The notes under the pieces: generated by a model
What the model was told of the DNA's origin: nothing
The model's database searches: none
What the model saw: only the letters and a program-made list of their open reading frames with translations
Virus record (IMG/VR): IMGVR_UViG_2740892219_000006
Reading direction: 5' to 3' (one strand)
DNA from: a virus
Lineage: Duplodnaviria > Heunggongvirae > Uroviricota > Caudoviricetes
Length of the DNA stretch: 46,408 nt
Translations under genes and position numbers: made by a program
Part shown: positions 1 through 46,408 of the stretch, piece by piece
Numbering within the stretch: the first letter of the stretch is position 1
Layout: the number at the start of each line of letters is the position of its first letter

Positions 1-30
1 GCTTTTAGCAACAATCGCGGTTTAGAAAGT

Positions 31-585
31 ATGCAATATGGTTATGCGAGGGTGTCAACTTTTGACCAGAATTTGGAATTACAACTGGAGGCGCTCAGGA
101 GTTCAGGATGTGACCGGATTTTTGAAGATAAAATATCCGGTGCTAAATCAAAACGACCAGGACTTGATAAGCTACTGAAGGTGTTACGGCCGGGCGATAC
201 GGTTATTGTCTGGAAGCTGGACCGAATGGGGCGTTCTCTGATTCATCTTGTTGATTTACTAAACTATTTTTTATCAAACAACATTGAGTTTATTTCGATT
301 ACGGAAGGGATAAAAATTAGCACTTCAATTGGCCGCTTTGCCTACACGATGCTGAGTGCAGTCGCAGAGATGGAGCGGGAAAATATGATTGAGAGAACGC
401 GTGCAGGATTGGCGGTGGCAAGGGCTAACGGCAGGATAGGAGGACGCCGCTCAAAATTGGCACCAGAGCAATGGGAACAGATCGGAAGGCTTATTGCGAA
501 TGGTGTTTCACGTAAGCGGATAGCGATTATCTTCGATGTTACCTTATCCACGCTTTACCGCAGGTTTCCGGCTGGGAATCATTGA
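31..585 (+). CDS. Serine DNA invertase (Hin/Gin/Cin/Pin family)
   Basis: 184-aa ORF; N-terminal GYARVST catalytic-serine motif and overall resolvase/invertase pattern with C-terminal HTH; size typical of tail-fibre invertases. Confidence 0.9.
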   Translation: MQYGYARVSTFDQNLELQLEALRSSGCDRIFEDKISGAKSKRPGLDKLLKVLRPGDTVIVWKLDRMGRSLIHLVDLLNYFLSNNIEFISITEGIKISTSIGRFAYTMLSAVAEMERENMIERTRAGLAVARANGRIGGRRSKLAPEQWEQIGRLIANGVSRKRIAIIFDVTLSTLYRRFPAGNH

Positions 586-715
586 CTGGAGTTAGGCCAG
601 TAGTATGATGCTCGCAAAACGAGATCCAATTTAGATCCTTTTACTGGTGGATTATCGTTCGATCAGTGAGAGACTTCGTGCATGACCGAAAGTGTTGTGG
701 TAGAGTTCTCTTAAA

Positions 716-730
716 ACCACGTAACGTGGT
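716..730. promoter_or_regulatory. Operator-like palindrome ACCACGTAACGTGGT upstream of the repA leader
   Basis: Perfect 5-N5-5 inverted repeat lying between a possible -35 and a TATGAT -10 (731-736); same motif class as the sites between the divergent repressor and cro-like genes. Confidence 0.45.
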
Positions 731-780
731 TATGATTGTGGGTGTCTGGTTGGAAACTGACCAGATATGGAAACAAAAAG

Positions 781-806
781 CCCGCAGATAAATCTGCGGG
801 CTTCTT
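781..806 (-). terminator. Stem-loop with U-tract on the minus strand; possible terminator of a CopA-like antisense RNA
   Basis: GCCCGCAGA-TAAA-TCTGCGGGC hairpin; on the minus strand it is followed by CTTTTTGTTTCC; lies antisense to the repA leader as in IncFII copy control. Confidence 0.35.
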
Positions 807-897
807 GCGACATCCACGGAAAACCAACAACAATATCCATGGGCGCCTCGACAACTCCCATTATACGTTGGTTTTCCGTGGACGCAAGAGCGAACAT

Positions 898-1746
898 ATG
901 GATAGACCAATGCCGTCTCTACGTTCAGCTTACGTTTGTAATTTGTCGCCGGAGTTCCAGCCTCCAAAGCACCATACGCACAAGCTGCCGCTGGTGTTAT
1001 CTGATGCTTTACAGCGCATTAATGGGCGTGATCTTACGTGTGAGGTTGCGTTCTACGTTAATCAACCGTCAGAGCGGAAGCGCCGGATAAACGAGCATCG
1101 TCGTCGGGCGATTAATGCTGTGATCGCTGCGATTTTGCACCATGTAAACATCATTTCTAAGCGGGTTCTGGTTAGTGCTGAGGCGTTGGCTGATTTTTGC
1201 GGCCTGTCTACCGTATCCGAAGCTGGGAACAAGTCTATAACGCGCTGTACAAGGGCGTTGTCGCAACTGAAAGCGTTAGGTTTTATTGATTATGAACGTC
1301 GCTGGGATCGGGTGAATAAACAGTATTGGCCAGCGAAAATAGAGATTCGTGATCAACTGCTGGAAACCGTTGGTATTACTGAACAAGCATGGAGACGTGC
1401 GGTTAGCCAGAAACTTAATTACTTCAATGCGAAGAATAGCGAACGGCTTAAAAAAGCGATAACGGAGGCTGATTATAAGCGTATTGTTATTCAGGAGCAG
1501 ATGGAGAATGTATGGCGTCAGAGGAAGACGGCCAGAGAGATAAAGGCAAAACAGAAAGCAGCGGAGAGAGCTGCGCGTCTTGTTCGGGAAAAGGGAGAGG
1601 CCGAACTTCGTCATCAAATCACTAGAGAGGTTAGCCAGGAATTTGCTGATGGCATGTATCCTGGAGCTGACCTTGCATATTTACGATCCCTCGTTGAGCA
1701 GCGTTATAACAGGTTAAGAAAGACCTGGAAATCACTCCAACATTAA
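898..1746 (+). CDS. repA: Plasmid replication initiator RepA (IncFII RepA1-like)
   Basis: Translation contains SITRCTRALSQLKALGFIDYE and an HRRRAINAV block, recalled as matching IncFII RepA1 conserved regions; start placed at ATG 898 (about 283 aa) rather than the upstream alternative start of the ORF track. Confidence 0.75.
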   Translation: MDRPMPSLRSAYVCNLSPEFQPPKHHTHKLPLVLSDALQRINGRDLTCEVAFYVNQPSERKRRINEHRRRAINAVIAAILHHVNIISKRVLVSAEALADFCGLSTVSEAGNKSITRCTRALSQLKALGFIDYERRWDRVNKQYWPAKIEIRDQLLETVGITEQAWRRAVSQKLNYFNAKNSERLKKAITEADYKRIVIQEQMENVWRQRKTAREIKAKQKAAERAARLVREKGEAELRHQITREVSQEFADGMYPGADLAYLRSLVEQRYNRLRKTWKSLQH

Positions 1747-1749
1747 CCC

Positions 1750-2000
1750 TCCTGAATGATGAATCCGGTTTTACCGGAGGATTATCTACGTCGCAATAAA
1801 ATATCTGTTCAAAAAACAATCTGAATTAATTTTCTCTAAACCTGAACACAGCAAAAATATCGCCTTTACAGGCATCGGCTAATAAAGTTATCCACAGTTT
1901 TGATATGTATATGCAAATGGTTTTTTATAATAGATGCACTAAACAAATAAATGCAAAATCACTTTCTTTTATTAAGACTTTCTTTATTTAACTTACGCAG
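1750..2000. other. Putative plasmid replication origin: AT-rich tract with consensus DnaA box
   Basis: Strongly AT-rich region immediately downstream of repA; perfect TTATCCACA at 1888-1896. Confidence 0.45.
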
Positions 2001-2389
2001 GCTTTGCCTGTGAATATGTTCGCCCTTGCAGCGAGCTAAAGCTCGCGCCGGTTCGAGTCGCTACGCTCAAATATACCTCCTCCGGCACTTGCCGGAGGCA
2101 TGGAGCAGCCTGATCATCCTTTTCGAAACGGCGCGTTTCGAACTATACAAAATCAATTTATATAAGGCCGAAATAAGGCCTACGGCCGGGCTTTGCAGGA
2201 GGAAGGGGCGAGCCTTATCAATAAACGTCGATAAATACGCACACAGTAGCCATCAGAACGCGATAAAACGTAAGAAACATCATTTCCTATTAGACATAGA
2301 AAACTTATCTTATACGCAATGTAGTAAATTTCTATTGCCACATAGGAAAAGATTTCCTACCATCGTAGATATAATAAATGGAGATGGTT

Positions 2390-2677
2390 ATGGATAAAGA
2401 TACTGTTTTAAAAATGTTGAATCCGGCTTGTTTAAAAAAAGCGGATGAATGGGAATCTCCTACATGTGGAGAAGTTCGGGCAGTTATTGGCCTGACCGGA
2501 ATGAGCGGCTCGCAGTTGGCCAAAAAACTAGGCTTAAAAGATAGTCGCAATGTTCGCAACTGGCAGATGTTAAAGGAGTCCACATCCAGATCCAGCATTC
2601 CGTATGCAGCCTGGGCGCTGCTGTGTTACTTCGCTGGGTTAGGGTTAATCTTCATTGATGACAAAACAGATGTTTGA
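2390..2677 (+). CDS. XRE-family helix-turn-helix DNA-binding protein
   Basis: HTH-like segment LTGMSGSQLAKKLGLKDSRNVRNWQ; GGAG RBS before ATG 2390. Confidence 0.55.
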   Translation: MDKDTVLKMLNPACLKKADEWESPTCGEVRAVIGLTGMSGSQLAKKLGLKDSRNVRNWQMLKESTSRSSIPYAAWALLCYFAGLGLIFIDDKTDV

Positions 2678-2700
2678 AACATGCAAATATGAGGTTTGTT

Positions 2701-2964
2701 ATGGAACTTGTACGCAAAACACGCAAAGAGTTCTTGGACCTGTATCGCATGGGAGCTTTCACTTGTGTTGTGGCTACCCAGGACGAAGTGACAAAAAGCT
2801 GGCGGCTTTTTGCTCTCAATAAAAAAGGGATTGCCGTTTTCATTGAAAAAGCCCGTGGTGGTATCCGCGAATGGGCGGGATTGAATTATGTGGCTGATTT
2901 TTGCGCAGCTATGGGGATTCGTCGCTGGGAAGTCCATATGCCAGGAGTAAAGTCACAAAAATAG
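2701..2964 (+). CDS. Hypothetical protein (87 aa), co-oriented with the upstream HTH gene
   Basis: ORF with TGAGG RBS 7 nt upstream of ATG 2701; no recognised domain. Confidence 0.45.
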   Translation: MELVRKTRKEFLDLYRMGAFTCVVATQDEVTKSWRLFALNKKGIAVFIEKARGGIREWAGLNYVADFCAAMGIRRWEVHMPGVKSQK

Positions 2965-3140
2965 GGCTTTCGCGTCGAAAATGAGGCGAAACTGAAAACG
3001 AGATTTCATTAACAAATAAGCAACATAAAAAACGGTGGAAAACGCCCAGGAAAACATGATCTTTTGAGCGGATTTTTTAGATCCGACAATGAACGGTGAT
3101 CCGGTGGTGCCGATAACGTCCATTATGTTAAATAGCCCCG

Positions 3141-3200
3141 TTTTTCTTGAAATTATAACCTACGGGTTATATAGTTAGTGATATAAACTACAGGTTATAG
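3141..3200. promoter_or_regulatory. Tandem palindromic operators upstream of the toxin-antitoxin operon
   Basis: TATAACCTACGGGTTATA and ATAAACTACAGGTTAT, two related inverted repeats spaced about 40 bp apart just before the toxin start. Confidence 0.5.
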
Positions 3201-3208
3201 GATTGATC

Positions 3209-3556
3209 ATGTGGACGGTACTTTTTAGCCAGCGATTTGACGACTGGCTAAATGAGCAAGAAGACGCTCTTCAGGAAAAGGTTTTGGCTGATTTGAAAAA
3301 TCTACAGGTTTACGGACCTGAGTTACCCAGGCCATATGCCGATACCGTAAAAGGTTCTCGGTACAAAAATATGAAAGAGCTTCGCGTTCAGTTTTCTGGC
3401 CGTCCGATAAGAGCCTTTTATGCGTTCGATCCGATTCGCCGGGCCATCGTTCTTTGTGCAGGAGACAAAAGTAACGATAAGCGGTTTTATAAAAAACTGG
3501 TGCGTATAGCTGAGGATGAGTTTGCAGCACATCTGAACACACTGGAGAGCAAGTAA
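3209..3556 (+). CDS. RelE/ParE-superfamily toxin (HigB/Gp49-like)
   Basis: 115-aa protein with the pattern recalled for HigB-like toxins (RVQFSGRPIRAFYAFD...AIVLCAGDKSNDKRFYKK); toxin-first order followed by an overlapping XRE antitoxin. Confidence 0.75.
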   Translation: MWTVLFSQRFDDWLNEQEDALQEKVLADLKNLQVYGPELPRPYADTVKGSRYKNMKELRVQFSGRPIRAFYAFDPIRRAIVLCAGDKSNDKRFYKKLVRIAEDEFAAHLNTLESK

Positions 3557-3855
3557 TGAGAACATTAGATGAGGTGATTGCCAGCCGTTCACCGGAAAGC
3601 CAGGCGCGAATTAAAGAAATGGCAGATGAGATGATTCTTGAGGTCGGCTTGCAGATGATGCGTGAAGAACTCCAGTTATCACAAAAACAGGTTGCTGAAG
3701 CGATGGGTATAAGCCAGCCAGCAGTAACAAAGCTGGAGCAGCGCGGAAATGATTTAAAGCTGGCGACGTTAAAGCGTTACGTTGAAGCTATGGGAGGCAA
3801 ATTAAGCCTGGATGTTGAGCTTCCCACAGGAAAGCGAGTAGCGTTCCATGTCTAA
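3556..3855 (+). CDS. XRE-family HTH antitoxin (HigA-like)
   Basis: 99-aa protein with HTH LSQKQVAEAMGISQPAVTKLE; start overlaps the toxin stop (TAATG). Confidence 0.75.
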   Translation: MRTLDEVIASRSPESQARIKEMADEMILEVGLQMMREELQLSQKQVAEAMGISQPAVTKLEQRGNDLKLATLKRYVEAMGGKLSLDVELPTGKRVAFHV

Positions 3856-3862
3856 CATAATG

Positions 3863-3890
3863 TAAGGCCCCATTGGGGCCTTACTTATTT
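3863..3890. terminator. Hairpin terminator between convergent genes
   Basis: TAAGGCCCC-ATTG-GGGCCTTA stem-loop followed by a T-rich tract. Confidence 0.55.
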
Positions 3891-4173
3891 ACTTACCATT
3901 TTTGCGGTTTTTTTCGGACTTCATAAGCTGGCTAACGCGCCCTGGTGTGATATTTAACATGCGGCTTACTTCAGCTTGTGATCCTACTTCCTCTACTAGC
4001 GATGCAACATAGCGAGATTTTCCTGAGGAGGTTAATCCATTATATGTTGCTCGTGCGACTTTTCCCTGAGCTTCTCTCATATCAACTAATGCCTGAGCAA
4101 CCTGCTCAAAACCTTTAATTGTTACTTCTGTTAATGCTTGAATAGCATCAATTTCAGATTTTGGTTTAGCCAT
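3889..4173 (-). CDS. Small DNA-binding protein with C-terminal HTH
   Basis: 94 aa from ATG 4173 (GAGG RBS 8 nt upstream); C-terminal SRMLNITPGRVSQLMK resembles an HTH. Confidence 0.45.
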   Translation of the reverse strand: MAKPKSEIDAIQALTEVTIKGFEQVAQALVDMREAQGKVARATYNGLTSSGKSRYVASLVEEVGSQAEVSRMLNITPGRVSQLMKSEKNRKNGK

Positions 4174-4331
4174 TTGGTACCTCAAATTGTTTAAAATGTG
4201 TTAATTACAAAATTCAGCCGATACCATGTTCAATGGTATAGCATTGCTGAAATGTCTTTTTCAAGACCTTGCCAATAAGCTAAACAAAAATGTTTAATGC
4301 TTCGCCTAAAAAAACACCAGTCACTATTGTT

Positions 4332-4440
4332 TATATAATTATAGATTTATATAAAAAGTGCTTTACGGGTGGAAAAAAATTTCCTAAGGTTATACCCGAA
4401 ACCGAGCGATACCCGCCCTGGTTAAACCGGAGATAACCCG
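4332..4440 (+). promoter_or_regulatory. Conserved promoter/leader/RBS cassette, copy A (includes the AT-rich 22-bp motif)
   Basis: About 109 bp nearly identical to 14027-14134 and 21124-21233: AT-rich motif, TTTACG-N17-TAAGGT promoter-like hexamers, conserved leader and GGAG RBS directly before the ATG. Confidence 0.55.
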
Positions 4441-4821
4441 ATGAGCATGATTAAAATCCGCAAAAACGCTTTCCTTAAAATTCAAACTATCCTGGCTGGT
4501 TCTGTTGGCGTGATTTGCCGTTCTTCTTCAAGCCGCATCGATGACGGCTACGATGATGAGTATCGTGTGTCCTCGTGCGATGAGGCTTTAACCTGGCTGA
4601 AGGAGAATCAGGAACGTGCCCAGGTATATCTGGAAACAGAGAACGGCAATCAGATGCTGCGTATTAGCGGTCGTTATGGATTTGAAACTACATTCATGGC
4701 CTATTTTAATCAGGCTTACTTTGACAAGGAGTTGGCCTGGTACACTGATCGCATGAGCAAAAGCGAGCCAGCCCCGATTACACCGCCGAACAATAAACCA
4801 TTTTTATTCCTCGTTAAGTAA
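4441..4821 (+). CDS. Hypothetical protein (126 aa)
   Basis: ORF directly driven by cassette A; no recognised domain. Confidence 0.5.
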   Translation: MSMIKIRKNAFLKIQTILAGSVGVICRSSSSRIDDGYDDEYRVSSCDEALTWLKENQERAQVYLETENGNQMLRISGRYGFETTFMAYFNQAYFDKELAWYTDRMSKSEPAPITPPNNKPFLFLVK

Positions 4822-4884
4822 ACACAATGCGTAAAGTGTCATTTTGACACTTTGCGAGTGTTAATATTGTGCGAGGAGGGTGCT

Positions 4885-5157
4885 ATGACGGGTTATGAAT
4901 TGAAATTATGGCGTCGTGGGATGAACTGGACGCAGGAGCGAGCCGCCGAAGAATTTGGGATATCGTTGGCTACATATAAGCGATATGAGAAGGGGGAGCC
5001 GCCGAGGGTCATTGAGATGGCCATTCGCGTTCTGTCGTTTGACGATATGGTGAAGGATCTTTCACACCTTGATAAAGACGCGATTCTGTTAAGGCTGCAA
5101 ACCCTTGTATGGGAAAAGGTTAAAGTGTCGTCAGAATTGGAACAAGGGATCAAATGA
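4885..5157 (+). CDS. XRE-family HTH protein
   Basis: HTH-like LKLWRRGMNWTQERAAEEFGISLATYKRYE; GAGGAGGG RBS before ATG 4885. Confidence 0.5.
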   Translation: MTGYELKLWRRGMNWTQERAAEEFGISLATYKRYEKGEPPRVIEMAIRVLSFDDMVKDLSHLDKDAILLRLQTLVWEKVKVSSELEQGIK

Positions 5158-5205
5158 TCCTTTACGGATCGTTTTATGGTGGTGTAATGTAAGCGCCAGA
5201 AAGAC

Positions 5206-5231
5206 AAAAACCGCCTTGCCGGGCGGTTTTC
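5206..5231 (+). terminator. Intrinsic terminator-like hairpin
   Basis: AAAACCGCC-TTGCCG-GGCGGTTTT immediately after the 4885-5157 gene. Confidence 0.5.
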
Positions 5232-5924
5232 AGTCTGAAATTTAAATCTTGCTTGGTAGGCTGGATTTAAAAAGACACCTCTTGATTGGGGCGGCTTTCT
5301 TGCGTCTAAAGATAATCAAATCTTTTTGCGCCTGCAACCCCTTTTTTACTGGTGCCCATTTCAGACTCACGCTCGCGTCGTTGTCTTTGCCACTTCGTTG
5401 GGTTCGGTGTTTTTGGGCGAAGTGGCGCGCGGGTATGCGTACAAGGGGAAAGTGTGCTGACGCAAGCCAGGAACAGCGATCTAAACTAAGTCGAGTCTGA
5501 GAAAGGCAGGAGTGCGACAACTCGCCTGTGCTCTATGAGCAGAAGAAGGTATATCAGACGACCAATGGCATGATTGTGGGCCACAGGGCGCACACGGCGG
5601 CGAAGCATTGGAAACGATGTGGAGCTATCTGGTGGCATGAGTTCCGGTACTCGATCTCGAGCTTTTTTTGATGCTTTTGAGAAGGGGCCGGAACTCCGGT
5701 AAAGGGCACCCTGTATGGGGGGAGGGGGGGGTGTGTCTGAAGGGTGGTTATCGGTTATGGTGGAATTATGATGCGTAGAAAAGCGAGTTTGCTGCAAGCT
5801 ATTGGGTCCATTATTTCTTTGTTTCCGGCAGTTGATCATTTTCGTCATATGGCGACGCGTTCCAGTATGGGCTTGGCGCGTGATGCTGACGCTATTCGAA
5901 AGGATTTTCAGAACGTCTCTGGCG

Positions 5925-5962
5925 TTGATAAGAGAGAAAAGAGTAAGGGGCCGTAGCCCCTT
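5925..5962 (-). terminator. Intrinsic terminator downstream of the antirepressor gene (minus strand)
   Basis: AAGGGGC-CGTA-GCCCCTT hairpin followed on the minus strand by CTCTTTTCTCTCTT. Confidence 0.6.
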
Positions 5963-5966
5963 GTAG

Positions 5967-7112
5967 TTATGGTCTGCTTTTCTGTGCCAGCTTATCAGCA
6001 CATGTTTTTATCAGATCCTGTAGTGTCCTGGCTGGCAGGTTTGCATCCAGAACGCTGAGTATGCTGTTGTGATCAGCCTGGTCGACTACTTTGCCTGTCG
6101 GTGGTAGTAGCTTGAGCTGAGGATTCAGGTTTTCGTCAAAGCTGATAAGTGCTCTGGCGTTTCTGAGCAGATCAAGAAGTAAGGCTGATATCACATTTTC
6201 CTGAGTCATTGCTGGCAGATTTAGCGTCGCTTTGGTTTTCCCTGTTGCCTTGTCAAACTCCTTGATTAGTTCCTTCCTGTAGTTCGGTTCCGTTAATAGC
6301 CGATTATGCTCTGTTGCCGCGCGGATAATCGTTTTTTCCTGGTACAGTCGTTTAGCCAGATCGCGCTCGTACTGTGTTTTTAACACGCTGCTGATAGCGT
6401 TAAAGGCTTCAATGTAGGCCAGCTTGATATCCTTCACGCCTGGGCCGTCGATACTTTCCATGAGCAAGGTAAATCCGTCTTTTGTCATGCGATAGATTGT
6501 TATTTCGCGGTCGCTTCCTTCCAGCGGTCGTTGCTCTTTAAAGAAATGACGTGCCGCAGCCGTGCGAGGAATGCGTAGCGCATCGATGGCCATAACGATG
6601 GAATTGTTTGTGGTGCTGAATGCCTGGGCAACATCGGCTGAGGTTGTGAGTGGCTCGTTGTTGCACACCTTAATGTAAAACATCGGTTTGGCGTTGAGCG
6701 TATCGACAACCTCACGAGCATTGTTTGGCGAGACGGTAACGGTCGCGGCCGTTTGCGCGTTCTGGTTGAAGTAGCAGTCTTCCAGCCGTTCGAACACATC
6801 CCACGCTTGGTTAGTTTCAAGCATTTTGGCGTGACGTGCAGCCCCGCGTTCTGTCCAGAGGATGAGGGAGCGGACTTTAGGTGAAACTGGATTTTGTGAG
6901 TAGTTTAAAGCTACCCGCAATTCTTTAAGGTCATTACCAACAACTTTGAAAAAGTGTTTCCCTTCAACGAAACGTACTTTGTTCTCATGATGATTCTGGC
7001 GAATACGCACCGGCTCAGTGCCGTAAAGCTGTGCCAGTAACTCGGTAGTAATGACAGGGATTTGGTTATGCAGGATAGGCTGTAGGGTGTTAACGGTCGG
7101 AAGCGTTTTCAT
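5967..7112 (-). CDS. Phage antirepressor (ORF6N-type N-terminal domain plus Rha-like domain)
   Basis: 381 aa; N-terminal ELLAQLYGTEPVRIRQNHHENKVRFVEGKHFF is recalled as ORF6N/Ant-like; central region ITIYRMTKDGFTLLMESIDGPG..IKLAYIEAFN is recalled as Rha-like. Confidence 0.7.
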   Translation of the reverse strand: MKTLPTVNTLQPILHNQIPVITTELLAQLYGTEPVRIRQNHHENKVRFVEGKHFFKVVGNDLKELRVALNYSQNPVSPKVRSLILWTERGAARHAKMLETNQAWDVFERLEDCYFNQNAQTAATVTVSPNNAREVVDTLNAKPMFYIKVCNNEPLTTSADVAQAFSTTNNSIVMAIDALRIPRTAAARHFFKEQRPLEGSDREITIYRMTKDGFTLLMESIDGPGVKDIKLAYIEAFNAISSVLKTQYERDLAKRLYQEKTIIRAATEHNRLLTEPNYRKELIKEFDKATGKTKATLNLPAMTQENVISALLLDLLRNARALISFDENLNPQLKLLPPTGKVVDQADHNSILSVLDANLPARTLQDLIKTCADKLAQKSRP

Positions 7113-7300
7113 TTTGTACCTCCCATAACTACTTTGGTTACGAGGGAGATTTTTGCGTCAGAAACAGTGTTATCGTTGCTGGCGATGCGCATAGCTTCGC
7201 GCTCGATGATTTCAGCCAGGCGGAATTTATCGGCGTATGAGGCTTTCTTGAGAAGGATCTTTACGAGGTTGACGTAATAGTCATGGGGTAGGTTTGTCAT
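7109..7300 (-). CDS. Small protein (63 aa) translationally coupled to the antirepressor
   Basis: ATG 7300 with GGAGAT RBS; stop overlaps the antirepressor start. Confidence 0.45.
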   Translation of the reverse strand: MTNLPHDYYVNLVKILLKKASYADKFRLAEIIEREAMRIASNDNTVSDAKISLVTKVVMGGTK

Positions 7301-7594
7301 TGTGATATCTCCGATTAAAGGAACTATCACCACCAATGACGCCAATCAATATGGTGGTGAGACGTACAGGGTTGGCGTAACCGGCACAATGACAAACCCG
7401 GCGCGGATTTCTCCGCCCCCGCACGCCCCACCATAATTTGGGTGTAGCAGTGCTTTACGCATAAAAAAACCGCTAACGCGGTATGCGCCATTGTGCAATC
7501 GGGACGCCAATCCCGACCGTAGATTTTGCTACGGCTCGGAAAGTGTCCACCAATGGCGCATTCATGTCAATACGGCGGGATTTTAACAGAGACA

Positions 7595-7609
7595 ACCACA
7601 TAGCGTGGG
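7595..7609. promoter_or_regulatory. Operator-like site ACCACATAGCGTGGG upstream of the antirepressor operon
   Basis: 14/15 match to the ACCAC-N5-GTGGT palindrome. Confidence 0.35.
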
Positions 7610-7680
7610 TTTGAAAAACGGAATTTTCTGCTCATTAAGCGCATGATTTGACCAATCAAATTTGTTTGATACTGAATTTT

Positions 7681-7806
7681 GGGAATCTAATGTGAATGTA
7701 AGGAACCTTAACGTGAGTGTTGGGAACTTAACGTGATTTATTGTTGAAAAAAGTTGCTTTGCATCCAATTTTTTGGATATGATTTGAATGTAGGGAACTT
7801 CATTGT
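7681..7806. promoter_or_regulatory. Direct-repeat array (GGGAAC-TTAACGTGA-like, 3-4 copies) plus palindrome ATCCAATTTTTTGGAT in a putative promoter
   Basis: Repeats at about 7681, 7700, 7720 and 7790; the 16-bp palindrome at 7763-7778 sits between TTGCTT (-35-like) and TATGAT (-10-like). Confidence 0.45.
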
Positions 7807-7869
7807 ATTGGATGTGGTTTCTTTTGAGAATGGAAATTGGTAGTGAATTTAATGCAGAGGAGGTAAAAA

Positions 7870-8442
7870 ATGACTGAACTGTCAAAAAACTCATGTTTTT
7901 CAACAATTCACCTAATGATCATAAAAGAACTTAGGCTAGAAAGAGGTGTGCATCAAGGAGTGCTGGCCCAAGCGGCTGGAAAAACACCAAACGCATGGAC
8001 AAAGATAGAGAACGGGCAGTCTGTATTAACGGTTGATGCTCTTTTTGGTGCTTGCTCTGCCCTTAATATTAGCCCAATGAATTTCATGTTGTTGGTAGAA
8101 AAACTGATTCCCGAATTTAATCGCTGTGGTTACTACTTTTTCCCGGGAACAATCGATCAGGACGAGGATAACCTTTTGCCTCTGATGCTGAGTTACTTCA
8201 ACAGCAAGGGGTTTGAAGCATTGAGAAATAGGCCATTCGAAAGAATTAGCATTAGCTCAATGGGATTCTCATTTGGGGGCGGCTTCCCTGTTACTCCAAC
8301 TGCTGTAATGTATTGTTGCGATGAAGCATATAGACATTGGGTCGATAACGGTGCTGATATGGATAATCGAGATTATCTGGAGTCATCAACAGGTCTTGGA
8401 CGGTTTTTAATGAGTGAAGAAACAAAAAAACCGCCCTATTGA
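7870..8442 (+). CDS. XRE-HTH regulator with C-terminal domain of unknown function
   Basis: 190 aa; N-terminal HTH (LAQAAGKTPNAWTKIENGQ); unrecognised C-terminal about 110 aa; GAGGAGG RBS. Confidence 0.55.
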   Translation: MTELSKNSCFSTIHLMIIKELRLERGVHQGVLAQAAGKTPNAWTKIENGQSVLTVDALFGACSALNISPMNFMLLVEKLIPEFNRCGYYFFPGTIDQDEDNLLPLMLSYFNSKGFEALRNRPFERISISSMGFSFGGGFPVTPTAVMYCCDEAYRHWVDNGADMDNRDYLESSTGLGRFLMSEETKKPPY

Positions 8443-8847
8443 GGACGGTTCTTTCGTGCTGATCGGATTCGCGGTCCTTTCAGCATTACGTTGTTGTATA
8501 AACAACCACGCAAGCACAAGCAGCAAGTTGATTTTACCCAAAAGGTAATAATAGTCCACTATTATGCTTCAAAAAATTGTGGTTCTTGTTGTGTCTGCAA
8601 ACTCACAGATTGTGGGTAGGTTACTGATTTTGTGAAAATAAACTGGTTTTTTCGTTTAATTTATTTCCTATTACTAATCTTAAAATAATCGTAAAATACC
8701 TGTGGACCTTCCCGCCGATTCGCACCCGGGCACCGACTTTAGGGGAGGATTTCCTGTTGCCGTACATGCAAGCACAAGCAGCCGTGCTTGCTCTCGCGTT
8801 GTTTTCGTCGGTGGGGATGCCGTGAAACGGCCTGTAAGGGCCATACA

Positions 8848-8970
8848 ATGAAAAAATACTGTATGTGTATTTTTATCGTTGTTACTGGGGCTTTGTTTAC
8901 GCCACATGGGGAGGGTTGGAAGATTACTGATAACGCTCTGAATGTGACGATAAACATTAGCAGCAAGTAG
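8848..8970 (+). CDS. Possible small hydrophobic peptide (40 aa)
   Basis: MKKYCMCIFIVVTGALFT signal-like N-terminus; immediately followed by a strong terminator; weak RBS. Confidence 0.25.
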   Translation: MKKYCMCIFIVVTGALFTPHGEGWKITDNALNVTINISSK

Positions 8971-8975
8971 CGATT

Positions 8976-8998
8976 AGGCCCCTTCGGGGGCCTTTTTT
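8976..8998 (+). terminator. Rho-independent terminator
   Basis: AGGCCCC-TTCG-GGGGCCT followed by TTTTTT. Confidence 0.7.
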
Positions 8999-9008
8999 AT
9001 GGTTGAAT

Positions 9009-9158
9009 TTAAACGCTGGAGCGCATTAAGCCTTTCAGAACTGCTTCACGTACCCATTCTGGCCTGGTGGATAGCAGGGCAAATAAGCGGCCAGCTTGCA
9101 GCCGTTTGAGGTCTATTAGACGAGTTTTTAGTAACCGTGTATATTGTTGCTCGGACAT
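9009..9158 (-). CDS. Small hypothetical protein (49 aa) downstream of parG
   Basis: ATG 9158 with AAGGGG RBS; no recognised domain. Confidence 0.3.
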   Translation of the reverse strand: MSEQQYTRLLKTRLIDLKRLQAGRLFALLSTRPEWVREAVLKGLMRSSV

Positions 9159-9220
9159 AACAAATTCCCCTTGTTGTGTCGCGACGGCCAACAGTTGGCG
9201 CTGGAGGCCGTCACCTTCTC

Positions 9221-9469
9221 TTACTTCTGGTTGTATTGAGCCTTAAGTAACTCAAAAGATTTTGTCAGCACTTCTTTCAATGACATATCCATTGAGCTGG
9301 CGAACGTTTTGTACTCGCGTTTAAATTCAGGGTCGACGTTAAACGCCATTTGTGCCCCACCTGATTTGGTTCTGGTTGGCGTTTCAGTCGGGTCGAAAAC
9401 CTGCGGTTGTTCGATCGATGGCGGTACGCCTTTGCTGTTCTTCTTTGGTGGTTTTGATGGTGCGGCCAT
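9221..9469 (-). CDS. ParG-like ribbon-helix-helix centromere-binding protein
   Basis: 82 aa directly downstream of parA; basic, probably disordered N-terminus and an RHH-like C-terminus (MAFNVDPEFKREYKTFA...); AGAGGGG RBS. Confidence 0.55.
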   Translation of the reverse strand: MAAPSKPPKKNSKGVPPSIEQPQVFDPTETPTRTKSGGAQMAFNVDPEFKREYKTFASSMDMSLKEVLTKSFELLKAQYNQK

Positions 9470-9482
9470 GTGTATCCCCTCT

Positions 9483-9512
9483 TATATAAATCTATAAAAC
9501 TATAATTATATA
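9483..9512. repeat. AT-rich 22-bp motif copy (TATATAAATCTATA / TATAATTATATA) between parA and parG
   Basis: Member of the dispersed motif family also found at 4331, 10191, 10265, 14019, 15231, 15281, 19977 and 21116. Confidence 0.5.
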
Positions 9513-10166
9513 TTACGCGGCAGTAGTCAGAGCCTCAAGCTGGTTGATAATCCCCTGAATAACGTCGTCTGCCTTTTTGCGTGGCGCAACGTATGAGCAC
9601 TCAATGAGGCTTAAGCCCTTATCCTGAGCTTTGCTCAGAGCTGGCTTGTGGGGAATGTACTTATCGACAACAAAGTATGGCGTATTAGCCAGGTACTCTT
9701 GGGCTTCAATATAGTCAGCTTCGTTTTCAGCCGCGCCGGAAAACACCATGCAAATTTTCTTGATTGGTACACCCTTTTTAACGATGCCGTGAGCTGTGTT
9801 AACGGTGGTTTCCAGGTCATCGGTAGAGAATCTGGTTGGCAAAATAACCATATCCAGAAATTCAGAGAGCTTCGGTACTGATTCAGATGCGTAGGCACCG
9901 CCATCGACGATAACCAAGTCGTATACTTCTGATTCGATGATTTTCTGGACTTGTGATGGTGTGCCGCACGGCTGCGCCGCGATTGCTGGTTCGATATTGT
10001 TGGCCATTCTGCGTTGTACCCAACGCGTTACCGTTCCGTTAAGCACATCCATATCGATCAGGCATACATTCCAGCCAGCCTTTGCATAAGCAACTGCTAA
10101 AGCACGGGCAATTGTTGATTTGGTTACGCCGCCTTTTCCGTTGAAAATACCTACAGAGATAGTCAT
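9513..10166 (-). CDS. parA: ParA-family partition ATPase (small type Ib ParA/ParF-like)
   Basis: Deviant Walker A GKGGVTKST near the N-terminus; about 217 aa; start placed at ATG 10166 (GGAG RBS). Confidence 0.8.
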   Translation of the reverse strand: MTISVGIFNGKGGVTKSTIARALAVAYAKAGWNVCLIDMDVLNGTVTRWVQRRMANNIEPAIAAQPCGTPSQVQKIIESEVYDLVIVDGGAYASESVPKLSEFLDMVILPTRFSTDDLETTVNTAHGIVKKGVPIKKICMVFSGAAENEADYIEAQEYLANTPYFVVDKYIPHKPALSKAQDKGLSLIECSYVAPRKKADDVIQGIINQLEALTTAA

Positions 10167-10190
10167 TTGTCGAGACTCCATGTGTTTGAT

Positions 10191-10294
10191 TATATAATTC
10201 TATAAATCTATATTTATAGAACGAGGTAAGCATAACCAACTTTTTGGCGGATGAAAAGCGTTTTATATAATTATATAAATCTATAATCATATAA
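10191..10294. repeat. Centromere/operator-like AT-rich iterons upstream of parA
   Basis: Two direct copies of TATATAATT-TATAAATCTATA about 70 bp apart (10191-10220 and 10265-10294) in the parA promoter region. Confidence 0.5.
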
Positions 10295-10316
10295 GCGGGC
10301 GTTAGCCCGCTTGCAG

Positions 10317-10691
10317 TCAGAGGTCAGCTATCGTTGATATCAGTTGATTTGCTAGCTGTCGCTGTTTACGTGAGAGGGTTAGAGCAGCTTCTGAGCGGTC
10401 GCTAAGAGGGGTGTTTTCATCGAGAATCATGAGGCATACAGAAATAATAGCTCTGTTATATGCCATCAATGGCTGGCACAGCTTCGATACCGCTGGCACA
10501 TCGTATTGTAAGGCCGTTTTGAGGCAGATTTTTTGTTCTGATGCCAGATGAAGGATAGATTCTATCCAGTCGATATCTTTCTCATTATCAATGATTTGGC
10601 ATAACATACACTCAATCGCTATGTTCAACGCTTGGATTTCGATTCCAGCAGTGATCAGAGTTTCGTTTTTATTGGCTGTATGTAATTCCAT
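10317..10691 (-). CDS. Hypothetical protein (124 aa) downstream of the repressor gene
   Basis: AAGAGG RBS 7 nt upstream of the ATG; no recognised domain. Confidence 0.45.
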   Translation of the reverse strand: MELHTANKNETLITAGIEIQALNIAIECMLCQIIDNEKDIDWIESILHLASEQKICLKTALQYDVPAVSKLCQPLMAYNRAIISVCLMILDENTPLSDRSEAALTLSRKQRQLANQLISTIADL

Positions 10692-10726
10692 GCGTAGCCT
10701 CTTTTATACTTTTACATGTTGTCAAA

Positions 10727-10741
10727 ACCACAAAATGTGGT
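10727..10741. promoter_or_regulatory. Operator-like palindrome ACCACAAAATGTGGT (followed by a T-run)
   Basis: Perfect ACCAC-N5-GTGGT between the repressor gene and the next gene; could also act as a terminator hairpin. Confidence 0.45.
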
Positions 10742-10783
10742 TTTTTTGAGCGTAGAAATGCACGGCTTCCGCCGTGCTGTGTA

Positions 10784-11440
10784 TCATAACCAGTTGACAA
10801 CACTAACTACGCGGCCAAGAACTTTATAACGCTTAAATTCCTCATTATTCAGATGCTTAGTGTTCATTTCAGCATCCCTTTCGGTTGACAGCATAACAGC
10901 ATTGTCACCCGGTATGACTCTACAGTGCCTCAAAACAACCAGGCCATTTCTGTCTTCAAGGGCATAGATCCCCTCATGAATCTCTGTATCGTCTGTATTA
11001 ATCAGGACTTGGGAGCCAGGGGATATTGTTGGTGACATTAACTCATCGTTGCTCTGGAGAACTGACAGAGACGATGGGTTGATGTTCTTGCTTCGTAGAA
11101 TCTCCTGTTCTATCGCCAGCACTGGCTTTTCTCCGGCGTGCGATGCTATGTCATTTTTTATAGCTACAAGCCCAGGAATAACAGGAGCGTTAGTATTCTG
11201 GGGTGGGAACGGGTTATCTGTTAAGCACGCGATATAAGGCGCTGATGCTTTCAGGGCGTGCGCGATTTTCTTGATGGCAGGTATAGATGGTTGTCTTAAT
11301 CCGGCCTCATAGTTCTGCAAGGTGCTTAAGCCTATTCCAGTGACTTGCTGGAGATCTCCGGCAGTCATGCCGGATTGTTTCCGTAGAGTCTGAATGCGCA
11401 GACCTATTTCTTTCTTGATGTTCTCGTCGTTGCTTTTCAT
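10784..11440 (-). CDS. CI-like prophage repressor (N-terminal HTH, C-terminal S24 LexA-type peptidase domain)
   Basis: 218 aa; HTH near the N-terminus (LQQVTGIGLSTLQNYEAG); C-terminal region with lambda CI/LexA-like architecture. Confidence 0.85.
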   Translation of the reverse strand: MKSNDENIKKEIGLRIQTLRKQSGMTAGDLQQVTGIGLSTLQNYEAGLRQPSIPAIKKIAHALKASAPYIACLTDNPFPPQNTNAPVIPGLVAIKNDIASHAGEKPVLAIEQEILRSKNINPSSLSVLQSNDELMSPTISPGSQVLINTDDTEIHEGIYALEDRNGLVVLRHCRVIPGDNAVMLSTERDAEMNTKHLNNEEFKRYKVLGRVVSVVNWL

Positions 11441-11477
11441 GTCTCATCAATCGTGAATGGTGGGTTATTTATACATT

Positions 11478-11595
11478 ACCACATTTAGTGGTTTTCACAT
11501 GGTAAGACGAGAGGTGGACCACAAATAGAAGGTTATTTTTTGTTTTGCTCATTGAAAAACTCACGATATGTGGTTTTAATACCACGTATCGTGGT
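11478..11595. promoter_or_regulatory. Immunity control region: three ACCAC-N5-GTGGT operators with divergent promoters
   Basis: Sites at 11478-11492, 11560-11574 (one mismatch) and 11581-11595; rightward promoter TTGAAA (11552-11557), 17 bp, TTTAAT (11575-11580) overlapped by two operators. Confidence 0.6.
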
Positions 11596-11614
11596 TTTAA
11601 CTGGAGTTCGTTAA

Positions 11615-12109
11615 ATGACCTTTCAGGAGTGGGTTGACGAAAATGGAGGCCAAATTGGTGTTGCCAGAAAGTTTGGCTTTACGTCATCACTGATTGGTGC
11701 CTGGTATCGCTTCGAGAGATTCCCTCGTGCGGATAACCTGACGCTGCTGGTGGCGTATTCGGAAGGCCGGATTAACGTCCAGCAATGGGCGGCAGATTTT
11801 GCCGAACGTCAGCGCCAGCGTAGCGATGGCACATCGGTTCGGCAGAACAAGATCAAAGGGAATCTCCCTGTTAACTGCTTATCAAGGCTGAAAGCGGTTT
11901 TCTCTGAGTTGGGGATGCCTGCGGAGCGTTGCAATCTACGCGGTCCGCGATTCATTGCTCGCTGGAAACACTCACACGTAACCGTTTCAGAGGTTCGTGA
12001 TGCGATTACCGTGCTGGAGCTTAAGAATAAAGATTCCAGCGATATCGAGCTGATTCATAAGGAGATTAGCAACGCCCGGCGTTCAGCACTTGGGAGGCTT
12101 GAGGAATGA
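11615..12109 (+). CDS. Cro-like HTH protein with C-terminal extension
   Basis: First gene of the rightward operon; N-terminal GGQIGVARKFGFTSSLIGAWY resembles a Cro/YdaS-type HTH. Confidence 0.5.
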   Translation: MTFQEWVDENGGQIGVARKFGFTSSLIGAWYRFERFPRADNLTLLVAYSEGRINVQQWAADFAERQRQRSDGTSVRQNKIKGNLPVNCLSRLKAVFSELGMPAERCNLRGPRFIARWKHSHVTVSEVRDAITVLELKNKDSSDIELIHKEISNARRSALGRLEE

Positions 12110-12621
12110 TGATTCTGGCCTTCTTTGGTGATAATCACCAGATTCAATCGAAGGTGGTGCACTACCTTGATCAAACGATTAAAGGATTTGCTATCGATCA
12201 TATTGATAACGATAGCAAACATCTATCTGTAGATCAGAAAATTGGACGTGTGCAGCGACTGGTTGCCAGCCGTAACAGACGTGACACCGTAACAGTAGTC
12301 ACGGGGATAACGGAGGTCATGGAGTACCAGATGTTGCTGCATCGTGGAGCTGTTTTCTGCGTTCTTCCTGGCATTCTGCCAGCAATTCTTGCTCGTGGTT
12401 TTGTCCCTATTGATGAGTCGTTTTTATATGTAACCCCAAGCCGTTCCCTTCTGGATACGGAGGCGAAGCGTCGCATTTATATGATGCCGGACGAGGCATT
12501 TTCTGAATGTTACCGCCGTGAAATGAGGTTGGGTAAACGAGAAGTGTCTGTTGTTCGTGATGGCAGGTTTTTAAGAAGCCGCACGGTGAAAAGCACCAGA
12601 AATGACGGGGGCCATCAATGA
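12106..12621 (+). CDS. Hypothetical protein (171 aa)
   Basis: Start overlaps the upstream stop; no recognised domain. Confidence 0.45.
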   Translation: MMILAFFGDNHQIQSKVVHYLDQTIKGFAIDHIDNDSKHLSVDQKIGRVQRLVASRNRRDTVTVVTGITEVMEYQMLLHRGAVFCVLPGILPAILARGFVPIDESFLYVTPSRSLLDTEAKRRIYMMPDEAFSECYRREMRLGKREVSVVRDGRFLRSRTVKSTRNDGGHQ

Positions 12622-12851
12622 GTAGTTATGTTCGCGGTGCTGCGATGCATTGCCAGAATCCCCAATTCTGGCGCTTTCTGACCAGTAAAACAGGGAAGAA
12701 CATTTCAAACAGTTCTGAGGCCTCTGTGATTCTGCGTGAGTTTTGCGGGATCTCATCCCGTAAAGAGCTGGCAAAGAACTACGCGGCCAGAAGCATGTAT
12801 GTCCAGTTAATCAACGAGTTCAACCTCTTTATCAATGGTAAGGGGCGCTGA
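12618..12851 (+). CDS. Hypothetical protein (77 aa)
   Basis: Translationally coupled ORF in the early operon. Confidence 0.4.
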   Translation: MSSYVRGAAMHCQNPQFWRFLTSKTGKNISNSSEASVILREFCGISSRKELAKNYAARSMYVQLINEFNLFINGKGR

Positions 12852-13255
12852 TGAACGGACGTACGCCAACGAAGAAAGAGAAACTTTATATACAAGCGGT
12901 GCTCACTCACGTGGGTTGCATAGCTTGCATTATTGATGGCCGTGAAATTGAGAATCCAGAGCTGTGGACGGAGCTACATCACGATCCTGATTACGGCAGC
13001 GTTGATGAGAATTGCCACTTCCATAGCTTTGGGTTGTGCGCACCACATCATCGCGGTGTTGTGCCTGGTGGTGGGCGCGTGCCTCCGCATATTGCCGTTC
13101 GTCACCCTCCCCTGAGTAATTGTGCTCGCTTTGTTGAGCGTTATGGCACCGATGAATTTTTGTGTGCGCAGACGTGGGAGCTGTTGCCGCAGTCAGTTAA
13201 AGACGAAATTGGGTTTGATCTTAGTCTTGGTGAAGTACCAGGGGATACCAAATGA
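12851..13255 (+). CDS. Ref-like HNH-type nuclease (recombination enhancement function family)
   Basis: GRTPT...GCIAC...LHH...LC..HH pattern recalled from P1 Ref. Confidence 0.5.
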   Translation: MNGRTPTKKEKLYIQAVLTHVGCIACIIDGREIENPELWTELHHDPDYGSVDENCHFHSFGLCAPHHRGVVPGGGRVPPHIAVRHPPLSNCARFVERYGTDEFLCAQTWELLPQSVKDEIGFDLSLGEVPGDTK

Positions 13256-13584
13256 GATATACCGGCTTTCGCAAACCAGCGACCAGGAAAAGCAAATACG
13301 GCAATAAAAAAACGGTTGTCGATGATATCGCTTTTGATAGCAAAAAAGAGGCTGATTACTACTGCGAACTGAAGCTACTGAGAAAAGCTGGCCGCGTTGT
13401 GACGTTTCTTATGCAGGTGCCTTTTCATCTGCCAGGTGGTGTCGTTTATAAACTTGATTTCATGGTGTTTTATGACGATGGGACGATTGATTGTGTCGAC
13501 ACTAAAGGTGTGCGAACAGACGTCTACATCATGAAGAAAAAGCAGGTAGAGGCGCTTTATCCCGTCACGATACGGGAGATCTGA
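13252..13584 (+). CDS. DUF1064-like protein (putative PD-(D/E)XK-type nuclease / resolvase-like)
   Basis: N-terminal KYGNKKTVVDDIAFDSKKEADYY matches the remembered DUF1064 signature. Confidence 0.45.
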   Translation: MRYTGFRKPATRKSKYGNKKTVVDDIAFDSKKEADYYCELKLLRKAGRVVTFLMQVPFHLPGGVVYKLDFMVFYDDGTIDCVDTKGVRTDVYIMKKKQVEALYPVTIREI

Positions 13585-13587
13585 ACA

Positions 13588-13965
13588 GTGAGACGCGATC
13601 TGGATAGCTTGTTTGAGCTATGGGCGCTGTGGGTGCGCAATGGCTGCAACGCCCGTAGCGGTTTCGCGTCGATGTTAGAAATGATGATGGTTACGCGTTG
13701 CCAGTTTACCGGAGGGGGCGGCGCACCAAATGACTCACTGGAAACCAGTATCGAGGGAGCGGTGACGGCCCTCACGGTAGTTGATGAGACTGCGGCGCTG
13801 GTTGTCCGAATTGAATACGGGGCGTGGGAGATTCGGGGCCTCGACATAAATGCACCGCATATTGATAAAGCCCACGCCCTTTCTCTTAGTCTCAGACAGT
13901 ATCGCCGGAAGCTGGCAAAAGCCAGGGCGTATGTTGTCGACTATTTGAAAAAGCGAAGAGAGTGA
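13588..13965 (+). CDS. Possible Q-like antiterminator (small prophage Q-family)
   Basis: 125 aa; LFELWALWVRNG resembles the LERWGAWA motif recalled for a small Q-like family; GTG start. Confidence 0.35.
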   Translation: MRRDLDSLFELWALWVRNGCNARSGFASMLEMMMVTRCQFTGGGGAPNDSLETSIEGAVTALTVVDETAALVVRIEYGAWEIRGLDINAPHIDKAHALSLSLRQYRRKLAKARAYVVDYLKKRRE

Positions 13966-14026
13966 AAGTGTCATTTTGAGCTGTTTTGATAGTGTGTAGA
14001 CATCGGGAACATCGAAAATCTATAAA

Positions 14027-14134
14027 TATATAATTATAGATTTATATAAAAAGTGCTTTACAGGTGGGAAAAAATTTCCTAAGGTTATACCCGAAACCGA
14101 GCGATACCCGCCCTGGTTAAACCGGAGAAATCTG
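14027..14134 (+). promoter_or_regulatory. Conserved promoter/leader/RBS cassette, copy B
   Basis: Near-identical to 4332-4440; ends at ATG 14135. Confidence 0.55.
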
Positions 14135-15202
14135 ATGAATAAACAAGTAATTATTTCTGACTGGATCAACAACCCTAACAGCCTGTTAAGCACTGATACT
14201 GGCTACCTATTACGCCATGTTAATGGTCGTATGGTCAAAAGCGATGAGCACGAAACCTTTTTCTTTGTTGAAGACGATGGGCGCATCTATGAGGATGGTT
14301 ACTCTTATGAAGCCCAAACAGGTTGTATCCCTGCGGAGCTGGTGGACGTAACAGAAGAGCTGCGCAAAGCATGGCTTGAACAGCAGCAGCGCGGAGATGA
14401 TTACGTAAATACCTATCAGGAACGCCAGAACGCGCGTCTTGCCCGATATATTGCTCGTGCAGAAAAAGCCAGAAAAGAAGGAGCGGTAGCGCATAAGCGA
14501 GCGCATGACCTGTTGGATGTGATCCCGTTAGGCCAGCCGATTTTAGTTGACCATTATAGCGCGAAAGGCCATCGCCGCCGTTTGTCTAAAGCTGATGCGT
14601 TATTCAGAAAAGCGTTTGTTGAATGCGAAAGTAAAGCATCACACTACGAGAGCAAAGCCGCAGGTGTTGGTCGTAATGGAATTTCGTCTGATGATCCTGA
14701 TGCGCTATTTAAGTTGCTTCGTAAGCTGCAAGGCTGCATGAAGTCACACGTCAAAATGAAGGCCGCAAATAAGGCCATTCGCAAATACAAAAAAGACCAA
14801 TTACAGCAGCTTTCTGCATTAATCGATCTCAGGTTTACAGAAAGCGAAGCCAAAGAGTTACTGGCCGGAGATTTCTGTGGGTGCATCGGATTCCCTTCAT
14901 ACGCACTGAGCAACAATAACGCCGCAATCAAACGACTACAGAGCCGTATTAAGGAGCTTGAATCGGTCAAGTCTGTAACAGGAGCACAGCGCGAAGAATA
15001 CGACGGCTTTTCTATGGAGATAGATCCAGAGGATAACCGCATCCTGTTTTATTTCCCTGGCAAACCAGAGGCAAACATTCGTTCGCTGCTTAAATCACGC
15101 GCCTTTAAGTGGAGTCCAACCCGTAATGCATGGGTTCGCAAGATTACTCCAAACGCCCTGGCTGATGCCCGATATCTAAAAGAATCGCTATTGAAAGCCT
15201 GA
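14135..15202 (+). CDS. Conserved hypothetical protein (355 aa; possibly DUF3560-like)
   Basis: Long ORF driven by cassette B; the C-terminal half resembles a remembered plasmid/phage DUF3560 pattern, unverified. Confidence 0.55.
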   Translation: MNKQVIISDWINNPNSLLSTDTGYLLRHVNGRMVKSDEHETFFFVEDDGRIYEDGYSYEAQTGCIPAELVDVTEELRKAWLEQQQRGDDYVNTYQERQNARLARYIARAEKARKEGAVAHKRAHDLLDVIPLGQPILVDHYSAKGHRRRLSKADALFRKAFVECESKASHYESKAAGVGRNGISSDDPDALFKLLRKLQGCMKSHVKMKAANKAIRKYKKDQLQQLSALIDLRFTESEAKELLAGDFCGCIGFPSYALSNNNAAIKRLQSRIKELESVKSVTGAQREEYDGFSMEIDPEDNRILFYFPGKPEANIRSLLKSRAFKWSPTRNAWVRKITPNALADARYLKESLLKA

Positions 15203-15212
15203 CAGTAAGCCT

Positions 15213-15310
15213 ACGGCGGGACGTCTCCCCCCGTATATAGAATTATATATTTATATAAATAACGGCGGGACGTCTCCCGCCGTATATAGAATTATATATT
15301 TATATAAATG
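15213..15310. repeat. Tandem duplication (2 x 49 bp) of a GC hairpin fused to the AT-rich motif
   Basis: ACGGCGGGACGTCTCCCGCCG palindrome followed by TATATAGAATTATATATTTATATAAAT, present twice in tandem; first copy has one stem mismatch. Confidence 0.6.
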
Positions 15311-15328
15311 TATAAGGACGCCTCGACA

Positions 15329-15610
15329 ATGAAACGCAAAATTATTAACCCCCAAGATGTGATTAATTTCCTGACCGATCACCCATGTTCAAAAGTGGAC
15401 GTAATCGCGGAGCACATTGGTGTGTCGCAGAACTCTATGCGTTGCAGACTGAGAAGCATGGTTGCCGAAGGACAGATAACAACCAGGAAAATAAATGGTT
15501 GCCTGTACTACTCCGCTAAACCGGAATTGCCATTTGGCATGAATCCTAACTCCATGTTGTTTAACACCTTATTAGCCAAAGTTAAGCCGTTGAGAGGGGC
15601 TGTGGCATGA
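15329..15610 (+). CDS. Small putative DNA-binding protein
   Basis: 93 aa from ATG 15329; segment VDVIAEHIGVSQNSMRCRLRSMVAEGQI resembles a winged-helix/HTH. Confidence 0.4.
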   Translation: MKRKIINPQDVINFLTDHPCSKVDVIAEHIGVSQNSMRCRLRSMVAEGQITTRKINGCLYYSAKPELPFGMNPNSMLFNTLLAKVKPLRGAVA

Positions 15611-15972
15611 GCATCAAAACCCATACCGGAATAATCATTACCAATGATGGTGAGAAAAGAGTGAAGTTGCGTGAAACGCCGACAACCTGGTGTGTTGGTC
15701 CGAAAGAAACATATCGCAAGGAAGATGGCCGTCGTTGTGGGGCACCACTTTCCCGCCGTCGCCTCCTTTTGAGCACGATAAAACCTATCGGGCAGGTTGA
15801 GCAACCAACGACTCCGGTAACGAAGATTTCAGACAATAGTCTGGCAAACCTGATCGCTGATGCGGACAAGGTGCTGGAGCGAAACACCCCCGTTGCAGAT
15901 GAGGAATGGTGGCAGGATTTCCGAGCTGCAATGCTAGAGCTTCAGGAACGTCGTCGGGAGGAGTTGAAGTGA
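15607..15972 (+). CDS. Hypothetical protein (121 aa)
   Basis: ATG overlaps the upstream stop; no recognised domain. Confidence 0.4.
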   Translation: MSIKTHTGIIITNDGEKRVKLRETPTTWCVGPKETYRKEDGRRCGAPLSRRRLLLSTIKPIGQVEQPTTPVTKISDNSLANLIADADKVLERNTPVADEEWWQDFRAAMLELQERRREELK

Positions 15973-15992
15973 GCAAGGTGAAAGAGCGCGGC

Positions 15993-16598
15993 ATGATTTT
16001 TAATGATGAGATGGTCCGAGCCATCCTCGAAGGCAGGAAGACGCAGACTCGTCGACCTGTAAAAAATGTCAGGGCCGATAACTGCCTGGTTATCAGTAAA
16101 CCGACAAAGAAACGCAATGGTGTCTATACCCACGTTATGGATGCACCTGAGCATGGCTTATGCCCGTTCGGTAACGTTGGTGATCGCATATGGGTACGTG
16201 AGACATTCAACGCTTTTTGGCTGGATGACGATGTTATTCAGGAAATCAAAGATGGTGTCTCTCTGGCTTCTGAACTGTGTGATTACAAGGCTGATTACTC
16301 AGATAGTAGCAAGCCATCTGAGGGCTGGACCCCGTCAATTCACATGCCGAGATGGGCATCGCGAATTTTGCTGGAAATTACCGACGTGCGTGTGGAGCGG
16401 CTGCATGACATGAGCGAGGCAGATGCCAAAGCGGAAGGCGCATCTCCGGCAACGTACAAGATTACGCCGCCGGAAGCTGTTTATCGTGTTGGTTTTGGTG
16501 ATATCTGGCGCGGTATTTACGGGCAAGAGAACTGGCTATCTAACCCGTGGGTATGGGTAATTGAGTTTAAACGTATTCAGGGGGCAAACAGTGAGTAA
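15993..16598 (+). CDS. Hypothetical protein, possibly ASCH-like
   Basis: N-terminus MIFNDEMVRAILEGRKTQTRRPV is common in a prophage protein family; start uncertain (alternative GTG 15969/15978). Confidence 0.4.
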   Translation: MIFNDEMVRAILEGRKTQTRRPVKNVRADNCLVISKPTKKRNGVYTHVMDAPEHGLCPFGNVGDRIWVRETFNAFWLDDDVIQEIKDGVSLASELCDYKADYSDSSKPSEGWTPSIHMPRWASRILLEITDVRVERLHDMSEADAKAEGASPATYKITPPEAVYRVGFGDIWRGIYGQENWLSNPWVWVIEFKRIQGANSE

Positions 16599-16848
16599 TT
16601 CCGCACGGCTACAGCTTGGTTTTTCACCGCTATCAAAAACCATCGTGTTGGCCAAAATGCGCGATTTAGGTGACGGAACAAAACGCCGTGTAGGCAATGA
16701 TCGCGGTCGTGATGTAACCAACGAGGCCGCACAACTCGTTTGGCATCTTGTCATGGCAGAAGGCGGTGAAATCAATTGGGAGCTGGATGATGGTTCTCGC
16801 ATGGTGTTAAGGGCAGAAAAGCAGGGGGCAAACGATGAAAAACCGTAA
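16591..16848 (+). CDS. Hypothetical protein
   Basis: GTG start preceded by AGGGGGCAAAC, the same RBS context as the next gene. Confidence 0.35.
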   Translation: MSNSARLQLGFSPLSKTIVLAKMRDLGDGTKRRVGNDRGRDVTNEAAQLVWHLVMAEGGEINWELDDGSRMVLRAEKQGANDEKP

Positions 16849-17029
16849 AGCAAAGATTCTGTTAGTTCGTAGAAACGCTCCTGGCGTCTGGCAGTGGGTG
16901 AGACTCAGCAACCGACGGATGGGGTTAATGAAACATTACGGGATGATGGATTGTGGTTTTTGCAAAAAGCCCAGCGCGGCGCAAAACCGCTGGAAAAACC
17001 ACTGTTATCTGCGCACTAAAGGAGAGTGA
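16835..17029 (+). CDS. Small Cys-containing hypothetical protein (64 aa)
   Basis: AGGGGGCAAAC RBS before ATG 16835. Confidence 0.4.
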   Translation: MKNRKAKILLVRRNAPGVWQWVRLSNRRMGLMKHYGMMDCGFCKKPSAAQNRWKNHCYLRTKGE

Positions 17030-17030
17030 G

Positions 17031-17546
17031 ATGGCGTTAACACACCGCGAACTCTGTCAGATTGCGTACAAGTTCCTTAAGCGCAACGGGTTCAAGGTTT
17101 GCTTTCATGACCGCTTTATAGCTGTAACCAGTACCGGAGAACAGCCAGATGCTATGGGATTCAGAAATTCAGCATCATGCCTGATAGAGGCAAAGTGTTC
17201 TCGTGCTGACTTGTTGGCAGATAGAAAAAAGCGTTTCCGTAAAAATCCCTCACTTGGCATGGGCGACTGGCGATTCTTTATTAGTGAGCCGGGAATTATT
17301 TCAGTTGAGGATTTACCTCCCGGCTGGGGATTACTTCACGTTGTTAACGGAAGAGTACGGAAAGTACATGGGTGGCCCAAGGGAAATTGCTGTTGGGGTA
17401 ATCCTGACGATAAGCCATTTACTGGAAATAAGCAGGTTGAATGCGATTACATGTTATCTGCATTAAGGCGCATGGAGTTGAGAGGGCACCTTAATGAAAT
17501 ATATGACGGTGTAATTGTTAATAAGAAAGAAGGAAACGCGGCATGA
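17031..17546 (+). CDS. Putative PD-(D/E)XK-family nuclease
   Basis: AAGGAG RBS before ATG 17031; motif PDAMGF...CLIEAKCSRAD is compatible with a D...E.K nuclease core. Confidence 0.4.
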   Translation: MALTHRELCQIAYKFLKRNGFKVCFHDRFIAVTSTGEQPDAMGFRNSASCLIEAKCSRADLLADRKKRFRKNPSLGMGDWRFFISEPGIISVEDLPPGWGLLHVVNGRVRKVHGWPKGNCCWGNPDDKPFTGNKQVECDYMLSALRRMELRGHLNEIYDGVIVNKKEGNAA

Positions 17547-17986
17547 TTACTATTACCAAAGAGCGACTACTGACAATCAAGCAGTGGCGCGAAACATACG
17601 GACCTAGTAGCAACGTTGTACTGCCAGCAGAAGAAGCGGAAGAACTGGCACGAATTGCTCTGGCAGCGCTGGAAGTCGAGCCGGTTGCAGTAAACGACGA
17701 CATGGCTTACGCATTCCATCACGCATTGTCAGATTCATCGCTAGGCGCTGATGAAGTAGAGGAAATTAAGGCCGGTTTGCGTGCTGCCTTTGCCAACGTC
17801 ACTATCCAACCAGAGCCGGTAGTGCCGGATGATGGTCGCGAAAAGTTCGAAGCACTTGTCAGGTTTCATGCGGGTGATAAAGACCATGAAACATTATTGC
17901 TTCGTGCCAACGAAGGGATGAATTACCAGGACCCGAATGTTGATCTGGCGTGGATATTCTGGAAGTCCAGTCGTGAACATATATAA
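17543..17986 (+). CDS. Hypothetical acidic protein (147 aa)
   Basis: Start overlaps the upstream stop; no recognised domain. Confidence 0.45.
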   Translation: MITITKERLLTIKQWRETYGPSSNVVLPAEEAEELARIALAALEVEPVAVNDDMAYAFHHALSDSSLGADEVEEIKAGLRAAFANVTIQPEPVVPDDGREKFEALVRFHAGDKDHETLLLRANEGMNYQDPNVDLAWIFWKSSREHI

Positions 17987-18328
17987 GCTGTAGTGAGAAG
18001 CCATGCGATTACGAGCAGTATTCAGATATTCAGAGCGGATAATGAAGCACATACAACCGAAAACATGGCAGAAACTGGACTCTATGGGAGTTAAGTTGGA
18101 GAAGATTACTCAACTTAAGCAGTGGCATATCGGCGAATATTATGGAAGTCCTGGTCGGGATGTTCGGTTGGTAAAAAGTTGAACATTGCTTTTTTATTGA
18201 TCGATTAACCACGATATGAAGGTTTTTTTATGGGAAAACCTTGTTTTAGGTGGTAACTGGGTGTAGTGTTTCATTTAACGTAGTAAAACTGCGTTAAGCG
18301 ATTACCGCGTAATTTGTTGCTTTATGAA

Positions 18329-18359
18329 GCCCTGCCTTTTTCGGCGGGGCTTTTTTTTT
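18329..18359 (+). terminator. Rho-independent terminator ending the early operon
   Basis: GCCCTGCC-loop-GGCGGGGC hairpin followed by a 9-T run. Confidence 0.7.
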
Positions 18360-18372
18360 AACGAGGATTTCA

Positions 18373-18768
18373 ATGTCAGCAGAACCAATTTCCGGTACGG
18401 CCGTTGCTGCTGGTGGCCTGATGGGTGCCAGCGTTTTTGGTATTGCAACTGGTATTGATTACGGCGTTGTATTCGGGGCATTTGCTGGCGCTGTTTTCTA
18501 TGTTGCTACAGCGGTGAATATTAGCCGTCTCAAGCTGATTGGCTATTTCTTTACATCGTTCATTGTTGGAGTGATTGGAGCGCCGTTAGTTGGCTCATTT
18601 CTTGCCAAATGGACCAGCTACAACGATCGTCCTCTGGATGCGCTTGGTGCGGTTATTGTGGCTGCATTGACCATTAAAATCCTCACGTTCGTAAACAGCC
18701 AGGATCTCGGTAGCATCTTTGGAATGCTTTCCCGCTTACGTGGAGGGGGTTCAAATGGTAAGCAGTGA
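18373..18768 (+). CDS. Holin-like membrane protein
   Basis: 131 aa, several hydrophobic segments, first gene of the lysis cassette. Confidence 0.5.
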   Translation: MSAEPISGTAVAAGGLMGASVFGIATGIDYGVVFGAFAGAVFYVATAVNISRLKLIGYFFTSFIVGVIGAPLVGSFLAKWTSYNDRPLDALGAVIVAALTIKILTFVNSQDLGSIFGMLSRLRGGGSNGKQ

Positions 18769-19051
18769 CCCGTCAGCACTGATTAATGCGGTGCTTTGCA
18801 CAGTAATCGTAATGGCGCTGATGCTTTATCGACGGAAAGACTCCAGGCATCGTCCATTTGTTTCCTTTCTGGCTTATATCTACGTCATTGTATACGCCAA
18901 TGTTCCCTTCCGTTATGTGTTCGGTCTTTATCAAGAATCCCACTGGCTGGTGGTTATTGGAAATCTGATTATCTGCATCGTTGTTCTGTATTTCAGGGGC
19001 AATCTGGCGCGGATAGTTGACGCATTAGGATTTAATCATGACCAAAGATGA
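18755..19051 (+). CDS. Second small membrane protein (holin/antiholin-like)
   Basis: 98 aa from ATG 18755 (GGAGGGGG RBS); two hydrophobic segments. Confidence 0.45.
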   Translation: MVSSDPSALINAVLCTVIVMALMLYRRKDSRHRPFVSFLAYIYVIVYANVPFRYVFGLYQESHWLVVIGNLIICIVVLYFRGNLARIVDALGFNHDQR

Positions 19052-19580
19052 GATTTTTAACAGCATTCTTGGAAAAGAGGGCGGCTATGTGGATCACCCT
19101 GACGACAAGGGAGGCCCAACAAAGTGGGGCATTACTCAGAACACTGCCCGTGCTCATGGATACCGTGGCGATATGCGCGATTTAACCCGCGAACAGGCAC
19201 TAGAAATCCTTGAGGCTGATTACTGGTACGGACCACGCTTTGATCAGGTGGCCGCATTATCCTCTGATATTGCCGCAGAGCTGTGTGATACCGGTGTGAA
19301 TATGGGGCCAACAGTGGCGTCCAAAATGCTTCAACGCTGGCTGAATGTGTTCAATCTGCGTGGGAAGCTGTATCCCGATTTGGATGCAGATGGACGAATC
19401 GGTCCACGTACCATTAATGCGCTGCGTGCTTATCTTGGGAATCGGGGAAAAGACGGCGAACGGGTGATGCTGACGTCGCTGAACTGTACGCAGGGCGAAC
19501 GCTATCTGGAGTTGGCGGAGAAGCGCGAGGCGAATGAGTCGTTTGTCTACGGCTGGATGAAAGAGCGAGTGGTGGTATGA
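19038..19580 (+). CDS. Endolysin (glycoside hydrolase family 108 plus peptidoglycan-binding domain)
   Basis: N-terminal KEGGYVDHPDDKGGPTKWGIT signature recalled for GH108 lysozymes. Confidence 0.8.
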   Translation: MTKDEIFNSILGKEGGYVDHPDDKGGPTKWGITQNTARAHGYRGDMRDLTREQALEILEADYWYGPRFDQVAALSSDIAAELCDTGVNMGPTVASKMLQRWLNVFNLRGKLYPDLDADGRIGPRTINALRAYLGNRGKDGERVMLTSLNCTQGERYLELAEKREANESFVYGWMKERVVV

Positions 19581-19855
19581 CTGGTTTGAAGGCCGTTTTG
19601 TCATTTATTGGCACAATTATATTGGTTGCATTCGGCGCGTTTGGTTTTGGTCGTATGAAGGGGCGAGAAAAGGCCGAAGATGAAGCTGAAAAGCAGCGCA
19701 TTAATGAGAATGCAGCCGCCGTAAAAGCCACTGCGGAGCGGCGTATAGAAGTGACAAAAGAGGTGGGGAATGTACAGCAGAGTGTTAACCATATGGCTGA
19801 TGACGATGTTGATCGCGAGCTGCGGGAGTCGTGGAAGCGTCCCGGTGGTGGTTGA
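19577..19855 (+). CDS. Rz-like inner-membrane spanin
   Basis: 92 aa with N-terminal TM segment and charged coiled-coil region; follows the endolysin. Confidence 0.6.
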   Translation: MTGLKAVLSFIGTIILVAFGAFGFGRMKGREKAEDEAEKQRINENAAAVKATAERRIEVTKEVGNVQQSVNHMADDDVDRELRESWKRPGGG

Positions 19856-19979
19856 TACCGCCTGTGATTGGGTAAAGCCCATCTACCTGACTGATCACGA
19901 CATCGATGTTATGGACCGCCAGACAAAGAAAGATATTCTGGCTCATAACAGGGCATGGGAAATCAACTGCCGAAAGTAA
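19770..19979 (+). CDS. Rz1-like outer-membrane lipoprotein spanin, overlapping Rz in another frame
   Basis: Signal peptide with lipobox LIASC; AGAGGTGGGG RBS; starts inside the Rz reading frame. Confidence 0.55.
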   Translation: MYSRVLTIWLMTMLIASCGSRGSVPVVVDTACDWVKPIYLTDHDIDVMDRQTKKDILAHNRAWEINCRK

Positions 19980-20013
19980 TATATATTTCTATAATTATAT
20001 AAATATATAGTTA
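19977..20013. repeat. AT-rich 22-bp motif copy
   Basis: TCTATAATTATATAAATATATA; same family as the par-region iterons. Confidence 0.45.
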
Positions 20014-20148
20014 CAACATTCTATGCGCTTTTCTCATGAGCGCACGCATCAACCATGTTTGTCTGATATGCCGCCGCGCCCAAAAATCCTGAATTTATTG
20101 GCTGGGATTTTCGTGCGCGGCGCCACACCAGACAAACAGATCAAATAT

Positions 20149-20224
20149 GGCCCCTTAGCTCAGTGGTTAGAGCAGGCGACTCATAATCGCACGGTCATCG
20201 GTTCAAATCCGGTAGGGGCCACCA
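20149..20224 (+). tRNA. tRNA with CAU anticodon (Met or lysidine-dependent Ile2 type), 3-prime CCA encoded
   Basis: Manually folded cloverleaf: 7-bp acceptor GGCCCCT/AGGGGCC, D-stem GCTC/GAGC, anticodon loop CTCATAA, T-stem ATCGG/CCGGT with TTCAAAT loop; the 5-prime half resembles the E. coli Ile2 tRNA from memory. Confidence 0.85.
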
Positions 20225-20532
20225 ATTCACTCTCACACATAAAGATAAGCGCGGTGGAGTTACTTCCTTCGTGCTCATCTTTATGCGTGCCTGGTGCGCA
20301 TTTCGGGCGAACGTGGGGCTAAGTTACAGGCAGGGCCTGTTATCCGCAAAGGGGTAAAAGCTGGAGCGGCGCGGAACTGTAGCCGTGTTACCAAAACAGC
20401 GTTGTCGGGCGATATCCGGCACACAACAGGCAAGGGCATTAATCAGTCTGGTTAGTGCCCTTTTCGTTGTGTTTGCTGTAGAGCTGGCCAGCGTTATGAC
20501 TGCCGGAGATAAGCGCCGGAGGCACAACTAAC

Positions 20533-21120
20533 ATGGAGGCAATTGCATTGTTTAATCTGATTTATGCAGATCCCCCCTGGGAATACAAAGACAAGTGTAA
20601 GGATGGGAATCGTGGAGCTGGTTTTAAGTATCCAACGATGAAAGCTGAGGATATTGCTCGTATTCCTGTCTGGCAGCTTGCTAATCCTGAATCGTGTTTG
20701 TTGGCCATGTGGTGGGTTCCGACTCAGCCAGAAGAAGCGTTGCTGGTGGTGAAAGCATGGGGATTCAGGCTTATGACCATGAAGGGCTTCACATGGAACA
20801 AATGTGGTAGCCGACAACCAGATAAGCTGGTGATGGGGATGGGGCATATGACTCGTGCGAACAGTGAAGATTGCTTGTTTGCGGTAAAAGGCAAACTGCC
20901 GACCCGCCTTGATGCGGGGATCATTCAGTCGTTTACATCGCCTCGTTTGGAGCATTCTCGGAAGCCTGATGTGGTCCGTGACAAGCTGGTAAAGCTGTTA
21001 GGCGATGTTCCTCGTATTGAGCTGTTTGCTCGCGGAGATTTACCTGATGGTTGGCATGGCTGGGGCAACCAGTGCAATGGAGGTATCCAGTTGCATGATG
21101 CTCTCTGGCAAGTGGTATAG
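20533..21120 (+). CDS. MT-A70-family N6-adenine DNA methyltransferase
   Basis: 195 aa with DPPW motif (LIYADPPWEY) near the N-terminus; GGAGG RBS. Confidence 0.8.
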   Translation: MEAIALFNLIYADPPWEYKDKCKDGNRGAGFKYPTMKAEDIARIPVWQLANPESCLLAMWWVPTQPEEALLVVKAWGFRLMTMKGFTWNKCGSRQPDKLVMGMGHMTRANSEDCLFAVKGKLPTRLDAGIIQSFTSPRLEHSRKPDVVRDKLVKLLGDVPRIELFARGDLPDGWHGWGNQCNGGIQLHDALWQVV

Positions 21121-21123
21121 AAT

Positions 21124-21233
21124 TATATAATTATAGATTTATATAAAAAGTGCTTTGCAGGTGGGAAAAAATTTCCTATAGTGGCAACCAGAAACCGAGC
21201 GATAGTCGCCCTGGTTAAACCGGAGATAACCCG
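21124..21233 (+). promoter_or_regulatory. Conserved promoter/leader/RBS cassette, copy C
   Basis: TTTGCA (21154-21159), 17 bp, TATAGT (21177-21182); the leader differs from copies A/B by clustered substitutions creating AACCAG...CTGGTT complementarity. Confidence 0.55.
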
Positions 21234-21494
21234 ATGAAAAGTAGCGATATGGTAGAAGCTCTCGAAATTAACGCAGCAATCGATACTATGATTACTGACC
21301 GTCAGGCAATTGCTGATCGCCAAAAACACCACGTTGATGTACTACAAGAAACTTGGGATCTTGTGCGCTTGGGGCATCAGTATAAAGATGCTGGGAAGGA
21401 CTGGTATCGCTGGGCGAAAGCTACAGCAATTAGACTGTGGGAAAGCACGCAATCTCGGGCAGAAGAGCTGAAAGATAACGGGGTGAGTCTATGA
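21234..21494 (+). CDS. Hypothetical protein (86 aa)
   Basis: Driven by cassette C; no recognised domain. Confidence 0.45.
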   Translation: MKSSDMVEALEINAAIDTMITDRQAIADRQKHHVDVLQETWDLVRLGHQYKDAGKDWYRWAKATAIRLWESTQSRAEELKDNGVSL

Positions 21495-21688
21495 GCTACA
21501 TTCCATTCTCTCGCGCAACGACAGCACAGCGTATCGAGATCATTGCGAACGACATTGAGCGTCTTAATGAAGATGTTAACCAAATGGTTGATACGGGCGA
21601 TTTAACTCTTTGCAAGCTGTTAAAAGTGCAAGCCATGATGCGTGATCTACAGACCAAAGCAAAAATTGTCTCGATACATGCTGAATAA
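21491..21688 (+). CDS. Hypothetical protein (65 aa)
   Basis: Translationally coupled; followed by a terminator. Confidence 0.4.
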   Translation: MSYIPFSRATTAQRIEIIANDIERLNEDVNQMVDTGDLTLCKLLKVQAMMRDLQTKAKIVSIHAE

Positions 21689-21702
21689 TTCGAATCTCTA
21701 AC

Positions 21703-21729
21703 GCCCCTTTACCCATCGGGGCTTTTTTA
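21703..21729 (+). terminator. Intrinsic terminator
   Basis: GCCCC-loop-GGGGC followed by TTTTTT. Confidence 0.55.
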
Positions 21730-21970
21730 TGTGTTCTGTATGGGGTTGCTGGAGGGCTAACTGATGTAGGTGGAAATATGTTTGATGAATTTGACGGTTT
21801 CTGAGCTTGATGCGTGACGACGGCGTTACTCCGGTCGGGTTCCCATGGCGACGTAGTGAGGGAGAGGAAGCGTAAAGCATCACTGAGTTACGGTTGGCGC
21901 CCGATTTAACGCGTAAGCAGCCTGATAATGAGATGGTACACCGCAACCTATAGCGGTAATTAACAACGAG

Positions 21971-21996
21971 CCTCGGCAATTGCCGGGGCTTTTTTA
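21971..21996 (+). terminator. Intrinsic terminator with no ORF upstream (orphan)
   Basis: CCTCGGC-AATT-GCCGGGG followed by CTTTTTT. Confidence 0.6.
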
Positions 21997-22020
21997 CATC
22001 CAGACAAAGGAGAACATGGG

Positions 22021-22320
22021 ATGCCTTCGACAAGCACCAAAAAAGAAATGGCGATTAGTGATGTGCTTTACGCGCTTTCGATTATGTGTGACGGAGCAAT
22101 GATTAGGATGAAAGTCCTCCATGAAGCATACGGAAAAAGTCACGATGAGGCAGCTAAAGAGTGCCTGAATGAGATTGTGGACTTCATTGATAGCCATCGT
22201 TCAATTATATCGCGTCAACCGACAGCGTCGTCCATCACGATTAGCGCACCGGTTATCAATATATCAGTAACTGCGGCATGTAAATCAGCAGCGGAAGATG
22301 ATCGTGCTTATGCCGAGTGA
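22021..22320 (+). CDS. Hypothetical protein (99 aa)
   Basis: AAGGAGA RBS upstream; no recognised domain. Confidence 0.4.
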   Translation: MPSTSTKKEMAISDVLYALSIMCDGAMIRMKVLHEAYGKSHDEAAKECLNEIVDFIDSHRSIISRQPTASSITISAPVINISVTAACKSAAEDDRAYAE

Positions 22321-22510
22321 TTTGTTCTGGTTTCCGCTTCCAATAAGAGATTTGTTGGTATTTCTGGCTGGCGCTTACGTCTGGAGAAAAGCGAAAGACA
22401 CCTCGTTATCTTTGAGGTTTGTCTTAGCTATATCGGTAGGAACCGCGCTGGGGACGGCTTATCTCTTGACATTACTGGAGATATTCATTGAAGAATGGAT
22501 AGTTTCATGA
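22298..22510 (+). CDS. Small membrane protein (70 aa)
   Basis: Two hydrophobic segments; overlaps neighbouring genes. Confidence 0.35.
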   Translation: MIVLMPSDLFWFPLPIRDLLVFLAGAYVWRKAKDTSLSLRFVLAISVGTALGTAYLLTLLEIFIEEWIVS

Positions 22511-22659
22511 ATGGTGTTGGCATTTTTCTGATGGTTGTGGCCGTGTGTTTTTGTATCTCGCTGGTGGTTATTGCTGGTGTCCTGTGGCGCATCTTAGTGG
22601 CGCAGAGAGCTTTTCGGCTTAAGCGGGAGCAAATGCGCCTTGATTTCTATCGAAAGTAA
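22507..22659 (+). CDS. Small single-pass membrane protein (50 aa)
   Basis: ATGA start/stop overlap with the upstream gene; hydrophobic N-terminus; followed by a terminator. Confidence 0.35.
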   Translation: MNGVGIFLMVVAVCFCISLVVIAGVLWRILVAQRAFRLKREQMRLDFYRK

Positions 22660-22667
22660 CTCTTACA

Positions 22668-22697
22668 GCTTCGCGGTGTCGCGGGGCTTTTTATTTT
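22668..22697 (+). terminator. Intrinsic terminator
   Basis: GCTTCGCG-GTGT-CGCGGGGC followed by TTTTTATTTT. Confidence 0.55.
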
Positions 22698-22708
22698 CAG
22701 GTGATGTT

Positions 22709-23119
22709 ATGGAAAAGAAAGAAGATAAACCGATTGCCATTGGTGCAGAGTCTGTTCCGTTTAAGTTTGAATTATCCCAACTGGTAACAATGCGTATCAG
22801 TGACGAATGGGGAGAAGTTCAAGCCCGTGCTCAGTATGCAAATGGCGAAAACCAGTATCTGATTCACTATCAGGCGGCTGATGGCCGTGCTACCACAGAG
22901 TGGTTCGGTGAGTCGATGCTGATTGCGATGGAAGATGATCGTTATCCTGGCTGCCCTGTTTTTGCCTGTGTTGATTTGCCAGAAGGCGCGGTACTTGAAG
23001 ACGACAAAGAAGAATGCTCGTCTGATGGCGAACTTGTCATTACTGGAATCGTTGATGGTAAGCCGGAATACTCTCGTATTGAGGTAAATAACGGCTGCCT
23101 CCGTTTGATCCCTGCGTAA
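22709..23119 (+). CDS. Hypothetical protein (136 aa)
   Basis: AGGTGA RBS before ATG 22709; no recognised domain. Confidence 0.4.
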   Translation: MEKKEDKPIAIGAESVPFKFELSQLVTMRISDEWGEVQARAQYANGENQYLIHYQAADGRATTEWFGESMLIAMEDDRYPGCPVFACVDLPEGAVLEDDKEECSSDGELVITGIVDGKPEYSRIEVNNGCLRLIPA

Positions 23120-23353
23120 CGCATTACAGCAGCTCTTGTGCCTATCAGGGGCTGCGATAATGCGCAAACCAAAGCTGCCTCATTAACCCCAGCTCGCTGT
23201 GGAGTTAATGCTGGTGGCTTTTTTATTACTGGAAGGTGGGCGACCGCCGTCAGTTGCGACCTGACGACAGTCATTCATACCCACAGGGTGCCGTGGATAC
23301 AAACCGAGGCCCACTTGCTTGCACAAGCGAGGGGATTTTAGCGGATAAACGGC

Positions 23354-23977
23354 ATGACAAAACATCTTAATGTGGTTTCTTTACCACTTTCTGTGTTGAT
23401 TGGTTATGAAAAGAACGCTCGCACACACTCCGTGGAGCAGGTAGATCAGATTGTTGCCAGCATACAGGAGTACGGATGGACTAATCCGATCCTGATAGAC
23501 GAGAACAACGTTGTAATTGCTGGTCATGGTCGAATTGCTGCGGCCACTCAGTTGGGGATGGATGATGTTCCCTGCGTTGTTCTGGCTGGGCTAACGGAGA
23601 ATCAGAAGAAGGCATATCGTCTGGCCGACAACCGTATTCCGCTGAATGCTGGTTGGGATGAAGAGTTGTTAAGCGCGGAGCTTGCAGATCTTGCGGCCGA
23701 TGATTTTGCTCTGGACTCAATTGGTTTTACTCAGCGCGAACTGGATAACTTATTGAGTGCGGCAGTCTACGATGACACAGAGGGTATGGATATCCCATTT
23801 GAGAAGGATGAGGCCAAATCAGGCGTAAAAGTTCAGTACCTGTCATTTGGAGGTCATAAAATCCCGGCAACGGATGAGGAAGCGGATCGTTTTGACTGCG
23901 CGGTGTCTCGTTATGTTGATGATAATGGCAGCTATATCGGATTTGTATCCGCATTGCTGGCTGGGGAGGTGTGCTGA
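23354..23977 (+). CDS. ParB-like nuclease domain protein (paralog 1)
   Basis: ParB N-domain-like NPILIDENNVVIAGHGRIAAA; clearly paralogous to the 26644-27234 product. Confidence 0.7.
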   Translation: MTKHLNVVSLPLSVLIGYEKNARTHSVEQVDQIVASIQEYGWTNPILIDENNVVIAGHGRIAAATQLGMDDVPCVVLAGLTENQKKAYRLADNRIPLNAGWDEELLSAELADLAADDFALDSIGFTQRELDNLLSAAVYDDTEGMDIPFEKDEAKSGVKVQYLSFGGHKIPATDEEADRFDCAVSRYVDDNGSYIGFVSALLAGEVC

Positions 23978-25350
23978 TGCTTCACCTCAATTACGACATA
24001 ACGCACCTACGCGGCGCGGAATATAACCCGCGTTTTATCGGTGAGGATGATCTTGCGAGGCTGGCGGAAAGCGTCAGGGAGCTGGGGCTTGTGAAGCCAT
24101 TGATAGTGCGCGGCGATTTGCTGGTGGCGGGACACCAAAGGACGAAGGCGCTACGTAAATTGGGAATAACGCGTGCTGCGGTGTATGTGTTGCCCTGTGA
24201 AACGACGGTATACGACGAAGTACGGTTTAACCAACTGCATAACGGAACGGATTTTGATAGCGGAGATGAGCGTTGCAGGGTGTCAGGTCTGGAAGATAAG
24301 CATGGTTTTGTTCAGGTATCGGCAAGCCAGATCTCAGGCAATATGCGCGCGAAAATGGCATATGTTCGAAAGAACATAGCGGAACTGGTTATCAAGTATG
24401 GTCCGTGGGGTGGTTGTGTTGCTACTCAGTCTGGTGAGGTTATTCACTGTGCTCAGTATGCATTAGCAGCGAAAATGACGCGCACACCGCTAACGGTGTT
24501 TGTGATCCCTGATGTTGAGAAGGAAAAATACCAAAGTTATCTGAATAAAACTTATGGTGTATTTGAGTATTCTCATCTGGAGAAAACAACATACATCCAG
24601 ACGTATGCGCAGCTTATGCGGTTGCGTAATGGTGGCAGCCTGAAATCAAATCTGTATGAGTCGTTGATCCTCCCGATCATTGCCAAGACGCCAAGAGGAA
24701 TTGATTTTGGTTCGGGGCAGGGAGACTACGCGCGAATGCTCAGGGCAAAGGGATATAACCTGCATGATCTCGAGCTTTTCCGCCGTAAGGGCGCTGGAAA
24801 CACTCTGGATAGGGCCGCAACAAACCGGATGATTGATACGCTGGTGGACGACTTAAAAACGCGAGGGCGTTACGACTACGTGATTTGCGATAGCGTTTTG
24901 AACTCGGTCGATAGTGTCGAGGCTGAATGGTCCGTTCTGACGGTTCTAAAAGGCCTGTGTAAAGCTGGTGGGTCAATATTCTTTTCTGGTCGTAGCCGTG
25001 GAGAGCTGGAAACAGTCCTGAAGCAAACACAAGCGGCGAGTTCCAAAAGCCGGCTTTATTTTATTGATCATAACGGTTTTACCGCGTTGTACCGGAAGGG
25101 GCACTGGTTTTACCAGAAGTTTCACTCTGATGATGAAGTGAAGCAGTTGTGTCGTGTACATGGTTTCAGGATTAAGCGGTCAATATTCAACTGTAAGAGC
25201 TGGTATTTGCACGTCATTAACGATGATTCCCTTAGTTGGGCGAGTCTGGAGAAAGCTGTTCGTTTTGAGTTTGAGTTGCCGTTGCCTGGTGGTTCAACAA
25301 TCGGACGATCTGATGATGTGCTGGCGGCTTTCCGGCCGTTGATTAAGTAG
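23974..25350 (+). CDS. Fusion protein: ParB-like N-terminal domain plus class I SAM-dependent methyltransferase-like domain
   Basis: N-terminus LIVRGDLLVAGHQRTKAL (ParB-like); C-terminal half with GIDFGSGQGDYARML (motif I), DYVICDSVL and LKGLCKAGGSIFFS; no DPPY/NPPY amino-methylase motif seen. Confidence 0.6.
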   Translation: MMLHLNYDITHLRGAEYNPRFIGEDDLARLAESVRELGLVKPLIVRGDLLVAGHQRTKALRKLGITRAAVYVLPCETTVYDEVRFNQLHNGTDFDSGDERCRVSGLEDKHGFVQVSASQISGNMRAKMAYVRKNIAELVIKYGPWGGCVATQSGEVIHCAQYALAAKMTRTPLTVFVIPDVEKEKYQSYLNKTYGVFEYSHLEKTTYIQTYAQLMRLRNGGSLKSNLYESLILPIIAKTPRGIDFGSGQGDYARMLRAKGYNLHDLELFRRKGAGNTLDRAATNRMIDTLVDDLKTRGRYDYVICDSVLNSVDSVEAEWSVLTVLKGLCKAGGSIFFSGRSRGELETVLKQTQAASSKSRLYFIDHNGFTALYRKGHWFYQKFHSDDEVKQLCRVHGFRIKRSIFNCKSWYLHVINDDSLSWASLEKAVRFEFELPLPGGSTIGRSDDVLAAFRPLIK

Positions 25351-25366
25351 TGTGTAGGAGGCGCTG

Positions 25367-26086
25367 GTGGCTGACAGAATTGAGATAAAGATGGATTTTT
25401 CTTCTCAGGATATTCAACGACAACTCCAGCGCCTTGAAGAACGCGAATTGCCGTTCGCAATGGCGCTTGCGGCAACCAGAACGGCAAAGGCTTCTCAGGC
25501 TGCGATTAAGAATGAAATTAATCGGGTATTTGACAGGCCCACGCCGTGGATTCAGAACTCTACTTACGTTTTGGCCGCAAAGAAGAGTGATCCTACAGCC
25601 ATTGTGTATGCTCGTGAATGGGGAGGAACGCCAGCCCCTGTAACGTTGACTCCGCAAATCGAAGGTGGCCAACGACAGTACAAACGCTCAGAAGGGGCGC
25701 TAAGGGCTGGTGGATATTTGCCTAACGGCTGGCAGCTTGCTCCTGGTCCCGGCGCAAAGCTGGACAAATACGGGAATATTTCGCGGGGGCAATTACAGCA
25801 GGTCTTATCTGGCCTAAGAGTTCAGCGAGATGCGCATCAAAATCGCCGTCAGGGCAAGCCTACGGAGTTTTTTGTTGTTCGACCTGGTACAAGTAACCCG
25901 CTTCAACCAGGCGTCTGGCAGCGCGTTGGGCGGCGTCCTACGTTGATCCTTACGTTTATCCAGCAACCTAACTATTCGCAGCGTCTTGATTGGCATGGCG
26001 TGGCGCTGCGTGCTGGTGAGGATGCGTTTGCTGATGAAGTCACAAAGGCTATTGATGACATTCTTTCTAAGACCTTCTCTCGTTAA
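25367..26086 (+). CDS. Hypothetical protein (239 aa, Gly/Pro/Gln-rich centre)
   Basis: GTG start 6 nt after AGGAG; no recognised domain. Confidence 0.45.
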   Translation: MADRIEIKMDFSSQDIQRQLQRLEERELPFAMALAATRTAKASQAAIKNEINRVFDRPTPWIQNSTYVLAAKKSDPTAIVYAREWGGTPAPVTLTPQIEGGQRQYKRSEGALRAGGYLPNGWQLAPGPGAKLDKYGNISRGQLQQVLSGLRVQRDAHQNRRQGKPTEFFVVRPGTSNPLQPGVWQRVGRRPTLILTFIQQPNYSQRLDWHGVALRAGEDAFADEVTKAIDDILSKTFSR

Positions 26087-26643
26087 TCATCGTGTGGTTG
26101 ATGGTGTTGTTATGCAGAGTGTATTCACTGTGTTCTGTAGCGTCGCTCGCTGGCTGTCTGTGGGGGAGCACGAGCATCGTTTCATCGTCCGGCAGAATTG
26201 GGTCCTTCTGGCCAAAAGCGTTGGATGCGGGTCATTCGAACCCCGATGTTCGGCTAGCTAAACGTGAAAAAAGTTAGGTTAAAAGTTGCGGTAAAAGAAA
26301 TTTACTCATCTCATTGAAAAATATCGGGAAAATGTGATTTTTTGCTGTATTTGTGCTGGTAAAAAGAAAGTAGAAAATTTTCTTTTAGATCATCAAGATA
26401 CGTTCAGATCTTTAACCAATGTGATGTTGTTCTGATAAAAATCGTTATAAATCATGCAAATACATCCAATCTTTTAACTAAAACACCATCGCAAGATCCT
26501 TTTTACTTATAAAAACTTAATAAAATCAGATAATTATGCTGGTTTGTGTGATTTTTTATGAGTAAAAAGATCGTCATTTTTCTCTTTTAGTATCAATAAG
26601 TTAAACAGTTTTCTTTAACCTGTTGTGTTATGGCGGTTAAAAA

Positions 26644-27234
26644 ATGGCTCTAAAAATCGAATACTTACCAGTCGGTAAGCTGCTCAGATATGCCAAAAAT
26701 TCACGGACTCATTCAGATGAGCAAGTTGAACAGTTGGTGAACAGTATCCGTGAGTTCGGTTTCACTAATCCTGTGCTGATCGATGAAAAGAATGAACTGA
26801 TTGCGGGGCATGGGCGGCTTGCAGCAGCCGAAATTCTGGAAATGGATAAAGTTCCGGCGATTCGGTTGAGTAACCTTTCTGAAAAACAGAAGAAGGCGTA
26901 CAGGATTGCAGATAACAAGCTGGCCTTAAATGCTGGCTGGGATATGCAGCTTCTGGCCGAAGAAGTCAAAGAGTTAATGGATGATGATTTTGATATTGAT
27001 CTGCTTGGGTTTAATGATGCAGAGCTTGACGAAATGTTAAGCGATGAACAGCCGCAGGAAGAAGACGATAATTCTTCCCCTGTTGTTCAAATTAAGTACC
27101 TGGCTATTGATAAAGAACGTATTCCCGCGACGGATATGGAAATTGCATTGTTGCTGGATGTTTATCGTCAGTACCACGACGCGCATGAAACGCATGAGGG
27201 ATTTGTTCAGTATCTTGCTAATGGTTGCAAGTAA
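26644..27234 (+). CDS. ParB-like nuclease domain protein (paralog 2), immediately upstream of terminase
   Basis: NPVLIDEKNELIAGHGRLAAA; high similarity to paralog 1 over the first ~110 residues. Confidence 0.7.
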   Translation: MALKIEYLPVGKLLRYAKNSRTHSDEQVEQLVNSIREFGFTNPVLIDEKNELIAGHGRLAAAEILEMDKVPAIRLSNLSEKQKKAYRIADNKLALNAGWDMQLLAEEVKELMDDDFDIDLLGFNDAELDEMLSDEQPQEEDDNSSPVVQIKYLAIDKERIPATDMEIALLLDVYRQYHDAHETHEGFVQYLANGCK

Positions 27235-27785
27235 TGGCCATCGTCAGTAAGTCAGAGTTTGCCCGCCGGAAAGGTATTTCTCCGGCAATGGTTACGAAGC
27301 TTTGTCGTTCCGGTCGCATTCCAGTGCTGAAAAGCGGCAAGCTGGATTTTGATAAAGCTAGTGCGGCTTATGAAGCGAGCCGACAGGTTGGTCGTGAGGT
27401 ATCTGCTGAAAACGGAAAAAGAGGGCATGGGATATCTTCGGAACAACCAGAGTTACCCGCTGATGATGCCGGATTAGCTGGTGGTACTTCCGGTGTTGCG
27501 GTGCAATTCAACAAGGCTAAGACTGCAGAAAAAATTTATCAGGCAAAGCTGAAACGCCTTGAATTTGAAGAAAAGGAAGGCTCTCTCATCGCTAAAGATG
27601 CGGTCAGGGATGATGCATTTCTGGCAGCTAATGAATTGCGTAGCCGCTTATTTAGTATTGCTCCAAGAGCAGCTCCCCGTTGTGAAGGCAAAACAGCCAG
27701 GGAGATCGAACGCATTATTGAAGACGAGATTAATTTTGCGCTTCAGGCGCTCCAGGAATCCCGATTTATTAAGCAGGAAGAATAA
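27234..27785 (+). CDS. Terminase small subunit (Nu1-like, N-terminal DNA-binding domain)
   Basis: 183 aa directly upstream of the large terminase; start overlaps the upstream stop. Confidence 0.6.
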   Translation: MAIVSKSEFARRKGISPAMVTKLCRSGRIPVLKSGKLDFDKASAAYEASRQVGREVSAENGKRGHGISSEQPELPADDAGLAGGTSGVAVQFNKAKTAEKIYQAKLKRLEFEEKEGSLIAKDAVRDDAFLAANELRSRLFSIAPRAAPRCEGKTAREIERIIEDEINFALQALQESRFIKQEE

Positions 27786-27790
27786 ACCTC

Positions 27791-29647
27791 ATGGGCGAAA
27801 CAGTATGGAGCACCGCTTTTTTCCGTGCGCTTCGCCCTAAATCACGGCTAACTGTTTCCGAATGGGCTGATAAGTATCGTCATGTAGCGCCGGGAACGTC
27901 TCCAGAGCCAGGGCCGTGGCGTACAAGCCGAGTGCCATATTTGCGTGAACCAATGGATGTTATTGGTGACGCTGATACAGAAACAGTAGTGATGCAATGT
28001 AGCTCGCAAATTGGTAAATCCGAATTACAGCTAAATGTTATGGGTTACTTTGCAGATCAGGAGCCATCTCCTCAGTTGATGATTTATCCAACGGTAGAGG
28101 CGGCTGAGGCTTTTTCAAAAGAGCGTATTGATCCGACGTTCAAATATTCCCCTGGTTTGAAACACAAGCTGCATGAAGGGAAAGAGGGGCGCGGTGCAGC
28201 CAAAAAGTCCAGCACGACTATACGTATGAAGCATTACGCTGGTGGATATATAGCACTTGTTGGTGCTAATTCCCCAGCAGGTCTTGCATCTAGGCCAATT
28301 CGAATACTGTTAGCTGATGAGATTGATCGTTACGGTGTGACGCAGGAGGGCGACCCACTAAAACTAGGTATTCAGCGTACTACCAACTTTCATAATCGTA
28401 AGAAAGTTTTTGTTTCTACTCCTGTTTTGGAGGAAACGAGCAAAATCCACAAGTGGTTTAAGCTCTCCGATCAGCGTTACTACCATGTTCCTTGCCCATG
28501 TTGTGGCACCATGCAGGTGATGAAATGGTCGCAAGTCAGATGGGATAAGAGCGATTCAGGTGAGGCGTTACCGGAAACGGCCAGATATGAGTGCTGTGAG
28601 TGCGGCGGGATTATGCGCGGATCTGGTAAACCAGACGTTGATTGGTTGGCGAAGGGGGTATGGATAGCTGAACATACTGGAGTTAAAGGTATTGTTGGTT
28701 TTCATATTAACAGTCTTTACTCCCCGTGGGTTGCATTGTCAGAGCTGGTTGAAGAATTTACGGAAGCAACCAGAAACCGCGATAAAAATGGATTAATGGA
28801 GTTTATTAACCTTAAGCTGGGTGAGCCATGGAAAGAGGATGCTAAAGACGATATCGATCCTGAATACTTGTTGCAACGCAGAATAAGGTTTGAAGAGTTT
28901 TTACCAGATGATGTTTTATTGTTAAGTGCTGGTGTTGACGTACAGGACACGTATTTAGTTTGTGAATTGGTCGGTTGGGGAAAAGGTAAGGAGTCATGGG
29001 GGATAGAATATAAAATATTCCCAGGTGATCCCGCACAAGATGTTGTCTGGAAACAACTTGATGAATACTTACTCCGTAGCTGGTCATTCCGTGACGGTCG
29101 AAAATTACAGATTTCTTCCGTTTGTATTGACTCTGGTGGGCATTTTACGACAGAGGTATATCGCTTTACTAAGCCGAGAGAATCAAGGCGAATATACTCT
29201 ATCAGGGGGCGTGGTGGGGTAGGTTTACCATTTATAGGAAAGCCAAGTAATAATAACCGTGTGGGTGCTATGTTGTTTAATTTGGGGGTTGATGATGGTA
29301 AAGGGACCATCATGGCAAGAATTAAACTACATGATCCTGGTCCTGGTTATATGCATTTCCCATTAGATTCTGACAGAGGATATGATACCGAATACTTTAA
29401 AGGATTATTATCAGAGAAAAAAATATTTGAATATAAAAATGGGCAGACAAAAGAAAAGTGGGTGAAAGTCTACGAGCGTAACGAGCCTCTTGATTGCCGT
29501 AACTATGCAACTGCCGCGATGGAAATTCTGAACCCTAATTTTAACTGGCTTGCCGAACAGGAAATGCGAGGTAATGTGTATGTGCAGAACTCGTCAGGTA
29601 TACGTAGAAGACGCCGTAGAGTTATAAGTAAAGGCGTAACCATATAG
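27791..29647 (+). CDS. Terminase large subunit (lambda GpA family)
   Basis: 618 aa; GpA-like N-terminal ATPase region (IRILLADEIDRYG); gene order as in lambda. Confidence 0.85.
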   Translation: MGETVWSTAFFRALRPKSRLTVSEWADKYRHVAPGTSPEPGPWRTSRVPYLREPMDVIGDADTETVVMQCSSQIGKSELQLNVMGYFADQEPSPQLMIYPTVEAAEAFSKERIDPTFKYSPGLKHKLHEGKEGRGAAKKSSTTIRMKHYAGGYIALVGANSPAGLASRPIRILLADEIDRYGVTQEGDPLKLGIQRTTNFHNRKKVFVSTPVLEETSKIHKWFKLSDQRYYHVPCPCCGTMQVMKWSQVRWDKSDSGEALPETARYECCECGGIMRGSGKPDVDWLAKGVWIAEHTGVKGIVGFHINSLYSPWVALSELVEEFTEATRNRDKNGLMEFINLKLGEPWKEDAKDDIDPEYLLQRRIRFEEFLPDDVLLLSAGVDVQDTYLVCELVGWGKGKESWGIEYKIFPGDPAQDVVWKQLDEYLLRSWSFRDGRKLQISSVCIDSGGHFTTEVYRFTKPRESRRIYSIRGRGGVGLPFIGKPSNNNRVGAMLFNLGVDDGKGTIMARIKLHDPGPGYMHFPLDSDRGYDTEYFKGLLSEKKIFEYKNGQTKEKWVKVYERNEPLDCRNYATAAMEILNPNFNWLAEQEMRGNVYVQNSSGIRRRRRRVISKGVTI

Positions 29648-29658
29648 AGGAAATATAA

Positions 29659-29898
29659 ATGAACAATGAAGCATTTTCTCTGACTGAAGCCAGAGAGATG
29701 TTATCTGTCTGGCGGGAAGCATATCGCGCTATTGCTATTGGCGGTCAGTCATATAAATTTGGTACGCGGCAGTTAACTCGTGCGGATTTATCAGAAGTCA
29801 GAAAAGAGATGGATTACTGGCGTAATGAAGTAGAAAGATTATCAGCAGGTATACGCCGAGGCCCACGAATTAAACGAGTGGTGATAAGAGATTTATGA
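29659..29898 (+). CDS. Head-tail joining protein (gpW-like)
   Basis: 79-aa ORF between terminase and portal, lambda W position. Confidence 0.55.
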   Translation: MNNEAFSLTEAREMLSVWREAYRAIAIGGQSYKFGTRQLTRADLSEVRKEMDYWRNEVERLSAGIRRGPRIKRVVIRDL

Positions 29899-31469
29899 AT
29901 ATTCTTGATCGAGTTATTGCGCCGTTTTCACCTCAGAGGGCATTAAATCGAGCTTTGGCAAGAAAACGGTTAGAAGCACTTGAAGGTATTAATAACCTTG
30001 GATATTCACGTCATGGTGCAAGCACTCATAAAAAATCATTAAGGGGTTGGTTTAGTAAAGCTGGTTCTCCTGATGATGATATTGTTAAAAATATAGATAA
30101 ATTGCGTGAGCGTTCTCGTGATCTCTTCATGGGAAACCCGCTATCTGTTGGCGCAATAAAAACTATCAGGACAAACGTTGTTGGTTCCGGTTTAAAACTA
30201 AATGCGAACATTGATGCCGATTTCTTGGGGATGACGCAGGAAGAAGCGCGAGCATGGGAAAAGCATGTTGAGCGTGAGTTTAGATTATGGGCTGATTCTC
30301 CAAATTGTGATGCATCAAGAATGTGTACTTTTGGACAATTGCAATCATTGGTCCAAATATCTGCGTTAACATCTGGCGATATATTTGCTGCGCTACCAGT
30401 TATTAAGCGTAAGGGTGTTATATATGATTTGTGCGTCTATTTAATTGAAGGTGATCGTGTTTGCAATCCAGAGGATCGTTTTATACCAAATCTTTACGGT
30501 GGCGTAGAGGTTGGTGAATTTAGCGAGCCTGTGGCGTACTGGGTTGCAAAACATCACCCAGCCGGGACTTCTGGTTTTGTAACCCGCAAGTGGGAACGTA
30601 TTCCCGCATATGGGAGTAAAACAGGAAGAAGAAATATTCTGCATGTCATGCAGGATTTTGAAAGGCCTGGGCAACGCCGTGGCGTTCCTGTCCTTGCTCC
30701 TGTAATTGAAGCATTGAAGCAGTTAGGACGATACACCGATGCTGAATTGGTTGCTGCGGTTGTGTCAGGGATGTTTACTGTCTTTATTAAAACAGACGCT
30801 CCTGATGGACCAGTCGGTGAATCGGGTATCCCTCAGTACGAGCAGATCGATAACCATGATGATAACACCCAAGAAATGGGGAATGGCTCCATAGTAAGTT
30901 TGGGTGAAGGTGAGTCGATAGATACAGCAAATCCCGGGCGACCAAATACGGCATTTGATGGTTTTGTTGTCGCCATATGCCGTCAAATTGGGGCTGCTTT
31001 AGAACTCCCTTACGAACTCTTGGTAAAGCATTTTACAGCAAGTTATAGCGCAAGCAGGGCCGCATTACTTGAAGCCTGGAAAATGTTCCGTATGCGACGT
31101 GACTGGATGGTTCAGTCATTTTGCCAACCGATCTATGAGGAATGGTTGGCCGAAGCCGTTGCTAAAGGTCGTGTTATTGCCCCTGGTTTTTTTTATGGGC
31201 CTGAATATCGCGCTGCATGGAGTGGCGCTCAATGGTATGGCCCATCACAAGGCCAATTAGATCCCCTTAAAGAAGTCAAAGCTGCAAAACTGCGTGTTGA
31301 GGAAACATTCTCTACCCGTGAAAAGGAAGCGGCTGAAATGTCAGGTCTTAACTGGGAAGAAACCGCACAAATTTGTGGCAGAGAAGAGAATGCTCGCCGT
31401 GAGTTGGGGCTGATTACGCCTCCTGTTTCTGAGGTAAATGAACAAAATATGGAGACAGATGATGCCTAA
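29895..31469 (+). CDS. Portal protein (lambda gpB family)
   Basis: 524 aa in the position and size of a lambda-family portal. Confidence 0.85.
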   Translation: MNILDRVIAPFSPQRALNRALARKRLEALEGINNLGYSRHGASTHKKSLRGWFSKAGSPDDDIVKNIDKLRERSRDLFMGNPLSVGAIKTIRTNVVGSGLKLNANIDADFLGMTQEEARAWEKHVEREFRLWADSPNCDASRMCTFGQLQSLVQISALTSGDIFAALPVIKRKGVIYDLCVYLIEGDRVCNPEDRFIPNLYGGVEVGEFSEPVAYWVAKHHPAGTSGFVTRKWERIPAYGSKTGRRNILHVMQDFERPGQRRGVPVLAPVIEALKQLGRYTDAELVAAVVSGMFTVFIKTDAPDGPVGESGIPQYEQIDNHDDNTQEMGNGSIVSLGEGESIDTANPGRPNTAFDGFVVAICRQIGAALELPYELLVKHFTASYSASRAALLEAWKMFRMRRDWMVQSFCQPIYEEWLAEAVAKGRVIAPGFFYGPEYRAAWSGAQWYGPSQGQLDPLKEVKAAKLRVEETFSTREKEAAEMSGLNWEETAQICGREENARRELGLITPPVSEVNEQNMETDDA

Positions 31470-32526
31470 TTGGTGGGAAATAAAAAATAGCACGGGTGAA
31501 GATGACTCTCCGGCTGAACTTTTAATCTACGGATATATTGGCGAATTTGATGAGGTTTCTTCTTCTGACATAGTTAATAAATTAAAGGATATATCATCAA
31601 ATGCTATCAACGTAAAAATTAATAGTTATGGTGGTTCTGTTTTTACTGCTCAAGCTATTCTTTCTTCATTAAAACGTCATAAGGCTAATATTACTGTTTA
31701 TATTGATGGTATTGCTGCATCGGCTGCAACCATTATTGCAATGGCAGGTGATAAAGTTGTTATCCCATCTAATGCTATGATGATGATCCATAATCCGTGG
31801 ACATTTGCTGCTGGTGATGCGGATGAACTACGTGATATTGCTGAGATGATGGATAAGATACGAGATAGTATTTTATCTGCATATAAGGAGAAAACAGGGC
31901 TTTCTGAGGATAAATTAATTGAACTAATGGATCAGGAAACATGGCTAAATGCAGAAGAGGCTGTAGAGCTTGGATTTGCTGACGAAGTTGAAAAACCAAT
32001 GCGCTTATCCGCTTCTATAAAGGAAGGGATGCTTTCGCTCAATGGAATAACTTTTGAAGCATCAAGGTTTTCAAAATTACCTGATTCGCTCGCAAAGTTG
32101 CCACAAAATAAAAATGAATTATCTACTGAATTAAATGAACAAAATGAGGACGATGTTGTGACTCTTGATGAATTAAAAAATAAACATCCAGAATTATACA
32201 ATCAGGTTTTTAATGCTGGTAAAGACGAGGGCGTTAAATCAGAACGCGAGCGCATTGAAACAATCGAGAATAGCGTAATTCCAGGTCATGACGACTTGGT
32301 TAAGAATGCAAAATTTAAAACGGGAATTTCTGCGGCTGAACTTGCTTTGGAAATTATGAATGCAGAGCGAGCGCGTAACAAAAACTTTCTTAATCAACGG
32401 CAAGAAGACGCAAATGAGGTGAATGATTCAGTTGATGTTAATCAACCAGAAAACAACGGCGATAAACAAGCTGAAGTAGTAAAAAATGTTATTGGGTCAG
32501 TATTTAAAAACCGCGATAAAAATTAA
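31462..32526 (+). CDS. Head maturation protease (ClpP/S49-like) with C-terminal scaffold region
   Basis: ClpP/SppA-like core (NSYGGSVFTAQAI...IDGIAASAATIIAMAGDK); start uncertain (31438, 31462 or 31465). Confidence 0.8.
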   Translation: MPNWWEIKNSTGEDDSPAELLIYGYIGEFDEVSSSDIVNKLKDISSNAINVKINSYGGSVFTAQAILSSLKRHKANITVYIDGIAASAATIIAMAGDKVVIPSNAMMMIHNPWTFAAGDADELRDIAEMMDKIRDSILSAYKEKTGLSEDKLIELMDQETWLNAEEAVELGFADEVEKPMRLSASIKEGMLSLNGITFEASRFSKLPDSLAKLPQNKNELSTELNEQNEDDVVTLDELKNKHPELYNQVFNAGKDEGVKSERERIETIENSVIPGHDDLVKNAKFKTGISAAELALEIMNAERARNKNFLNQRQEDANEVNDSVDVNQPENNGDKQAEVVKNVIGSVFKNRDKN

Positions 32527-32535
32527 GGTGAGTTT

Positions 32536-32919
32536 ATGCGAGAGTCTTTTTCATTTGAACCAGATAATCTGATTATTTCTGGTGGTATGCCAGCAATTAC
32601 AACAAGTATTAAACTTGCCAGCGGTAAAGTAAATCGAGGTGAGTTGCTTGCTTTTGTCAGTATTGATCAGACAACAAATGTTGTCACTGTGGCACCAATA
32701 AATCTCTCTGGTGAGGGGGTGGCAAAAGAACCATATTGTATCGCTCAACATAGTATTGATGCGACTGATTCAGCGCAAGTTGGAACAGCATGGCTGACCG
32801 GAATGTTCAATGCACATGCGGTTATCCTTCCTGAATCAGCAAAGATTGCCGATGTATATCTGGCTTGCCGGAAGGTTGGGATATTCCTTAATACCGCACA
32901 ACAAAATCCATCTGCATAA
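32536..32919 (+). CDS. Head decoration protein (gpD-like)
   Basis: 127-aa ORF between protease and major capsid, lambda D position. Confidence 0.6.
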   Translation: MRESFSFEPDNLIISGGMPAITTSIKLASGKVNRGELLAFVSIDQTTNVVTVAPINLSGEGVAKEPYCIAQHSIDATDSAQVGTAWLTGMFNAHAVILPESAKIADVYLACRKVGIFLNTAQQNPSA

Positions 32920-32939
32920 TATAAAGAGGTCGTATTTTT

Positions 32940-33983
32940 ATGCCGAATATTGATATTTTTGAACGACGTACAATGCTTGAGCCTGTTATTCAGAATTTCA
33001 AGGCTCGTCGTTTTCTTCTTCGTACCTTTTTTCCTGGTGTTCAGACCTTTAATACAAAGAAAGTTGATCTGGATTTTGTTCGCGGTGGCCGTACTATGGC
33101 TCCGTTTGTTGGTAAAGGTTTTGGGTCAAAAACCGTTGAGCGACGCGGCTTTGTAACGAGAACTCTGGAGCCACCACTTGTTGCACCTGATTTGGTAACA
33201 ACAGCCGAGCTGCTTTTAAACAGGCTTCCGGGTGAGAATATTTACAACGCAAAATCGCCAGCAGAACGAGCCGCCGAGCAATTAGGTAAAGATTTGCTTG
33301 AGCTTGATGAAATGGTTAACCGCCGTGAAGAATGGATGTGTGCACAAGTCTTGTTTACGGGGCAGGTTGATATTGTTGGTGAAGGAGTGGATGACACAGT
33401 TTATTTTTGGCCTGAAGAGGAAGGAGATAAACCATATCTTGAACTGACAGGTGATGATTTATGGAGTGCAGCAAAATCTGATCCGTTGGTCAATGTTCGC
33501 AACTGGAAACGTCGGGTATCACTAACTTCAGGTTTTACACCTCGTGTTGCCGTAATGGGCGCAAAAGTTGTTGATGCCTTCGTTAAAAATGAAGCAGTAA
33601 CTAAATATCTTGATAATCGCCGAAAAGAGCTTGGGTATATTGAGCCTAAGGAGTTAGAAGAAGGCGTAACTCATTATGGCAATCTTGAAGGTGTCGATTT
33701 TTATGGTTACGACGAACTTATTCGCAATGATAAAACAGGAAAACCAGAACCATTAGTACCGGAAGATAAGATCCTCTTTGGCTCTCCTGGTCGAGGAACG
33801 ATGCTGTATGGTGCTGTAGAGCTTGTAGATGACGCCGAAAAGACTCTAACGATTGTTGAGTCGCCACGAGTTCCAGACACCTGGGTAACTCGTAAGCCGG
33901 CTGGCCGTTATGTTGCCATGAAGTCATCTCCACTGCCTAATCCAGGTGTGGCTGATGCCTATCTGGTGGCTAAGGTGGTTTAA
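32940..33983 (+). CDS. Major capsid protein (lambda gpE family)
   Basis: 347 aa; C-terminal region aligns by eye with lambda E (VPDTWVTRKP...). Confidence 0.85.
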   Translation: MPNIDIFERRTMLEPVIQNFKARRFLLRTFFPGVQTFNTKKVDLDFVRGGRTMAPFVGKGFGSKTVERRGFVTRTLEPPLVAPDLVTTAELLLNRLPGENIYNAKSPAERAAEQLGKDLLELDEMVNRREEWMCAQVLFTGQVDIVGEGVDDTVYFWPEEEGDKPYLELTGDDLWSAAKSDPLVNVRNWKRRVSLTSGFTPRVAVMGAKVVDAFVKNEAVTKYLDNRRKELGYIEPKELEEGVTHYGNLEGVDFYGYDELIRNDKTGKPEPLVPEDKILFGSPGRGTMLYGAVELVDDAEKTLTIVESPRVPDTWVTRKPAGRYVAMKSSPLPNPGVADAYLVAKVV

Positions 33984-34376
33984 ATGGCCAGACTGATTAA
34001 AAATATTGATACGATAAGCCACGGCTCGCTAAAAGCGGGCCGTTTGCTTAATGGGCTAATGGATAACTCCAGAATTGCTGAACTGATTGCGTCAGGACAT
34101 GCTATTGCCACCGAAGAGGATGGGGATTTGGCATCGGCCGGGGGCTATGATGCTGCTAAGTTAGCTTTTGAGCATGGATACGCATCTGCTGTTAATGATG
34201 CTGTGGACGCGGGGTTGATTACGCGAACGGAGGCGGGTAGCTGTGTATTCGAGGTTGAGTTTGAGGATGATGGCGGCAATGAGGAAACGGTTGCTGATGA
34301 TTCATCTGAATCTGTAGCTACTTCTGATACCAGTAATGCGAAAAAATCAACGCAAAAAAAAGGTAATAAGAAGTAA
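33984..34376 (+). CDS. Hypothetical head-associated protein (FI-like position, acidic C-terminus)
   Basis: Position after the capsid gene; no recognised domain. Confidence 0.4.
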   Translation: MARLIKNIDTISHGSLKAGRLLNGLMDNSRIAELIASGHAIATEEDGDLASAGGYDAAKLAFEHGYASAVNDAVDAGLITRTEAGSCVFEVEFEDDGGNEETVADDSSESVATSDTSNAKKSTQKKGNKK

Positions 34377-34720
34377 TGAACTCCTTCAAAGAGGTTATAG
34401 CGCAAGATATTTCTGCAATATTCCTCAATGAAAAAGAGTTTGCCGATACATATAACATAGACGGCAAGGATATCCTTGCCGTTATTGATACAGACCTTAT
34501 TCATGAGCGGAATAAACGCTCATATGCTGAGTTTGCAGAGGGAATAAATCAGGGGCAAATAATATTATTTGTTTCAAGAAAAGATTTTCCTGTTCTCCCA
34601 GTCAAAGACCAGTCAATGAAAATCAACGGTAAAAATTATATTGTTGATGAAGTATCAGATAATGTTGGTGTATTGGAAATAACTCTCACTGTTAATACTA
34701 ACAGAGGAATGCCGATTTGA
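34376..34720 (+). CDS. Putative head completion / head-tail connector protein
   Basis: 114-aa ORF, synteny only. Confidence 0.4.
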   Translation: MNSFKEVIAQDISAIFLNEKEFADTYNIDGKDILAVIDTDLIHERNKRSYAEFAEGINQGQIILFVSRKDFPVLPVKDQSMKINGKNYIVDEVSDNVGVLEITLTVNTNRGMPI

Positions 34721-35202
34721 TTAATCTTTTGATAGATGCAATAAAAAATCGGTTGGAACATGAGGTTTTCCATGATTTATTAGTGCAGGGGCCTCCTTAT
34801 GATGAAACAGACAGCGATATTAAATTGTTTGTTCCAACAATATTTAAAGGGTACTTGCCTCCTAAATCACAACCATCTCCAGATAAACCGCCAGAATTTC
34901 CTCATGTGATTATCAGGCCCACGGAAGGAGGAATGCAGCCTGAAACGGATGAAGTTAAGGTTAAGTTTCTTCTAGGTGGTTTTTGTGAGGACCATACTGG
35001 ATATGAATGGGTAATGGCTCTTCTTGAAAGGATGATGTTTCATTTTCAGGAGAAGCCTTTACTTGAAGAGAAATTTCTTTTTCAGGGCGATATCAGATGG
35101 CGAATGTTTGATGATCAACCGTATCCATATTGGATAACGGAAGCAACTGGAACGTGGCTAGTATTAAAGCCTCAGAATATTCAGTCTCAGGAGTTTATCT
35201 AA
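34717..35202 (+). CDS. Putative tail completion / neck protein
   Basis: 161-aa ORF, synteny only; TTG start. Confidence 0.4.
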   Translation: MINLLIDAIKNRLEHEVFHDLLVQGPPYDETDSDIKLFVPTIFKGYLPPKSQPSPDKPPEFPHVIIRPTEGGMQPETDEVKVKFLLGGFCEDHTGYEWVMALLERMMFHFQEKPLLEEKFLFQGDIRWRMFDDQPYPYWITEATGTWLVLKPQNIQSQEFI

Positions 35203-35493
35203 ATGGCTAATAAGAAAAGTAGTAAAGAAGATATAGAAAAGAAGGAAGATGTTGCTCAAACATTTGTATATATAGGACCAACAATTCCTCAACTCTCAAT
35301 TTTGAAGCATAAACTATTTAAGAATGGCTTATCTCCAGAGTGTAAAAAATTAATATCACATATTCCTGGTGCAAAGTGTTTGTTTGTGGCAACCAGTGAT
35401 TTTGCAGATGCAGAGAAAAGACTTTCTGATAAAACCAGTGTCGAGTATGTAATGTACTCTAGAGTTTCTTCTTCTATCATGGAGATTAAATAA
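35203..35493 (+). CDS. Hypothetical protein (96 aa)
   Basis: ORF immediately before the sheath gene. Confidence 0.4.
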   Translation: MANKKSSKEDIEKKEDVAQTFVYIGPTIPQLSILKHKLFKNGLSPECKKLISHIPGAKCLFVATSDFADAEKRLSDKTSVEYVMYSRVSSSIMEIK

Positions 35494-36956
35494 TGGGATA
35501 TCGCCACGGTATTTATATATCTGAGCTGGCTACATCTATAACTCCTCCAGTGCAAGTTAGTGCTGGGTTGATTGTCGCATTTGGTACGGCTCCTGTTAAT
35601 CAGTTAGAAGATCCAGCCTCAGCGGTAAATAAACCTATCATTGCTTATACATACGCAGAGGCCGTATCTAAAATAGGATATAGCACAAACTTCGAGAAAT
35701 ATACTTTAAGCGAAGTAATTAAAGTCGCATTTGGAATATATGGTGTTGCGCCAGTTGTATTTATCAATGTGCTTGATCCAGCAAAGCATAAGAAAGACGT
35801 TACTGATGAGTTAGTAAAACTTTCTGGCGGGAAAGGTACGCTCTCTAACGATGGTGTCTTATATAAATCTGTTGTTGTGAAAAAAGCAGATGGTGATTCG
35901 CCTGGGTTAACGGTTGATACCGATTATGTGCTGGCGCTGGATGATAATGGCTATACGGTCATTACAGCTATTAGCGGAGGAAAAATTACCGAAAAAGACG
36001 CTACTCTTAAGGTTAGTTATACGCATCTTGATCCCGGTGCCGTAACTAAAAATGACATTATCGGTGGTGTGGATTCAAACACTAAAGCCAATACAGGGCT
36101 TGAGTTACTGTCAGATGTGTATCCCCGCTTCAAGTTAGTTCCTGGACAAGTGATTGCACCTGGATTTAGTTCTGATAGTGAAGTTGGTCAGCTAATGGCG
36201 GCTAAAGCCGCGCTGATTAGTGAATTGTTCAAAGCAGAAGCTATAACGGATGCGCCGACCGATAAATCTACTATCAGTGATTACTCGGCTGTTCCTGAAT
36301 GGAAACAGAACAATAATCACATGGCCGCTAACCAGACAGTGTGCTGGCCGATGGTGAAACTTGGTGACAATATTTACCATCACTCAACCCATTTAGCGGC
36401 CGCAACATGCTTGCTGGATAGTCAGTATGGTGATATTCCATCACGTTCTCCGTCAAATATAAAACTACAGATGGACGGTGCTGTACGTAAAGATGGCAGT
36501 GAAGTATGGCTTAACATTAGCCAGGCAAACTACTTAAATGGGCAGGGGATTGTAACAAGCCTTAATTTTGATGGTTGGAAATCATGGGGAAACCGTAATG
36601 CTATTTATCCAACATCTACAGACCCCAAAGACGCATTTCGTGTTTGCCGACGTATGTTTAACTGGGTGGGTAATACGTTAATTCTTTCGCATTGGTCAAA
36701 AATAGACAATCCTGCAAACCGTCGATTAATTGAATCGATTGTTACAAGTGCGAATATTTGGCTTAACGGCCTCACAGGTAATCAGGATATTGCAGGTGGT
36801 GTTGTTACCTTTGATCAGTCTGAAAACACGATTACGTCATTGATGGACGGGATTGTTAAATTCCATGTAAAAATGACACCATTCTCACCTGCCAGAGATA
36901 TAGAGTTCGTCATGGAATATAATCCTGATTATCTGCTGAACTTGTTTTCTGAATAA
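35493..36956 (+). CDS. Contractile tail sheath protein
   Basis: 487 aa, in the position and size expected for a myovirus tail sheath. Confidence 0.85.
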   Translation: MGYRHGIYISELATSITPPVQVSAGLIVAFGTAPVNQLEDPASAVNKPIIAYTYAEAVSKIGYSTNFEKYTLSEVIKVAFGIYGVAPVVFINVLDPAKHKKDVTDELVKLSGGKGTLSNDGVLYKSVVVKKADGDSPGLTVDTDYVLALDDNGYTVITAISGGKITEKDATLKVSYTHLDPGAVTKNDIIGGVDSNTKANTGLELLSDVYPRFKLVPGQVIAPGFSSDSEVGQLMAAKAALISELFKAEAITDAPTDKSTISDYSAVPEWKQNNNHMAANQTVCWPMVKLGDNIYHHSTHLAAATCLLDSQYGDIPSRSPSNIKLQMDGAVRKDGSEVWLNISQANYLNGQGIVTSLNFDGWKSWGNRNAIYPTSTDPKDAFRVCRRMFNWVGNTLILSHWSKIDNPANRRLIESIVTSANIWLNGLTGNQDIAGGVVTFDQSENTITSLMDGIVKFHVKMTPFSPARDIEFVMEYNPDYLLNLFSE

Positions 36957-36972
36957 ATGATAGGAGGTTGCT

Positions 36973-37494
36973 TTGAGCAATCAAATTCCTGAGAGACTTA
37001 TTAACTTTACAGTATACGGTGAGGGAAACCGTATTATCGGTGTTGCTGACGCAAAGCTGCCATCAATCGAGATGATGACAGAGACAGTTAGTGGAGCAGG
37101 TATTGCTGGAGAGCTTGAGAGCGGAACGCTGGGGCATTTCAAACCAATGACCGTCTCTCTTAAATGGCGAACCCTAACCTCTGCTGGTACAAAATTATTT
37201 CTATCCTCATCGCATCAGGTAGATTTTCGTGGTAGCCAGCAGGTTTATGATGCCGGAACAGGAAAATATAAAACGGTTCCCATTCGGGCTTCAATGAAGC
37301 TAAACCCTAAAAAACTGGATTTAGGTTCGCTACAGGTGGCAAAGGCTACTGATTCAGAGAATGAATTTGAAGTTCTCTATATCAAATTATTTATTGATGG
37401 AAAAGAAGTCCTGGAAATTGATAAATTGAACTTTATTTGTATCTTCGATGGTGAAGATATATTAAAAAGCGTTCGTGATGATTTAGGTTTATAA
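36973..37494 (+). CDS. Tail tube protein
   Basis: 173 aa following the sheath; TTG start after AGGAGG. Confidence 0.8.
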   Translation: MSNQIPERLINFTVYGEGNRIIGVADAKLPSIEMMTETVSGAGIAGELESGTLGHFKPMTVSLKWRTLTSAGTKLFLSSSHQVDFRGSQQVYDAGTGKYKTVPIRASMKLNPKKLDLGSLQVAKATDSENEFEVLYIKLFIDGKEVLEIDKLNFICIFDGEDILKSVRDDLGL

Positions 37495-37503
37495 GGTGAC
37501 AAA

Positions 37504-37785
37504 ATGGAAACCGTTAAATTAAGTAAAGAGTATCGTTTTGAAGACTTCGAGCCGGTGACTGAACTCAACCTTGATTTAGACAACCTAAAAGGCAGCGATA
37601 TTTTAGAAGTATCGGACTTACTGCAATCTCAAGGGCATGTTACAGTTCAAACATCACTTGATCATAAAGTCCACGTTGCTCTGGCTGCTCGCTGTATTGG
37701 CCGTCCGATAGAGTATCTGAATGGATTGCCAGCGAAAGACTTTGTTAAAGTTTGCCAAAAGGTACAGAATTTTTTGCTCTCGTAG
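37504..37785 (+). CDS. Tail assembly chaperone (short form)
   Basis: 93-aa ORF upstream of the tape measure gene. Confidence 0.65.
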   Translation: METVKLSKEYRFEDFEPVTELNLDLDNLKGSDILEVSDLLQSQGHVTVQTSLDHKVHVALAARCIGRPIEYLNGLPAKDFVKVCQKVQNFLLS

Positions 37786-37934
37786 GTTTTGATGAGCAAA
37801 AACCTATTGATAAGCAAATAATGAGGGCCGCGAGTTCTCTATCTCAATCATCTCAATCAACACCTATATCCTACTGGCTTTCTCTTCGGTTGAGGCGAAT
37901 TGTCGCATGGATTGATGTGTTTAATGAGGATTAA
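37504..37934 (+). CDS. Tail assembly chaperone, -1 frameshift extended product
   Basis: Slippery heptamer T TTT TTG at 37770-37776 in the zero frame; the -1 frame stays open to 37934. Confidence 0.6.
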
Positions 37935-37939
37935 TACTA

Positions 37940-40732
37940 ATGGCCAGCAATAAGAACTTTAAGCTGGCTTTTGAAATTGGCGGCAAAGTTGCCGCCTCTC
38001 TCCCCAAAAGTTTTACTACAGCTAATCAGGCTGTTGCTAAATTAAATGCCGAGCTTGCTGGATTAACGAAAGAACATGGGGAAATTCAAAAGCTACAATC
38101 TGTAAAAGTAAAGGTTGGACAGACTGCCCTCGAATATCATAAAGCTGCCGCTCGCGTTGAAGAGTTACAGAAGCAAATAAAAAACACGGCCAATCCAACC
38201 AGAGCGATGCTTCGTGACTTTGAGAAGGCAAAAACACATTCATCGAATTTACGAGCATCACTACGTTCTCAGCGTGAAGAACTGGCCGCTTTAAAGTCTG
38301 CCTATCAGGGAGCTGATACATCTGCCAGAGCTTTGGCTTCAAGAGAGAAAGAACTTAAAGCCAGCATTGATCGTAATCGTGAGGCTCAGGCCCGTAGCGT
38401 TGAGCAGGTTAACCGCTACAGAACGGCTTTGGCTTTAGCCAGAGCAAATGTTCAGCAAGTGAAAAAACAGCAGGAGGAACTTAACCGGGCATTAGAAAAA
38501 CAACGTATTGATAAAATTAACAGCTATAAAAATGCGTTGGCTGAAGCACGGAAAAATGTTCTTGCAGTAAAACGTGCTCAGGAGGAGTTAAACCGCGCGT
38601 TGGAAAGGCAGCGTGAATTGAAGCGAGAGCATCTTGGTGAGGCAAAGAGTCAACTTGTAAGGTCAGGATTACAAACTGGTGCTGTAGCGGCTGGTGCATT
38701 TGCTGCTGCTAACAATGCAGCAAATTTCAATCGTGAAAACAAAATGATTGGTCTTACGGCAGATATGAAGCCGGAAGAAGTTCAGGCGATGGGGCAGGCG
38801 ATGCTTGTTACCGGAACGGCTACCAACCAGTTTGCATCTGATATTCAGGCCGCTCAGGGTTTTCTCGTCGCTGCTGGGCAGGATTATAAAGAGGCTCAGG
38901 CGAATCTACTAACTATTGGGCGAACAGCTACAGCTACTGGCTCTGATATCCTCGATGTCTCGAAAGCATCATTTACATTAAGTGACTCATTGAAGATTGA
39001 TCCATCTCAAATGAAGTCTGCAATGGGGATTCTGGTTCAGGCAGGGAAAGAGGGAAACTTTGAATTTAAAGATATGGCCAAAAATCTTCCTGTGCTTGGT
39101 GCCCAGTTCCAGGCATTAAAAATGGGAGGTAAAGAAGCCGCCGCGACGATGGGGGCTGCTTTGCAGATAGCTCGCAAAGGTGCTGCAACTTCGGATGAGG
39201 CTGCTAATAATATGAACAACTTTTTGGCGAAAATACTTTCCCCTGAAACGCTAAAAAAAGCAAAGAAAAATTTCGGTGTAGATTTATATAAAATTGTCAC
39301 AACAGCGCAGAAAAAAGGGAAGAATCCATTCGAAGCTGCAATGCATTCTGTCATGAAAATGACTAAGAACGGAGATCAGAAGTTACTTGGTGAGCTATTT
39401 GGCGATATGCAGGTTCAGAACTTTGTTCGTCCGATGATTCAAAACTGGAAGGAATACCAGAGAATCAAAGCAACATCTCTTGGTGCTGGAAGTGCTGTTA
39501 TTGACCGCGATTTTGCCAACATAACGAAAGACAATGCGGAGCGATTGAAACAATTACGTATTCAGGCTAGCAATGCATCATTAAGTTTTGGTCAGGCCTT
39601 GCAACCTGCTTTGAATGCCGCGCTTAGTGTTTTGGTTCCGCTGATTACAAAAATTAGTGAATTTGTAGCTAACAACCCCAATTTTGTGTCTCAGATTGTG
39701 ATGGCGGCAGGTGCGTTTCTAACCATGAAAAGTGTGGTTATAGCGTGTAGGGTAGCTATGCTGGCTTTATCTGTAGCGACAAAGCTAACACCCTTCGGGT
39801 GGATTCAGATGGCTATATCTGCGCTGGTTGCCGCAGGAATATTGCTCTATCAGAACTGGGATAAGATCAGAGATTATGCTGTCAGAGTTTGGCCTTCTGT
39901 TAAGGAATATACAGTTAAATCGTTTGAAGCTATAAAAAACTTTATCTTAAACTTTGATCTCAATGGATGGATTATATCTATGTTTGGTAAAGCATGGGAT
40001 TATCTTTCCAACATAAACTGGAGTTCGGCAGGAGTAAGAATTTACAGTACATTAATTAGTGCTTTTAAATGGATGTCTCCGCTTCCGTTCTTAATTAAAG
40101 CATTTAAACTTACAACAAATTACCTTTCTGGTATTAATTGGAGCGAAACAGGAAAGAAAATCATAGATACACTGGTATCTGTTTTTATGCGTTTTTCACC
40201 AGTTGGACTCTTTATAAGAGCATTCCAATCTGTAACGGCTTATTTGTCTGGAATAAACTGGAGTGAGTCAGGCGCAAAAATAATTGAGACGTTAATCACT
40301 GGGATAAAATCAAAAGCAAATGCTTTAATTAATGAAGTGAAAGGCGTTTTTTCTTCTGTACGTGAGTATTTACCGTTCTCTGATGCGAAAAAAGGTCCAT
40401 TCTCACAGCTAACAAAGTCAGGTAGTGCAATAATGACTACTCTGGCATCTGGTGTTAGCAGAAATAACAGCTTACAGAATGCAATCGCAACCCAGTTCGG
40501 GCAATCAAATTTATCACCTCACGGGATCTCTGCTGCCGGGAGTTATGGACCTCGCCAGAACGTTAACGCAGTGACTGGTGGGATAACCTATTCGCCTGTA
40601 ATCAATCTTCCGGCTGGCTCACCAAAGGAAACTGAGGCGGCAGCTAAAAGAGCATTAGATGCGGGATATTCTGATTTTGAGAAGAAATTGAGTGCTCATA
40701 TGTTCCAACAACGGAGATTAAGTTTTGGATGA
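37940..40732 (+). CDS. Tail tape measure protein
   Basis: 930 aa; coiled-coil N-terminus with internal repeats, hydrophobic centre, repeated NWS..G blocks. Confidence 0.85.
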   Translation: MASNKNFKLAFEIGGKVAASLPKSFTTANQAVAKLNAELAGLTKEHGEIQKLQSVKVKVGQTALEYHKAAARVEELQKQIKNTANPTRAMLRDFEKAKTHSSNLRASLRSQREELAALKSAYQGADTSARALASREKELKASIDRNREAQARSVEQVNRYRTALALARANVQQVKKQQEELNRALEKQRIDKINSYKNALAEARKNVLAVKRAQEELNRALERQRELKREHLGEAKSQLVRSGLQTGAVAAGAFAAANNAANFNRENKMIGLTADMKPEEVQAMGQAMLVTGTATNQFASDIQAAQGFLVAAGQDYKEAQANLLTIGRTATATGSDILDVSKASFTLSDSLKIDPSQMKSAMGILVQAGKEGNFEFKDMAKNLPVLGAQFQALKMGGKEAAATMGAALQIARKGAATSDEAANNMNNFLAKILSPETLKKAKKNFGVDLYKIVTTAQKKGKNPFEAAMHSVMKMTKNGDQKLLGELFGDMQVQNFVRPMIQNWKEYQRIKATSLGAGSAVIDRDFANITKDNAERLKQLRIQASNASLSFGQALQPALNAALSVLVPLITKISEFVANNPNFVSQIVMAAGAFLTMKSVVIACRVAMLALSVATKLTPFGWIQMAISALVAAGILLYQNWDKIRDYAVRVWPSVKEYTVKSFEAIKNFILNFDLNGWIISMFGKAWDYLSNINWSSAGVRIYSTLISAFKWMSPLPFLIKAFKLTTNYLSGINWSETGKKIIDTLVSVFMRFSPVGLFIRAFQSVTAYLSGINWSESGAKIIETLITGIKSKANALINEVKGVFSSVREYLPFSDAKKGPFSQLTKSGSAIMTTLASGVSRNNSLQNAIATQFGQSNLSPHGISAAGSYGPRQNVNAVTGGITYSPVINLPAGSPKETEAAAKRALDAGYSDFEKKLSAHMFQQRRLSFG

Positions 40733-40943
40733 TTATAGAACGGTTCAAGGGGACTCATGGGATAGCATCGCGTTAAAGTTGTATGGTAATGAGTACCTGT
40801 CTTATCTTCTTATTGATGCTAATACTGAGCACCGCTTTACGGTGCTTTTTTCTGCGGGAATTATTCTTAAAGTTCCTGATGCTCCGGTTATGCCAATATC
40901 AGTAAACAATTTGCCTCCGTGGAGACGCAATAGTGTTACGTAA
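40725..40943 (+). CDS. Tail protein X-like (LysM-like)
   Basis: 72 aa; YRTVQGDSWDSIALKLYG resembles a LysM/gpX motif; TTG start. Confidence 0.55.
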   Translation: MDDYRTVQGDSWDSIALKLYGNEYLSYLLIDANTEHRFTVLFSAGIILKVPDAPVMPISVNNLPPWRRNSVT

Positions 40944-41934
40944 AACGCTTTTTGATGTTATATATCAGAATGTAAATATTACCGCTCATATGTCACCTGA
41001 TGTTTTGTCAATGTCTTATACAGATAATGAAGATGGTCAGGTCGATGATATTTCTATCATATTAAAAAATGATGATGGGAAATGGTCTGGAGACTGGACA
41101 CCTAAAAAGGGTGATTTTATTGATTTGAGCTTTAAGCCTATAAATCAAATCGTTCTTGAGTGCGGGAAATTCCAGGTAGATGGCATAACTTGCTCTGGAC
41201 CACCTTCTGTTGTTGAGGTGACTGCTGTTTCTGTTCCTGTTTCATCAGGCATTAGACGAGATTTAAAAAGTAATGCATGGGAGAAAACAACTCTTAAAGA
41301 TATAGCAACTTCTATAGCTAAATTAGCTAACCTTGAGCTGTTGTTTCTTATTGATGGTGATAGTAATCCATATTATGCGCGTGAAGATCAAATGGAGGAA
41401 AGCGATTTAAAATTTCTCCATCGACTTTGCCAGGACGAAGGGTTGTCGTTAAAGGTCACTGATAGCCAATTAATAATATTTGCTCAAGAGATGTTTGAGC
41501 AAAAAGATCCTATCGCTACGCTTACGTTAGGTATTGATGAGATAATCAGATATAGCTTTAGCACACAATCTACTGATTTATATAAAAGTTGCACATGCAA
41601 ATATCGCGTACCTAAAAAAAGAAAGTCGCTTTCGTATACTTGGGTAGATCCATCCGTAGAAGAAGGGTCGAATCTTAAGATAAGAAAACTGGTAGCTAAT
41701 TTAGATGAAGCAAAACGTAAGGCAAAGGCTGCTTTGCGGCTTAAAAATAGATATCAAAATACCGGATCTTTAGTATTGGTTGGAGACACCAGATTGGTAG
41801 CTGGTGTAACTATAAATCTGGACGGATTCGGTTCATTTTCTGGAAAATATCTTATATCGAAAGCTGTGCATTCAATTGGGGCTAGTGGTTATACCACCTC
41901 GATTGATGTCCGAAGAGTAATTAATGGGTATTAA
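40933..41934 (+). CDS. Tail/baseplate hub protein (late control gene D family)
   Basis: 333-aa gpD-like protein; GTG start after GGAGACG. Confidence 0.8.
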   Translation: MLRKTLFDVIYQNVNITAHMSPDVLSMSYTDNEDGQVDDISIILKNDDGKWSGDWTPKKGDFIDLSFKPINQIVLECGKFQVDGITCSGPPSVVEVTAVSVPVSSGIRRDLKSNAWEKTTLKDIATSIAKLANLELLFLIDGDSNPYYAREDQMEESDLKFLHRLCQDEGLSLKVTDSQLIIFAQEMFEQKDPIATLTLGIDEIIRYSFSTQSTDLYKSCTCKYRVPKKRKSLSYTWVDPSVEEGSNLKIRKLVANLDEAKRKAKAALRLKNRYQNTGSLVLVGDTRLVAGVTINLDGFGSFSGKYLISKAVHSIGASGYTTSIDVRRVINGY

Positions 41935-41936
41935 TT

Positions 41937-42557
41937 ATGAATGATTTAGAAACATTATTACGTCAGACTATAAGAGTTGGCGTTGTTTCTGATATTGATG
42001 ATGGTGATGTTACAGCAAGAGTTACTTTCGATGATCAGGATAACGTCACTTCGGCAAAGTTATCAGTTATTGTGAAAAATACAGATAAGAATGCTGATTA
42101 CTGGATGCCAGATATTGGTGAGCAAGTTTTGTGTATCTTTCATCCCGCAGGGCCGCAACAAGGTTTTATTCTTGGTAGTTTTTATGATGAAACACAGAAG
42201 CCGCCATCTAATACTGTTAATAAACGCGTCATTAGATTTAATAACGGAACTCGTATTGAGATAGACAGAGAATCTAATTTACTCCTTGTTGATGCTGTCG
42301 GAGATGTAACCGTTAAGGCTACAGGAACCGTAACTATTGATGCTCCAGAAACCATCATTACCGGAAATGCTACAGTTGAAGGATTACTAACCTTCAAAGG
42401 TGGAATGAAAGGATCTTCTGCTGGAGGTGTTGCAGCTACAATTTCTGGGAATGTTAAGGTTGTTGGTGGTGATATAGATGTTGATGGGATTAAATCTAAA
42501 GGCCACCATCACACAGCTCAGGGGGAATACGCTTCGACAACGGAGGCTCAGGCATGA
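41937..42557 (+). CDS. Baseplate spike protein (gpV family)
   Basis: N-terminal RVGVVSDIDD...ARVTF pattern and size typical of gpV. Confidence 0.75.
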   Translation: MNDLETLLRQTIRVGVVSDIDDGDVTARVTFDDQDNVTSAKLSVIVKNTDKNADYWMPDIGEQVLCIFHPAGPQQGFILGSFYDETQKPPSNTVNKRVIRFNNGTRIEIDRESNLLLVDAVGDVTVKATGTVTIDAPETIITGNATVEGLLTFKGGMKGSSAGGVAATISGNVKVVGGDIDVDGIKSKGHHHTAQGEYASTTEAQA

Positions 42558-43021
42558 TTGTGGGTATGCTTGGTACAATGCCTTTTGTTGCCTCATCAAT
42601 AGTAGTGAATACGTTCAACAATTTTAAAAGGACGTCAAAGCGTCGTGTAGCGCGCCATGATGTTATTGGGCTTAAACCTGTTCTGGAGGATATAGGTCCA
42701 GATCTGGATGAAGTTAGTTTTAATATGCGGTTGGATACAACACTTGGCATTGTTCCATTGGCTGCGCTTTCATTACTTAGGACAATGCAATCAATTCAGG
42801 AAGTAAATCCTGTTGTAATTGGTATTCAGTATTTTGGTAATTTTATAATTACAGATATAGAGGAATCATGGACTTATTTCGGTCCAACTGGGAATCCGCG
42901 AGTGATTATCGTCGGCATTAAATTACAGGAAGTCGGACAGACCTCTCTGAAAGAAGCATTAGTTGATATTGCTGGCAATATAGAGTCAAAAACTAGAAGT
43001 GCGTTAGGTAAATTATTATGA
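42554..43021 (+). CDS. Tail protein, gpU-like
   Basis: 155 aa; pattern RHDVIGLKPVLEDIGPDLDEVSFNMRLD resembles remembered gpU proteins. Confidence 0.45.
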   Translation: MIVGMLGTMPFVASSIVVNTFNNFKRTSKRRVARHDVIGLKPVLEDIGPDLDEVSFNMRLDTTLGIVPLAALSLLRTMQSIQEVNPVVIGIQYFGNFIITDIEESWTYFGPTGNPRVIIVGIKLQEVGQTSLKEALVDIAGNIESKTRSALGKLL

Positions 43022-43338
43022 ATAATACGTTTACCATATCATCACCTTCTTACTCGATTGATTGGTCGCCCAAAACAGTTGTAGAAGAAGTTTTGCAAAA
43101 TGTCTCTACTATTATTAATACTCAGATTGGCACTGTACCATATGCCAGAAAATTAGGAGTTAATTCAAGTCTTGTTGATAGCCCCAGTCCAATTTTTATT
43201 GCTACAGCAACACGAGAAATAATTCAAAAAATTAGTGAGTTTGAGCCTAGAGCGATTATCCATTCTGTTACTTTTGAAAGAACGGACGTTTCTGATGGTT
43301 TTATTAGGCCAAAACTTGTGATAGGAGTTAGAGAATGA
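43018..43338 (+). CDS. Baseplate wedge protein (gpW / gp25 lysozyme-like family)
   Basis: 106-aa protein of typical size and position. Confidence 0.7.
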   Translation: MNNTFTISSPSYSIDWSPKTVVEEVLQNVSTIINTQIGTVPYARKLGVNSSLVDSPSPIFIATATREIIQKISEFEPRAIIHSVTFERTDVSDGFIRPKLVIGVRE

Positions 43339-44459
43339 CGTTGCCGCGTGGTGGTTTGCCAGATATTACTTTCGCAGATTCTAACCCGACTGATATAACA
43401 ACTCGTTCAATCAGGGCTTTTGAGAGTATAACAGGTGAAACATTAGCACCTGCTGATCCACGTAGATTATTCATCTTATCATTGTGTGAGATTATTATAC
43501 AGCAAAGAAAAGCTATCGATTTTTCTGCAAAACAAAACCTTCTTACATATGGTGAAGGTGAATATCTCGACCATATAGGCTATCTGACGGATACGCCTAG
43601 GCTGGAAGCTCAATCTGCCTTGACTACATTTGAGTTTAATCTGTCAACAAAATTATCGGGGATATATACAATACCTTCTGGCACTCAAGTTTCAACTGGA
43701 AATGGTGTTATTTTCCAAACAGATGTTTTGTTGGAAATACCTGCTGGGAAAACAGTTGGTACAGTCTCAGGATATGCTGTTATACCTGGTTTATCGGGGA
43801 ATGGCTTTTTACCAGGGCAAATAAATGAGTTGGTGACTCCGTTGCCGTATGTTTCCAGCGTAAGGAATCTAACAACATCTAATTCTGGTGCTGATACAGA
43901 GTCAGATGATAATTATGCTGAAAGAATAAAACTGTCGCCGGAAAAACTGTCTACAGCAGGGCCGGAGGATTCTTATAAATATTGGACAAGAACAGCCAAT
44001 CAGAATATAAAAGATGTGAATGTATATACACCATCGCCCGGAACTGTAGAAATCCGTTCTTTGTTAGAGAACGGAGATATACCTTCTGATGAACTATTGG
44101 AGCAGATAAATAGCGTTCTCTCTGCAACTAATATTCGACCATTCACAGATAAAGTTCTTGTTAAGAAACCAGAGAGCATTGAATACGATATAATAATTAA
44201 ATACTGGATTAACTCATCGGACAAAAACAGAACAACATTAATTCAAAGTGAGGTTGAGAAAGCTATTGATGAGTATAAACAATGGCAACGTTCGGTTATG
44301 GGAAGAGATATAAATCCAGATGAAATTATTCAACGTTTAAAAAATGCCGGGGCTAAAAGATTAGAAATATCAAGTCCTGTATTTACTGTGGTTGGAGAGA
44401 CGCAGGTCGCCAGAGAGAGAAATGTAAATTGCCAGTATGCGGGGTTAGAGGATGGCTGA
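43335..44459 (+). CDS. Baseplate protein J family
   Basis: 374 aa following the gpW-like gene. Confidence 0.8.
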   Translation: MTLPRGGLPDITFADSNPTDITTRSIRAFESITGETLAPADPRRLFILSLCEIIIQQRKAIDFSAKQNLLTYGEGEYLDHIGYLTDTPRLEAQSALTTFEFNLSTKLSGIYTIPSGTQVSTGNGVIFQTDVLLEIPAGKTVGTVSGYAVIPGLSGNGFLPGQINELVTPLPYVSSVRNLTTSNSGADTESDDNYAERIKLSPEKLSTAGPEDSYKYWTRTANQNIKDVNVYTPSPGTVEIRSLLENGDIPSDELLEQINSVLSATNIRPFTDKVLVKKPESIEYDIIIKYWINSSDKNRTTLIQSEVEKAIDEYKQWQRSVMGRDINPDEIIQRLKNAGAKRLEISSPVFTVVGETQVARERNVNCQYAGLEDG

Positions 44460-45033
44460 TATCTTTAATGTTAGCTTGTTGGATGTTTTACCTCCTAACT
44501 TAGCTAGAGATCCCAACGTGATAGCTATGTCGAAAGCTATCGATGATGAACTACAAGCAATTAACAATTTAATATATAAGACAGAAATATATAGCGTTGT
44601 TGATAACCTGGACTCAGTTGTTCTCGATCATTTAGCCTGGCAATGGAATGCTGATACATGGAGGGATAGTTGGCCTGTATCGTTAAAGCGTTCTGTTTTT
44701 AAATCAATAATACGAACAAAGCGAATAAAGGGTACAAGGGCAGCGGTTGAAGATGTAGTAAATAGCTTGGGTGGAGAGGTAAACATAACAGAATGGTTTG
44801 AAACATCACCACCTGGCGAACCATATACAGCCTCAATTGTTGCTTCGATTAACTCTTTTGATGGTGCCGTTCCTTCGAAAGAGATGTTGGAAGATACGTT
44901 AAGAAGTATCAAGAGCGCAAAGTCGGCAAGAACATTATTTACATTTTCGCAAGCTGCCAATGTTTCTGGTGGTGTTGGTATTGTTGGTGCTTGTCAGCCG
45001 GTGTCCTATGTACGATTAATTGGCGAGTGCTAA
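44452..45033 (+). CDS. Tail protein I family
   Basis: 193 aa; N-terminal LLDVLPPNLARDPNVIAM motif. Confidence 0.7.
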   Translation: MADIFNVSLLDVLPPNLARDPNVIAMSKAIDDELQAINNLIYKTEIYSVVDNLDSVVLDHLAWQWNADTWRDSWPVSLKRSVFKSIIRTKRIKGTRAAVEDVVNSLGGEVNITEWFETSPPGEPYTASIVASINSFDGAVPSKEMLEDTLRSIKSAKSARTLFTFSQAANVSGGVGIVGACQPVSYVRLIGEC

Positions 45034-45063
45034 TTCGCAATTTGTTAATTCAAGGAATTAAGC

Positions 45064-46408
45064 GTGAGTAAATTATTATTTACGATGACTGACGCCGGGC
45101 GTCAGGAGTTGGTTAATGCCAACAAAACAGGAACAAATAAAGTTGAGATTGTTTCTGTTGGTTTAGGTAGTAGATATTATGTCACGTCAACCTCACAAAC
45201 AAATATAACAGACGAAATAAAACGACTTACCACAATAGGTGGCAAAGTTGTTTCCCCTGATACAATTCATGTAACGGCGAAGGATGATAGTAAAGATGAG
45301 TATGTTGTCCATACAATAGGATTGTATACAAATAAGGGAACGTTGTTTGCTGTATACTCGCAAGAACAAGCAATAATAAATAAAGCATCATCTACTATTG
45401 CTTTAATATCAAGTGACATAGCAATTAAGACTCTTGATACTAAAAATATTACATTTGGTGATATTGAGTTTATTAATCCTCCCGCGACCGAAACTGTTGT
45501 TGGGGTTGCAAGATTTGCTAATGAACAAGAAATTGATGCAGGTACAGATGATTCCCTTGCTGTTTCAGCAAAGCGGCTTAAGCAAGCCATTGTGAAACAT
45601 GAGCAATCACGTAATCATCCTGATGCAACTTTAACCTCAAAAGGCTTTGTTCAACTTAGCAGCGCCACCAATAGCACGTCTGAAACGCTTGCTGCGACGC
45701 CTAAGGCTGTTAAGGCAGCATATGACCTGGCTAACGCTAAATACACCGCACAGGACGCTACCACGGCGCGAAAAGGGATTGTTCAGCTTAGTAGCGCAAC
45801 TAACAGCGATTCTGAGACGCTGGCAGCAACGCCAAAGGCGGTAAAGGCTGCATATGACCTTGCTAACGCTAAATACACCGCACAGGACGCTACCACGGCG
45901 CGAAAAGGGATTGTTCAACTCAGTAGCGCCACCAACAGCACGTCTGAAACACTGGCCGCGACATCGAAAGCTGTAAAGGTGGTAATGGATGAAACGAACA
46001 AGAAAGCGCCCCTGAACAGTCCGGCGCTGACCGGAACACCAACAACACCAACTGCGCCAAAAGGTACTAACAATACTCAGATCGCAAGCACGGCTTATGT
46101 TATGGCTGCGATCGCTGCCCTCGTGGACTCGTCGCCTGACGCACTGAATACGCTGAACGAGCTGGCTGCGGCGTTGGGCAACGACCCGAATTTTGCGACC
46201 ACCATGACTAACGCGCTTGCGGGTAAGCAACCGAAAGATGCCACCCTGACGGCGCTGGCCGGGCTTGCTACTGCGGCAGACAGGTTTCCGTATTTTACGG
46301 GGAATGATGTCGCCAGCCTGGCAACTCTGACAAAAGTCGGGCGGGATATTCTTGCGAAATCGACCGTTGCCGCCGTTATCGAATACCTCGGTTTACAGGA
46401 AACGGTAA
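45064..46408 (+). CDS. Tail fibre protein (P2 gpH / Mu S-like), 3-prime partial: ORF runs off the window
   Basis: GTG start after AAGGA; the sequence closely resembles P2 gpH as recalled, including Phage_fiber_2-type repeats and the C-terminal AVIEYLGLQETV segment; no stop before the window end. Confidence 0.85.
   Translation, partial: MSKLLFTMTDAGRQELVNANKTGTNKVEIVSVGLGSRYYVTSTSQTNITDEIKRLTTIGGKVVSPDTIHVTAKDDSKDEYVVHTIGLYTNKGTLFAVYSQEQAIINKASSTIALISSDIAIKTLDTKNITFGDIEFINPPATETVVGVARFANEQEIDAGTDDSLAVSAKRLKQAIVKHEQSRNHPDATLTSKGFVQLSSATNSTSETLAATPKAVKAAYDLANAKYTAQDATTARKGIVQLSSATNSDSETLAATPKAVKAAYDLANAKYTAQDATTARKGIVQLSSATNSTSETLAATSKAVKVVMDETNKKAPLNSPALTGTPTTPTAPKGTNNTQIASTAYVMAAIAALVDSSPDALNTLNELAAALGNDPNFATTMTNALAGKQPKDATLTALAGLATAADRFPYFTGNDVASLATLTKVGRDILAKSTVAAVIEYLGLQETV
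45640..46000 (+). repeat. Tandem 132-bp coding repeats (about 2.6 copies) inside the tail fibre gene
   Basis: Repeated block encoding KG(F/I)VQLSSATNS.SETLAATPKAVKAAYDLANAKYTAQDATTAR. Confidence 0.85.
46376..46401. other. gix/cix-like invertase recombination site inside the tail fibre gene
   Basis: TTATCGAATACC-TC-GGTTTACAGGAA, close to the Mu gix site as recalled (TTATCCAAAACCTCGGTTTACAGGAA). Confidence 0.6.

Follow-up and report, generated by a model that had tools for sequence, protein, structure and literature searches.

The antirepressor genes of P22-like phages are under the control of sar, a cis-antisense RNA. The immI region of P1 and P7 (P51 - a1 b1 - c4 - a2 b2 - icd - ant1/2; Rfam RF01695 and RF03163) encodes the C4 antisense RNA, in which two hairpins are enclosed by a long stem. 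Its a' and b' sequences are complementary to upstream mimics as well as to the place where translation of a small, ant-overlapping ORF begins. A repressor operator, Op51, lies upstream, and the specificity sequences differ between P1 and P7, which are heteroimmune. The details of the P1 system are reportedly those given by Citron & Schuster in 1990 and 1992, Biere et al. in 1992 and Hartmann et al. in 1995. Summaries of P1 immI (PMC12197685, PMC8546580) are behind the comparisons made here.

The isrK-orf45-anrP-isrJ region of Salmonella Gifsy-1 (RF01394) contains IsrK with its terminator, a C4-family RNA and an antirepressor gene. Read-through of the terminator generates a long RNA that is translationally silent and is activated in trans by the short IsrK (PMC4825925, Hershko-Shalev et al. 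2016). This RNA is translationally coupled to anrP, and a processed stable RNA, STnc1160, is found downstream of IsrK (PMC4825925). For Gifsy-1, IsrK is also reported to bind Hfq (PMC4825925). The same authors named the C4 region 'orf45', with a somewhat different structural model, and called IsrK a structural homologue of SeqA (PMC4825925). In the satellite phage P4, the CI RNA with seqA and seqC (Rfam clan CL00128) is a processed small RNA that pairs with repeats located both upstream and downstream within its own transcript, causing premature transcription termination of the replication genes.

The locus described here is part of a 46,408-nucleotide stretch of DNA, the whole of which is referred to as the window, from an E. 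coli RepA phage-plasmid (plasmid-prophage) of approximately 48 kb. Very probably, the interval 7301-7860 holds two independent regulatory modules back to back: an antirepressor RNA switch of the P1-immI/Gifsy-1 type on the minus strand (7611..5967) and an optional HTH cassette on the plus strand (7612-8456). The structured leader of the antirepressor operon consists of two RNA genes already catalogued from phages, IsrK and C4 antisense RNA, and these very probably control whether the operon is translated. Two adjacent Rfam families match positions 7535..7350 of the minus strand, the ant strand, above their gathering scores and with E values of about 1e-12. The fold of the 251-nt leader has a z-score of -4.8, and none of 200 shuffled sequences was equally stable. 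The features of the first module are as follows.

7594..7611, no strand: operator-like palindrome AACCAC-ATAGC-GTGGGTT, core CCAC-N5-GTGG at 7596-7608
7542..7570, minus: isrK promoter as read from the sequence, -35 TTGACA (7570..7565), 17-nt spacer, -10 GACACT (7547..7542), predicted start near 7535
7463..7535, minus: IsrK RNA (counterpart of the c4 a1/b1 leader), Rfam RF01394, 67.3 bits (gathering score 50)
7535..7516, minus: IsrK hairpin 1
7515..7500, minus: IsrK hairpin 2, its loop showing b1 (AUUGGCGU, 7511..7504)
7496..7486, minus: IsrK site a1 (GCACAAUGGCG)
7482..7463, minus: IsrK intrinsic terminator, found by terminator scan
7350..7438, minus: C4 antisense RNA, Rfam RF01695, 72.3 bits (gathering score 45), full-length match (1-87)
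7433..7417 with 7371..7355, minus: C4 closing stem of 17 bp, then 3' CCA (ACCA at 7355..7352)
7416..7403, minus: C4 hairpin 1
7402..7380, minus: C4 hairpin 2, with the 13-nt loop a' (GGGUUUGUCAUUGUG, 7399..7385)
7378..7371, minus: single-stranded b' of C4 (ACGCCAAC)
7328..7359, minus: b2 hairpin, arms CACCACCA and UGGUGGUG, its loop showing target b2 (AUUGGCGU, 7346..7339)
7290..7317, minus: initiation region of the 63-codon ORF, Shine-Dalgarno GGAG (7312..7309) and AUG (7300..7298)
7304..7290, minus: target site a2 (CACAAUGACAAACCU), complementary to C4 a' over 15 nt across the ORF AUG
7109..7300, minus: 63-aa leader ORF, from the ORF list, its stop overlapping the ant start as ATGA (7112..7109)
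5967..7112, minus: antirepressor gene, 381 aa, Pfam domains ORF6N (5.9e-20) and Phage_pRha (4.7e-12)

A sequence-only reading of the interval had pointed to three structures in the leader, and each was located within a few bases of its reported position. The first inverted repeat, CACCACCA (7328-7335) with TGGTGGTG (7352-7359), is the hairpin presenting b2. The second, TCGGGA (7499-7504) with TCCCGA (7511-7516), is IsrK hairpin 2. The minus-strand hairpin with a T run, ACCGCGTTAGCGGT followed by seven T (7482..7463), is the IsrK terminator.

The IsrK RNA ends in a Rho-independent terminator, has the C4-family RNA and the antirepressor gene directly downstream, and carries mimics of both C4 target sites, a1 and b1. 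The Rfam model c4-a1b1 (RF03163, 'a1,b1 targets of C4') overlaps IsrK in Gifsy-1 and also here, where it scores 41.7 bits, just under its gathering score of 46.7 (E = 4e-9). The isrK promoter aligns in register with TTGACA-17-CTATAT and TTGATT-17-TACACT of related loci; the weak -10 explains why it was not listed by a simple promoter scan. A second, operator-overlapping promoter like P51a of P1 was sought by eye upstream of it and set aside, convincing hexamers being absent and the sequence beyond the operator varying among relatives. The 9-mer CATTGGTGG is present both in the promoter spacer and downstream of C4; as the second occurrence is not conserved in relatives, this is treated as coincidence.

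The minimum-free-energy fold of the isolated C4 RNA is a long closing stem around two hairpins. The consensus fold of 18 variants (RNAalifold) has the same structure, with 27 pairs of which 5, all of them in hairpin 1, show double-sided compensatory changes. The variants hardly differ in the closing stem, since a part of this stem had served as the pattern used to collect them. Its 3' strand is also the 5' arm of the b2 hairpin, and the two structures are therefore mutually exclusive. A GGUGGUGA-like arm, 18-19 nt further downstream, is shared by 80 of the 83 unique relatives. UAAUCGG (7317..7311) can pair with CCGGUUA of C4.

The 15 bp duplex of a' with a2 has an energy of -23.2 kcal/mol, compared with -11.0 +/- 2.3 for shuffled sequences, none of 500 being as good. 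When the whole leader is folded, this helix encloses the AUG of the 63-codon ORF. The a'/a1 duplex, at -19.5 kcal/mol, was equalled by 4 of 500 shuffles, and the b'/b1 duplex in the window has an energy of -17.5 kcal/mol. Taken alone, the b'/b2 duplex (-10.5 kcal/mol) does not stand out from shuffled sequences, of which 103 in 500 do equally well, and the argument for this pairing is confined to co-variation. In the 83 unique related sequences, which were gathered by the C4 3'-stem pattern and are hence a biased and related sample, the variable 3-nt core of the b sites (b', b1, b2) is mutually complementary in 81 and falls into three types. Taken pairwise, b' co-varies with b2 in 82 of the 83, and b1 is complementary to b' in 82. 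Across 34 distinct a' regions, the longest a'/a1 helix averages 9.4 nt in cognate and 5.9 nt in non-cognate combinations, and the longest a'/a2 helix 9.7 nt and 7.2 nt, contrasts that are in part due to common descent. Within the phage-plasmid family there is reassortment of a and b types, with all three sites changing together; two relatives, L001 and L002, have the specificities AAC and CAUGAUGA.

In the proposed switch, the promoter, with its perfect -35 and weak -10, would initiate RNA near 7535. The majority of transcripts would probably end at the IsrK terminator as short IsrK, and read-through RNA would span C4, the 63-codon ORF and ant. The a' loop of C4 would pair with the 15 nt over the ORF AUG, and b' with the loop-displayed site 40 nt upstream, blocking the loading of ribosomes on the leader ORF. 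From the ATGA overlap, ant is expected to be translationally coupled to this ORF, and Ant would therefore not be made while C4 is paired. C4 may act in cis on the read-through RNA, or in trans once excised; the tRNA-like stem and ACCA end suggest processing by RNase P. Since a1 and b1 mimic both target sites, the short IsrK could compete for C4 as a decoy and switch translation on, the activating role shown for IsrK of Gifsy-1 (PMC4825925). The a and b sequences would form a specificity code that differs among related elements (heteroimmunity), and the putative operator for a CI-like repressor upstream of the promoter would add control at the protein level. Of the sequence-only reading, P1-type antisense control of the ant leader is supported, in combination with a leaky terminator.

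The order of elements at the locus is the same as in P1 immI and in Gifsy-1. This architecture, that of c4-icd-ant in P1 and of isrK-anrP in Gifsy-1, is the reason that the P1 half of the earlier suggestion of P1/P22-type ant control holds, through the IsrK and C4 pair and the co-variation of loops with targets. As between P1 and P7, specificity sequences differ between related elements, and the CCAC-N5-GTGG site may be comparable to Op51. There are also differences from P1. The leader ORF has no detectable homology to Icd, a2 takes in the AUG itself instead of the Shine-Dalgarno region alone, and the a1/b1 leader has an intrinsic terminator of its own, from which a discrete short transcript, IsrK, would be expected. 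In place of the P1 proteins there are an ORF6N/Rha-type antirepressor and, rather than P1 C1, a CI/LexA-like immunity repressor with an S24 domain, and the host is a 48-kb RepA plasmid-prophage. Gifsy-1 DNA is 79% identical to the C4 region of the window, and the plasmid of E. coli ATCC 25922 (NZ_CP009073) has 98% identity at this locus. In Gifsy-1, however, only 55 nt lie between C4 and the start of ant, and C4 shares its sequence with the coupled 'orf45'; there is no separate leader ORF, whereas here a separate 63-codon ORF follows C4. Unlike Gifsy-1, the locus has no isrJ homologue downstream of ant and no Q-antiterminator gene upstream, and is carried by a plasmid-prophage rather than an integrated lambdoid prophage. 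In contrast to the transcription termination in P4, the downstream pairing site here overlaps a start codon, which indicates translational control.

The 63-aa ORF belongs to phrog_7886 (E = 4.5e-46, function unknown) and is annotated as a 192-nt CDS in one relative. It has no Pfam or NCBIfam family match, and a tblastn search with it against 50,697 phage records, at E values up to 0.01, found only three Yersinia phage-plasmids. Homology to P1 Icd was set aside, no similarity having been detected, and the ORF is, by its placement in the sequence, a positional analogue of P1 icd only. The antirepressor matches several PHROG anti-repressor families.

One alternative is that the leader is a cis-acting attenuator only, in which the hairpins and T run do no more than end transcription within the 5' UTR of ant or give it structure, without separate trans-acting RNAs. 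A terminator is indeed present within the leader, and the fold of the full leader pairs a' with a2 in cis. Alternative structures of the long RNA are also stressed in the Gifsy-1 work (PMC4825925). However, IsrK and C4 both match stand-alone RNA families, the C4 stem ends in ACCA as in RNase P substrates, and in Salmonella a stable processed RNA is found downstream of IsrK and the short IsrK acts in trans. A plain attenuator would not need the three-way co-variation that includes the upstream mimics. A leader acting only in cis is therefore considered unlikely.

The core CCAC-N5-GTGG of the operator-like palindrome is found at -61 to -73 relative to the IsrK 5' end, on its upstream side. The window contains 6 copies of this sequence where 0.27 would be expected, a number that none of 100 shuffles reached; other copies, sites near 11479 and 11582 among them, are located in the cI/cro-like intergenic region and immediately upstream of repA. 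At the corresponding positions of 8 relatives, the arms do not change but the N5 does. The copy at 7596-7608 is probably a site for the CI-like HTH+S24 repressor encoded at 11440..10784. It overlaps neither the -35 nor the -10 of the isrK promoter and, given its position at -61 to -73, simple repression is not obvious. Control of the locus by LexA was considered and rejected, since CTGT-N8-ACAG occurs once in the window, at 34689, away from the locus.

The second module is made up of the following features.

7673..7733, plus: tandem 20-21-bp repeats R1 (7673-7692), R2 (7693-7713) and R3 (7714-7733)
7754..7783, plus: putative HTH promoter, read from the sequence only, TTGCTT (7754-7759), 18 nt, TATGAT (7778-7783)
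7785..7805, plus: fourth repeat R4 (TGAATGTAGGGAACTTCATTG), just downstream of the putative -10
7870..8442, plus: XRE-family HTH protein, 190 aa, Shine-Dalgarno GGAGG at 7859-7863, Pfam HTH_3 at residues 18-69
8424..8456, no strand: terminator-like bidirectional hairpin with A-run and T-run flanks at the HTH gene 3' end, from the sequence and an alignment with the related plasmid L008, not listed by the terminator scan

The HTH protein matches Pfam HTH_3 (30.3 bits against 23) and HTH_31 (29.9 against 27), and has 34 homologues sharing invariant residues such as Y148 and C149. The AlphaFold model has a mean pLDDT of 84.5. Only its N-terminal domain matches structures in the PDB, the best being C.Esp1396I and ClgR; the conserved C-terminal domain of about 110 aa has no PDB match. 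This additional domain sets it apart from XRE controller (C) proteins of the C.Esp1396I type, as does the absence of adjoining restriction-modification genes and the presence of direct 20-bp repeats of a half-site in place of two adjacent palindromes. A role in a defence system was not adopted, as PADLOC returned only generic HTH matches and NCBIfam nothing beyond a HipB-like HTH below threshold. As a cassette the gene is optional: about 15 of 59 related plasmids have it, and L008 does not. Its homologues are solitary, in unrelated contexts beside integrases or other islands, without ant genes.

Each of R1 to R3 has an RGGAAY half-site followed by GTGA 5-6 nt further on, and with R4 these account for the 3-4 direct GGGAAC-type repeats noticed previously. 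Tandem Repeats Finder reports 3.2 copies of period 20 at 7673-7736 (score 70, consensus TGAATGTTGGGAACTTAACG), and the repeat search placed R1-R3 in its families D1, D3 and D4. Allowing up to 3 mismatches, the motif occurs 3 times in the window, all at this locus, against 0.95 expected, and 4 of 100 shuffles reach 3. This enrichment of sequence matches is modest alone, but is strongly backed by the homologous loci. Upstream of 15 HTH homologues, which come from differing genomic contexts, there are 52 GGAAY/RTTCC sites in 3,030 nt, compared with 10.1 +/- 3.2 expected, and 8 inverted pairs of them, compared with 0.017; neither number was reached in 2,000 shuffles. One Advenella homologue has six 20-bp tandem copies. 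The repeats in the window are imperfect versions of the homologue palindromes, their right half being GTGA rather than GTTCC.

The four 20-bp GGGAAC repeats are therefore probably autoregulatory operators bound by the HTH protein, and the enrichment of the GGAAC half-site upstream of the 15 homologues favours this over iterons. In the proposed layout, three repeats would lie upstream of the putative HTH promoter and one at the start site, where the position of R4 would suit autorepression. The promoter itself is a weak hexamer match that is absent from the promoter-scan list. The perfect palindrome reported within it, ATCCAATTTTTTGGAT (7763-7778), is instead a 6-nt inverted repeat, ATCCAA-TTTT-TTGGAT, with TTTT as spacer. 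It does lie between the hexamers read by eye, so that its reported location inside a promoter stands as far as that weak promoter does. In this stretch of 33% GC there are 3 such 6-nt inverted repeats against 0.64 expected, a number reached by 6% of shuffles and not significant, and ATCCAA/TTGGAT was not retained as an operator because it is not beyond chance.

That the HTH protein is a dedicated regulator of the divergent isrK-C4-ant operon, acting through these repeats, was also considered. The two transcription units are divergent and share a 330-bp intergenic region, with the nearest repeat approximately 140 bp from the isrK start. However, relatives without the HTH gene, and others in which it has a different upstream region, still share the isrK promoter and operator, the two RNAs and ant. 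The conserved part of the promoter region, 7536-7611, contains no GGAAY pair, and the homologues are solitary, without ant genes alongside. As an optional cassette with homologues in unrelated contexts, the HTH gene does not have the look of an ant regulator, and such a dedicated role is very unlikely.

Tandem direct repeats spaced by about two helical turns, on a plasmid with repA and parA, could also serve in replication as iterons, determine incompatibility, or act as centromere for the ParA system close by. Most sister plasmids, however, lack the repeats yet have repA and an identical ParA (WP_000156167). The distance from the repeats to repA is approximately 6.9 kb, the end of the par operon is 1.4 kb away, no further copy is found elsewhere in the window, and the half-site accompanies the HTH gene into chromosomal, non-plasmid contexts. 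The description 'iteron-like' is thus not upheld in the replication sense, in view of the distance from repA and the many sister plasmids that keep repA and parA without repeats, and this explanation is highly improbable. Autoregulatory operators would give a testable site, GGAAC-N5/6-GTTCC, for an uncharacterised family of regulators on mobile elements.

The P22 half of the earlier suggestion, a sar-like cis-antisense RNA whose plus-strand transcription would run over the ribosome-binding site of ant, is scarcely credible, as the conserved structures and all of the complementarities are on the ant strand, the plus strand of the leader has no Rfam match even at E values up to 1, and consensus scans, which are a weak test, identified no promoter-like or terminator-like site on the plus strand at 6900-7600.

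With P1-type antisense control as the preferred reading, what was an anonymous structured leader becomes an annotated switch, and IsrK, c4-a1b1 and the P1 leader are seen to be one device. None of the related public records viewed carries an IsrK or C4 annotation. Current understanding of phage immunity is not changed by these findings. The co-variation table provides a ready set of natural specificity variants for RNA-based heteroimmunity. It is a tentative and rather doubtful possibility that the IsrK/C4/target triplets form a combinatorial address code common to the phage-plasmids and the numerous lambdoid prophages that E. coli and Salmonella carry. In a cell with several such elements, C4 RNAs and IsrK sponges of matching specificity would then make up a network that decides which antirepressor fires. 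The sample contains at least about 20 a-types and 3 b-types. If such a code exists, there would be cross-immunity or cross-induction at the RNA level between plasmid-prophages and chromosomal prophages, and the CI-type operator at -67 would link the RNA network to the main repressor here. In relatives without the HTH cassette, the hairpin at 8424..8456 lies directly upstream of the operator and isrK promoter. The same module is found in 268 phage records, many of them Shiga-toxin phages.

The leader of ant, the 381-aa antirepressor gene, contains two adjoining minus-strand matches to RNA families, found in an Rfam search of the whole window at curated thresholds. These and the other features of the region are:

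7870-8442, plus strand: HTH gene, 190 aa
7570..7565, minus strand: perfect -35 (TTGACA) of the isrK promoter
7547..7542, minus strand: weak -10 (GACACT) of the isrK promoter
7535..7463, minus strand: isrK (RF01394), Rfam match, 67.3 bits
7438..7350, minus strand: C4 antisense RNA (RF01695), Rfam match, 72.3 bits
7399..7385, minus strand: a', the 13-nt loop of C4 hairpin 2 with its flanks
7304..7290, minus strand: a2, CACAAUGACAAACCU
7300..7109, minus strand: 63-codon ORF preceding ant
7112..5967, minus strand: ant, 381 aa, with ORF6N and Rha domain matches

All of the structures listed in the sequence-only reading are found in the sequence. The inverted repeat of TCGGGA (7499-7504) and TCCCGA (7511-7516) is IsrK hairpin 2, and the hairpin followed by seven T on the minus strand (7482..7463) is the IsrK terminator. 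The pair CACCACCA (7328-7335) and TGGTGGTG (7352-7359) is a hairpin between the 3' strand of the C4 closing stem and the segment downstream. The isrK promoter is correctly spaced from the IsrK 5' end and is aligned to better promoters in relatives. In a permissive search the Rfam model "a1, b1 targets of C4" covered the 5' part of IsrK at 41.7 bits, narrowly under its threshold. Compared with shuffled versions, the leader has a far more stable fold (z = -4.8), and the C4 fold, a 17-bp stem ending in ACCA with two hairpins, has compensatory changes at five pairs (18 variants).

The a' segment of C4 is perfectly complementary to a2, a target site that contains the AUG of the 63-codon ORF, with a duplex energy of -23.2 kcal/mol against -11.0 +/- 2.3 for shuffles. 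The single-stranded b' segment (ACGCCAAC) matches b2 (AUUGGCGU, 7346..7339) in the loop of a downstream hairpin. Both targets are repeated in IsrK, with b1 (AUUGGCGU) in the loop of hairpin 2 and a1 (GCACAAUGGCG) just before the terminator. When the complete leader is folded, a' pairs with a2 in cis and the start codon is hidden within the helix. The stop codon of the 63-codon ORF and the start codon of ant overlap as ATGA, an arrangement typical of translational coupling. A 54-codon ORF (7327-7491, minus strand), lacking a Shine-Dalgarno sequence, starts at an AUG within a1 and extends through C4; the ORF probably arises as a side effect of a1 imitating a2, the start-codon target. In overlapping C4 sequence it is reminiscent of Gifsy-1 'orf45'.

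Viral contigs scanned for exact matches to a C4 3' stem pattern gave 120 loci and, with plasmid relatives added, 83 unique sequences. Counts over these are not of independent events, because a C4 pattern was used to gather the sample and the sequences in it are related. At the b sites the variable 3-nt core is of three types, CGU, AAC and UCU, and is mutually complementary across all three places in 81 of these 83 sequences; the hairpin presenting b2 is retained in 80. Among 34 distinct a' regions, the longest helix averages 9.4 nt with the cognate a1 and 5.9 nt with non-cognate ones, and 9.7 nt versus 7.2 nt for a2. Site a2 overlaps the Shine-Dalgarno sequence in most relatives and covers the AUG in the phage-plasmid family of the window. 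Within this family, where flanks are 90–98% identical, the a and b types reassort and the three copies change together, the same pattern as in the heteroimmunity of P1 and P7. The isrK-C4 module is widespread and mostly unannotated, being matched in 268 phage records, many of them Stx phages.

The switch at this locus is one of a well-described kind. For P1 c4, Citron & Schuster, Biere et al. and Hartmann et al. reportedly described the a1/b1 and a2/b2 sites, the coupling through icd and processing by RNase P. The present locus is like P1 in having a separate leader ORF; this ORF shows no detectable homology to Icd. In P1, processing yields c4, an antisense RNA that prevents Ant from being made (PMC12197685, PMC8546580). 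The experimentally studied Gifsy-1 carries isrK, C4, anrP and isrJ on one strand, in the order seen in the window. Part of its transcripts read through the isrK terminator, giving a long RNA that is translationally silent and is activated in trans by the short IsrK; anrP translation is coupled to an upstream ORF (Hershko-Shalev et al., PMC4825925). Downstream of Gifsy-1 IsrK is the stable processed RNA STnc1160, which the authors compare with P4 CI/seqA (PMC4825925). The antisense and attenuation control proposed from the sequence stands for the P1 type and is not supported for the P22 type, consensus scans having found no plus-strand promoter or terminator in the leader. The small variations of this locus are the non-Icd leader ORF, the target over the AUG, the putative CI-type operator and the plasmid-prophage host.

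The region shares 98% identity with a 48.5-kb circular plasmid of E. coli ATCC 25922 and 89–92% with three 49-kb Yersinia phages. Since repA, parA and a CI-like repressor occur in these records together with phage genes, the window is, judged by its relatives, a plasmid-prophage. The motif CCAC-N5-GTGG occurs 6 times in the window against 0.27 expected. The stretch separating the CI-like repressor gene from the divergent early gene holds two exact copies and a third that has a single mismatch; single copies lie just upstream of repA, downstream of the repressor gene, at 45230, and at 7596-7608, the last being upstream of the isrK -35 and 61–73 nt upstream of the IsrK start. In eight relatives the motif has the same positions, with invariant arms and a variable spacer. 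On the model of P1 Op51, it is most simply seen as a putative operator at which the immunity repressor would bind. Dispersed AAAACCAC-N5-GTGGTTTT palindromes (717-729, 10728-10740, 11479-11491, 11561-11573, 11582-11594 and 45230-45242) probably mark the regulon of the CI-like repressor, including the repA promoter region, where a repressor site would link immunity to plasmid replication.

The HTH gene and its upstream region (~7612-8420) form an indel when compared with plasmid p48; other relatives have the gene with a shorter, different upstream region. Of the 59 plasmids that match, the window-type region is present in 8 and the HTH gene alone in 7, and the rest have neither, a distribution that rules out a replication or partition role for the repeats. 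These are three tandem 20–21-bp units (R1-R3, 7673-7733) upstream of a weak putative HTH promoter, TTGCTT-18-TATGAT, and a fourth copy (R4, 7785-7805) at the start site. In the HTH protein, the XRE HTH domain is nearest to those of restriction-modification controller proteins and ClgR, and the conserved C-terminal domain had no PDB match. Homologues (31–57% identity) occur as lone genes at the edges of prophages or islands in Vibrio, Deefgea, Advenella, Pseudomonas and others. The half-site of the window repeats recurs upstream of them, as GGAACATAATGTTCC in Vibrio, GGAACAATAAGTTCC in Deefgea, and GGAAC/T-N6-G/ATTCC pairs in Pseudomonas and Limnohabitans. In Enterobacter there are two direct repeats at a distance of 21 bp, and Advenella (locus L133, ~3740-3870, MAG contig JAQVEL010000011.1) has six perfect 20-bp tandem copies of TTTTCAGGAACATGCATATC, containing AGGAAC and adjoining an IS66 element. 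Over 15 loci the half-site 5-mer occurs 52 times (10.1 +/- 3.2 expected) and inverted pairs 8 times (0.017 expected). With the half-site enriched in this way, the repeats are best read as putative operators of the HTH protein itself, and the label "iteron-like" gives way to autoregulatory operators of an optional cassette. Nothing found here ties the protein to the ant operon.

The supposed perfect palindrome ATCCAATTTTTTGGAT consists of 6-nt inverted arms flanking TTTT, an arrangement not significantly enriched in this AT-rich stretch. A near-palindrome, CAATCAAATTTGTTTG (7653-7668), lies between the CCAC-N5-GTGG operator and the repeats. Within the cassette, a promoter-like site (7802-7830, minus strand, TTCTCA-17-TACAAT, 9/12, a consensus match only) is directed from the HTH 5' region to the repeats and isrK.

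Downstream of ant, ~750 nt (5200-5966) have no convincing ORF, with relatives annotating a 189-nt gene only; the whole-window search matched no Rfam family in this stretch, the position of the sRNA isrJ in Gifsy-1. The plasmid-prophage also carries a tRNA gene with anticodon CAU (Met or Ile2 type) at 20149-20221, plus strand. At 3203-3855, plus strand, are two ORFs (117 and 99 aa) that overlap and agree in size and order with a RelE/ParE-family toxin and an HTH antitoxin in the annotation of the ATCC 25922 plasmid; they are likely an addiction module. At 8702-8998, plus strand, is a strong match to the Rfam ryfA RNA, with 143 bits where the gathering score is 80; it is kept in the ATCC 25922 plasmid and the Yersinia phage, and one relative has a 150-nt ORF annotated on the opposite strand. 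On a plasmid-prophage, ryfA could serve as a maintenance module resembling a type I toxin-antitoxin system.

Follow-up and report, generated by a model that had tools for sequence, protein, structure and literature searches.

The gene at positions 14135..15202 (plus strand, ATG start) of the window, by which we mean the whole 46,408-nucleotide stretch of DNA analysed here, encodes a 355-residue DUF3560 (YdbA) family protein built in three parts and expressed from its own promoter cassette. On balance, and at somewhat less than an even chance, we take the protein to be a DNA-binding, early-expressed establishment or anti-defence factor, which would make it a solo version of a module of polyvalent proteins. 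An anti-defence or host-takeover role had been suggested in the initial annotation; it fits all of the context evidence presented below and is plausible, with no match to a characterised family speaking against it. The DUF3560 family is already catalogued and named in RefSeq, its enrichment in plasmid leading regions, the DNA that reaches a recipient cell first, is published and its function is uncharacterised. New here are the division of the protein into three parts, the MotA-like module at its C-terminus, the actual extent and size of the family core, its fusion repertoire, a carboxylate-swap signature and the link between the promoter cassette and AT-rich boxes associated with the par operon.

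The open reading frame is certainly a real gene. A GGAG Shine-Dalgarno sequence (14124-14127) lies 7 nt ahead of the ATG, the product matches PHROG 6744 over its full length (E = 2.7e-232), and a cluster 94% identical to it contains 733 member sequences under the RefSeq name 'DUF3560 domain-containing protein [Escherichia coli]'. PF12083 (DUF3560) matches aa 94-216 with 107.1 bits against a Pfam gathering threshold of 27.2 bits (E = 8.3e-31), covering profile positions 2-124 of 124. The initial annotation had placed a DUF3560-like pattern in the C-terminal region; the family was correctly named, and its domain is central. Conservation in the family continues beyond the Pfam domain to residue 355, and all family motifs past the Pfam model are present in this protein (GQPIL..H.S, SSDDPD, MKxxN, NNNA and NRxxFxFxGKP...FKWSP...W.R).

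Using AlphaFold2, we obtained a high-confidence model of the protein (mean pLDDT 92, pTM 0.82). The N-terminal part, aa 1-93 (14135..14413, plus strand), is acidic, as previously noted (pI 4.4, net charge -10), and folds in the model into five strands and two helices between aa ~10 and 90. This beta-rich domain is confined to an Enterobacterales subfamily and missing from the common ~265-aa form of the family. It had no Pfam match even at E <= 10, and a word-indexed search for homologues in other architectures returned only fragments of the same protein. A family profile had aligned it with the ArdC-N-like regions of ~430-aa fusion proteins. Its identification as a cryptic ArdC-N domain was rejected, with an hhalign probability of at most 0.5% compared with 88% for the positive control, in which the N-terminal regions of the fusions were aligned with true ArdC-N (PF08401).

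The second part comprises the DUF3560 Pfam domain (aa 94-216; 14414..14782, plus strand), modelled over aa 93-217 as three long helices (93-128, 143-177 and 190-217) with two conserved loops between them, followed by short helices to aa 279. What had been described as a basic coiled-coil-like centre is indeed basic (pI 10.2, net +14 for aa 94-216), and its helices are predicted to form an intramolecular three-helix bundle. The third part, at aa ~255-355 (14897..15199, plus strand), is an alpha-beta-beta-beta-alpha-beta-beta-alpha module in which a beta-beta-beta-alpha-beta-beta-alpha domain (aa 283-355) packs after helix 255-279, giving a predicted fold that resembles the 'double wing' of the T4 MotA C-terminal domain. 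Its conserved basic and aromatic residues are R302, F307, K310, R316, K320, F324, W326, W333 and R335.

The structure prediction and structural search proposed earlier thus yielded, besides the model, a similarity at fold level only. Foldseek comparison of the protein model with the PDB returned nothing below E = 0.1, and sequence searches of the PDB with profiles of the whole family and of the C-terminal module found no relative. The C-terminal domain of T4 MotA (PDB 1KAF, 5JLT and 6K4Y) was the only specific structural neighbour, recovered reproducibly and with a clear gap to the next match, in an alignment of ~80 residues at 7-9% identity that is to be read at fold level only; full-length MotA (6k4y_M) has 209 residues, of which ~83 align. 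A predicted fold of this kind would not in itself prove DNA binding by the module. It does raise the idea of a MotA-like transcription factor whose double wing would read promoter DNA while the helices contact RNA polymerase or sigma-70, redirecting early transcription, and the basic character of the protein as a whole (pI 9.1) would suit it. We consider this very improbable, given the short and divergent alignment, a protein in which nothing resembles the sigma-binding N-terminal domain of MotA, and fusion partners (see below) that are DNA-protection or DNA-modification domains, none of them transcriptional.

No confident match to a characterised structural or housekeeping family was found. 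Pfam, NCBIfam and PHROG gave no functional match to known anti-restriction, anti-CRISPR or DNA-mimic families, ArdA and ArdB/KlcA included, the PADLOC defence models gave none at E <= 0.01, and we found no homology linking the protein to any defence system or host target.

The two loops that join the three long helices are conserved in the family. Among 266 representatives, motif 1 (IPLGQPILVDHYSAKGHR, aa 130-147) and motif 2 (GRNGISSDDPDALFKL, aa 179-194), both encoded on the plus strand, stand out as invariant loops, and the polar residues conserved in at least 90% of sequences are Q134, H140, S142, R147, D186, D187, K193, N212, N260, R271, R302 and R335. Motif 1 reads GQPILVDHYSA in the 355-residue protein and GQPILvGHHSE in the family consensus, and its variants are strictly correlated: GHHSE occurs in 227 representatives, GHYSE in 18, DHYSA in 11, DHYSY in 3 and NHYSA in 1, and the combinations D139 with E143 and G139 with A143 are both absent from the 266. 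With a near-identical E. coli trio (the present protein, P0001 and P0002) set aside, DHYSA members are 39-60% identical to one another, and each has a closer GHHSE relative at 53-80% identity. In the simplest reading of these sequences, a required carboxylate has moved repeatedly from position 143 to position 139, after H141 changed to Y. This argues for a specific catalytic or ligand-binding site beside the invariant H140 and S142, and suggests that the 355-residue protein is functional rather than degenerate.

Such a site could be that of an enzyme, with motif 1 (His, Ser and carboxylate) and motif 2 (Asp-Asp) as its catalytic centre; the enzyme would be a hydrolase or transferase whose substrate is DNA, a nucleotide or a host protein. 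The unusually large set of invariant polar residues would be in keeping with this, as would an acidic residue that shifts between 143 and 139, a behaviour typical of residues required for function; some database entries also bear 'hydrolase' names. Even so, we give an enzyme only a slim chance. A three-helix bundle is atypical as a catalytic fold, no enzyme family matched the protein by sequence or structure, and motifs 1 and 2 lie at opposite ends of the bundle, as judged by helix topology alone. The 'HD hydrolase' and 'hydrolase' names of YdbA entries appear unfounded, because no HD motif or domain was found.

We next consider the family as a whole. An exhaustive profile search recovered 8,976 clusters at 50% identity, 3,007 of them with E <= 1e-30. 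The prevalent form is ~265 aa long and corresponds to aa 94-355 of the protein described here; the Pfam model therefore covers less than half of the true conserved unit. This core is present in 442 of 72,556 plasmid records (232 of the 442 are conjugative) and in 12 of 50,697 phage records, three of which are the present phage-plasmid, making it 25-fold commoner in plasmid than in phage records. In other lineages it is often preceded by further domains: an ArdC-N-like domain in ~430-aa proteins; full ArdC (ArdC-N plus MPTase), with or without DUF2958, in proteins of 1,100-1,700 aa; a ddrB-ParB domain; LPD25, either by itself or together with LPD29 or a methyltransferase; LPD30 with LPD29; and, in one family member, a DNA polymerase III beta domain. 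Some proteins have the C-terminal half (aa 173-352) without the rest, for instance a YodL-domain protein of Enterococcus and a protein of Faecalibacterium phage FP_Toutatis that is mis-annotated as a primase.

In PromA-type plasmids the gene order is RepA, H-NS, the ArdC-N-DUF3560 fusion, KfrA, SSB, KorA/IncC/KorB and relaxase; an integrated element of Eoetvoesiella has kleA-like, DUF192, RadC and ArdC genes followed by DUF3560; a Pseudomonas plasmid carries the gene near AcrE1, AcrF3 and an SOS-response peptidase; and in a P2-like prophage it adjoins the integrase. Full-length relatives that include the N-terminal domain adjoin genes for ArdA-type antirestriction, LPD29 and a TrwC relaxase in Xenorhabdus, and ParA/KorB, LPD29 and KorA in Dickeya; LPD29 proteins are recurrent neighbours. 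We also considered a conserved small downstream partner ORF (53-60 aa at four distant loci) and rejected it, as the sequences are unrelated except in two PromA-type plasmids.

The family also appears in published work. DUF3560/YdbA is leading-region family #28 in Supplementary file 3 of Samuel et al. (Nature 2024), where its entry reads 'Uncharacterized' and counts 1,913 members; the FDR p is given as 0, and the median position is that of the 12th ORF from oriT, on the strand coded 1. On pO157 the gene lies in the leading region between an antirestriction gene and ssb and responds to ciprofloxacin with a 5-fold induction (PMC11125564). Klebsiella carries chromosomal CRISPR spacers against it, and it is present on ~1,000 GenBank plasmids (PMC6965323). 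According to Iyer et al. (2017, PMC5512222), domains of polyvalent proteins, whether solo or fused, probably help an element in the early phase of its invasion. Our literature search on DUF3560 and PF12083 found no paper assigning a function.

Several of these associations would also suit an accessory of replication, recombination or DNA processing, which would bind element DNA, recruit or modulate the host beta-clamp, SSB or RecA, and aid first-round replication or recombination without countering defence. The DNA polymerase III beta fusion belongs here, together with the frequent neighbours ssb, putative primase (repB), kfrA and radC and, in the window itself, the genes for a Ref-like RecA-dependent nuclease and a DUF1064 resolvase-like protein upstream. 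The GQPIL motif, moreover, bears what we take to be a loose resemblance to clamp-binding peptides. We nevertheless judge this account unlikely. The RepA of the window's replicon (736-1746) is 12 kb away, many elements with complete replication modules have no DUF3560 gene, and the ArdC and methyltransferase fusions are better suited to counter-defence. The 'primase' label (PHROG 19458 and GenBank) is likewise unsupported: the FP_Toutatis protein shares the C-terminal half only, and neither it nor the 355-residue protein contains a primase domain, judged by the catalytic domains Toprim/DnaG, AEP or PriCT.

The element in the window is a phage-plasmid, as its gene content establishes: an IncFII-type RepA (736-1746), a small ParA (9513-10181, minus strand), a CI-like repressor (10784-11440, minus strand), a P1-like C4 antisense RNA and isrK 5' of an ORF6N/Rha anti-repressor, and tail and head genes in the right-hand part. 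A ryfA-like RNA and an MT-A70 methyltransferase are also encoded. Over 13000-17000 the sequence shares 99.6% identity with Yersinia phage vB_YpM_39, whose circular 49-kb genome has every gene annotated 'hypothetical', and close relatives include ~60 non-mobilizable ~48-kb plasmids of E. coli, Salmonella and Klebsiella. No relaxase was found among the window proteins scanned, and the related ~48-kb records are typed as non-mobilizable. The pSLy3 phage-plasmid group was considered and dismissed; it belongs to the SSU5 supercommunity and nothing ties the window to pSLy3. The gene had been described as following early nuclease genes, which is accurate because the Ref-like RecA-dependent nuclease (12851-13255) and the DUF1064 protein (13252-13584, named Holliday junction resolvase in PHROGs) lie upstream, separated from it by one 125-aa ORF of unknown function (13588-13965). 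The next gene on the 3' side encodes a MarR-like protein (15308-15610).

The dedicated promoter cassette reported previously was confirmed and proved to be one of three. A ~110-nt unit of operator, promoter and leader is present in three copies that end at the ATGs at 4441, 14135 and 21234, with ~90% mean identity when the copy of the Klebsiella aerogenes orthologue is included. Cassette B, the copy that serves the DUF3560 gene, lies within the 169-nt gap 5' of 14135. Of its two paralogues, cassette A (4331..4440, plus strand) precedes a 126-aa gene (4441-4821; phrog_8090, function unknown), and cassette C (21123..21233, plus strand) precedes an 86-aa gene (21234-21494) whose product had no family match. 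Each of ~62 related ~48-kb plasmid records contains the 95-nt promoter and leader part three times; among the records listed, the sole match outside this group is partial, covering 34 of 95 nt in one further E. coli plasmid. The distant homologues in Dickeya and Xenorhabdus have sigma-70-like promoters of their own.

Within cassette B, an AT-rich operator-like element with 8-bp periodicity (14018..14049) lies directly 5' of the -35 hexamer, with TTATATAA-like boxes starting at 14026 and 14042. As read from the sequence, a sigma-70-like promoter follows (14057..14085, plus strand), with a -35 of TTTACA (14057-14062), a 17-nt spacer containing the palindrome GGAAA-AAA-TTTCC (14067-14079) and a -10 of TAAGGT (14080-14085). 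A consensus promoter scan missed it because TAAGGT matches at only 3 of 6 positions; the promoter is nonetheless conserved throughout the three cassettes and the K. aerogenes orthologue, and other copies read TATAGT or TATGGT at the -10. We estimate that transcription starts at about 14092-14094. The ~45-nt 5' leader (14092..14134, plus strand) is near-identical across cassette copies and contains a small hairpin (14095-14118) ahead of the Shine-Dalgarno sequence. As a structured cis-regulator the leader RNA was unsupported: the cassette B hairpin is weak and not significant (-9.9 kcal/mol, z = -1.65), predicted z values range from -1.15 to -1.85, and no Rfam family matched. Beyond the stop codon, a tandem 49-nt duplication (15213..15309; repeat family D4, 98% identical) delimits the gene from the transcription unit that follows, that of the MarR-like gene at 15308. 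In each repeat unit a GC-rich hairpin (15213-15234 and 15262-15283) precedes an AT-rich box, and the hairpin is terminator-like on the minus strand only. Since no canonical terminator was found between the DUF3560 gene and the upstream early operon, the gene may also receive read-through from the CI-controlled promoter.

The AT-rich boxes tie the cassette to the partition locus. The 21-mer core TATAATTATAGATTTATATAA is present in 13 copies in the window at no more than 3 mismatches, compared with 0.01 expected, and all 13 are intergenic. They are located on both flanks of parA (9482-9510 and 10190-10291), 5' of 14135 and in the other two cassettes, at two sites 5' of the MarR-like gene and at 19979-20015. 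The par operon and four other intergenic regions share the boxes of cassette B. On the 3' side of parA, we identified from its sequence pattern a candidate regulator of these boxes, an 82-aa protein (9221..9469, minus strand) with a disordered basic N-terminal tail followed by a strand-helix-helix pattern resembling the ParG/omega-like ribbon-helix-helix (RHH); it had no match in Pfam and no sequence match in the PDB. The K. aerogenes relative has its boxes at syntenic positions, and its 82-aa protein is ~93% identical, compared with 69% for the DUF3560 protein. From this conservation we infer that the boxes form a combined centromere and operator system, and that cassette B would be repressed during stable carriage and fire on entry. 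A box-bound repressor would be encoded by the element, most likely as the 82-aa ParG/omega-like protein. The MarR-like protein is a less favoured candidate, because it is only ~50% identical between the window and K. aerogenes (by visual comparison), in contrast to the near-invariance of the boxes and of the ParG-like protein. Alternatively, the boxes could act as UP elements or promoters, or bind a different regulator.

Boxes shared by the par operon and cassette B would also be expected of a KfrA-type partition or maintenance accessory, a long-helix DNA-binding scaffold co-regulated with the ParA/ParG-like system. DUF3560 genes adjoin KfrA and IncC/KorB in PromA-type plasmids and ParA/KorB/KorA in Dickeya, and the central long basic helices of the protein would match this description. 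We regard it as quite improbable: AlphaFold2 gives a compact intramolecular bundle (pTM 0.82) rather than an extended coiled coil, the family is also found in integrative prophages and ICEs, which need no partition, and the invariant polar loops, together with the carboxylate swap, point to a specific active or binding site and away from a scaffold.

We thus return to the tentative reading of an establishment or anti-defence factor, in which the protein is a stand-alone version of the DUF3560/YdbA module that conjugative plasmids, ICEs and some phages would deploy early after DNA entry. The gene forms its own transcription unit, driven by the sigma-70-type cassette evident in the sequence. An element-encoded repressor, most probably the 82-aa protein, would occupy the AT boxes, keeping the promoter off in stable carriage and releasing it on entry into a naive cell or on de-repression. 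Once made, the protein may bind nucleic acid through its MotA-like double-wing module and basic three-helix bundle, as the fold and the conserved Arg, Lys, Trp and Phe residues suggest. The putative functional site, comprising Q134, H140, S142, the mobile carboxylate at 139 or 143, R147 and D186/D187, would then act on DNA or on a host partner, protecting or establishing the incoming replicon; this would be anti-restriction or anti-defence in a broad sense, as with the ArdC effectors to which the core is often fused. The acidic N-terminal domain could be a lineage-specific adaptor that replaces the ArdC-N ssDNA-binding domain of other members.

A bolder version of this scheme, which we consider distinctly unlikely, would make the DUF3560 core a new class of early effector used by thousands of plasmids, ICEs and phage-plasmids. 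The MotA-like module would position an unrecognised site (Gln-His-Ser, the mobile carboxylate and Asp-Asp) against host defence or repair on incoming DNA, as part of a regulon in which a partition protein controls 'zygotic induction' through dispersed AT-rich boxes.

A DUF3560 gene at a locus such as this will not surprise a specialist. The family does, however, rank among the largest uncharacterised families of leading-region genes in plasmids, and learning what it does would close a gap in the understanding of how resistance plasmids, ICEs and phage-plasmids become established in new hosts. The locus described here offers a compact and tractable version, a 355-aa solo protein in E. coli and Yersinia with its own promoter, and makes the family a worthwhile and better-defined experimental target. 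Handles are provided by the high-confidence three-part model, the DNA-binding-like C-terminal module, the invariant residues and the carboxylate swap at a probable functional site. The three-copy cassette and the boxes shared with par, in turn, suggest a global regulatory circuit in the style of omega or KorB within a phage-plasmid.

Compared with known systems, the protein is closest to DUF3560/YdbA (PF12083; named YdbA in the leading regions of F-like plasmids), with which it shares the 107-bit match and the motifs across aa 94-355. It differs from the common form by its added acidic N-terminal domain and its minority DHYSA version of motif 1 (11 of 266 representatives), and from leading-region YdbA by residing on a non-conjugative phage-plasmid. 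Leading-region genes lie within the first ~30 ORFs after oriT of a conjugative or mobilizable plasmid and are oriented for entry, a position that distant homologues occupy and this gene does not. Because the element has no relaxase or oriT, leading-region logic applies here by analogy, with phage injection or plasmid establishment in the place of conjugative entry.

Polyvalent proteins (Iyer et al. 2017) combine the DUF3560 core, as one module, with ArdC-N, MPTase, ddrB-ParB, LPD25/29/30 and methyltransferase domains, and by analogy the 355-residue protein would be expected to share their role in the early facilitation of invasion. It differs from them in being solo, without an ArdC-N, protease, methylase or ParB domain. 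Polyvalent proteins contain 2-15 distinct conflict-related domains, as do the 650-1,700-aa homologues, whereas in this protein we found only DUF3560 and the orphan N-terminal domain. Of the two domains that define ArdC, neither the zincin metalloprotease MPTase-PolyVal (PF18818) nor the ssDNA-binding ArdC-N (PF08401) had a Pfam match. The predicted likeness to T4 MotA is confined to the C-terminal fold; there is no sequence-level relationship, and outside this module the protein bears no relation to the N-terminal domain of MotA.

On the regulatory side, the closest parallels are omega of pSM19035, ParG of TP228 and KorB of RK2, which serve in partition and, by way of scattered arrays of repeats, also act as global repressors. 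Like these systems, the window combines a small ParA, a small RHH-like protein and short periodic repeats, located 5' of par and of several other operons, the DUF3560 gene included. The TTATATAA boxes, with their 8-bp periodicity, presumably differ from the repeats of those systems and, unlike omega, ParG and KorB, the 82-aa protein has no Pfam or PDB sequence match and stands as a candidate binder only.

Motif 1, the conserved loop motif of the DUF3560 core, was compared across 266 family representatives. While GHHSE was found in 227 of these, the 355-aa protein encoded at 14135-15202 (+) is among the 11 that carry DHYSA (aa 139-143; window 14549-14563). Within this set, the changes that make up the DHYSA variant are strictly correlated and have arisen repeatedly. 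It looks as if a required carboxylate has shifted from position 143 to 139.

The 'primase' label of PHROG 19458 stems from the annotation of a gene in Faecalibacterium phage FP_Toutatis (MG711466; L018:3138-4058). Using Pfam, we found no primase domain in this gene product, whose similarity to the DUF3560 core is confined to the C-terminal half of that core (30% identity, E = 1e-19); the 'primase' annotation is therefore probably wrong. Near the full-length DUF3560 genes of Dickeya and Xenorhabdus elements we identified genes for an LPD29-domain protein of 254-265 aa (L012:9238-10035 and L013:11508-12272), and LPD29-DUF3560 fusions exist in other proteins. The LPD29 protein may be a functional partner of DUF3560. 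Those window proteins that were scanned against Pfam include no LPD29-domain protein.

The ~110-nt promoter and leader cassette that precedes the DUF3560 gene has two more copies in the window: cassette A (4331-4440) drives a 126-aa protein of unknown function (4441-4821, phrog_8090) and cassette C (21123-21233) an 86-aa protein of unknown function without an assigned family (21234-21494). Together with the DUF3560 gene, these genes form a putative small regulon; ~62 related plasmids carry three cassettes per record. The 17-nt promoter spacer upstream of the DUF3560 gene contains a palindrome, GGAAA-N3-TTTCC (14067-14079), which cassettes A and C conserve at the corresponding position; it may serve as a second operator. 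The interval from the DUF3560 stop codon to the MarR-like gene (15308) contains a tandem duplication of 49-nt units (15213-15309, 98% identical), each comprising a GC-rich hairpin (ACGGCGGGACGTCTCCCGCCGT) and an AT box.

The AT-rich element, with 8-bp periodicity, the core TATAATTATAGATTTATATAA and boxes of the form TTATATAA, occurs 13 times in the window against 0.01 expected (4334-4354, 9482-9510, 10190-10291, 14018-14049, 15238-15307, 19979-20015 and 21126-21146). All 13 copies are intergenic, and copies flank parA on either side. The element may serve a ParG/omega-like protein both as centromere and as global operator. A tRNA gene (20149-20221, +; tRNA-Met according to the annotation of a Yersinia phage record) lies within a mechanical ORF (20023-20322), directly past an AT-box cluster.

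By its gene content, the window is a phage-plasmid. Plasmid hallmarks are an IncFII-type RepA (736-1746), a small ParA (9513-10181, -) and an 82-aa protein that shows an RHH-like pattern (9221-9469, -), and the window matches non-mobilizable E. coli plasmids of ~48 kb as well as the Yersinia phages vB_YpM_39, 41 and 44. The paired Gp49-family (HigB-like) and HTH_3 genes (3203-3556 and 3556-3855, +) look like a toxin-antitoxin pair. This phage-plasmid also carries a full-length, strong match to ryfA RNA (8702-8998, +; 143 bits versus a gathering score of 80), which may function in maintenance as a module resembling a type I toxin-antitoxin system.

Either side of the CI-like repressor gene are inverted repeats of the ACCAC-N-GTGGT type (10720-10741, 11478-11499 and 11561-11594), which differ from the AT-rich boxes and are probably CI/Cro operators. 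Finally, C4 antisense RNA (7350-7438, -; 72 bits) and isrK RNA (7463-7535, -; 67 bits) lie upstream of an ORF6N and Rha anti-repressor gene (5967-7112, -), an arrangement similar to that of P1/P7 immI.

Follow-up and report, generated by a model that had tools for sequence, protein, structure and literature searches.

The 49-bp unit that occurs twice in tandem at positions 15213–15310 appears, with a probability of about 0.6, to be a composite cassette, in which a putative transcription terminator is followed by a short array of 8-bp repeats for a ParG-like ribbon-helix-helix (RHH) protein, and which has been duplicated once in this genome. The window (the whole stretch of 46,408 nucleotides that was analysed) is a phage-plasmid of the ~48-kb type, with an IncFII-type RepA, a type Ib ParA, a CI-like repressor, a c4/ant immunity region and a P2-like tail module. 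It is 98–99.7% identical to three Yersinia phages (vB_YpM_39, vB_YpM_41 and vB_YpM_44) and to the members of a large plasmid family, non-mobilizable and ~48 kb in size, from E. coli (including NZ_CP009073, the plasmid of ATCC 25922), E. fergusonii, E. albertii and Klebsiella. The family is present in 71 of 5,426 complete E. coli genomes (~1%), and further members occur in Salmonella and Klebsiella and among Y. pestis phages.

Tandem Repeats Finder, run on the window, reports a repeat of period 49 at 15213–15309 (2.0 copies, 97% matches, score 187). In each unit, one A precedes a hairpin of 20 nt, which is followed by an AT motif of 27 nt and a final base, and the two units read ACGGCGGGACGTCTCCCCCCG-TATATAGAATTATATATTTATATAAAT-A and then ACGGCGGGACGTCTCCCGCCG-TATATAGAATTATATATTTATATAAAT-G. 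Counts in the window give exactly two hairpins and exactly two AT motifs for an expectation of 0 (100 shuffles), which together with the repeat finder bears out the tandem arrangement given in a preliminary description of this DNA. The features of the site are the following.

14135–15202, plus strand: gene upstream of the repeat, 355 aa, DUF3560 (Pfam DUF3560 E=8e-31; phrog_6744 and phrog_19458; annotated as DUF3560 in relatives)
15213–15261, plus strand: 49-bp unit, copy 1, derived, departing from the ancestral single-copy sequence at two positions
15214–15233, plus strand: hairpin copy 1, CGGCGGGA-CGTC-TCCCCCCG, with a C15217·C15230 mismatch, −12.6 kcal/mol
15236–15259, plus strand: array copy 1, three units, TATAGAAT TATATATT TATATAAA
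15262–15310, plus strand: 49-bp unit, copy 2, the same as the single copy of Yersinia phage vB_YpM_39
15263–15282, plus strand: hairpin copy 2, putative intrinsic terminator of the DUF3560 transcript, perfect 8-bp stem and 4-nt loop, −17.8 kcal/mol, z = −3.9
15285–15316, plus strand: array copy 2, four units, TATAGAAT TATATATT TATATAAA TGTATAAG, the last of which overlaps the Shine-Dalgarno (SD) sequence
15314–15331, plus strand: translation-initiation block of class II, AAGGACGCCTCGACAATG, also found after the array before parA (six-way alignment, two sites in three genomes)
15329–15610, plus strand: first gene of the downstream operon, encoding a 93-aa winged-helix (MarR/FaeA-like) protein (phrog_1687 E=3e-31; weak Pfam winged-helix matches)

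Two positions distinguish the copies. One is 15230, a C in copy 1 against the G at 15279 in copy 2; this is the stem-disrupting change seen at the outset, and it lowers the predicted stability of the hairpin from −17.8 kcal/mol (copy 2) to −12.6 kcal/mol (copy 1); the change had been called single, but the last base of the unit also differs (A at 15261, G at 15310). The spacing of the two array copies is 49 bp (6 × 8 + 1), which puts them one base out of register. The repeat had been placed between the 355-aa gene and the next operon. This is correct: the 355-aa gene stops at 15202, and the next gene starts at the ATG at 15329, according to the annotation of the relatives, and not at 15308, the start given by the mechanical open reading frame. 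The C-terminal part of the 355-aa DUF3560 protein is primase-like.

The AT-rich half of the unit is made of three 8-bp repeats, TATAKAWT (four in copy 2, counting TGTATAAG), each composed of a 4-bp TATA box and a 4-bp KAWT spacer. The fourth unit of array copy 2 reads TATATAAG in L006, in L008 and in Salmonella. Arrays of three to four such units are present at nine places in the window, all of them in the early/maintenance region, from 4.3 to 21.2 kb; the ~25-kb structural-gene region of the window has no TATA array. In the preliminary description it went unnoticed that the AT motif has eight further occurrences in the window; these explain the motif. The other sites are listed below, with array coordinates in the orientation of the downstream gene.

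4332–4390, plus strand: class I cassette, with a three-unit array (4332–4355) and a sigma70-like promoter block (4358–4390)
9481–9512, minus strand: four-unit array, between parA and the RHH gene
10189–10212, minus strand: three-unit array of class II, which abuts the ribosome-binding site of parA and ends in a perfect TATAAT
10262–10310, minus strand: hairpin (10295–10310) and four-unit array (10262–10293), after a 124-aa gene and upstream of parA
14027–14085, plus strand: class I cassette upstream of the DUF3560 gene, with an array (14027–14050) and a promoter block (14053–14085)
19980–20011, plus strand: four-unit array, upstream of a tRNA-Met gene (20149–20224)
21116–21182, plus strand: class I cassette, with a four-unit array (21116–21147) and a promoter block TTTGCA-17-TATAGT (21150–21182)

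The periodicity of these arrays is marked, with a lag-8 autocorrelation of 0.61 in the window and 0.73 in Salmonella, and inverted units (TCTATA, the reverse complement of TATAGA) hold the same 8-bp phase. Two classes of sites can be distinguished. At the class I sites (4332, 14027 and 21116), the array lies immediately upstream of a conserved sigma70-like promoter (TTTACA, 17 bp, TAAGGT or TATAGT, with a palindromic spacer), which is followed by a conserved leader of ~60 nt and then by a AAACCGGAGA SD; the DUF3560 gene would be transcribed from such an array/promoter cassette. At the class II sites (parA and the 15213–15310 site), the array abuts AAGGAnnCCTCGACAA(A)TG. Inside the 15213–15310 array, no good sigma70 promoter was detected, the best match being TAGAAT-18-TATAAG.

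Related elements carry similar arrays, built on other units. The Serratia plasmid pJSRIV006_2 has the RepA/Rha/ParA/CI/Ref/DUF1064 module in common with the window, and a different tail module. Its arrays are at positions equivalent to those of the window (two upstream of parA, one of which is beside a GC hairpin, three before a diverged class I block and one before GGACACCTCGACAATG), and their unit is TAAATA/TATTTA. A reciprocal count of the two cores was made for runs of at least three units with 8-bp spacing: the TMTAKA core gives 8 runs in the window, 7 in Salmonella and 0 in Serratia, and the TAAATA/TATTTA core gives 0, 0 and 7, respectively (shuffled sequences gave 0). This change of the unit at all sites together points to a co-evolving reader, probably encoded by the element, because the unit switches everywhere while the host RNA polymerase and nucleoid proteins are nearly the same across genera. 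A protein-binding array had been among the first suggestions for the repeat, and it would fit the finding that the AT half belongs to a genome-wide family of 8-bp arrays whose unit switches jointly between elements.

Four distant relatives also have 8-bp-phased repeats upstream of parA, each with another core (GCGA, TGTA and ACGA among them). The repeat units are TTTATTTC / TTTAAATA in L020, TTAGCGAT / TTCGCTAA in L021, TATACATA / AATATGTA in L022 and AACGATTT / AACGAATT in L023. Over the whole regions upstream of parA in these distant relatives, the lag-8 periodicity is modest (z = 1.7–3.2). Homologues of the DUF3560 protein were tried as another route to diverged relatives, and were mostly found on unrelated conjugative plasmids.

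It is unlikely that the arrays are generic AT-rich promoter DNA (stacked −10-like hexamers or UP elements) or nucleation sites of the H-NS type, in which case the duplication would have doubled a terminator and a promoter. A TATAAT-like hexamer is indeed present in every unit, and is perfect at the end of the parA-proximal array; the class I arrays lie at about −38 to −62, or further upstream, relative to the conserved −35/−10 block, which is the place of UP elements; and TpA-rich DNA is a preferred substrate of H-NS. However, the arrays keep a strict 8-bp phase, and their unit switches at all sites jointly even though the RNA polymerase and H-NS of E. coli and Serratia are nearly identical. 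Besides, the parA arrays of the distant relatives include GC-containing cores (TTAGCGAT, AACGATTT), which are unlike a −10 element or an H-NS site.

The candidate reader is encoded in the par locus, together with its putative partner.

9513–10166, minus strand: ParA, 217 aa, small type Ib-like Walker ATPase (Pfam CbiA/ParA/MipZ; phrog_164)
9221–9469, minus strand: 82-aa ParG-like ribbon-helix-helix protein, candidate array binder, directly downstream of parA

ParA has no N-terminal DNA-binding domain. The 82-aa protein has a basic disordered N-terminal tail, an extended segment and two helices (the AF2 model gives a disordered tail and then two helices). The protein itself has no match in Pfam, in NCBIfam or, by phmmer, in the PDB. 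A profile search among 1.84 billion representatives retrieved 100 distant relatives, and the 79 that were aligned have Pfam matches to RHH_10 (22), Antitox_RHH (9), 56B_RHH (3), ParG (2) and RHH_1 (1). The deep profile of the family aligns with ParG (1P94) in register over the whole RHH domain (hhalign, 68% probability, E=4.7e-5), and the top PDB sequence matches of the family are the RHH proteins 56B and ParG. The assignment of the 82-aa protein as a ParG-like RHH protein is a transitive one, made through distant relatives; searches by fold gave no informative match.

The gene of the 82-aa protein lies directly after that of a ~215-aa ParA in 7 of 7 genomic contexts, and the TATA arrays are the only substantial family of repeats in the par region. 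Moreover, the repeat sequence co-varies across relatives with the β-strand residues of the protein, in a small sample and for residues that are presumed to face the DNA. In the seven genomes compared, the outward-facing residues are A/S-F-N with a TATA box, N-F-N with TAAA/TATT, N-F-K with GCGA or ACGA, and T-F-N with TGTA. The par locus of the window has the features of a type Ib system: a small ParA, a downstream RHH protein, arrays beside parA and co-variation of the repeats. Because of its linkage to ParA, of the absence of any other substantial repeats in the par region and of the co-variation between residues and boxes, the 82-aa ParG-like protein is the best candidate binder of the arrays.

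The arrays might instead be specific operators of another regulator encoded by the element, such as one of the small early proteins or the downstream MarR-like protein, rather than of the RHH protein linked to ParA; we consider this quite improbable. Candidates do exist (the open reading frames 9009–9191, 60 aa; 11615–12109, 164 aa; 12618–12851, 77 aa; and 2378–2964), and several small proteins are common to the three array-bearing genomes, with identities of 33–50% in Serratia, which makes them about as diverged as the RHH protein. The winged-helix gene also lies directly downstream of the 15213–15310 repeat. However, the 93-aa MarR-like protein was rejected as the array binder, because the Serratia element, with six arrays, lacks a homologue of it and because the window has arrays at eight other loci. 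The CI-like repressor was rejected likewise, its own control region having ACCAC-N5-GTGGT palindromes and not TATA units. A type Ib system needs a repeat centromere/operator beside parA, a role for which the locus offers no substantial repeat family other than the arrays. Finally, the pair formed by the RHH protein and ParA keeps upstream 8-bp arrays in unrelated contexts, for example in L023, where the neighbouring genes are different.

The duplication itself is confined to this genome. A single copy of the 49-bp unit is present in all of the ~140 related plasmids, phages and contigs examined: the three Yersinia phages (3/3), the PLSDB plasmids matching a junction-centred probe (58/58), 70 E. 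coli genomes among the matches listed, and nine IMG/VR contigs. A PLSDB plasmid was called single-copy when both halves of the probe fell on one 48-bp span, or when only one half matched. The junction between copy 1 and copy 2 was found neither in the IMG/VR viral contigs nor in the JGI metagenome contigs. The sole match among GTDB genome contigs (L019, a MAG from water-deer gut) was considered as a second independent duplication, and is an unrelated Firmicute terminator without similarity to the window. Because all relatives examined are single-copy and the junction is absent from the contig collections, the duplication belongs to this genome alone, and the locus is no variable-number repeat. 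Copy-number variation of the unit in related genomes, proposed at the outset as a check, is not seen in the relatives examined, and the idea of a recombination hotspot has no support, given the constant copy number in the ~140 relatives and the absence of the junction from three contig collections.

An assembly or consensus artefact, by which the repeat would have been falsely expanded from the one copy of the relatives, is very unlikely. It would account for the fact that two copies are seen nowhere else among the genomes and contigs; the region is rich in AT and has repeats elsewhere in the genome, the IMG/VR contig L008 breaks exactly here, and the G to C change lies within a C-rich run, where consensus errors are plausible. 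However, a false expansion would usually yield identical copies, and these copies differ at two positions. A 98-bp tandem is well inside single reads on all platforms and is hard to mis-assemble, and the flanks are collinear with those of the relatives to the base. For annotators, the point to retain is that repeated AT-rich arrays can break assemblies. The duplication is a minor strain-specific variant, probably with a small effect on phenotype. Accelerated change or selection on copy 1 was also considered and set aside, two differences in 49 bp being not unusual (P about 0.16) when the nearest relative is ~1.4% diverged.

The GC-rich half of the unit starts 11 nt after the stop codon of the DUF3560 gene (15202). 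Its stem, CGGCGGGA/TCCCGCCG, is conserved among relatives and its loop is variable: most relatives have TGTC, a minority have CGTC, and Salmonella has GAAA. The stem has no compensatory double changes among the relatives compared, Salmonella included. In three sequences (L007, L009 and L010), a C to T change in the 3′ arm allows G·U pairing, in plus-strand RNA only. In the Salmonella plasmid pAR-0407-1, TTTTAT comes after the orthologous hairpin and makes a clean U-tract, as in a canonical terminator. Because of its position after the stop codon, its conserved stem and variable loop, the G·U variant and the Salmonella U-tract, the hairpin is most likely an intrinsic terminator which would act in plus-strand RNA. 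The same evidence suits the duplicated terminator/operator of the preliminary description. The perfect palindrome reported there holds for hairpin copy 2 of this genome, but it is a minority state, since the loop is TGTC rather than CGTC in most relatives; together with the GAAA loop of Salmonella, this makes the palindrome incidental.

The hairpin resembles known intrinsic terminators in its GC-rich 8-bp stem, its 4-nt loop, its place directly after a stop codon and its A/U-rich 3′ sequence. It departs from them in the E. coli/Yersinia lineage, where the tail is UAUAUAGAAUU, which is also the first unit of the candidate operator array and has no U run; the efficiency of termination is uncertain in this lineage. 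A consensus scan did not call the hairpin as a plus-strand terminator, since UAUAUAGAAUU fails the rule of at least five T in eight bases. The window, scanned with up to three mismatches, has no dispersed copies of the hairpin 20-mer (of the REP/BIME type), only the two tandem ones, and a search of Rfam at 15213–15310 gave no family match, only sub-threshold matches to miRNA-like hairpins. The order stop codon, GC hairpin, array is also found upstream of parA, in the window (10295–10310), in Salmonella, in Serratia, in L020 and in L022.

Hardly any weight can be given to the idea that the GC palindrome is a DNA-level site (an operator for a dimeric protein, or a cruciform or recombination site) with the tandem as a hotspot: the 20-mer is a perfect palindrome in this genome, its stem is conserved without compensatory changes even in Salmonella, and the AT arrays which flank hairpin 2 could extrude a ~28-bp hairpin, but the central symmetry is lost with the TGTC and GAAA loops, the C to T variant pairs only as G·U in plus-strand RNA, the 20-mer is nowhere else in the window, and the constant copy number in ~140 relatives is unlike that of a hotspot.

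For the terminator and array cassette, the following course of events is proposed. The hairpin would end the DUF3560 transcript, and termination may be partial because the A/U-rich tail of the hairpin is the start of the array, namely its first unit. The arrays would be bound cooperatively, with one dimer per unit, by the 82-aa ParG-like protein. Once bound, they would serve as operators and possibly as dispersed centromere-like sites, in the manner of ParG/parH-OF and omega/parS. The array at 15213–15310 would control or mark the start of the downstream operon, as at parA, and the terminator would shield the regulated promoter from read-through arriving from upstream. After the duplication, a weakened terminator with three boxes would come first, and then the intact terminator with four boxes, the SD and the ATG. 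The outcome would be two serial terminators, three extra binding boxes and probably a stronger insulation. Copy 1 would yield no productive transcript, because an RNA begun there meets the intact hairpin ~20 nt further on.

Several known systems resemble the one proposed here. The RHH protein MetJ binds cooperatively to between two and five metboxes, which are tandem 8-bp units, with one dimer per unit; unlike the 82-aa protein, it is a metabolic regulator of the chromosome that works with a corepressor, has no ParA partner and has another box sequence. In plasmid TP228, the ParG operator parH-OF alternates 4-bp boxes with 4-bp AT spacers, takes up one ParG dimer at each box and doubles as the centromere (PMC3130281). 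The window has the same succession of a small ParA-family ATPase and a protein of ~80 aa whose N-terminal tail is flexible and whose RHH domain is C-terminal, and similar upstream arrays of 4-bp boxes and 4-bp AT-rich spacers with an 8-bp period, direct or inverted, one of which overlaps the promoter (PMC3130281). However, the box is TATA here and ACTC in TP228, so that box and spacer are both AT-rich here; the arrays have 3–4 units here, compared to 8 and 12; and those of the window are at nine sites over ~17 kb, before operons that are not involved in partition. The similarity between ParG of TP228 and the 82-aa protein is at the profile level only, and binding of the latter is a prediction.

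A second parallel is the omega protein of pSM19035, whose arrays overlap the promoters of several operons, so that the partition protein is a global regulator too (PMC9499535). As in omega/parS, the window has an RHH-type protein and contiguous short repeats, direct and inverted, at several separate promoter-associated sites, here as candidate targets (PMC9499535). The omega repeats, however, are 7-bp heptads (WATCACW) in arrays of 7–10 on a Firmicute plasmid, and those described here are 8-bp units in arrays of 3–4 on an enterobacterial phage-plasmid. Because omega needs at least four contiguous repeats for the full activation of ParA, the 3-unit arrays of the window, that of copy 1 included, may act as operators only.

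The third parallel is the phage-plasmid N15. The SopAB centromere sites of N15, IR1-4, are reported to lie at dispersed positions (Ravin and Lane 1999; Grigoriev and Lobocka 2001). N15 has four centromere sites (PMC7205306). Like N15, the window is a phage-plasmid with several separate (candidate) sites for a partition protein and not one clustered centromere. Unlike the RHH-type repeat arrays of the window, the N15 system is of type Ia, with a helix-turn-helix ParB (SopB) and single palindromic sites. The duplicated cassette is a putative member of the known ParG/omega-type RHH repeat operators, and the dispersed array system is more interesting than the duplication.

A broader reading can be put forward tentatively, at slightly worse than even odds: the ParG-like RHH protein would be both a global regulator and a dispersed-centromere protein, which would couple partition to at least six early/maintenance units via the nine arrays, and the regulon would grow by cassette duplication. 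The units covered would be parA, the RHH gene, the DUF3560 gene, the downstream operon, the tRNA-Met gene and two more class I operons. The duplicated cassettes, each a terminator with an operator, would be portable, and in the 49-bp tandem one such duplication would be caught in progress.

The value of the duplication is that it exposes a modular regulatory cassette of a common phage-plasmid family. If the ParG-like protein does read the arrays, plasmid segregation would be tied to the control of phage and plasmid genes, as with omega. The searchable literature holds no description of a type Ib partition protein which couples segregation to gene control in a phage-plasmid, and no published account of the arrays in the ~48-kb phage-plasmid family was found in it; the phage vB_YpM_HQ103, considered as a source on the family, is an unrelated 32-kb peduovirus. 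The box variants TATA, TAAA, TGTA, GCGA and ACGA, with the paired β-strand sequences, would be a ready data set for the recognition rules of RHH proteins.

A further observation concerns the surroundings of hairpin 2. The arrays on its two sides are self-complementary and could form, in RNA or single-stranded DNA, an extended stem of ~28 bp (−44 kcal/mol, z = −4.1). According to this folding model, the extended stem could influence how the RNA is processed or how stable the repeat is.

Three copies of a block of about 105 nt, each belonging to the class I cassettes (array followed by a sigma70-like promoter), are found in the window:

4332-4440, first copy
14027-14134, second copy
21116-21233, third copy

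The block consists, in order, of a TATA array, a sigma70-like promoter whose spacer is palindromic (GGAAAnnnTTTCC), a conserved leader of about 60 nt (…ACCGAGCGATACCCGCCCTGGTTAAACCGGAGA), and an ATG. The Salmonella relative (L017) likewise has three copies and the Serratia relative (L018) three copies of a diverged version, in which CCAG…CTGG of the window block is replaced by GGCC…GGCC, an apparently compensatory change. The block matches no Rfam family. It may combine a structured 5′-UTR element with a second operator.

The class II cassettes, in which the array abuts a translation start, share the motif CCTCGACAA in the interval from the Shine-Dalgarno sequence to the start codon:

15319-15328, operon after the duplicated hairpin-array unit
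10169-10177, minus strand, parA

The motif is kept at both cassettes in all three genomes (window, L017 and L018, where the equivalent positions carry it), yet the genes that lie 3′ of it are not alike.

One array also appears to front a tRNA gene, since the four-unit array at 19980-20011 lies 5′ of a tRNA-Met (CAT) gene (20149-20224, plus strand), which is enclosed by a mechanical ORF (20023-20322).

A related IMG/VR contig (L008, IMGVR_UViG_2579778982_000025) has its end precisely within the array that follows the DUF3560 gene, so the dispersed AT arrays may cause breaks in assemblies made from short reads. A distant locus with an RHH-ParA pair (L023) has a perfect run of (TTTATTTC)x4-5 at 2019-2052, about 300 bp upstream of parA, and ACGA-core repeats nearer to that gene. 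The unit TTTATTTC is common to L023 and another such locus, L020. The L023 element may bring two array types together.

Rfam matches at gathering level gave three RNAs:

7350-7438, minus strand, C4 antisense RNA
7463-7535, minus strand, isrK
8702-8998, plus strand, ryfA

Because C4 and isrK lie upstream of an ORF6N/Rha anti-repressor gene (5967-7112, minus strand), the arrangement suggests a P1/P7-type c4-ant immunity module beside the CI-like repressor. The divergent control region between this repressor and the rightward operon (11441-11614) contains several ACCAC-N5/6-GTGGT palindromes, which differ from the TATA arrays and are probably CI operators. One of them is a 14-bp inverted repeat (11561-11594) to which the scan gives a score as a terminator too.

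Two other tandem repeats were found:

7673-7736, 20 bp x 3.2 copies (unit TGAATGTTGGGAACTTAACG), between the c4/isrK RNAs and an HTH regulator gene (7870-8442)
45639-45979, 132 bp x 2.6 copies (83% matches, score 500), near the window end, overlapping an ORF (45637-46230, minus strand)

Follow-up and report, generated by a model that had tools for sequence, protein, structure and literature searches.

The window analysed here, i.e. the whole stretch of 46,408 nucleotides of viral DNA, contains a single tRNA gene as called by ARAGORN, which lies at 20149-20224 on the plus strand and carries the anticodon CAT at position 34. Its sequence, GGCCCCTTAGCTCAGTGGTTAGAGCAGGCGACTCATAATCGCACGGTCATCGGTTCAAATCCGGTAGGGGCCACCA, terminates in ACCA, so that the CCA end is encoded. 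In Rfam the tRNA family (RF00005) covers 20149-20221 and scores 67 bits, the gathering score being 29 (E = 1.5e-12). The molecule folds into a cloverleaf with four arms at -28.3 kcal/mol, next to an unconstrained optimum of -28.4 kcal/mol, and its fold stands out from those of shuffled sequences (z = -3.1); with this structure and a score above threshold it is a member of RF00005. A first-pass annotation of the same DNA had described a well-folded 76-nt tRNA with encoded CCA and the anticodon CAU at this place, to be given up if tRNA predictors failed to call it, and both ARAGORN and Rfam call the gene at 20149-20224. The features of its surroundings are the following:

18326-18353: strong terminator, 20 nt before the holin gene (terminator scan)
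18373..19979, plus strand: lysis cassette with two holin-family genes, a GH108 endolysin, an Rz-like spanin and an embedded ORF
19974..20021, no strand assigned: AT-rich palindrome around TATAATTATA, immediately following the stop codon of the spanin gene
20053..20140, plus strand: long imperfect hairpin with 34-nt arms, 85% complementary (inverted repeat I1 and fold of the region)
20149..20224, plus strand: tRNA-Ile2 gene, CAU anticodon, 76 nt, CCA encoded (ARAGORN and Rfam)
20234..20289, plus strand: second hairpin with 25-nt arms, 80% complementary, in a variable slot (inverted repeat I6 and fold)
20326..20430, plus strand: conserved non-coding block downstream of the tRNA
20432..20470, plus strand: terminator-like hairpin, a 14-pair stem followed by the T-run TTCGTTGTGT (terminator scan; strong terminator at 20432-20462)
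20533..21120, plus strand: MT-A70 family DNA methyltransferase (Pfam PF05063, E = 4e-23; PGAP name of the homologue in the relative L001)

The lysis cassette was identified by Pfam (PF16931 for the holin, PF05838 and PF09374), by the PHROG assignment of the Rz-like spanin and by the PGAP annotation of L001. Pfam and PHROG thus bear out the earlier statement that the tRNA is situated between a lysis cassette and an MT-A70 methylase. The gap in which it lies is 553 nt long and holds no plausible coding sequence.

The nature of the element that carries this gene follows from features elsewhere in the window:

31-585: serine recombinase of 184 aa (Resolvase and HTH_7), adjoining tail-fibre genes
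736..1746, plus strand: IncFII-type RepA replication initiator (Pfam PF02387, E = 9e-43; the L001 homologue is annotated repA)
9513..10181, minus strand: ParA partition ATPase (Pfam CbiA/ParA/MipZ; PGAP name 'ParA family protein')
27225..45033, plus strand: packaging, head, tail and baseplate module (gene names from L001)

Besides the holins, GH108 endolysin and spanin of the lysis cassette, the virion genes include terminase, portal, capsid, sheath, tube, tape measure and baseplate, and the window further contains a c4-type antisense RNA, an isrK-like RNA adjoining an antirepressor-like gene (ORF6N and Rha) and a CI-like repressor. RepA and ParA therefore share one replicon with full sets of virion and lysis genes, as is characteristic of a phage-plasmid. 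Its close relatives are circular Escherichia plasmids of 47-52 kb, one of them being the 48.5 kb plasmid carried by E. coli ATCC 25922, and the phage relatives with genome records are the Yersinia phages vB_YpM_39, 41 and 44. Among candidates from the literature for naming the family, pSLy3 was rejected, being a ~100 kb member of the SSU5 supergroup and hence of a different family, and the paper on vB_YpM_HQ103 makes no mention of a tRNA. The element is a ~48 kb RepA/ParA phage-plasmid with a myovirus tail and not an integrated prophage. No tyrosine integrase is encoded in the window, where all ORFs of at least 300 aa are RepA, Ant, DUF3560, ParB-like or virion proteins, and the sole recombinase is the 184-aa serine recombinase, whose size is typical of small DNA invertases of the Cin/Gin class and which we accordingly take not to be an integrase. 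The first-pass annotation had rightly remarked on the missing integrase near the tRNA, but it overlooked the cause, namely that the element is inherited as a plasmid.

The CAU anticodon is compatible with two kinds of elongator tRNA, and the first-pass annotation had left the choice open between a tRNA-Met that reads AUG and a tRNA-Ile2 that reads AUA after conversion of C34 to lysidine. Comparison with the genes of E. coli K-12 speaks for the second: the tRNA is 89.5% identical to ileX, 74.0% to metT/metU and 61% to the initiator tRNA-Met. It equals ileX at positions 1-42 and 66-76, and the eight differences are confined to positions 43, 44 and 59 and to the T-stem (49-51 and 63/65). Within the T-stem both sides have changed at 49:65 (G-C to A-U) and at 51:63 (U-A to C-G), while 50:64 is now a U-G wobble pair. 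The anticodon loop (CTCATAA at positions 32-38) is that of K-12 ileX and includes A37 and A38. The pairs C4-G69 and C5-G68 are those on which E. coli TilS depends, whereas the U4-A69 and A5-U68 pairs of tRNA-Met block this enzyme (PMC2500205; PMC11947777); the acceptor stem GGCCCCU/AGGGGCC provides both favourable pairs. Likewise complete is the bacterial IleRS identity set of A73, C4-G69, U12-A23, C29-G41, A35, U36, A37 and A38 (PMC9976931), which moreover is invariant in an alignment of nine variants described below. The D-loop elements of tRNA-Ile1 (G16, U20 and U21) are not mappable one to one, and the D-arm is the D-arm of ileX.

By contrast, the elements of elongator tRNA-Met were looked for in the tRNA and none is present. 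Neither U4-A69 and A5-U68, recognized by MetRS and unfavourable for TilS, nor any of the determinants C27-G43, C30-G40 and G44 required by the tRNA-Met acetylase TmcA (PMC2500205; PMC11947777) occurs; the corresponding positions read C4-G69, C5-G68, G27-A43, G30-C40 and C44. A methionine tRNA could be argued from the CAU anticodon itself, from the label 'tRNA-Met' that ARAGORN and the records of the Yersinia phages vB_YpM_39, 41 and 44 attach to the gene, and from the expectation that an unmodified fraction accepts methionine (PMC9976931). However, the ARAGORN label is set by the anticodon alone, and the program likewise labels phage P1 trnI and Stx-phage ileZ 'Met', while copies on E. coli plasmids that are 100% identical to our gene are named tRNA-Ile by PGAP in RefSeq. 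In view of sequence identity and determinants we reject the elongator tRNA-Met, which we hold to be highly improbable. Judged by its sequence, the gene is an AUA-type tRNA-Ile2 and not a tRNA-Met, and C34 is expected to be converted to lysidine by the host TilS. One position deserves mention in this respect: the top pair of the anticodon stem, 27:43, is G-A (G-U in ileX) and lies near the TilS contact region, and substitutions in the anticodon stem have been reported to impair EcTilS (PMC11947777).

The nearest known sequence is trnI of phage P1 (NC_005856.1, 70933-71008), identical at 72 of 76 positions (94.7%) and described in the P1 record as 'tRNA-ile2 (CAT) gene; 89 pct identical to ileX'. 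The two differ by the four substitutions C6U, A26U, U50C and A59G, but have in common A43, C44 and a T-stem of the type ACCGG/AUCGG, by all of which they depart from host ileX. Their contexts are different: in P1, trnI is found between tciC and ban together with tRNA-Asn and tRNA-Thr, whereas the tRNA of the window stands alone between lysis genes and the MT-A70 methylase, and the upstream flank common to both extends over 5 nt only. The host genes ileX and ileY resemble the phage gene in acceptor stem, D-arm, anticodon loop and the pairs 28:42 to 31:39, in their TilS and IleRS determinants, in length and in the encoded CCA; ileX, however, is chromosomal and has G-U at 27:43 and U44 in place of G-A and C44, position 59 being A in our tRNA. 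More distant is ileZ of Stx phages (84.2% identical), which also has a CAU anticodon, a non-Watson-Crick pair at 27:43 and a location in late-transcribed DNA. These lambdoid phages integrate and carry ileZ in an ileZ-argN-argO cluster between Q and stx, together with two tRNA-Arg (AGA/AGG and CGA), while the element in the window has no tRNA-Arg despite a strong enrichment of AGA and AGG codons. A query with the 76-nt gene matches 1,129 phage records, the weaker matches including other tRNAs.

To define the lineage, a signature of 28 nt over the anticodon arm, A43/C44 and the T-stem was scanned in 185,579 species-representative genomes. It was found in one of them, on a contig that is P1; a chromosomal donor of the variant was sought in the same scan and did not appear. 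As sampled, the lineage is therefore confined to E. coli phage-plasmids, and the tRNA was not recently copied from a chromosomal gene among those sampled. P1 and the element in the window are both E. coli phage-plasmids without an integrase, and the two unrelated families to which they belong, P1 and the ~48 kb family, have a separate tRNA-Ile2 lineage in common. Phage-borne tRNA-Ile2 genes are already known from P1 (trnI) and from Stx phages (ileZ), and identical copies of the present gene are annotated in RefSeq. The feature is therefore of an ordinary, already described kind which leaves current understanding unchanged; the first-pass annotation had missed this prior knowledge, both the tRNA-Ile copies in RefSeq and P1 trnI as the closest relative.

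The same comparisons bear on the possibility that the gene is a host tRNA, or its 3' part, left at the junction of an integrated prophage. Host ileX does serve as an integration site, as in the Klebsiella phage ST13-OXA48phi12.1, in whose record host dnaG-rpoD-mug-ileX adjoins P2-like tail genes. An attachment-site tRNA would have an integrase nearby and would border on host DNA, and a duplicate of its 3' segment would lie at the far end of the element; none of this is seen here. Instead, the gene is of full length and has the lysis genes of the phage on one side and its methylase on the other. Its location is the same in the circular plasmids as in the phage records, and its 3' half occurs only once in the window. 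The eight differences from host ileX and the restriction of the signature to the P1 contig among 185,579 species genomes likewise oppose a host origin at a junction, as does the replication of the element as a plasmid. Since the tRNA is full length between phage genes, also wherever it occurs in relatives, and its 3' half is not duplicated, we give the attachment-site reading virtually no credence. The first-pass annotation had already thought an attachment-site remnant unlikely, unless the flanking sequence proved to be the end of a host tRNA gene at an integration junction; phage genes on both sides settle the matter in its favour.

Within the family the tRNA is strongly conserved where it occurs. 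The full 553-nt intergenic block with the tRNA was found in 58 PLSDB plasmids, and the family terminase, at a coverage of at least 80%, also in 58. At least 25 loci from IMG/VR and metagenomes have the same architecture with zero to one substitution in the tRNA, located at the unpaired positions 26, 44 and 59 or as a wobble change at 13:22. In an alignment of nine variants, which includes ileX, Klebsiella ileX, P1 trnI and ileZ, 96.3% of the pair cells are standard, compensatory changes are seen at 6:67, 49:65 and 51:63, and non-standard combinations are restricted to 27:43. Such a distribution of substitutions is that expected of a working tRNA.

Three relatives, L007, L011 and L028, do not possess the tRNA. 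L007 is a divergent relative from Salmonella (CP053324.1) whose terminase is 80% identical to that of the window. All three retain the palindrome, the first hairpin, the conserved block and the terminator, while the stretch that corresponds to the tRNA is occupied by unrelated sequence. Since the surroundings are kept and the tRNA stretch is replaced, the tRNA occupies a variable slot within a conserved non-coding region. A decayed tRNA in this slot was considered as well, but its sole indication was a loose MAFFT alignment, and neither ARAGORN nor Rfam (E <= 5) detected a tRNA in L007 or L011.

The AT-rich motif differs from that of L007 by one substitution in about 40 nt, although its flanks are ~75% identical, and TATAATTATA, for which 0.1 occurrences would be expected in the window, is present six times, in every case between genes; the palindrome may be an operator, a promoter or a partition-type protein-binding site ahead of the tRNA leader. 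The 88-nt upstream hairpin ends 8 nt before the tRNA and is present with or without it. This hairpin is nearly invariant in all of the at least 25 tRNA-bearing loci, displays three compensatory pairs between the window and L007, and has hybrid arms with three mismatches in L011. The stretch matching the second hairpin, on the other hand, is much longer in L007 and L011 owing to large indels. In the conserved block, six differences in ~105 nt separate the window from L007 (~94% identical, compared with ~75% in neighbouring genes), and these are not spaced in multiples of three. Rfam returned no match for the block (20326..20430). The stem of the terminator at 20432..20470 differs in sequence in L007, with complementarity kept. 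Known RNA families were also sought in the flanking structure, where the candidates obtained were sub-threshold matches to miRNA precursors, attributable to the long hairpin, together with a rydB match of low score (27 bits, the gathering score being 50), and all were rejected.

A consensus scan between the spanin gene and the tRNA revealed no sigma-70 promoter, and a search with PHROGs for an antiterminator or late activator among the neighbouring ORFs yielded only families of unknown function. Because the tRNA follows the lysis genes and precedes a terminator, and has no consensus promoter, it is probably transcribed together with the late (lysis) genes, or else from a promoter of non-consensus type within the AT-rich motif. 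The 553-nt region as a whole is strongly structured (z = -8.5 against shuffles), and the position of the tRNA between two hairpins, with a terminator downstream, could also be read in another way: RNase P and RNase E would cut at the tRNA and so detach the lysis mRNA from a structured leader downstream, with decoding as a secondary function. Such a processing signal, however, would hardly need the full set of Ile2 identity elements. The flanking hairpin, block and terminator, moreover, persist in the relatives that have no tRNA and are therefore not dependent on it. We regard this explanation as very unlikely and return to tRNA-Ile2 as a decoding molecule.

If the tRNA reads AUA, the use of this codon in the element is of interest. 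Over all genes of the window (67 ORFs) AUA amounts to 15.8 per 1000 codons and 24.9% of isoleucine codons. The comparison of late genes with the host, which the first-pass annotation had suggested, gives 21.1 per 1000 in the packaging-to-baseplate module, whereas 42 annotated genes from 50 kb of K-12, taken as the host sample, reach 2.4 per 1000. Expressed as a share of isoleucine codons, AUA accounts for 32% in the packaging-to-baseplate module, 17.4% in the other genes of the window and 4.2% in the host sample. The ratios of observed to expected AUA, with the expectation computed from third-position composition at four-fold sites, are 0.94, 0.56 and 0.21, respectively. Late genes thus show no avoidance of AUA. 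In the remaining modules it is used at 7.7 (early), 5.8 (lysis) and 14.5 (plasmid and immunity) per 1000 codons. Tandem AUA-AUA codons occur four times in the morphogenesis module, baseplate and tail genes being among the carriers.

The link between this codon usage and the tRNA is nevertheless looser than the first-pass annotation implied when it suggested that AT-rich late genes may benefit from extra AUA decoding. The late genes are indeed rich in AT and in AUA. Yet relative to the K-12 sample AGA and AGG are enriched 8.8-fold and 9-fold, compared with 6.5-fold for AUA, and no tRNA-Arg is carried. Furthermore, the major capsid gene, expected to be the most highly expressed, has no AUA among its 347 codons. 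Finally, L007, although it has no tRNA, uses AUA at 0.71-0.79 of the compositional expectation, i.e. freely, from which it follows that the tRNA is not required for such usage. Orthologous morphogenesis genes contain 54 AUA codons in L007 and 101 in the window (Fisher p = 2e-4), but this is a single comparison confounded by composition, the GC3 of these orthologues being 0.446 in L007 and 0.325 in the window.

Taken together, AUA supplementation is the best-supported role, since the virion genes use 21 AUA per 1000 codons and the host sample 2.4, and this support is correlative. We consider it likely that the gene encodes, jointly, a functional tRNA-Ile2, of a P1-type lineage and residing on a phage-plasmid, that supplies extra AUA decoding for the late genes. 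Its transcript would be processed by the host RNase P and by 3' trimming, and the host TilS would turn C34 into lysidine, whereupon the host IleRS would charge the molecule with isoleucine and the tRNA would read AUA instead of AUG. Host tRNA-Ile2 is scarce, and for this reason additional AUA capacity could aid the translation of the AUA-rich packaging, head, tail and baseplate genes. We infer the expression of the tRNA, its timing, the lysidine modification and the fitness benefit from these observations. The tRNA is best seen as a helper that accompanies, and perhaps permits, very AT-rich late genes, and not as a necessity.

Other roles have to be weighed against this one. The tRNA could be a gene of lysogenic conversion, providing an extra ileX-type copy for AT-rich acquired genes of the host, or a near-neutral passenger kept since its capture. 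Its residence in a variable slot that holds unrelated sequence in relatives, the viability of these tRNA-less relatives, the AUA usage of the plasmid and immunity genes (14.5 per 1000, as given above) and the single chromosomal copy in some hosts, e.g. ATCC 25922, are all consistent with such a role. On the other hand, the sequence and the cloverleaf have been strictly maintained in more than 80 copies, with changes in loops and wobble pairs only, and the gene is placed among late genes beside a motif that resembles an operator, with no constitutive promoter in evidence. We therefore rate this alternative as unlikely, though not negligible.

A further proposal concerns defence. The replacement of host tRNAs that are cleaved or depleted has been suggested for phage tRNAs in general (PMC10264068), and the present tRNA could analogously be a spare for host tRNA-Ile2 cut by an anticodon nuclease or lost during host shut-off. 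In favour of this, the lineage departs from the host gene at positions 43 and 44 as well as in the T-arm. Its 7-nt anticodon loop and the pairs 28:42 to 31:39, however, are the same as in the host, so that the escape mutations described for the loop are absent, and the element is temperate and has one tRNA only. To our knowledge no nuclease targets tRNA-Ile2. As the anticodon loop is identical to that of the host, we do not favour counter-defence and consider it quite improbable, and we retain the supply of extra AUA decoding as the preferred reading.

By analogy with bldA of Streptomyces, the tRNA could act as a timing device instead of a plain supplement: if produced upon induction only, from a conserved structured leader that a repressor or partition protein would bind, it could control when the baseplate and tail genes, rich in AUA, are efficiently translated. 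This idea is speculative and we attach a low probability to it. If it were true, the variant with A43, C44 and the altered T-arm, which P1 has as well, might suit rapid handling by TilS and IleRS or resistance to a host factor.

The value of the present result lies mainly in annotation, as ARAGORN and several GenBank phage records give as tRNA-Met what is a tRNA-Ile2 of the AUA-reading type. The corrected label alters the reading of codon-usage and host-adaptation analyses of these phage-plasmids. Moreover, the family comprises members with and without the tRNA that are otherwise collinear, and thereby constitutes a natural system for testing whether phage tRNAs pay for the use of rare codons.

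Upstream and downstream of the variable stretch that holds the tRNA-Ile2 gene (the tRNA slot), the non-coding DNA carries a hairpin and a conserved block, which were compared with the tRNA-less Salmonella plasmid L007, with two further tRNA-less relatives (L011, an IMG/VR locus, and L028) and with the metagenome locus L039:

20053-20140: 88-nt hairpin, directly 5' of the tRNA
40131-40503 of L007, 7990-8660 of L011, and in L028: the slot in tRNA-less relatives
20326-20430, 40533-40640 of L007, 8690-8800 of L011: conserved non-coding block

The hairpin is kept both with and without the tRNA. Between the window and L007 it differs by three fully compensatory pair changes, while in L011 the arms are mixed and mismatched at three positions, and in L039 the 5' arm is replaced. 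In the tRNA-less relatives, unrelated non-coding sequence of approximately 370-880 nt fills the slot; L011 and L028 have extra insertions, and neither a convincing ORF nor an Rfam match was found in the slot sequence of L007, L011 or L028. Just 3' of the slot, the conserved block reaches ~94% identity among relatives, compared with ~75% in the flanking genes. Its substitutions are not spaced in threes, it has no match in Rfam, and it may represent an unrecognised small RNA or serve as a leader for the methylase gene and the late genes.

A 'tRNA-Met' is also recorded in L008 (Klebsiella phage ST13-OXA48phi12.1, MK422453.1 2115-10190), where the host genes dnaG, rpoD, mug and ileX adjoin P2-like tail genes. 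The 'phage' of this record is a prophage whose in silico excision took in the ileX integration junction; the gene labelled 'tRNA-Met' there is the tRNA-Ile2 of the host.

A terminator ahead of the lysis genes and three RNAs elsewhere in the window were likewise recognised:

18326-18353: strong intrinsic terminator, an 11-pair stem followed by T9, within 17986-18373
7350-7438 (-): C4 antisense RNA (Rfam, 72 bits)
7463-7535 (-): isrK-like RNA (Rfam, 67 bits)
8702-8998 (+): full-length ryfA-family RNA (Rfam, 143 bits)

A conserved non-coding stretch of ~340 nt precedes the terminator, and from the terminator's end to the start codon of the holin gene there are just 20 nt; this layout is similar to the PR'-qut-tR' arrangement of lambda. 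For the lysis genes to be expressed, transcription would have to read through the terminator or be antiterminated, and among the genes near 17986-18373 none was recognised as encoding an antiterminator. The C4 and isrK-like RNAs lie just upstream of an antirepressor-like gene (5967-7112, with ORF6N and Rha domains), an arrangement which we take to be the immI layout of phages P1 and P7.

A different kind of switch is suggested at the window ends:

31-585 (+): serine recombinase of 184 aa (Resolvase and HTH_7)

This gene adjoins opposite-strand tail-fibre and fibre-assembly ORFs (other end 45267-46408), and together they are read as a candidate Cin/Gin-type invertible host-range segment, which may have caused the sequence break at the window ends.

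Finally, the perfect palindrome TATAATTATA occurs six times in the window (0.1 expected), always in intergenic positions:

4320-4441, 14015-14135, 21112-21234, also 9501, 10266 and 19990: TATAATTATA repeat sites
15241-15262 and 15290-15309: similar AT-rich repeats
~115-nt unit, in order: AT-rich palindrome TATATAATTATAGATTTATATA, -35, 17-nt spacer, -10, leader, ATG

Half of the TATAATTATA copies are part of this repeated unit, each example of which heads a separate plus-strand operon and combines promoter-like elements (-35 TTTACA or TTTGCA, 17-nt spacer, -10 TAAGGT or TATAGT) with a conserved 5' leader whose 3' end, GGAGATAACCCG, is followed by ATG. Positions of the palindrome motif coincide with edges of homology blocks common to relatives (4330/4331, 14021, 19980 and 21237), and two copies flank parA. 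The operators of the CI-like repressor itself (11440-11615, ACCAC-N5-GTGGT) look unlike these repeats. Scattered partition sites have been described for phage N15, and the palindromes could be such sites or, alternatively, operators of a second regulator.

Follow-up and report, generated by a model that had tools for sequence, protein, structure and literature searches.

Lambda 6S RNA and the StxS RNA of Stx phages are both made between the late promoter pR′ and the terminator tR′, and transcripts of this interval can act as regulatory small RNAs (sRNAs), as StxS does. It is established that leader open reading frames (ORFs) can gate Rho or attenuators, as tnaC and mgtL do. For the control of transcript elongation by RNA only, there has been essentially one example so far in enterobacterial phages, the put RNAs of HK022-like phages. 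A put RNA is about 70 nt long and consists of two stems, of which stem I is a pseudoknot with a triplex (PMC9378689).

Here we describe a second RNA, structurally unrelated to put, that occupies the put slot and is more widespread, being present in pL leaders, late leaders, plasmids and a Grimontviridae phage. One copy lies in a viral DNA of 46,408 nt (the whole stretch that was analysed, called the window). The segment 21733–21996 of the window contains one member of a leader element family that is uncatalogued so far and unannotated in every annotated record examined. The element itself, 21751–21996, is composite and comprises a ribosome-binding site, a start–stop mini-ORF, a pseudoknotted core of about 100 nt and, in this subtype, a hairpin and a strong terminator. 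Its architecture and its mini-ORF are new, whereas a leader RNA in the antitermination slot is in itself a known kind of position.

The segment, its terminators and its coding status

The segment is flanked by the ORFs 21491–21688 and 22021–22320. The signals within and around it, other than the core and the mini-ORF, are listed below.

21154–21182, + strand: nearest sigma-70-like promoter match (TTTGCA-17-TATAGT), a consensus match only
21703–21728, + strand: T1, weak terminator-like hairpin (GCCCC, 10-nt loop, GGGGC) followed by T6
21940–21957, + strand: H3, hairpin between the core and T2 (ACCGC, 8-nt loop, GCGGU)
21968–21996, + strand: T2, strong intrinsic terminator, with the stem at 21968–21991 and then a T-run
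22667–22695, + strand: T3, second strong intrinsic terminator (−13.8 kcal/mol, z = −4.3)

An earlier note on this DNA, made from the sequence alone, had described the segment as moderately GC-rich, lacking a protein gene and bounded by two intrinsic terminators. The strong terminator at its 3′ end is real: T2 has a 10-bp stem with 7 G–C pairs and a folding energy of −18.8 kcal/mol (z = −6.3), and none of 200 shuffled sequences is as stable. T3 follows 700 nt 3′ of T2, and the two are at the top of the + strand list of terminator-like structures between 21 and 40 kb, by stem and by G–C pairs. The upstream terminator survives in part. T1, which starts 15 nt 3′ of the stop codon of ORF 21491–21688, does have a hairpin and a T-run, but with a 5-bp G–C stem it is weak taken alone (−9.6 kcal/mol, z = −1.7; 14 of 200 shuffles fold equally well). 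The terminator scan misses it because its loop is longer than the limit of the scan. T1 is kept in the closest relatives, where substitutions are confined to the loop, and a counterpart, a hairpin with a T-run 5′ of the Shine–Dalgarno site, is found in late-type and other subfamilies.

H3 is common to the late-leader relatives in E. coli prophages, in which the homology spans 21813–21996; core, H3 and T2 are a module that the window has in common with lambdoid late leaders. The promoter scan found no sigma-70-like promoter in the interval from T1 to the RNA, and the match at 21154–21182 is a possible source of a transcript that would read through T1.

The GC content is 50.8% for the segment and 59.2% for the core, against 44.5% for the whole window, in agreement with the moderate enrichment noted before. 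The absence of a protein gene was confirmed as well. The ORFs that overlap the segment (+ strand, 22 and 31 aa; − strand, 28 and 111 aa) are purely mechanical: no open frame is maintained across 33 relatives, indels of 1 and 13 nt are present, the variable columns are distributed evenly among the codon positions, and the largest of these ORFs (111 aa, − strand) is interrupted in the nearest relatives. On these grounds we rejected a protein-coding reading for either strand. In three plasmids with the identical segment, the NCBI annotation (PGAP) leaves it without a feature.

A conserved, pseudoknotted core RNA

The core and its helices, a fold supported by covariation, are the following.

21812–21914, + strand: core structured RNA of about 100 nt (covariance model R2, 109.8 bits)
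21814–16/21910–12, + strand: helix P1
21818–21/21834–37, + strand: helix P2
21840–44/21860–64, + strand: helix P3, which forms a pseudoknot with P4
21855–59/21880–84, + strand: helix P4
21870–71/21877–78, + strand: helix P4b
21890–93/21901–04, + strand: helix P5

The six helices fit a 33-sequence MAFFT alignment (A2) in which 96.4% of the cells are paired, compared with 35–43% when the partners are slid. Eight pairs of this alignment show changes on both sides, and on four of five measures at most 1 of 500 shuffles matches the observed value. A 46-sequence alignment fitted to the model has 97% of its cells paired and 9 covarying pairs; over both alignments, the slid-partner controls give 23–43% paired cells, and on most measures the observed values are not attained by any shuffle. 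Covariation is found mostly in P4 (four of the five pairs) and in P5. The U–G pairs in P1 and P3 identify the + strand as the strand of the RNA. Many unpaired bases of the core are invariant, and the core carries single-stranded motifs resembling GGA or GGAGG.

Other candidate features of the core were rejected. A put-like helix 1 (GUGAC/GUUAC), taken from a single-sequence fold, is at odds with the variation at columns 4 and 18 of A2, and the extended outer helix ‘P0’ of the single-sequence fold differs in pairing register between close relatives. The long stem II proposed by RNAfold gives way to the covarying hairpins P4 and P5. An RfaH ops site (GGCGGTAG..TG) would need a 2-nt insertion, and its bases covary within helix P4.

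In Enterobacterales, the core occurs at more than 130 loci of phages, prophages and plasmids. Pattern scans of viral contigs and genomes yielded about 110 core-motif loci with 85 distinct sequences, and a looser pattern gave 25 further loci, divergent subfamilies among them. The core region (about 21813–21931) recurs at 72–94% identity in unrelated settings; the carriers include E. coli lambdoid prophages, a Klebsiella plasmid-borne prophage, Serratia symbiotica plasmids and Serratia phage OS31. A divergent copy in the Salmonella phage SeKF_80 (family Grimontviridae) scores 54.6 bits and appears to retain P1, P2 and P4 through compensatory changes. The pattern scan of genome contigs was dominated by chance matches in high-GC genomes; few matches were real by sequence inspection, among them those in Pectobacterium (L067), Serratia (L068) and Buttiauxella (L032).

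A second viral-contig pattern also caught metagenomic sequences of the L362 type, which are unrelated, are not recognized by model R2 and were discarded. They contain a near-identical stretch of about 150 nt (..CCACAATACGTCCCCAGTGGTAGAACGAGTACCCTTCCCTGCGTCGCGGCGGGGAAGGGGAAAGG..) that matched the search pattern by chance and is present in at least 11 metagenomic viral contigs (L362, L364, L370, L371, L373–L376, L383, L385 and L400).

At both gathering and permissive thresholds, Rfam 15 has nothing relevant at the segment; the sub-threshold matches are driven by the terminator only (e.g. isrJ, 24 bits against a threshold of 37). Neither the core sequence nor put-like families led to an earlier description in full-text literature searches, the work of 2011 on the HK639 antiterminator RNA being outside their scope.

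A start–stop mini-ORF 5′ of the core

Between T1 and the core, the following features are found.

21751–21756, + strand: Shine–Dalgarno sequence GGAGGG, followed by a 7-nt spacer
21764–21769, + strand: mini-ORF ATG TAG, which recurs in the family together with the Shine–Dalgarno sequence
21765–21797, + strand: stretch between mini-ORF and core that is invariant among four window-type relatives

The mini-ORF of the window lies 45 nt 5′ of the core. Of 76 distinct upstream regions of the family, 62 have a Shine–Dalgarno sequence followed by ATG, 0–3 codons and a stop codon 28–50 nt 5′ of the core; among shuffles, 2.9% do. The exceptions among the 76 mostly have the ORF, with a weaker Shine–Dalgarno sequence or a different spacing. 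The same pair of signals is also present in the divergent subfamilies, and the variants of the mini-ORF include ATG AAG CAG TAA, ATG AAG TAG, ATG AAA TAG, ATG TAG, ATG TAA and ATG TGA. With only 0–3 codons of variable sequence, the signal can be neither a peptide nor a particular codon. A mini-ORF is lacking in the S. symbiotica plasmid and in SeKF_80, where a real upstream gene has its stop codon about 20–30 nt 5′ of the core. Judged from the sequences, the feature shared by all these loci is a ribosome that would terminate just 5′ of the core.

Elements resembling −35 and −10 promoter boxes 5′ of the core of late-type loci were rejected as promoters, being the Shine–Dalgarno site and the mini-ORF. 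Many start–stop mini-ORFs are followed by extra stop codons, some of them in other frames (e.g. ATGTAGTGAATAA). At the position of the invariant stretch 21765–21797, other subfamilies have one or two small hairpins. Several subfamilies carry an extra conserved leader block 5′ of the Shine–Dalgarno sequence, ..CAGCTTCGGCTATGACGG..GGGAGCCTG(N10-14)CAGGC.., located about 60–150 nt 5′ of the core (L139, L178, L369, L384, L386 and others), and another conserved block, of about 100 nt, is found in the pL leaders of Klebsiella type. Both blocks may be additional structured parts of the leader.

A mini-ORF next to a conserved RNA fold could belong to a sensing leader, similar to an attenuator or a riboswitch, in which the state of the core would be set by a ligand or by ribosome occupancy of the mini-ORF. 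The inputs could be translation capacity, release factors or charged tRNA, and the outputs termination at T2 or by Rho, or translation downstream. Such a leader would be in keeping with the conserved pseudoknotted core and its many invariant unpaired bases, with the stop codon of the mini-ORF abutting small hairpins, and with the 3′ parts, which vary among loci (a terminator in some, a hairpin and a Shine–Dalgarno site in others); tnaC and mgtL are precedents. We nevertheless regard this explanation as unlikely. Inspection of the fold of 21905–21998 revealed no pairing alternative to the T2 stem, and no mutually exclusive pairing of core and T2 was seen. The distance from the stop codon of the mini-ORF to the core ranges from 11 to 50 nt, the few varying codons leave little to sense besides initiation and termination, and there is no match to an Rfam riboswitch.

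The phage-plasmid carrying the window copy

About 90% of the window can be aligned, with an identity of about 98–99%, to pMB9272_3, a circular E. coli plasmid of 48.9 kb. This plasmid belongs to the phage-plasmids: it has repA and parA, its repressor is of XRE type and its tail of myovirus type, and its lytic genes are nearly all co-oriented. Three such plasmids contain the region 21690–22020 at 100% identity and two further ones at about 96%; it is unannotated in all of them. The window copy is placed between the lysis and packaging modules. On one side there are lysis genes, a tRNA, an MT-A70 methyltransferase gene and two small ORFs; on the other side there are small ORFs, ParB-like genes and the genes for terminase, portal and capsid. 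The element directly precedes T2 and T3 amid 19 kb of co-directional lytic genes.

Most sibling plasmids align over 21951–22020 alone, which corresponds to T2 and the start of the next gene. The plasmid of ATCC 25922 passes from the upstream ORF to the next gene within 74 nt, with T2 alone between them. Since the siblings keep only T2, the RNA is accessory in this lineage, and the assignment of the segment to a phage accessory region by the earlier note was therefore correct. The core is present in only 37 of 5426 complete E. coli genomes.

The gene just 3′ of T2 is mosaic (22021–22520): its first 180 nt or so are near-identical to a 151-aa ORF of pMB9272_3, after which the two diverge completely, and the window encodes a 99-aa protein (PHROG 8319) in place of that ORF. 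The abrupt divergence points to a recombination junction close to the element. The mosaic region, together with the sibling plasmids that live without the element, would suit a passenger left by recombination of a lambdoid late leader; a related proposal is a stabilizer, whose structure and ribosome would shield the mRNA from RNase E or Rho. We consider either very improbable, as compensatory changes preserve the fold and the mini-ORF in subfamilies and hosts that are far apart, and the segment is 96–100% identical in the five plasmids.

Other RNAs were observed elsewhere in the window. A C4 antisense RNA (72 bits) lies beside isrK (67 bits) at 7350–7535 on the − strand, and a ryfA-like RNA (143 bits) is found at 8702–8998 on the + strand, all above the Rfam gathering thresholds; together, these matches look like a P1/P7-type immunity (c4/ant-like) module. 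The tRNA between the lysis genes and the MT-A70 methyltransferase gene (20149–20224, + strand) is a tRNA-Met with the anticodon CAT according to ARAGORN. The corresponding tRNA of pMB9272_3 is annotated as tRNA-Ile by NCBI PGAP, which would mean a lysidine-modified CAU tRNA-Ile2.

Genomic contexts of the family

The genomic context was compared for 111 loci. About 57 of them belong to the early-left pL leader, just 3′ of a gene for a cI/LexA-type repressor, and 26 are found between a DUF1133/Phage_antitermQ-like gene (PHROG ‘anti-termination protein Q-like’) and a holin gene. Five loci are phage-plasmids of the window type, and one lies between the gene of a NusG paralogue and a type IV secretion operon. 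In two pL-type loci the element is located about 300 nt 3′ of the pL promoter, and at locus L162 a 10-of-12 promoter match is found about 300 nt 5′ of the core.

Of 90 distinct upstream regions, 40 contain a consensus boxA (GCTCTTTAACAA) located 140–310 nt 5′ of the element, the background being 0.03; the search covered the 450 nt 5′ of each core, and the window copy was unflagged. Neither of the two marks of a nut site, a boxA and an N gene, was found for the window copy, the ORFs downstream of the element having no Pfam match; some relatives have part of this combination. At two loci, the first ORF after the core carries an N/Nun-like arginine-rich motif: GTAKSRHKARRAE in L173 (+182 to +467 from the core) and SRNRRKARRAAQREANQ in L159 (+174 to +426). 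These arginine-rich first ORFs place the element of L173 and L159 in the leader of an N- or Nun-like gene. The motif of L173 resembles that of phage 21 N. In most loci no N-like gene is evident.

Such neighbours raise the question of a protein partner. The RNA could be a loading or recognition site for an antiterminator of N, Q or NusG type, for a Nus factor or for a protein like CsrA or ProQ, and not be the effector. The adjoining Q-like genes (26 loci), NusG paralogue (one locus) and arginine-rich ORFs, the frequent upstream boxA and the GGA/GGAGG-like single-stranded motifs of the core are all in line with this. The neighbouring proteins nevertheless come from unrelated families, one RNA is unlikely to serve three classes of antiterminator, and tblastn with the DUF1133 Q-like protein and with the NusG paralogue detected no homologue in the window, which makes this explanation decidedly improbable. 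A conserved host protein that binds the core is a possible partner.

The regions around the element differ between the types of locus. Late- and window-type loci have a hairpin with a T-run before the Shine–Dalgarno sequence and a strong terminator at about +176. Elsewhere, a simple check for a hairpin plus T-run rarely found a terminator within about 300 nt 3′ of the core, and one pL-type locus has no strong intrinsic terminator after the element. In the examined loci that are neither of late nor of window type an ORF comes next, about 75 nt on in the Serratia and Pectobacterium types.

The earlier note had proposed that the segment, bounded by two terminators, encodes an sRNA, and had named conservation, a promoter and an Rfam match among the points to check. 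Conservation is evident from the many loci described above, no Rfam 15 family reaches its gathering threshold, and one part of the proposal holds: a conserved, structured, non-coding RNA of the + strand ends at a strong terminator, so that a short defined RNA could be made at the segment. The transcripts of a stand-alone sRNA would end at T2, be stable, measure about 190–250 nt and act on targets of the host or the phage in trans; lambda 6S RNA and StxS are the models. In favour of it, T2 is strong, the unit of core, H3 and T2 (21813–21996) recurs in E. coli late leaders 3′ of Q-like genes, and this unit is accessory. An independent, terminator-bounded gene is not, however, the general design of the family. 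The promoter scan shows no promoter-like site between T1 and the RNA. At most of the more than 130 loci, the RNA forms part of an operon's 5′ leader, and with its upstream ribosome-binding site and mini-ORF it has the anatomy of a leader element that acts in cis. Beyond the late- and window-type loci few terminators are found near the core and an ORF follows it, and in the late-type loci a terminator like T1 precedes the element. The conserved positions are structural or internal and do not form an exposed seed, and a linked Shine–Dalgarno sequence and mini-ORF are unexpected for a trans-acting RNA. A stand-alone sRNA acting in trans is possible for the window copy; as an account of the element we give it a small likelihood.

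Relation to put RNAs

We found putL and putR in HK022 and assigned them the residue numbering of the cryo-EM study, and a covariance model (R1) of 22 canonical putL/putR sequences was made with the base pairs described there (PMC9378689). Searched with the filters off, R1 gave nothing at E<=10 in 21812–21914; against 100 loci of the family there was nothing significant (best E = 0.77). The put profiles gave no nhmmer match at the element, and R2, the model of the element family, found nothing in HK022 and HK639. Negative in both directions, these covariance and profile searches indicate that the core is not a put RNA. Membership by architecture was rejected as well: covariation backs P1–P5 with the P3/P4 pseudoknot and not the two stems of put, and P2 reads from the sequence as a simple hairpin with covariation in SeKF_80. 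A put family is missing from Rfam (0 matches in HK022), whose silence on put is therefore uninformative.

Put RNAs promote terminator read-through in cis and independently of factors, and mutations of the β′ zinc-binding domain abolish it. The conserved residues that they need to bind RNA polymerase are the A9–G35 platform, U28, G42–G45 and A63/A64. The core has some short sequences that resemble put, namely GACGA(A)CGGCG and CGGUCGGGU.CCC..GGCG. The match of the latter to putR is above those of all 3000 random segments of the window, the motif having been noticed before it was tested. It is missing in divergent members of the family, and no CAAU partner strand was seen in the core.

The evidence from genomic position is of another kind. 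About 57 of the 111 loci are found where put RNAs are, just 3′ of an early lambdoid promoter, the window copy lying elsewhere. Three prophages (L214, L166 and L227) match HK639 at 89–93% identity in the pL promoter and in the leader up to about nt 45. The HK639 leader then has an RNA annotated in GenBank as ‘putL-like antiterminator RNA’, which is of the canonical put type; the three prophages have instead about 250 nt, with a boxA-like sequence and a mini-ORF, and then the core. Several loci of the family have downstream flanks in common with canonical putL loci. The motif GA[TA]TTAC[CA] lies at a fixed distance 3′ of the core in 28 of 80 distinct downstream regions and is also present 3′ of many putL copies. 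In HK639 (L355), an ‘M3-like RNA’ of the GenBank record (37910–37969, + strand) is found in the right operon, in the interval between a cII-like gene and the gene that follows, which is the position of putR in HK022.

A proposed cis-acting leader RNA

Fold, strand, conservation, linkage to a mini-ORF and position in operon leaders are observed properties of the element. For its function we tentatively prefer a cis-acting leader RNA, which may help RNA polymerase to pass the T2/T3 terminator barrier, although we would not yet call this probable. A long rightward lytic transcript, from a promoter 5′ of T1, would include the element. A ribosome would load and terminate just 5′ of the core while the core folds behind the polymerase, and the folded core would act in cis on the elongating RNA polymerase or on its Nus or Rho partners. 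The polymerase would then pass T2 and T3 and continue into the genes for ParB-like proteins, terminase and morphogenesis. The element would work as a processive antitermination module like put or nut, with the transcripts that stop at T2 as a by-product.

Several lines of evidence suggest such a role in cis: the fold supported by covariation, with G–U pairs specific to the + strand; the loci next to cI, Q-like or NusG-paralogue genes; the boxA in nearly half of the distinct upstream regions; the replacement of the HK639 putL-like RNA by the core cassette in three prophages; the motif GA[TA]TTAC[CA] that follows both the core and many putL copies; and the position directly before T2 and T3 among co-directional lytic genes. 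Other observations count against it, since the window copy has no identified promoter, the covariance and profile searches gave no put match and the put-like motif is gone in divergent members. With regard to the core as the antiterminator, it also counts that sibling phage-plasmids retain T2 without the element and that a strong intrinsic terminator is lacking after the element of one pL-type locus. The co-occurrence with Q-like (26 loci) and N-like proteins (L173 and L159) leaves room for the element not to be an antiterminator itself.

A more specific proposal, which we hold to be doubtful, is that the mini-ORF and the pseudoknotted core constitute an RNA antiterminator or anti-Rho device of a new class, assisted by the ribosome. 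The ribosome released upstream and the folded RNA would together convert the polymerase to a termination-resistant state. Such a device would be interchangeable with putL at pL and could be used in late operons, conjugation operons and phage-plasmids.

If the element acts on RNA polymerase or Rho, it would offer a new handle on how a nascent RNA and the first ribosome reprogramme elongation, and a compact part for the design of synthetic operons. Whatever its role, it represents a well-defined and easily testable new RNA family that is unannotated in the examined records, including those of clinical E. coli plasmids and prophages.

Comparison with known systems

The element can be compared with four kinds of known leader. 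Like the nut sites, it is found in the slot between pL and the first early-left gene, with a consensus boxA 5′ of the element in many pL-type loci and N-like arginine-rich ORFs after some; its core is far larger than the 15-nt boxB hairpin.

The 26 late-type loci resemble the lambdoid pR′–tR′ leaders, the element being likewise located between a Q-like gene and a holin gene and ending at a strong terminator. The span from core to terminator is about 185 nt, similar to the length of lambda 6S RNA; the element is not known to resemble the lambda late leader in sequence. Unlike in the pR′–tR′ leaders, a terminator like T1 and a mini-ORF precede the core, and the same core is also present in pL leaders without a closely following terminator.

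A strong Shine–Dalgarno sequence with a very short ORF in a phage leader recalls the leader mini-ORFs, namely those of tnaC or mgtL type, the lambda bar minigenes and the start–stop ORFs known from ribosome profiling. The mini-ORF of the element differs in having only 0–3 codons of variable sequence and in being coupled to a conserved RNA fold.

The put RNAs and the core are both cis-encoded structured RNAs in the early-operon leaders of enterobacterial lambdoid phages. Both are located shortly after a stop codon, putR lying about 20 nt after cro; both sometimes precede GA[TA]TTAC[CA]. The short motif CGGUCGGGU.CCC..GGCG is shared with put, though not by the divergent members of the family. 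In prophages with a pL region of HK639 type, the core cassette takes the place of the putL-like RNA. The core differs from put in its length of about 100 nt and its fold of P1–P5 with a P3/P4 pseudoknot. Unlike put, it is linked to a Shine–Dalgarno sequence and a mini-ORF, and it is also found in late leaders, in plasmids and in a Grimontviridae phage.

Follow-up and report, generated by a model that had tools for sequence, protein, structure and literature searches.

A ParB-like gene paired with a ParB/methyltransferase fusion at the probable cos junction of an E. coli phage-plasmid: possible non-canonical methylation of phage DNA ahead of packaging

Fusions of a ParB-CTPase fold to a Methyltransf_23 domain (PF13489) have been described by Kaljevic et al. 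(PNAS 2025, PMC12704722). An enrichment of the family in phages and prophages is described there. In the available parts of that report, which deal with architecture and nucleotide binding, no substrate or activity, upstream ParB partner, terminase adjacency or c143 gene is given. A DNA-modifying enzyme beside a small ParB-like protein is likewise found in the 5mYOX plus ParB thymine dioxygenases (O'Toole et al., PNAS 2026, PMC13229309). ParB-like proteins of this kind have kept the nucleotide-binding domain, are without a DNA-binding domain and activate phage DNA dioxygenases on dsDNA, ParB being required for the thymine dioxygenase activity; the dioxygenase and ParB genes co-occur with terminases. 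In the ParB/N6_N4 DNA methyltransferase fusions (PHROG 498; PADLOC MTase_II PDLC03229; B. cereus Bce_0392) a ParB module is joined to a DPPY-type amino-methylase. With regard to gene order, the Vibrio phages vB_VpaM_R19R and Rostov 7 have a lambda-type cos-ParB-TerS-TerL arrangement, and the HNH packaging accessories of the HK97 gp74 type are small proteins of putative nuclease fold encoded beside cos and the terminase genes (PMC3592412).

The window, that is, the whole stretch of 46,408 nucleotides analysed here (IMG/VR record IMGVR_UViG_2740892219_000006), was 99.4% identical in the region compared to a 48.5-kb plasmid of E. coli ATCC 25922 that has a complete myovirus morphogenesis set besides RepA, ParA and lysis genes. 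The Yersinia phages vB_YpM_39, 41 and 44 were also 99% identical to the region. The window is an E. coli phage-plasmid of about 48 kb. The phage also has a tRNA(CAT) gene and encodes an MT-A70 methylase. The gene arrangement described below was kept over at least 80% of the query in 65 of 74 matches among E. coli genome records of the lineage, in 62 of the 104 E. coli genome records matching a longer query and in most plasmid records (52/62).

The original prediction had taken positions 23354-27234 as an accessory island inserted by recombination between two paralogous ParB-like genes. The layout it described was recovered. ParB1 (23354-23977, 207 aa; PHROG 620, E 1e-73) and ParB2 (26644-27234, 196 aa; PHROG 620, E 5e-75), both on the plus strand, were ParB/Srx-fold paralogs with 47% identity over their full length (E 8e-62), and they and the ParB domain of the fusion were related at the profile level. 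The ParB-methyltransferase fusion followed ParB1, the terminase genes lay just downstream of ParB2, and the ORF-poor, AT-rich stretch was located at 26087-26643 (GC 0.38-0.41 compared with about 0.48 nearby). This stretch consisted of a GC-normal left part and an AT-rich part before ParB2; neither an Rfam family nor a sigma-70-like promoter was found in it. The records of four related phages break within 26229-26242 of the window, in the left part. Two of the Yersinia phage records break between 26229 and 26230 and one between 26241 and 26242, all three being labelled circular and coming from one submitter, while the termini of the linear R19R record map between 26239 and 26240, with conserved flanks. 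These breaks fall at the edges of or inside a putative cohesive-end segment, GGTCATTCGAAC (26230-26241), which forms the core of an invariant block, GGGTCATTCGAACCCCG (26229-26245). This block was the best-conserved intergenic sequence and did not vary even in relatives that share only 59-69% identity with the window in ParB1, ParB2 and the fusion. Record termini and conservation together make it very probable that the ORF-poor stretch is cos, with an overhang of approximately 10-12 nt at 26230-26241, and that what is seen here, in circular form, is the cos junction of a temperate phage-plasmid of the myovirus type. The AT-rich part is presumed to be the terminase-binding and late-leader region. 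As the cos site would lie between the paralogs, ParB1, the fusion and p239 should form the right end of the virion DNA and ParB2, TerS and TerL the left end. Since the stretch holds cos, the region resolves into four separate units: the ParB1 and fusion pair, the 239-aa protein p239 (25367-26086, plus strand; the last gene before cos), cos itself, and ParB2 with the TerS-TerL block.

Pfam ParB_N matched ParB2 over threshold (33.7 bits), and ParB1 and the fusion slightly under it (23-24 bits vs 26.3). In domain and motif checks the ParB-like proteins lacked an HTH, any other DNA-binding domain and a ParA-binding motif, and with 29-40 bits they scored below the TIGR00180 cutoff of 58.45. The first approximately 150 residues of ParB1 and ParB2 correspond to the module fused to N6_N4 DNA methylases (PHROG 498, E 1e-50; PADLOC type II methyltransferase model, E 1e-38 to 2e-40) and were 43-46% identical to a ParB-N6N4 construct; unlike in the PHROG 498 enzymes, here the module is free-standing. 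A recent duplication giving rise to ParB1 and ParB2 was considered and rejected, as each of them falls into a subclade of its own, with orthologs elsewhere. ParB1 clusters with the ParBs that accompany fusions in other phages, as a dedicated upstream partner of the fusion. ParB2 falls among the ParBs that stand alone near the terminase genes in Vibrio phages with a TerL of 63-65% identity, and it is part of a cos-ParB-TerS-TerL block common to these phages. In the relative L013 a mosaic joint lies within ParB2. A TAATG overlap couples ParB2 translationally to TerS (27234-27785, plus strand; PHROG 57, E 7e-42), which is directly followed by a TerL of the lambda GpA type (27791-29647, plus strand; 65% identity to R19R TerL) with GpA_ATPase and GpA_nuclease domains found in its homologs. 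R19R and Rostov 7 share this order and spacing, with identities of 63-65% for TerL, 42-43% for TerS and 58-62% for the N-terminal part of ParB, and the sequence around the R19R genome termini is conserved in the window. In contrast, both Vibrio phages lack the ParB1-fusion pair. A stand-alone ParB directly after cos was seen in Lactobacillus phage c5 and a Rhodobacter phage as well as in R19R and Rostov 7.

The fusion (23977-25350, plus strand, 457 aa; PF02195 and PF13489) consists of ParB_N (residues 9-70), a family-specific middle part and a class-I SAM methyltransferase domain (Methyltransf_23, residues 234-400, 32.7 bits vs a cutoff of 27), and it matched PHROG 5475 over its full length (E 1.6e-265). 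The ORF can be read from a GTG at 23971 (23971-25350); the true start is likely the ATG at 23977, which overlaps the ParB1 stop codon by 1 nt. Through this overlap, TGATG, which is preceded by a GGAGG Shine-Dalgarno sequence, translation of the fusion is coupled to that of ParB1. The family comprises 238 clusters at 50% identity with constant architecture and length, and its SAM-binding motifs and many further residues are invariant. In all 46 members checked, motif I (D-x-G-x-G-x-G) was kept, whereas neither a [DNS]PP[YFWH] nor a PCQ motif was present, in agreement with the predicted lack of a DPPY/NPPY-type motif. The AlphaFold2 model had a pLDDT of 93.6, and a structure search with the methyltransferase domain returned generic class-I methyltransferase folds only, the nearest solved ones being small-molecule, tRNA (Trm9, METTL6), protein and glycine N-methyltransferases. 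No DNA methylase was among the top 50 matches. These results support a C-terminal domain distinct from the ordinary N6/N4 and C5 DNA methylases. The fusion belongs to the family described in PMC12704722, which equals PHROG 5475: fragments of the construct 'gdpMethyltransferase23' (GA118) were 41-42% identical to it in both the ParB and the methyltransferase part. The window copy is set apart by the p239 gene, cos and a second ParB between the fusion and terS. It differs from the PHROG 498 enzymes in its non-DPPY methyltransferase and divergent ParB domain (GHQR, compared with GHGR in Box II of ParB1), and from the thymine dioxygenases, which are Fe(II)/2-oxoglutarate enzymes, in being a class-I SAM methyltransferase and in having a ParB domain of its own besides the separate ParB (PMC13229309).

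A ParB-like ORF was located upstream of the fusion in all 69 IMG/VR loci with upstream sequence, abutting or overlapping it in most of them, and the same order was found in Bacteroides phage BS-TP3. The pair also occurred in genomes of Proteobacteria, Bacillota, Planctomycetota, Kiritimatiellia and Bacteroidaceae, and phages and prophages from about nine phyla have conserved it. TerL, of the GpA, Terminase_6, Terminase_3 or TerL_ATPase type, was the first large downstream ORF in at least 39 of 47 loci. We regard ParB1 and the fusion as a pair of late genes, ancient and mobile, whose translation is coupled. The claim of an uncharacterised system holds for this pair beside the terminase genes and fails for the domain architecture, which is already catalogued in the 2025 report (PMC12704722).

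By analogy with the ParB-dependent phage thymine dioxygenases, of which this system may be the methyltransferase counterpart, we tentatively propose a ParB-assisted, non-canonical methylation of phage DNA ahead of packaging, to which we give somewhat less than an even chance. The linkage of the genes suggests that ParB1 and the fusion interact. Their two ParB/Srx-fold domains would associate through ATP with each other and with DNA and bring the methyltransferase onto replicated phage DNA shortly before packaging. The exported DNA would then bear a methyl mark other than DPPY-type m6A/m4C or PCQ-type m5C, likely serving as a shield against host nucleases or for self-marking. ParB2 is the generic 'first gene after cos' ParB, which moves with TerS and TerL and probably handles DNA at packaging. 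A gut-phage homolog with 41-42% identity is listed as an ATP binder in PMC12704722 (Dataset S6), and its Box II, GHQRTKA, is also that of the fusion in the window. In the methylome of the ATCC 25922 lysogen (PMC12679398) the only motifs are GATC, CCWGG, RTAC(N4)GTG and GGTCTC, which are attributed to enzymes other than the fusion. Silence of the genes in the lysogen, or a mark other than m6A, m5C or m4C, would lead one to expect this result, but it lends no positive support to DNA methylation by the fusion. The non-DNA character of the nearest solved folds and the MT-A70 methylase that the phage already has speak against DNA methylation, and the near-universal position beside terS would also suit a role in packaging. 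Taken whole, we give the best explanation, cos anatomy included, a probability of about 0.5.

The main competitor, unlikely in our view, is a substrate other than DNA: a nucleotide or small molecule held on the ATP-binding ParB/Srx domain, tRNA or another RNA, or a virion or host protein. The ParB folds would in that case sense nucleotides instead of clamping DNA. The nearest solved folds, the missing DNA-methylase catalytic motif and the tRNA(CAT) gene fit such a substrate, as do ATP binding by the fusion homolog and the ATP-acting enzymes of the ParB/Srx fold, such as sulfiredoxin and SerK, reported in PMC12704722. However, with a fold as generic as class I, structural neighbours are poor predictors of substrate; bona fide DNA methylases have the module of the partner ParB fused to them, and the late, terminase-adjacent position matches that of ParB-linked DNA-modification genes (PMC13229309). 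Slightly less likely still is a packaging accessory, in which the ParB/Srx proteins would be nicking or DNA-bridging terminase cofactors, like the HNH endonucleases of HK97-like cos phages, with the methyltransferase serving to mark the site of packaging or to regulate it. Adjacency to terS/terL in at least 83% of loci, the coupling of ParB2 to TerS and the stand-alone ParB as first post-cos gene in several cultured phages all favour it. A precedent for methylation-gated cleavage is P1, where, as Sternberg and Coulby are said to have found in 1990, Dam methylation gates pac cleavage. Some methylase-fused ParB domains nick DNA non-specifically (Bce_0392, cited in PMC5512222). Yet the pair accompanies at least four unrelated TerL families, cos or headful, which argues against a mechanism-specific cofactor; the GpA-type TerL has a nuclease domain of its own; here p239 and cos stand between ParB1-fusion and terS; and a Brochothrix phage has the fusion in its early region, about 4 kb from terS. 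As with the HK97 gp74 type (PMC3592412), a small protein of putative nuclease fold adjoins cos and the terminase genes here; unlike that type, the ParB/Srx fold has no HNH motif and the genes are also found with non-cos terminases.

The ParB-like proteins could also be partition (centromere-binding) proteins of the phage-plasmid or regulators of late-gene transcription like KorB and IbrB, which we regard as improbable. As a plasmid prophage the element has a low copy number, and it carries a ParA gene. IbrB is a ParB-fold regulator. So is KorB (PMC13229309). The DNA-binding, ParA-binding and TIGR00180 results given above stand against this role, and the ParA gene is on the other strand, at a distance of about 13 kb, and has a small downstream gene of its own. 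Moreover, a deletion derivative without ParB1 and the fusion, pGF31-D, is still maintained as a plasmid, the pair being dispensable for maintenance, and the same genes adjoin terminase genes in integrated prophages and virulent-type contigs. Least likely of all is the island of the original prediction, in which recombination between duplicated ParBs would have placed dispensable cargo ahead of the terminase genes. The segment is indeed flanked by two paralogs, cargo is common between the lysis and terminase genes, and the joint in L013 falls within ParB2. But the segment includes cos, so its excision would destroy packaging; the paralogs sit in different subclades with orthologs elsewhere; ParB1 is an obligate neighbour of the fusion in all lineages examined; and p239 and its pre-cos position are kept in phages without ParB or fusion. 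The only examined member without the segment carries a larger deletion of 9.4 kb, in which the lysis genes were lost too. The inserted island is largely refuted.

The 239-aa protein had been counted as cargo without a recognisable domain. No Pfam or NCBIfam domain was matched in p239, and a Foldseek search gave no significant match. Over its full length it belongs to PHROG 1924, 'minor tail protein' (E 2.5e-97), however, and its model matched an HK97 gp10-family neck protein, so the absence of a domain is true at the Pfam level only. From the model, p239 is probably a structural protein of neck or tail-completion type with an HK97 gp10-like core fold rather than cargo. In R19R, the 3 kb at the right end yielded no p239 homolog. 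Compared with the HK97 gp10 family (e.g. chain P of the SaPI1/80alpha neck structure 9mu2), p239 lacks an HK97-gp10_like Pfam match and is more than twice as long, and its gene is located upstream of cos, whereas HK97 gp10-type genes are found among the head-tail genes.

The gene at 23977-25350 encodes a fusion of a ParB N-domain (ParB_N, residues 9-70) to a class I SAM-methyltransferase domain (residues 234-400), as the original prediction had read from the sequence. Its likely start is the ATG at 23977, which shares one base with the stop codon of the preceding ParB-like gene, ParB1 (23354-23977), and has a GGAGG Shine-Dalgarno sequence upstream. The protein matched PHROG 5475, a family of unknown function, with an E-value of 1.6e-265 (residues 3-459 on profile positions 1-457 of 458). 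The methyltransferase domain scored 32.7 bits against Methyltransf_23 (PF13489; cutoff 27), and both motif I (DFGSGQG at residue 245) and the beta-2 acidic residue E268 were invariant in the family. The AlphaFold2 model of the fusion had a pLDDT of 93.6 and a pTM of 0.90, and a Foldseek search with its methyltransferase domain returned many class I methyltransferases at probability 1.0. Profile, motif I, beta-2 acid and Rossmann-like fold all place the domain among the class I SAM methyltransferases.

The amino-methylase motif (D/N/S)PP(Y/F/W), whose absence had been claimed for the window's fusion, was found in 0 of 46 family members. The C5-cytosine motif PCQ likewise occurred in 0 of the 46 and ENV in three, and Pfam gave no match to N6_N4_Mtase, MT-A70 or DNA_methylase. 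The fold neighbours of the domain were uncharacterised SAM methyltransferases, Trm9, METTL6, glycine N-methyltransferase and natural-product methyltransferases; no DNA methylase was among the top matches. PDB sequence searches with the fusion and with the second ParB-like protein, ParB2, gave weak ParB and generic methyltransferase matches. For the middle domain of the fusion (residues ~100-232), neither Pfam nor PDB sequence search, even with a profile, detected relatives. A second, degenerate ParB-like domain is suspected at residues ~112-180, where the order of secondary structure in the model repeats that of residues 4-73; the profile-profile comparison was not significant. M.EcoGIX was dropped as a comparison because its paper does not describe a ParB fusion.

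A word-indexed search gave more than 716 close matches to the fusion, and an exhaustive search gave 238 clusters at 50% identity (E <= 1e-30), almost all 450-490 aa long and matching end to end. In the gene-neighbourhood survey, a ParB-like ORF of ~190-250 aa stood upstream of the fusion at 69 of 69 loci with upstream sequence, among 77 IMG/VR loci; it abutted or overlapped the fusion start in most and lay at most ~750 nt away in the rest. Downstream, TerL was the first large ORF in at least 39 of 47 non-redundant loci, with TerLs of at least four Pfam families (GpA, Terminase_6, Terminase_3 and TerL_ATPase). ParB, fusion, TerS and TerL are annotated in that order in Bacteroides phage BS-TP3 and also in two unrelated metagenomic phages. 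Among one-per-species genomes, the fusion was detected in Enterobacterales, Alphaproteobacteria, Bacillota, Planctomycetota, Myxococcota, Chloroflexota, Kiritimatiellia, Bacteroidaceae and Melainabacteria-type genomes, and where they could be examined the neighbours were the same (Proteobacteria, Bacillota, Planctomycetota, Kiritimatiellia and Bacteroidaceae). Cultured phages with the fusion accounted for only 7 of 50,697 phage records.

Directly downstream of the fusion, on either strand, most non-enterobacterial loci carry a gene for a protein of ~143-165 aa, here called c143, as in the compared loci L007 (2210-2644, +), L025 (7361-7804, -) and L103 (+1363, -). It has conserved Cys and His residues and the motifs HCA[RK]CL, Y[LV]CGV, PYxWxxNxH and [LT][TS]CRNFQFGA. 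Pfam, PHROG and PDB searches matched nothing to c143. The window has no copy of this gene, whose product may be a third part of the module.

ParB1 and ParB2 (26644-27234) are indeed paralogs: they share 47% identity over their entire length (E = 8e-62), and each matched PHROG 620 in full. Against the curated ParB_N threshold (PF02195, 26.3 bits), ParB2 scored 33.7, ParB1 23.4 and the fusion 24.3. All three gave strong ParB PHROG matches and, in the PDB sequence search, weak matches to solved ParB, Spo0J and Noc chains. The Box II (P-motif) arginine is present in its G-x-x-R context, as GHGR in ParB1 (residue 57) and ParB2 (residue 55) and as GHQR in 46 of 46 fusions. Identity as partition ParBs was rejected for all three, since their TIGR00180 scores were 16-40 bits against a cutoff of 58.45, Pfam detected no HTH DNA-binding domain, the ParA-interaction motif [LFI]G[KR]G[LFI] was not found, and ParA is not adjacent, being located ~13 kb away on the opposite strand. 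In the classification of phage-plasmids, 'ParB' genes of this sort should not be taken for plasmid partition genes. Pfam matched neither the C-terminal tail of ParB1 nor that of ParB2. PADLOC detected no defence system in the region; its defence models matched solely the ParB module, through a type II methyltransferase model.

ParB2-like modules were found in 272 phage records, either at the N-terminus of N6_N4 DNA methylases, in DUF4417 fusions or free-standing. In several phages the free-standing ParB is the gene nearest the left genome end, ahead of the terminase genes, as in Vibrio phages vB_VpaM_R19R (R19R) and Rostov 7 and in Rhodobacter phage RcFrancesLouise; in Lactobacillus phage c5 a free-standing ParB begins at 90 and the annotated cos is at 1-11. 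In a neighbour-joining tree (no bootstrap), ParB1 grouped with the ParBs that accompany the fusion in its nearest lineages, and ParB2 with its own orthologs and the ParBs of R19R and Rostov 7. ParB1 and ParB2 are therefore old paralogs with separate histories, and the local duplication proposed for them did not hold. In one IMG/VR virus (L013, IMGVR_UViG_2824588292_000004), ParB1, the fusion and the following 239-aa protein are kept and ParB2, at ~+2636 from the fusion start, is cut to 124 aa; beyond it comes another type of packaging module, whose large ORF is 489 aa long, so that a mosaic joint falls within ParB2.

The ParB1-ParB2 region matched a 48.5-kb circular plasmid of E. coli ATCC 25922 at 99.4% identity, and 74 of 5,426 complete E. 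coli genomes had similar copies, nearly always on ~48-kb plasmids. Yersinia phages vB_YpM_39, vB_YpM_41 and vB_YpM_44 and Escherichia phage vB_EcoM-613R2 were 99% identical to the region. The RefSeq annotation of the ATCC 25922 plasmid lists RepA, ParA, a toxin-antitoxin pair, lysis genes, a tRNA and an MT-A70 methylase, together with a complete terminase, portal, capsid and contractile-tail set and an invertible tail-fibre segment. Because its close relatives are both plasmids and phages, with RepA and ParA beside a full morphogenesis set, the window represents a phage-plasmid. The region is flanked by the lysis cassette and the terminase genes, with all genes on the + strand.

Several other features of the element were observed. 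The phage already encodes a conventional adenine methylase, a separate MT-A70-family DNA methyltransferase whose gene (20533-21120, +; 82.6 bits, PHROG 359) is located 2.2 kb ahead of ParB1. The tRNA gene at 20149-20224 (+), with anticodon CAT, is a tRNA-Met according to ARAGORN and the Yersinia phage records and a tRNA-Ile in RefSeq, which implies lysidine modification. At ~1-1724 (10712-12887 of the ATCC 25922 plasmid), the invertible segment adjoins a Hin-type recombinase and carries tail-fibre assembly and partial tail-fibre genes in opposite orientations; it is the usual host-range switch of P2/Mu-like tails. A 39-kb derivative, pGF31-D (NZ_CP172156.1, L097), has lost ~9.4 kb, from an early gene (left as a pseudogene remnant) through the lysis genes, tRNA, MT-A70 gene, ParB1, fusion and 239-aa protein gene to a junction at ~26096; it retains the presumed cos, ParB2, TerS and TerL and is probably a defective prophage kept as a plasmid.

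The ORF check recovered every ORF claimed for the region, and the ORF-poor, AT-rich stretch was located at 26087-26643; scans found no Rfam family and no sigma-70-like promoter in it. Two of the vB_YpM records end at window position 26229 and begin at 26230, and the third ends at 26241 and begins at 26242, giving two breakpoints 12 nt apart that bracket GGTCATTCGAAC, in records that come from one submitter and are labelled circular. R19R, deposited as linear by another group, has ParB, TerS and TerL in the window's order, at 62% (N-terminal part), 42% and 65% identity, respectively, and this block starts 143 nt from the left end of the record. When its right and left ends were joined and aligned, the termini fell at 26239|26240, and the flanks TTGGGTCCTTCTGG, GCGGGT, ACCCCG and CTAGCTA were kept amid otherwise unalignable DNA. 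The breaks of all four phage records thus lie within 26229-26242, ~400 bp upstream of ParB2-TerS. The two longest conserved intergenic runs were GGGTCATTCGAACCCCG (26229-26245) and, ~30 nt downstream, AAAAGTTAGGTTAA; the former was invariant among relatives whose ParB1, ParB2 and fusion were only 59-69% identical to those of the window. Record termini and conservation together indicate that the stretch very probably contains cos, with a predicted overhang of ~10-12 nt, which gives this common family of E. coli phage-plasmids a probable cos position.

An R19R-like GTTAACA repeat was considered as a TerS-binding motif and rejected. GGTTAAMA was no commoner in the window than expected by chance, and short direct repeats may arise by chance in AT-rich DNA, so no cosB is claimed. 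Compared with the window, vB_YpM_44 (L002) has a ~90-nt deletion within ~26330-26640, in the AT-rich part between cos and ParB2; its ParB2 begins at record position 313, compared with 415 for vB_YpM_39 and vB_YpM_41, with the 12-nt offset allowed for. Since vB_YpM_44 forms plaques, part of the AT-rich stretch is dispensable. In five long IMG/VR contigs of >20 kb (L007, L021, L032, L034 and L073), the contig ends 23-520 nt upstream of the module's ParB, which is commoner than random breakage predicts and suggests that in these phages the genome terminus lies just upstream of ParB-fusion-TerS-TerL.

With cos at this position, the right end of the virion chromosome would carry ParB1, the fusion and the 239-aa protein gene, and the left end ParB2, TerS (27234-27785) and TerL (27791-29647); the TerS start overlaps the ParB2 stop as TAATG. 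An accessory island inserted between the two paralogs had been proposed, and this is now very unlikely: the chromosome ends would meet within the segment, which would thus be no removable insertion and form an 'island' only on the circular map. 'Island' calls across a circularised genome end are artefacts of such maps. The observation behind the original prediction was confirmed and its interpretation in part supported.

The 239-aa protein (p239, 25367-26086) had been described as lacking a recognisable domain. This stood at the level of Pfam and NCBIfam, including Pfam HK97-gp10_like, and PDB sequence search found nothing either, but the protein does belong to PHROG 1924. Its alignment-based AlphaFold2 model (pLDDT 86) has the predicted fold of the HK97 gp10-like neck family; Foldseek with this model returned nothing significant. 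In three unrelated phages, homologs of 29-42% identity are encoded directly upstream of TerS and a GpA-type TerL, without ParB or fusion. We consider it somewhat likely that p239 is a structural protein, the last gene before cos, and not cargo. An ortholog in Salmonella pAR-0407-1 (NZ_CP044178.1, L096, 4701-5417) bears the RefSeq-derived name 'glycosyltransferase family 1 protein', which, given the lack of a Pfam or NCBIfam match and the HK97 gp10-like predicted fold, is probably a misannotation.

Two published studies bear on the function of the pair; the papers on Yersinia phage HQ103 and on a Serratia phage yielded nothing of relevance. Kaljevic et al. 2025 (PMC12704722) include ParB-fold/Methyltransf_23 among the phage-enriched fusions without an assigned role. 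By sequence comparison, the construct that they took from a gut phage is 41-42% identical to the window's fusion, and its motif strings stand among the ATP binders of Dataset S6; by homology with this one listed protein, the window's proteins may bind NTP. For phage thymine dioxygenases, O'Toole et al. 2026 (PMC13229309) reported activation on dsDNA by small ParB-like proteins that have no DNA-binding domain, as well as co-occurrence of the ParB/thymine-dioxygenase genes with terminases. The window shares with these 5mYOX-ParB systems an adjacent small ParB-like gene without a DNA-binding domain match (ParB1). Unlike their Fe(II)/2OG TET/JBP-type dioxygenases, its enzyme domain is a SAM methyltransferase, and the resemblance may indicate a mode of action by analogy, not membership. 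The ParB1/ParB2 module is also the one fused to true DNA methylases.

We propose that, late in infection, the pair would methylate phage DNA with the assistance of ParB and modulation by ATP, leaving a non-canonical mark, and give this reading a probability of roughly 0.4 because of the fold, the two published precedents, the methylase-linked ParB module and the evidence against partition. The methylome of the ATCC 25922 lysogen contained no unassigned motif, a result that is uninformative if the genes are expressed late. A methyltransferase acting on a non-DNA substrate is on the whole unlikely. Tight linkage to terS would fit a packaging cofactor or regulator equally well, an explanation to which we give rather little weight. 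That the ParB-like proteins act as a regulator or partition protein is very unlikely, since they failed the partition-ParB tests and pGF31-D persists as a plasmid without ParB1 and the fusion, so that the pair is not needed for plasmid maintenance. A bolder form of the proposed DNA methylation is improbable: the pair, with c143 in most other lineages, would be an ATP-gated, ParB-clamp-dependent DNA methyltransferase system that, during preparation of the genome for packaging, places a methyl mark of a new chemical type. Such a mark would be none of N6-A, N4-C or C5-C and could lie, for example, at another base position or on the backbone; it would represent a new class of phage DNA modification and anti-defence across many bacterial phyla.

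If DNA methylation by the pair holds, ParB-switched DNA modification would extend from phage dioxygenases to a methyltransferase with none of the known DNA-methylase catalytic motifs. This would point to a DNA mark not recognised so far, in phages of nine or more bacterial phyla. As a kind of protein the fusion is not new, since its architecture has been catalogued and one homolog binds ATP; the pair was rated as belonging to the ParB-partnered nucleic-acid-modifying enzymes. In the literature examined, three features seem undescribed: the obligate two-gene organisation (three genes with c143), the near-universal position ahead of terminase genes of several families and, here, the separation of the pair from the terminase genes by a structural gene, cos and a second ParB. 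A tractable host is at hand, because the reference strain E. coli ATCC 25922 carries the element; close relatives form plaques on Yersinia pestis EV76.

Two further observations concern the published fusions and the wider family. In the main text of PMC12704722, the fusions credited with ATP binding are those of a 'bacterial SAM-dependent methyltransferase'; in Dataset S6, the ATP binder GA118 has motif strings (DSAFAELKGSLKTL / GFILP / GHQRTKA) that are those of the gut-phage gBlock 112 and not of the bacterial gBlock 108. At five Chloroflexota loci (L112, L114, L117, L118 and L119, from Oscillochloris, Kouleothrix and Chloroflexales), no terminase was detected near the fusion genes, which are present as two to three full-length paralogs in tandem, a different and possibly non-phage context for the family.
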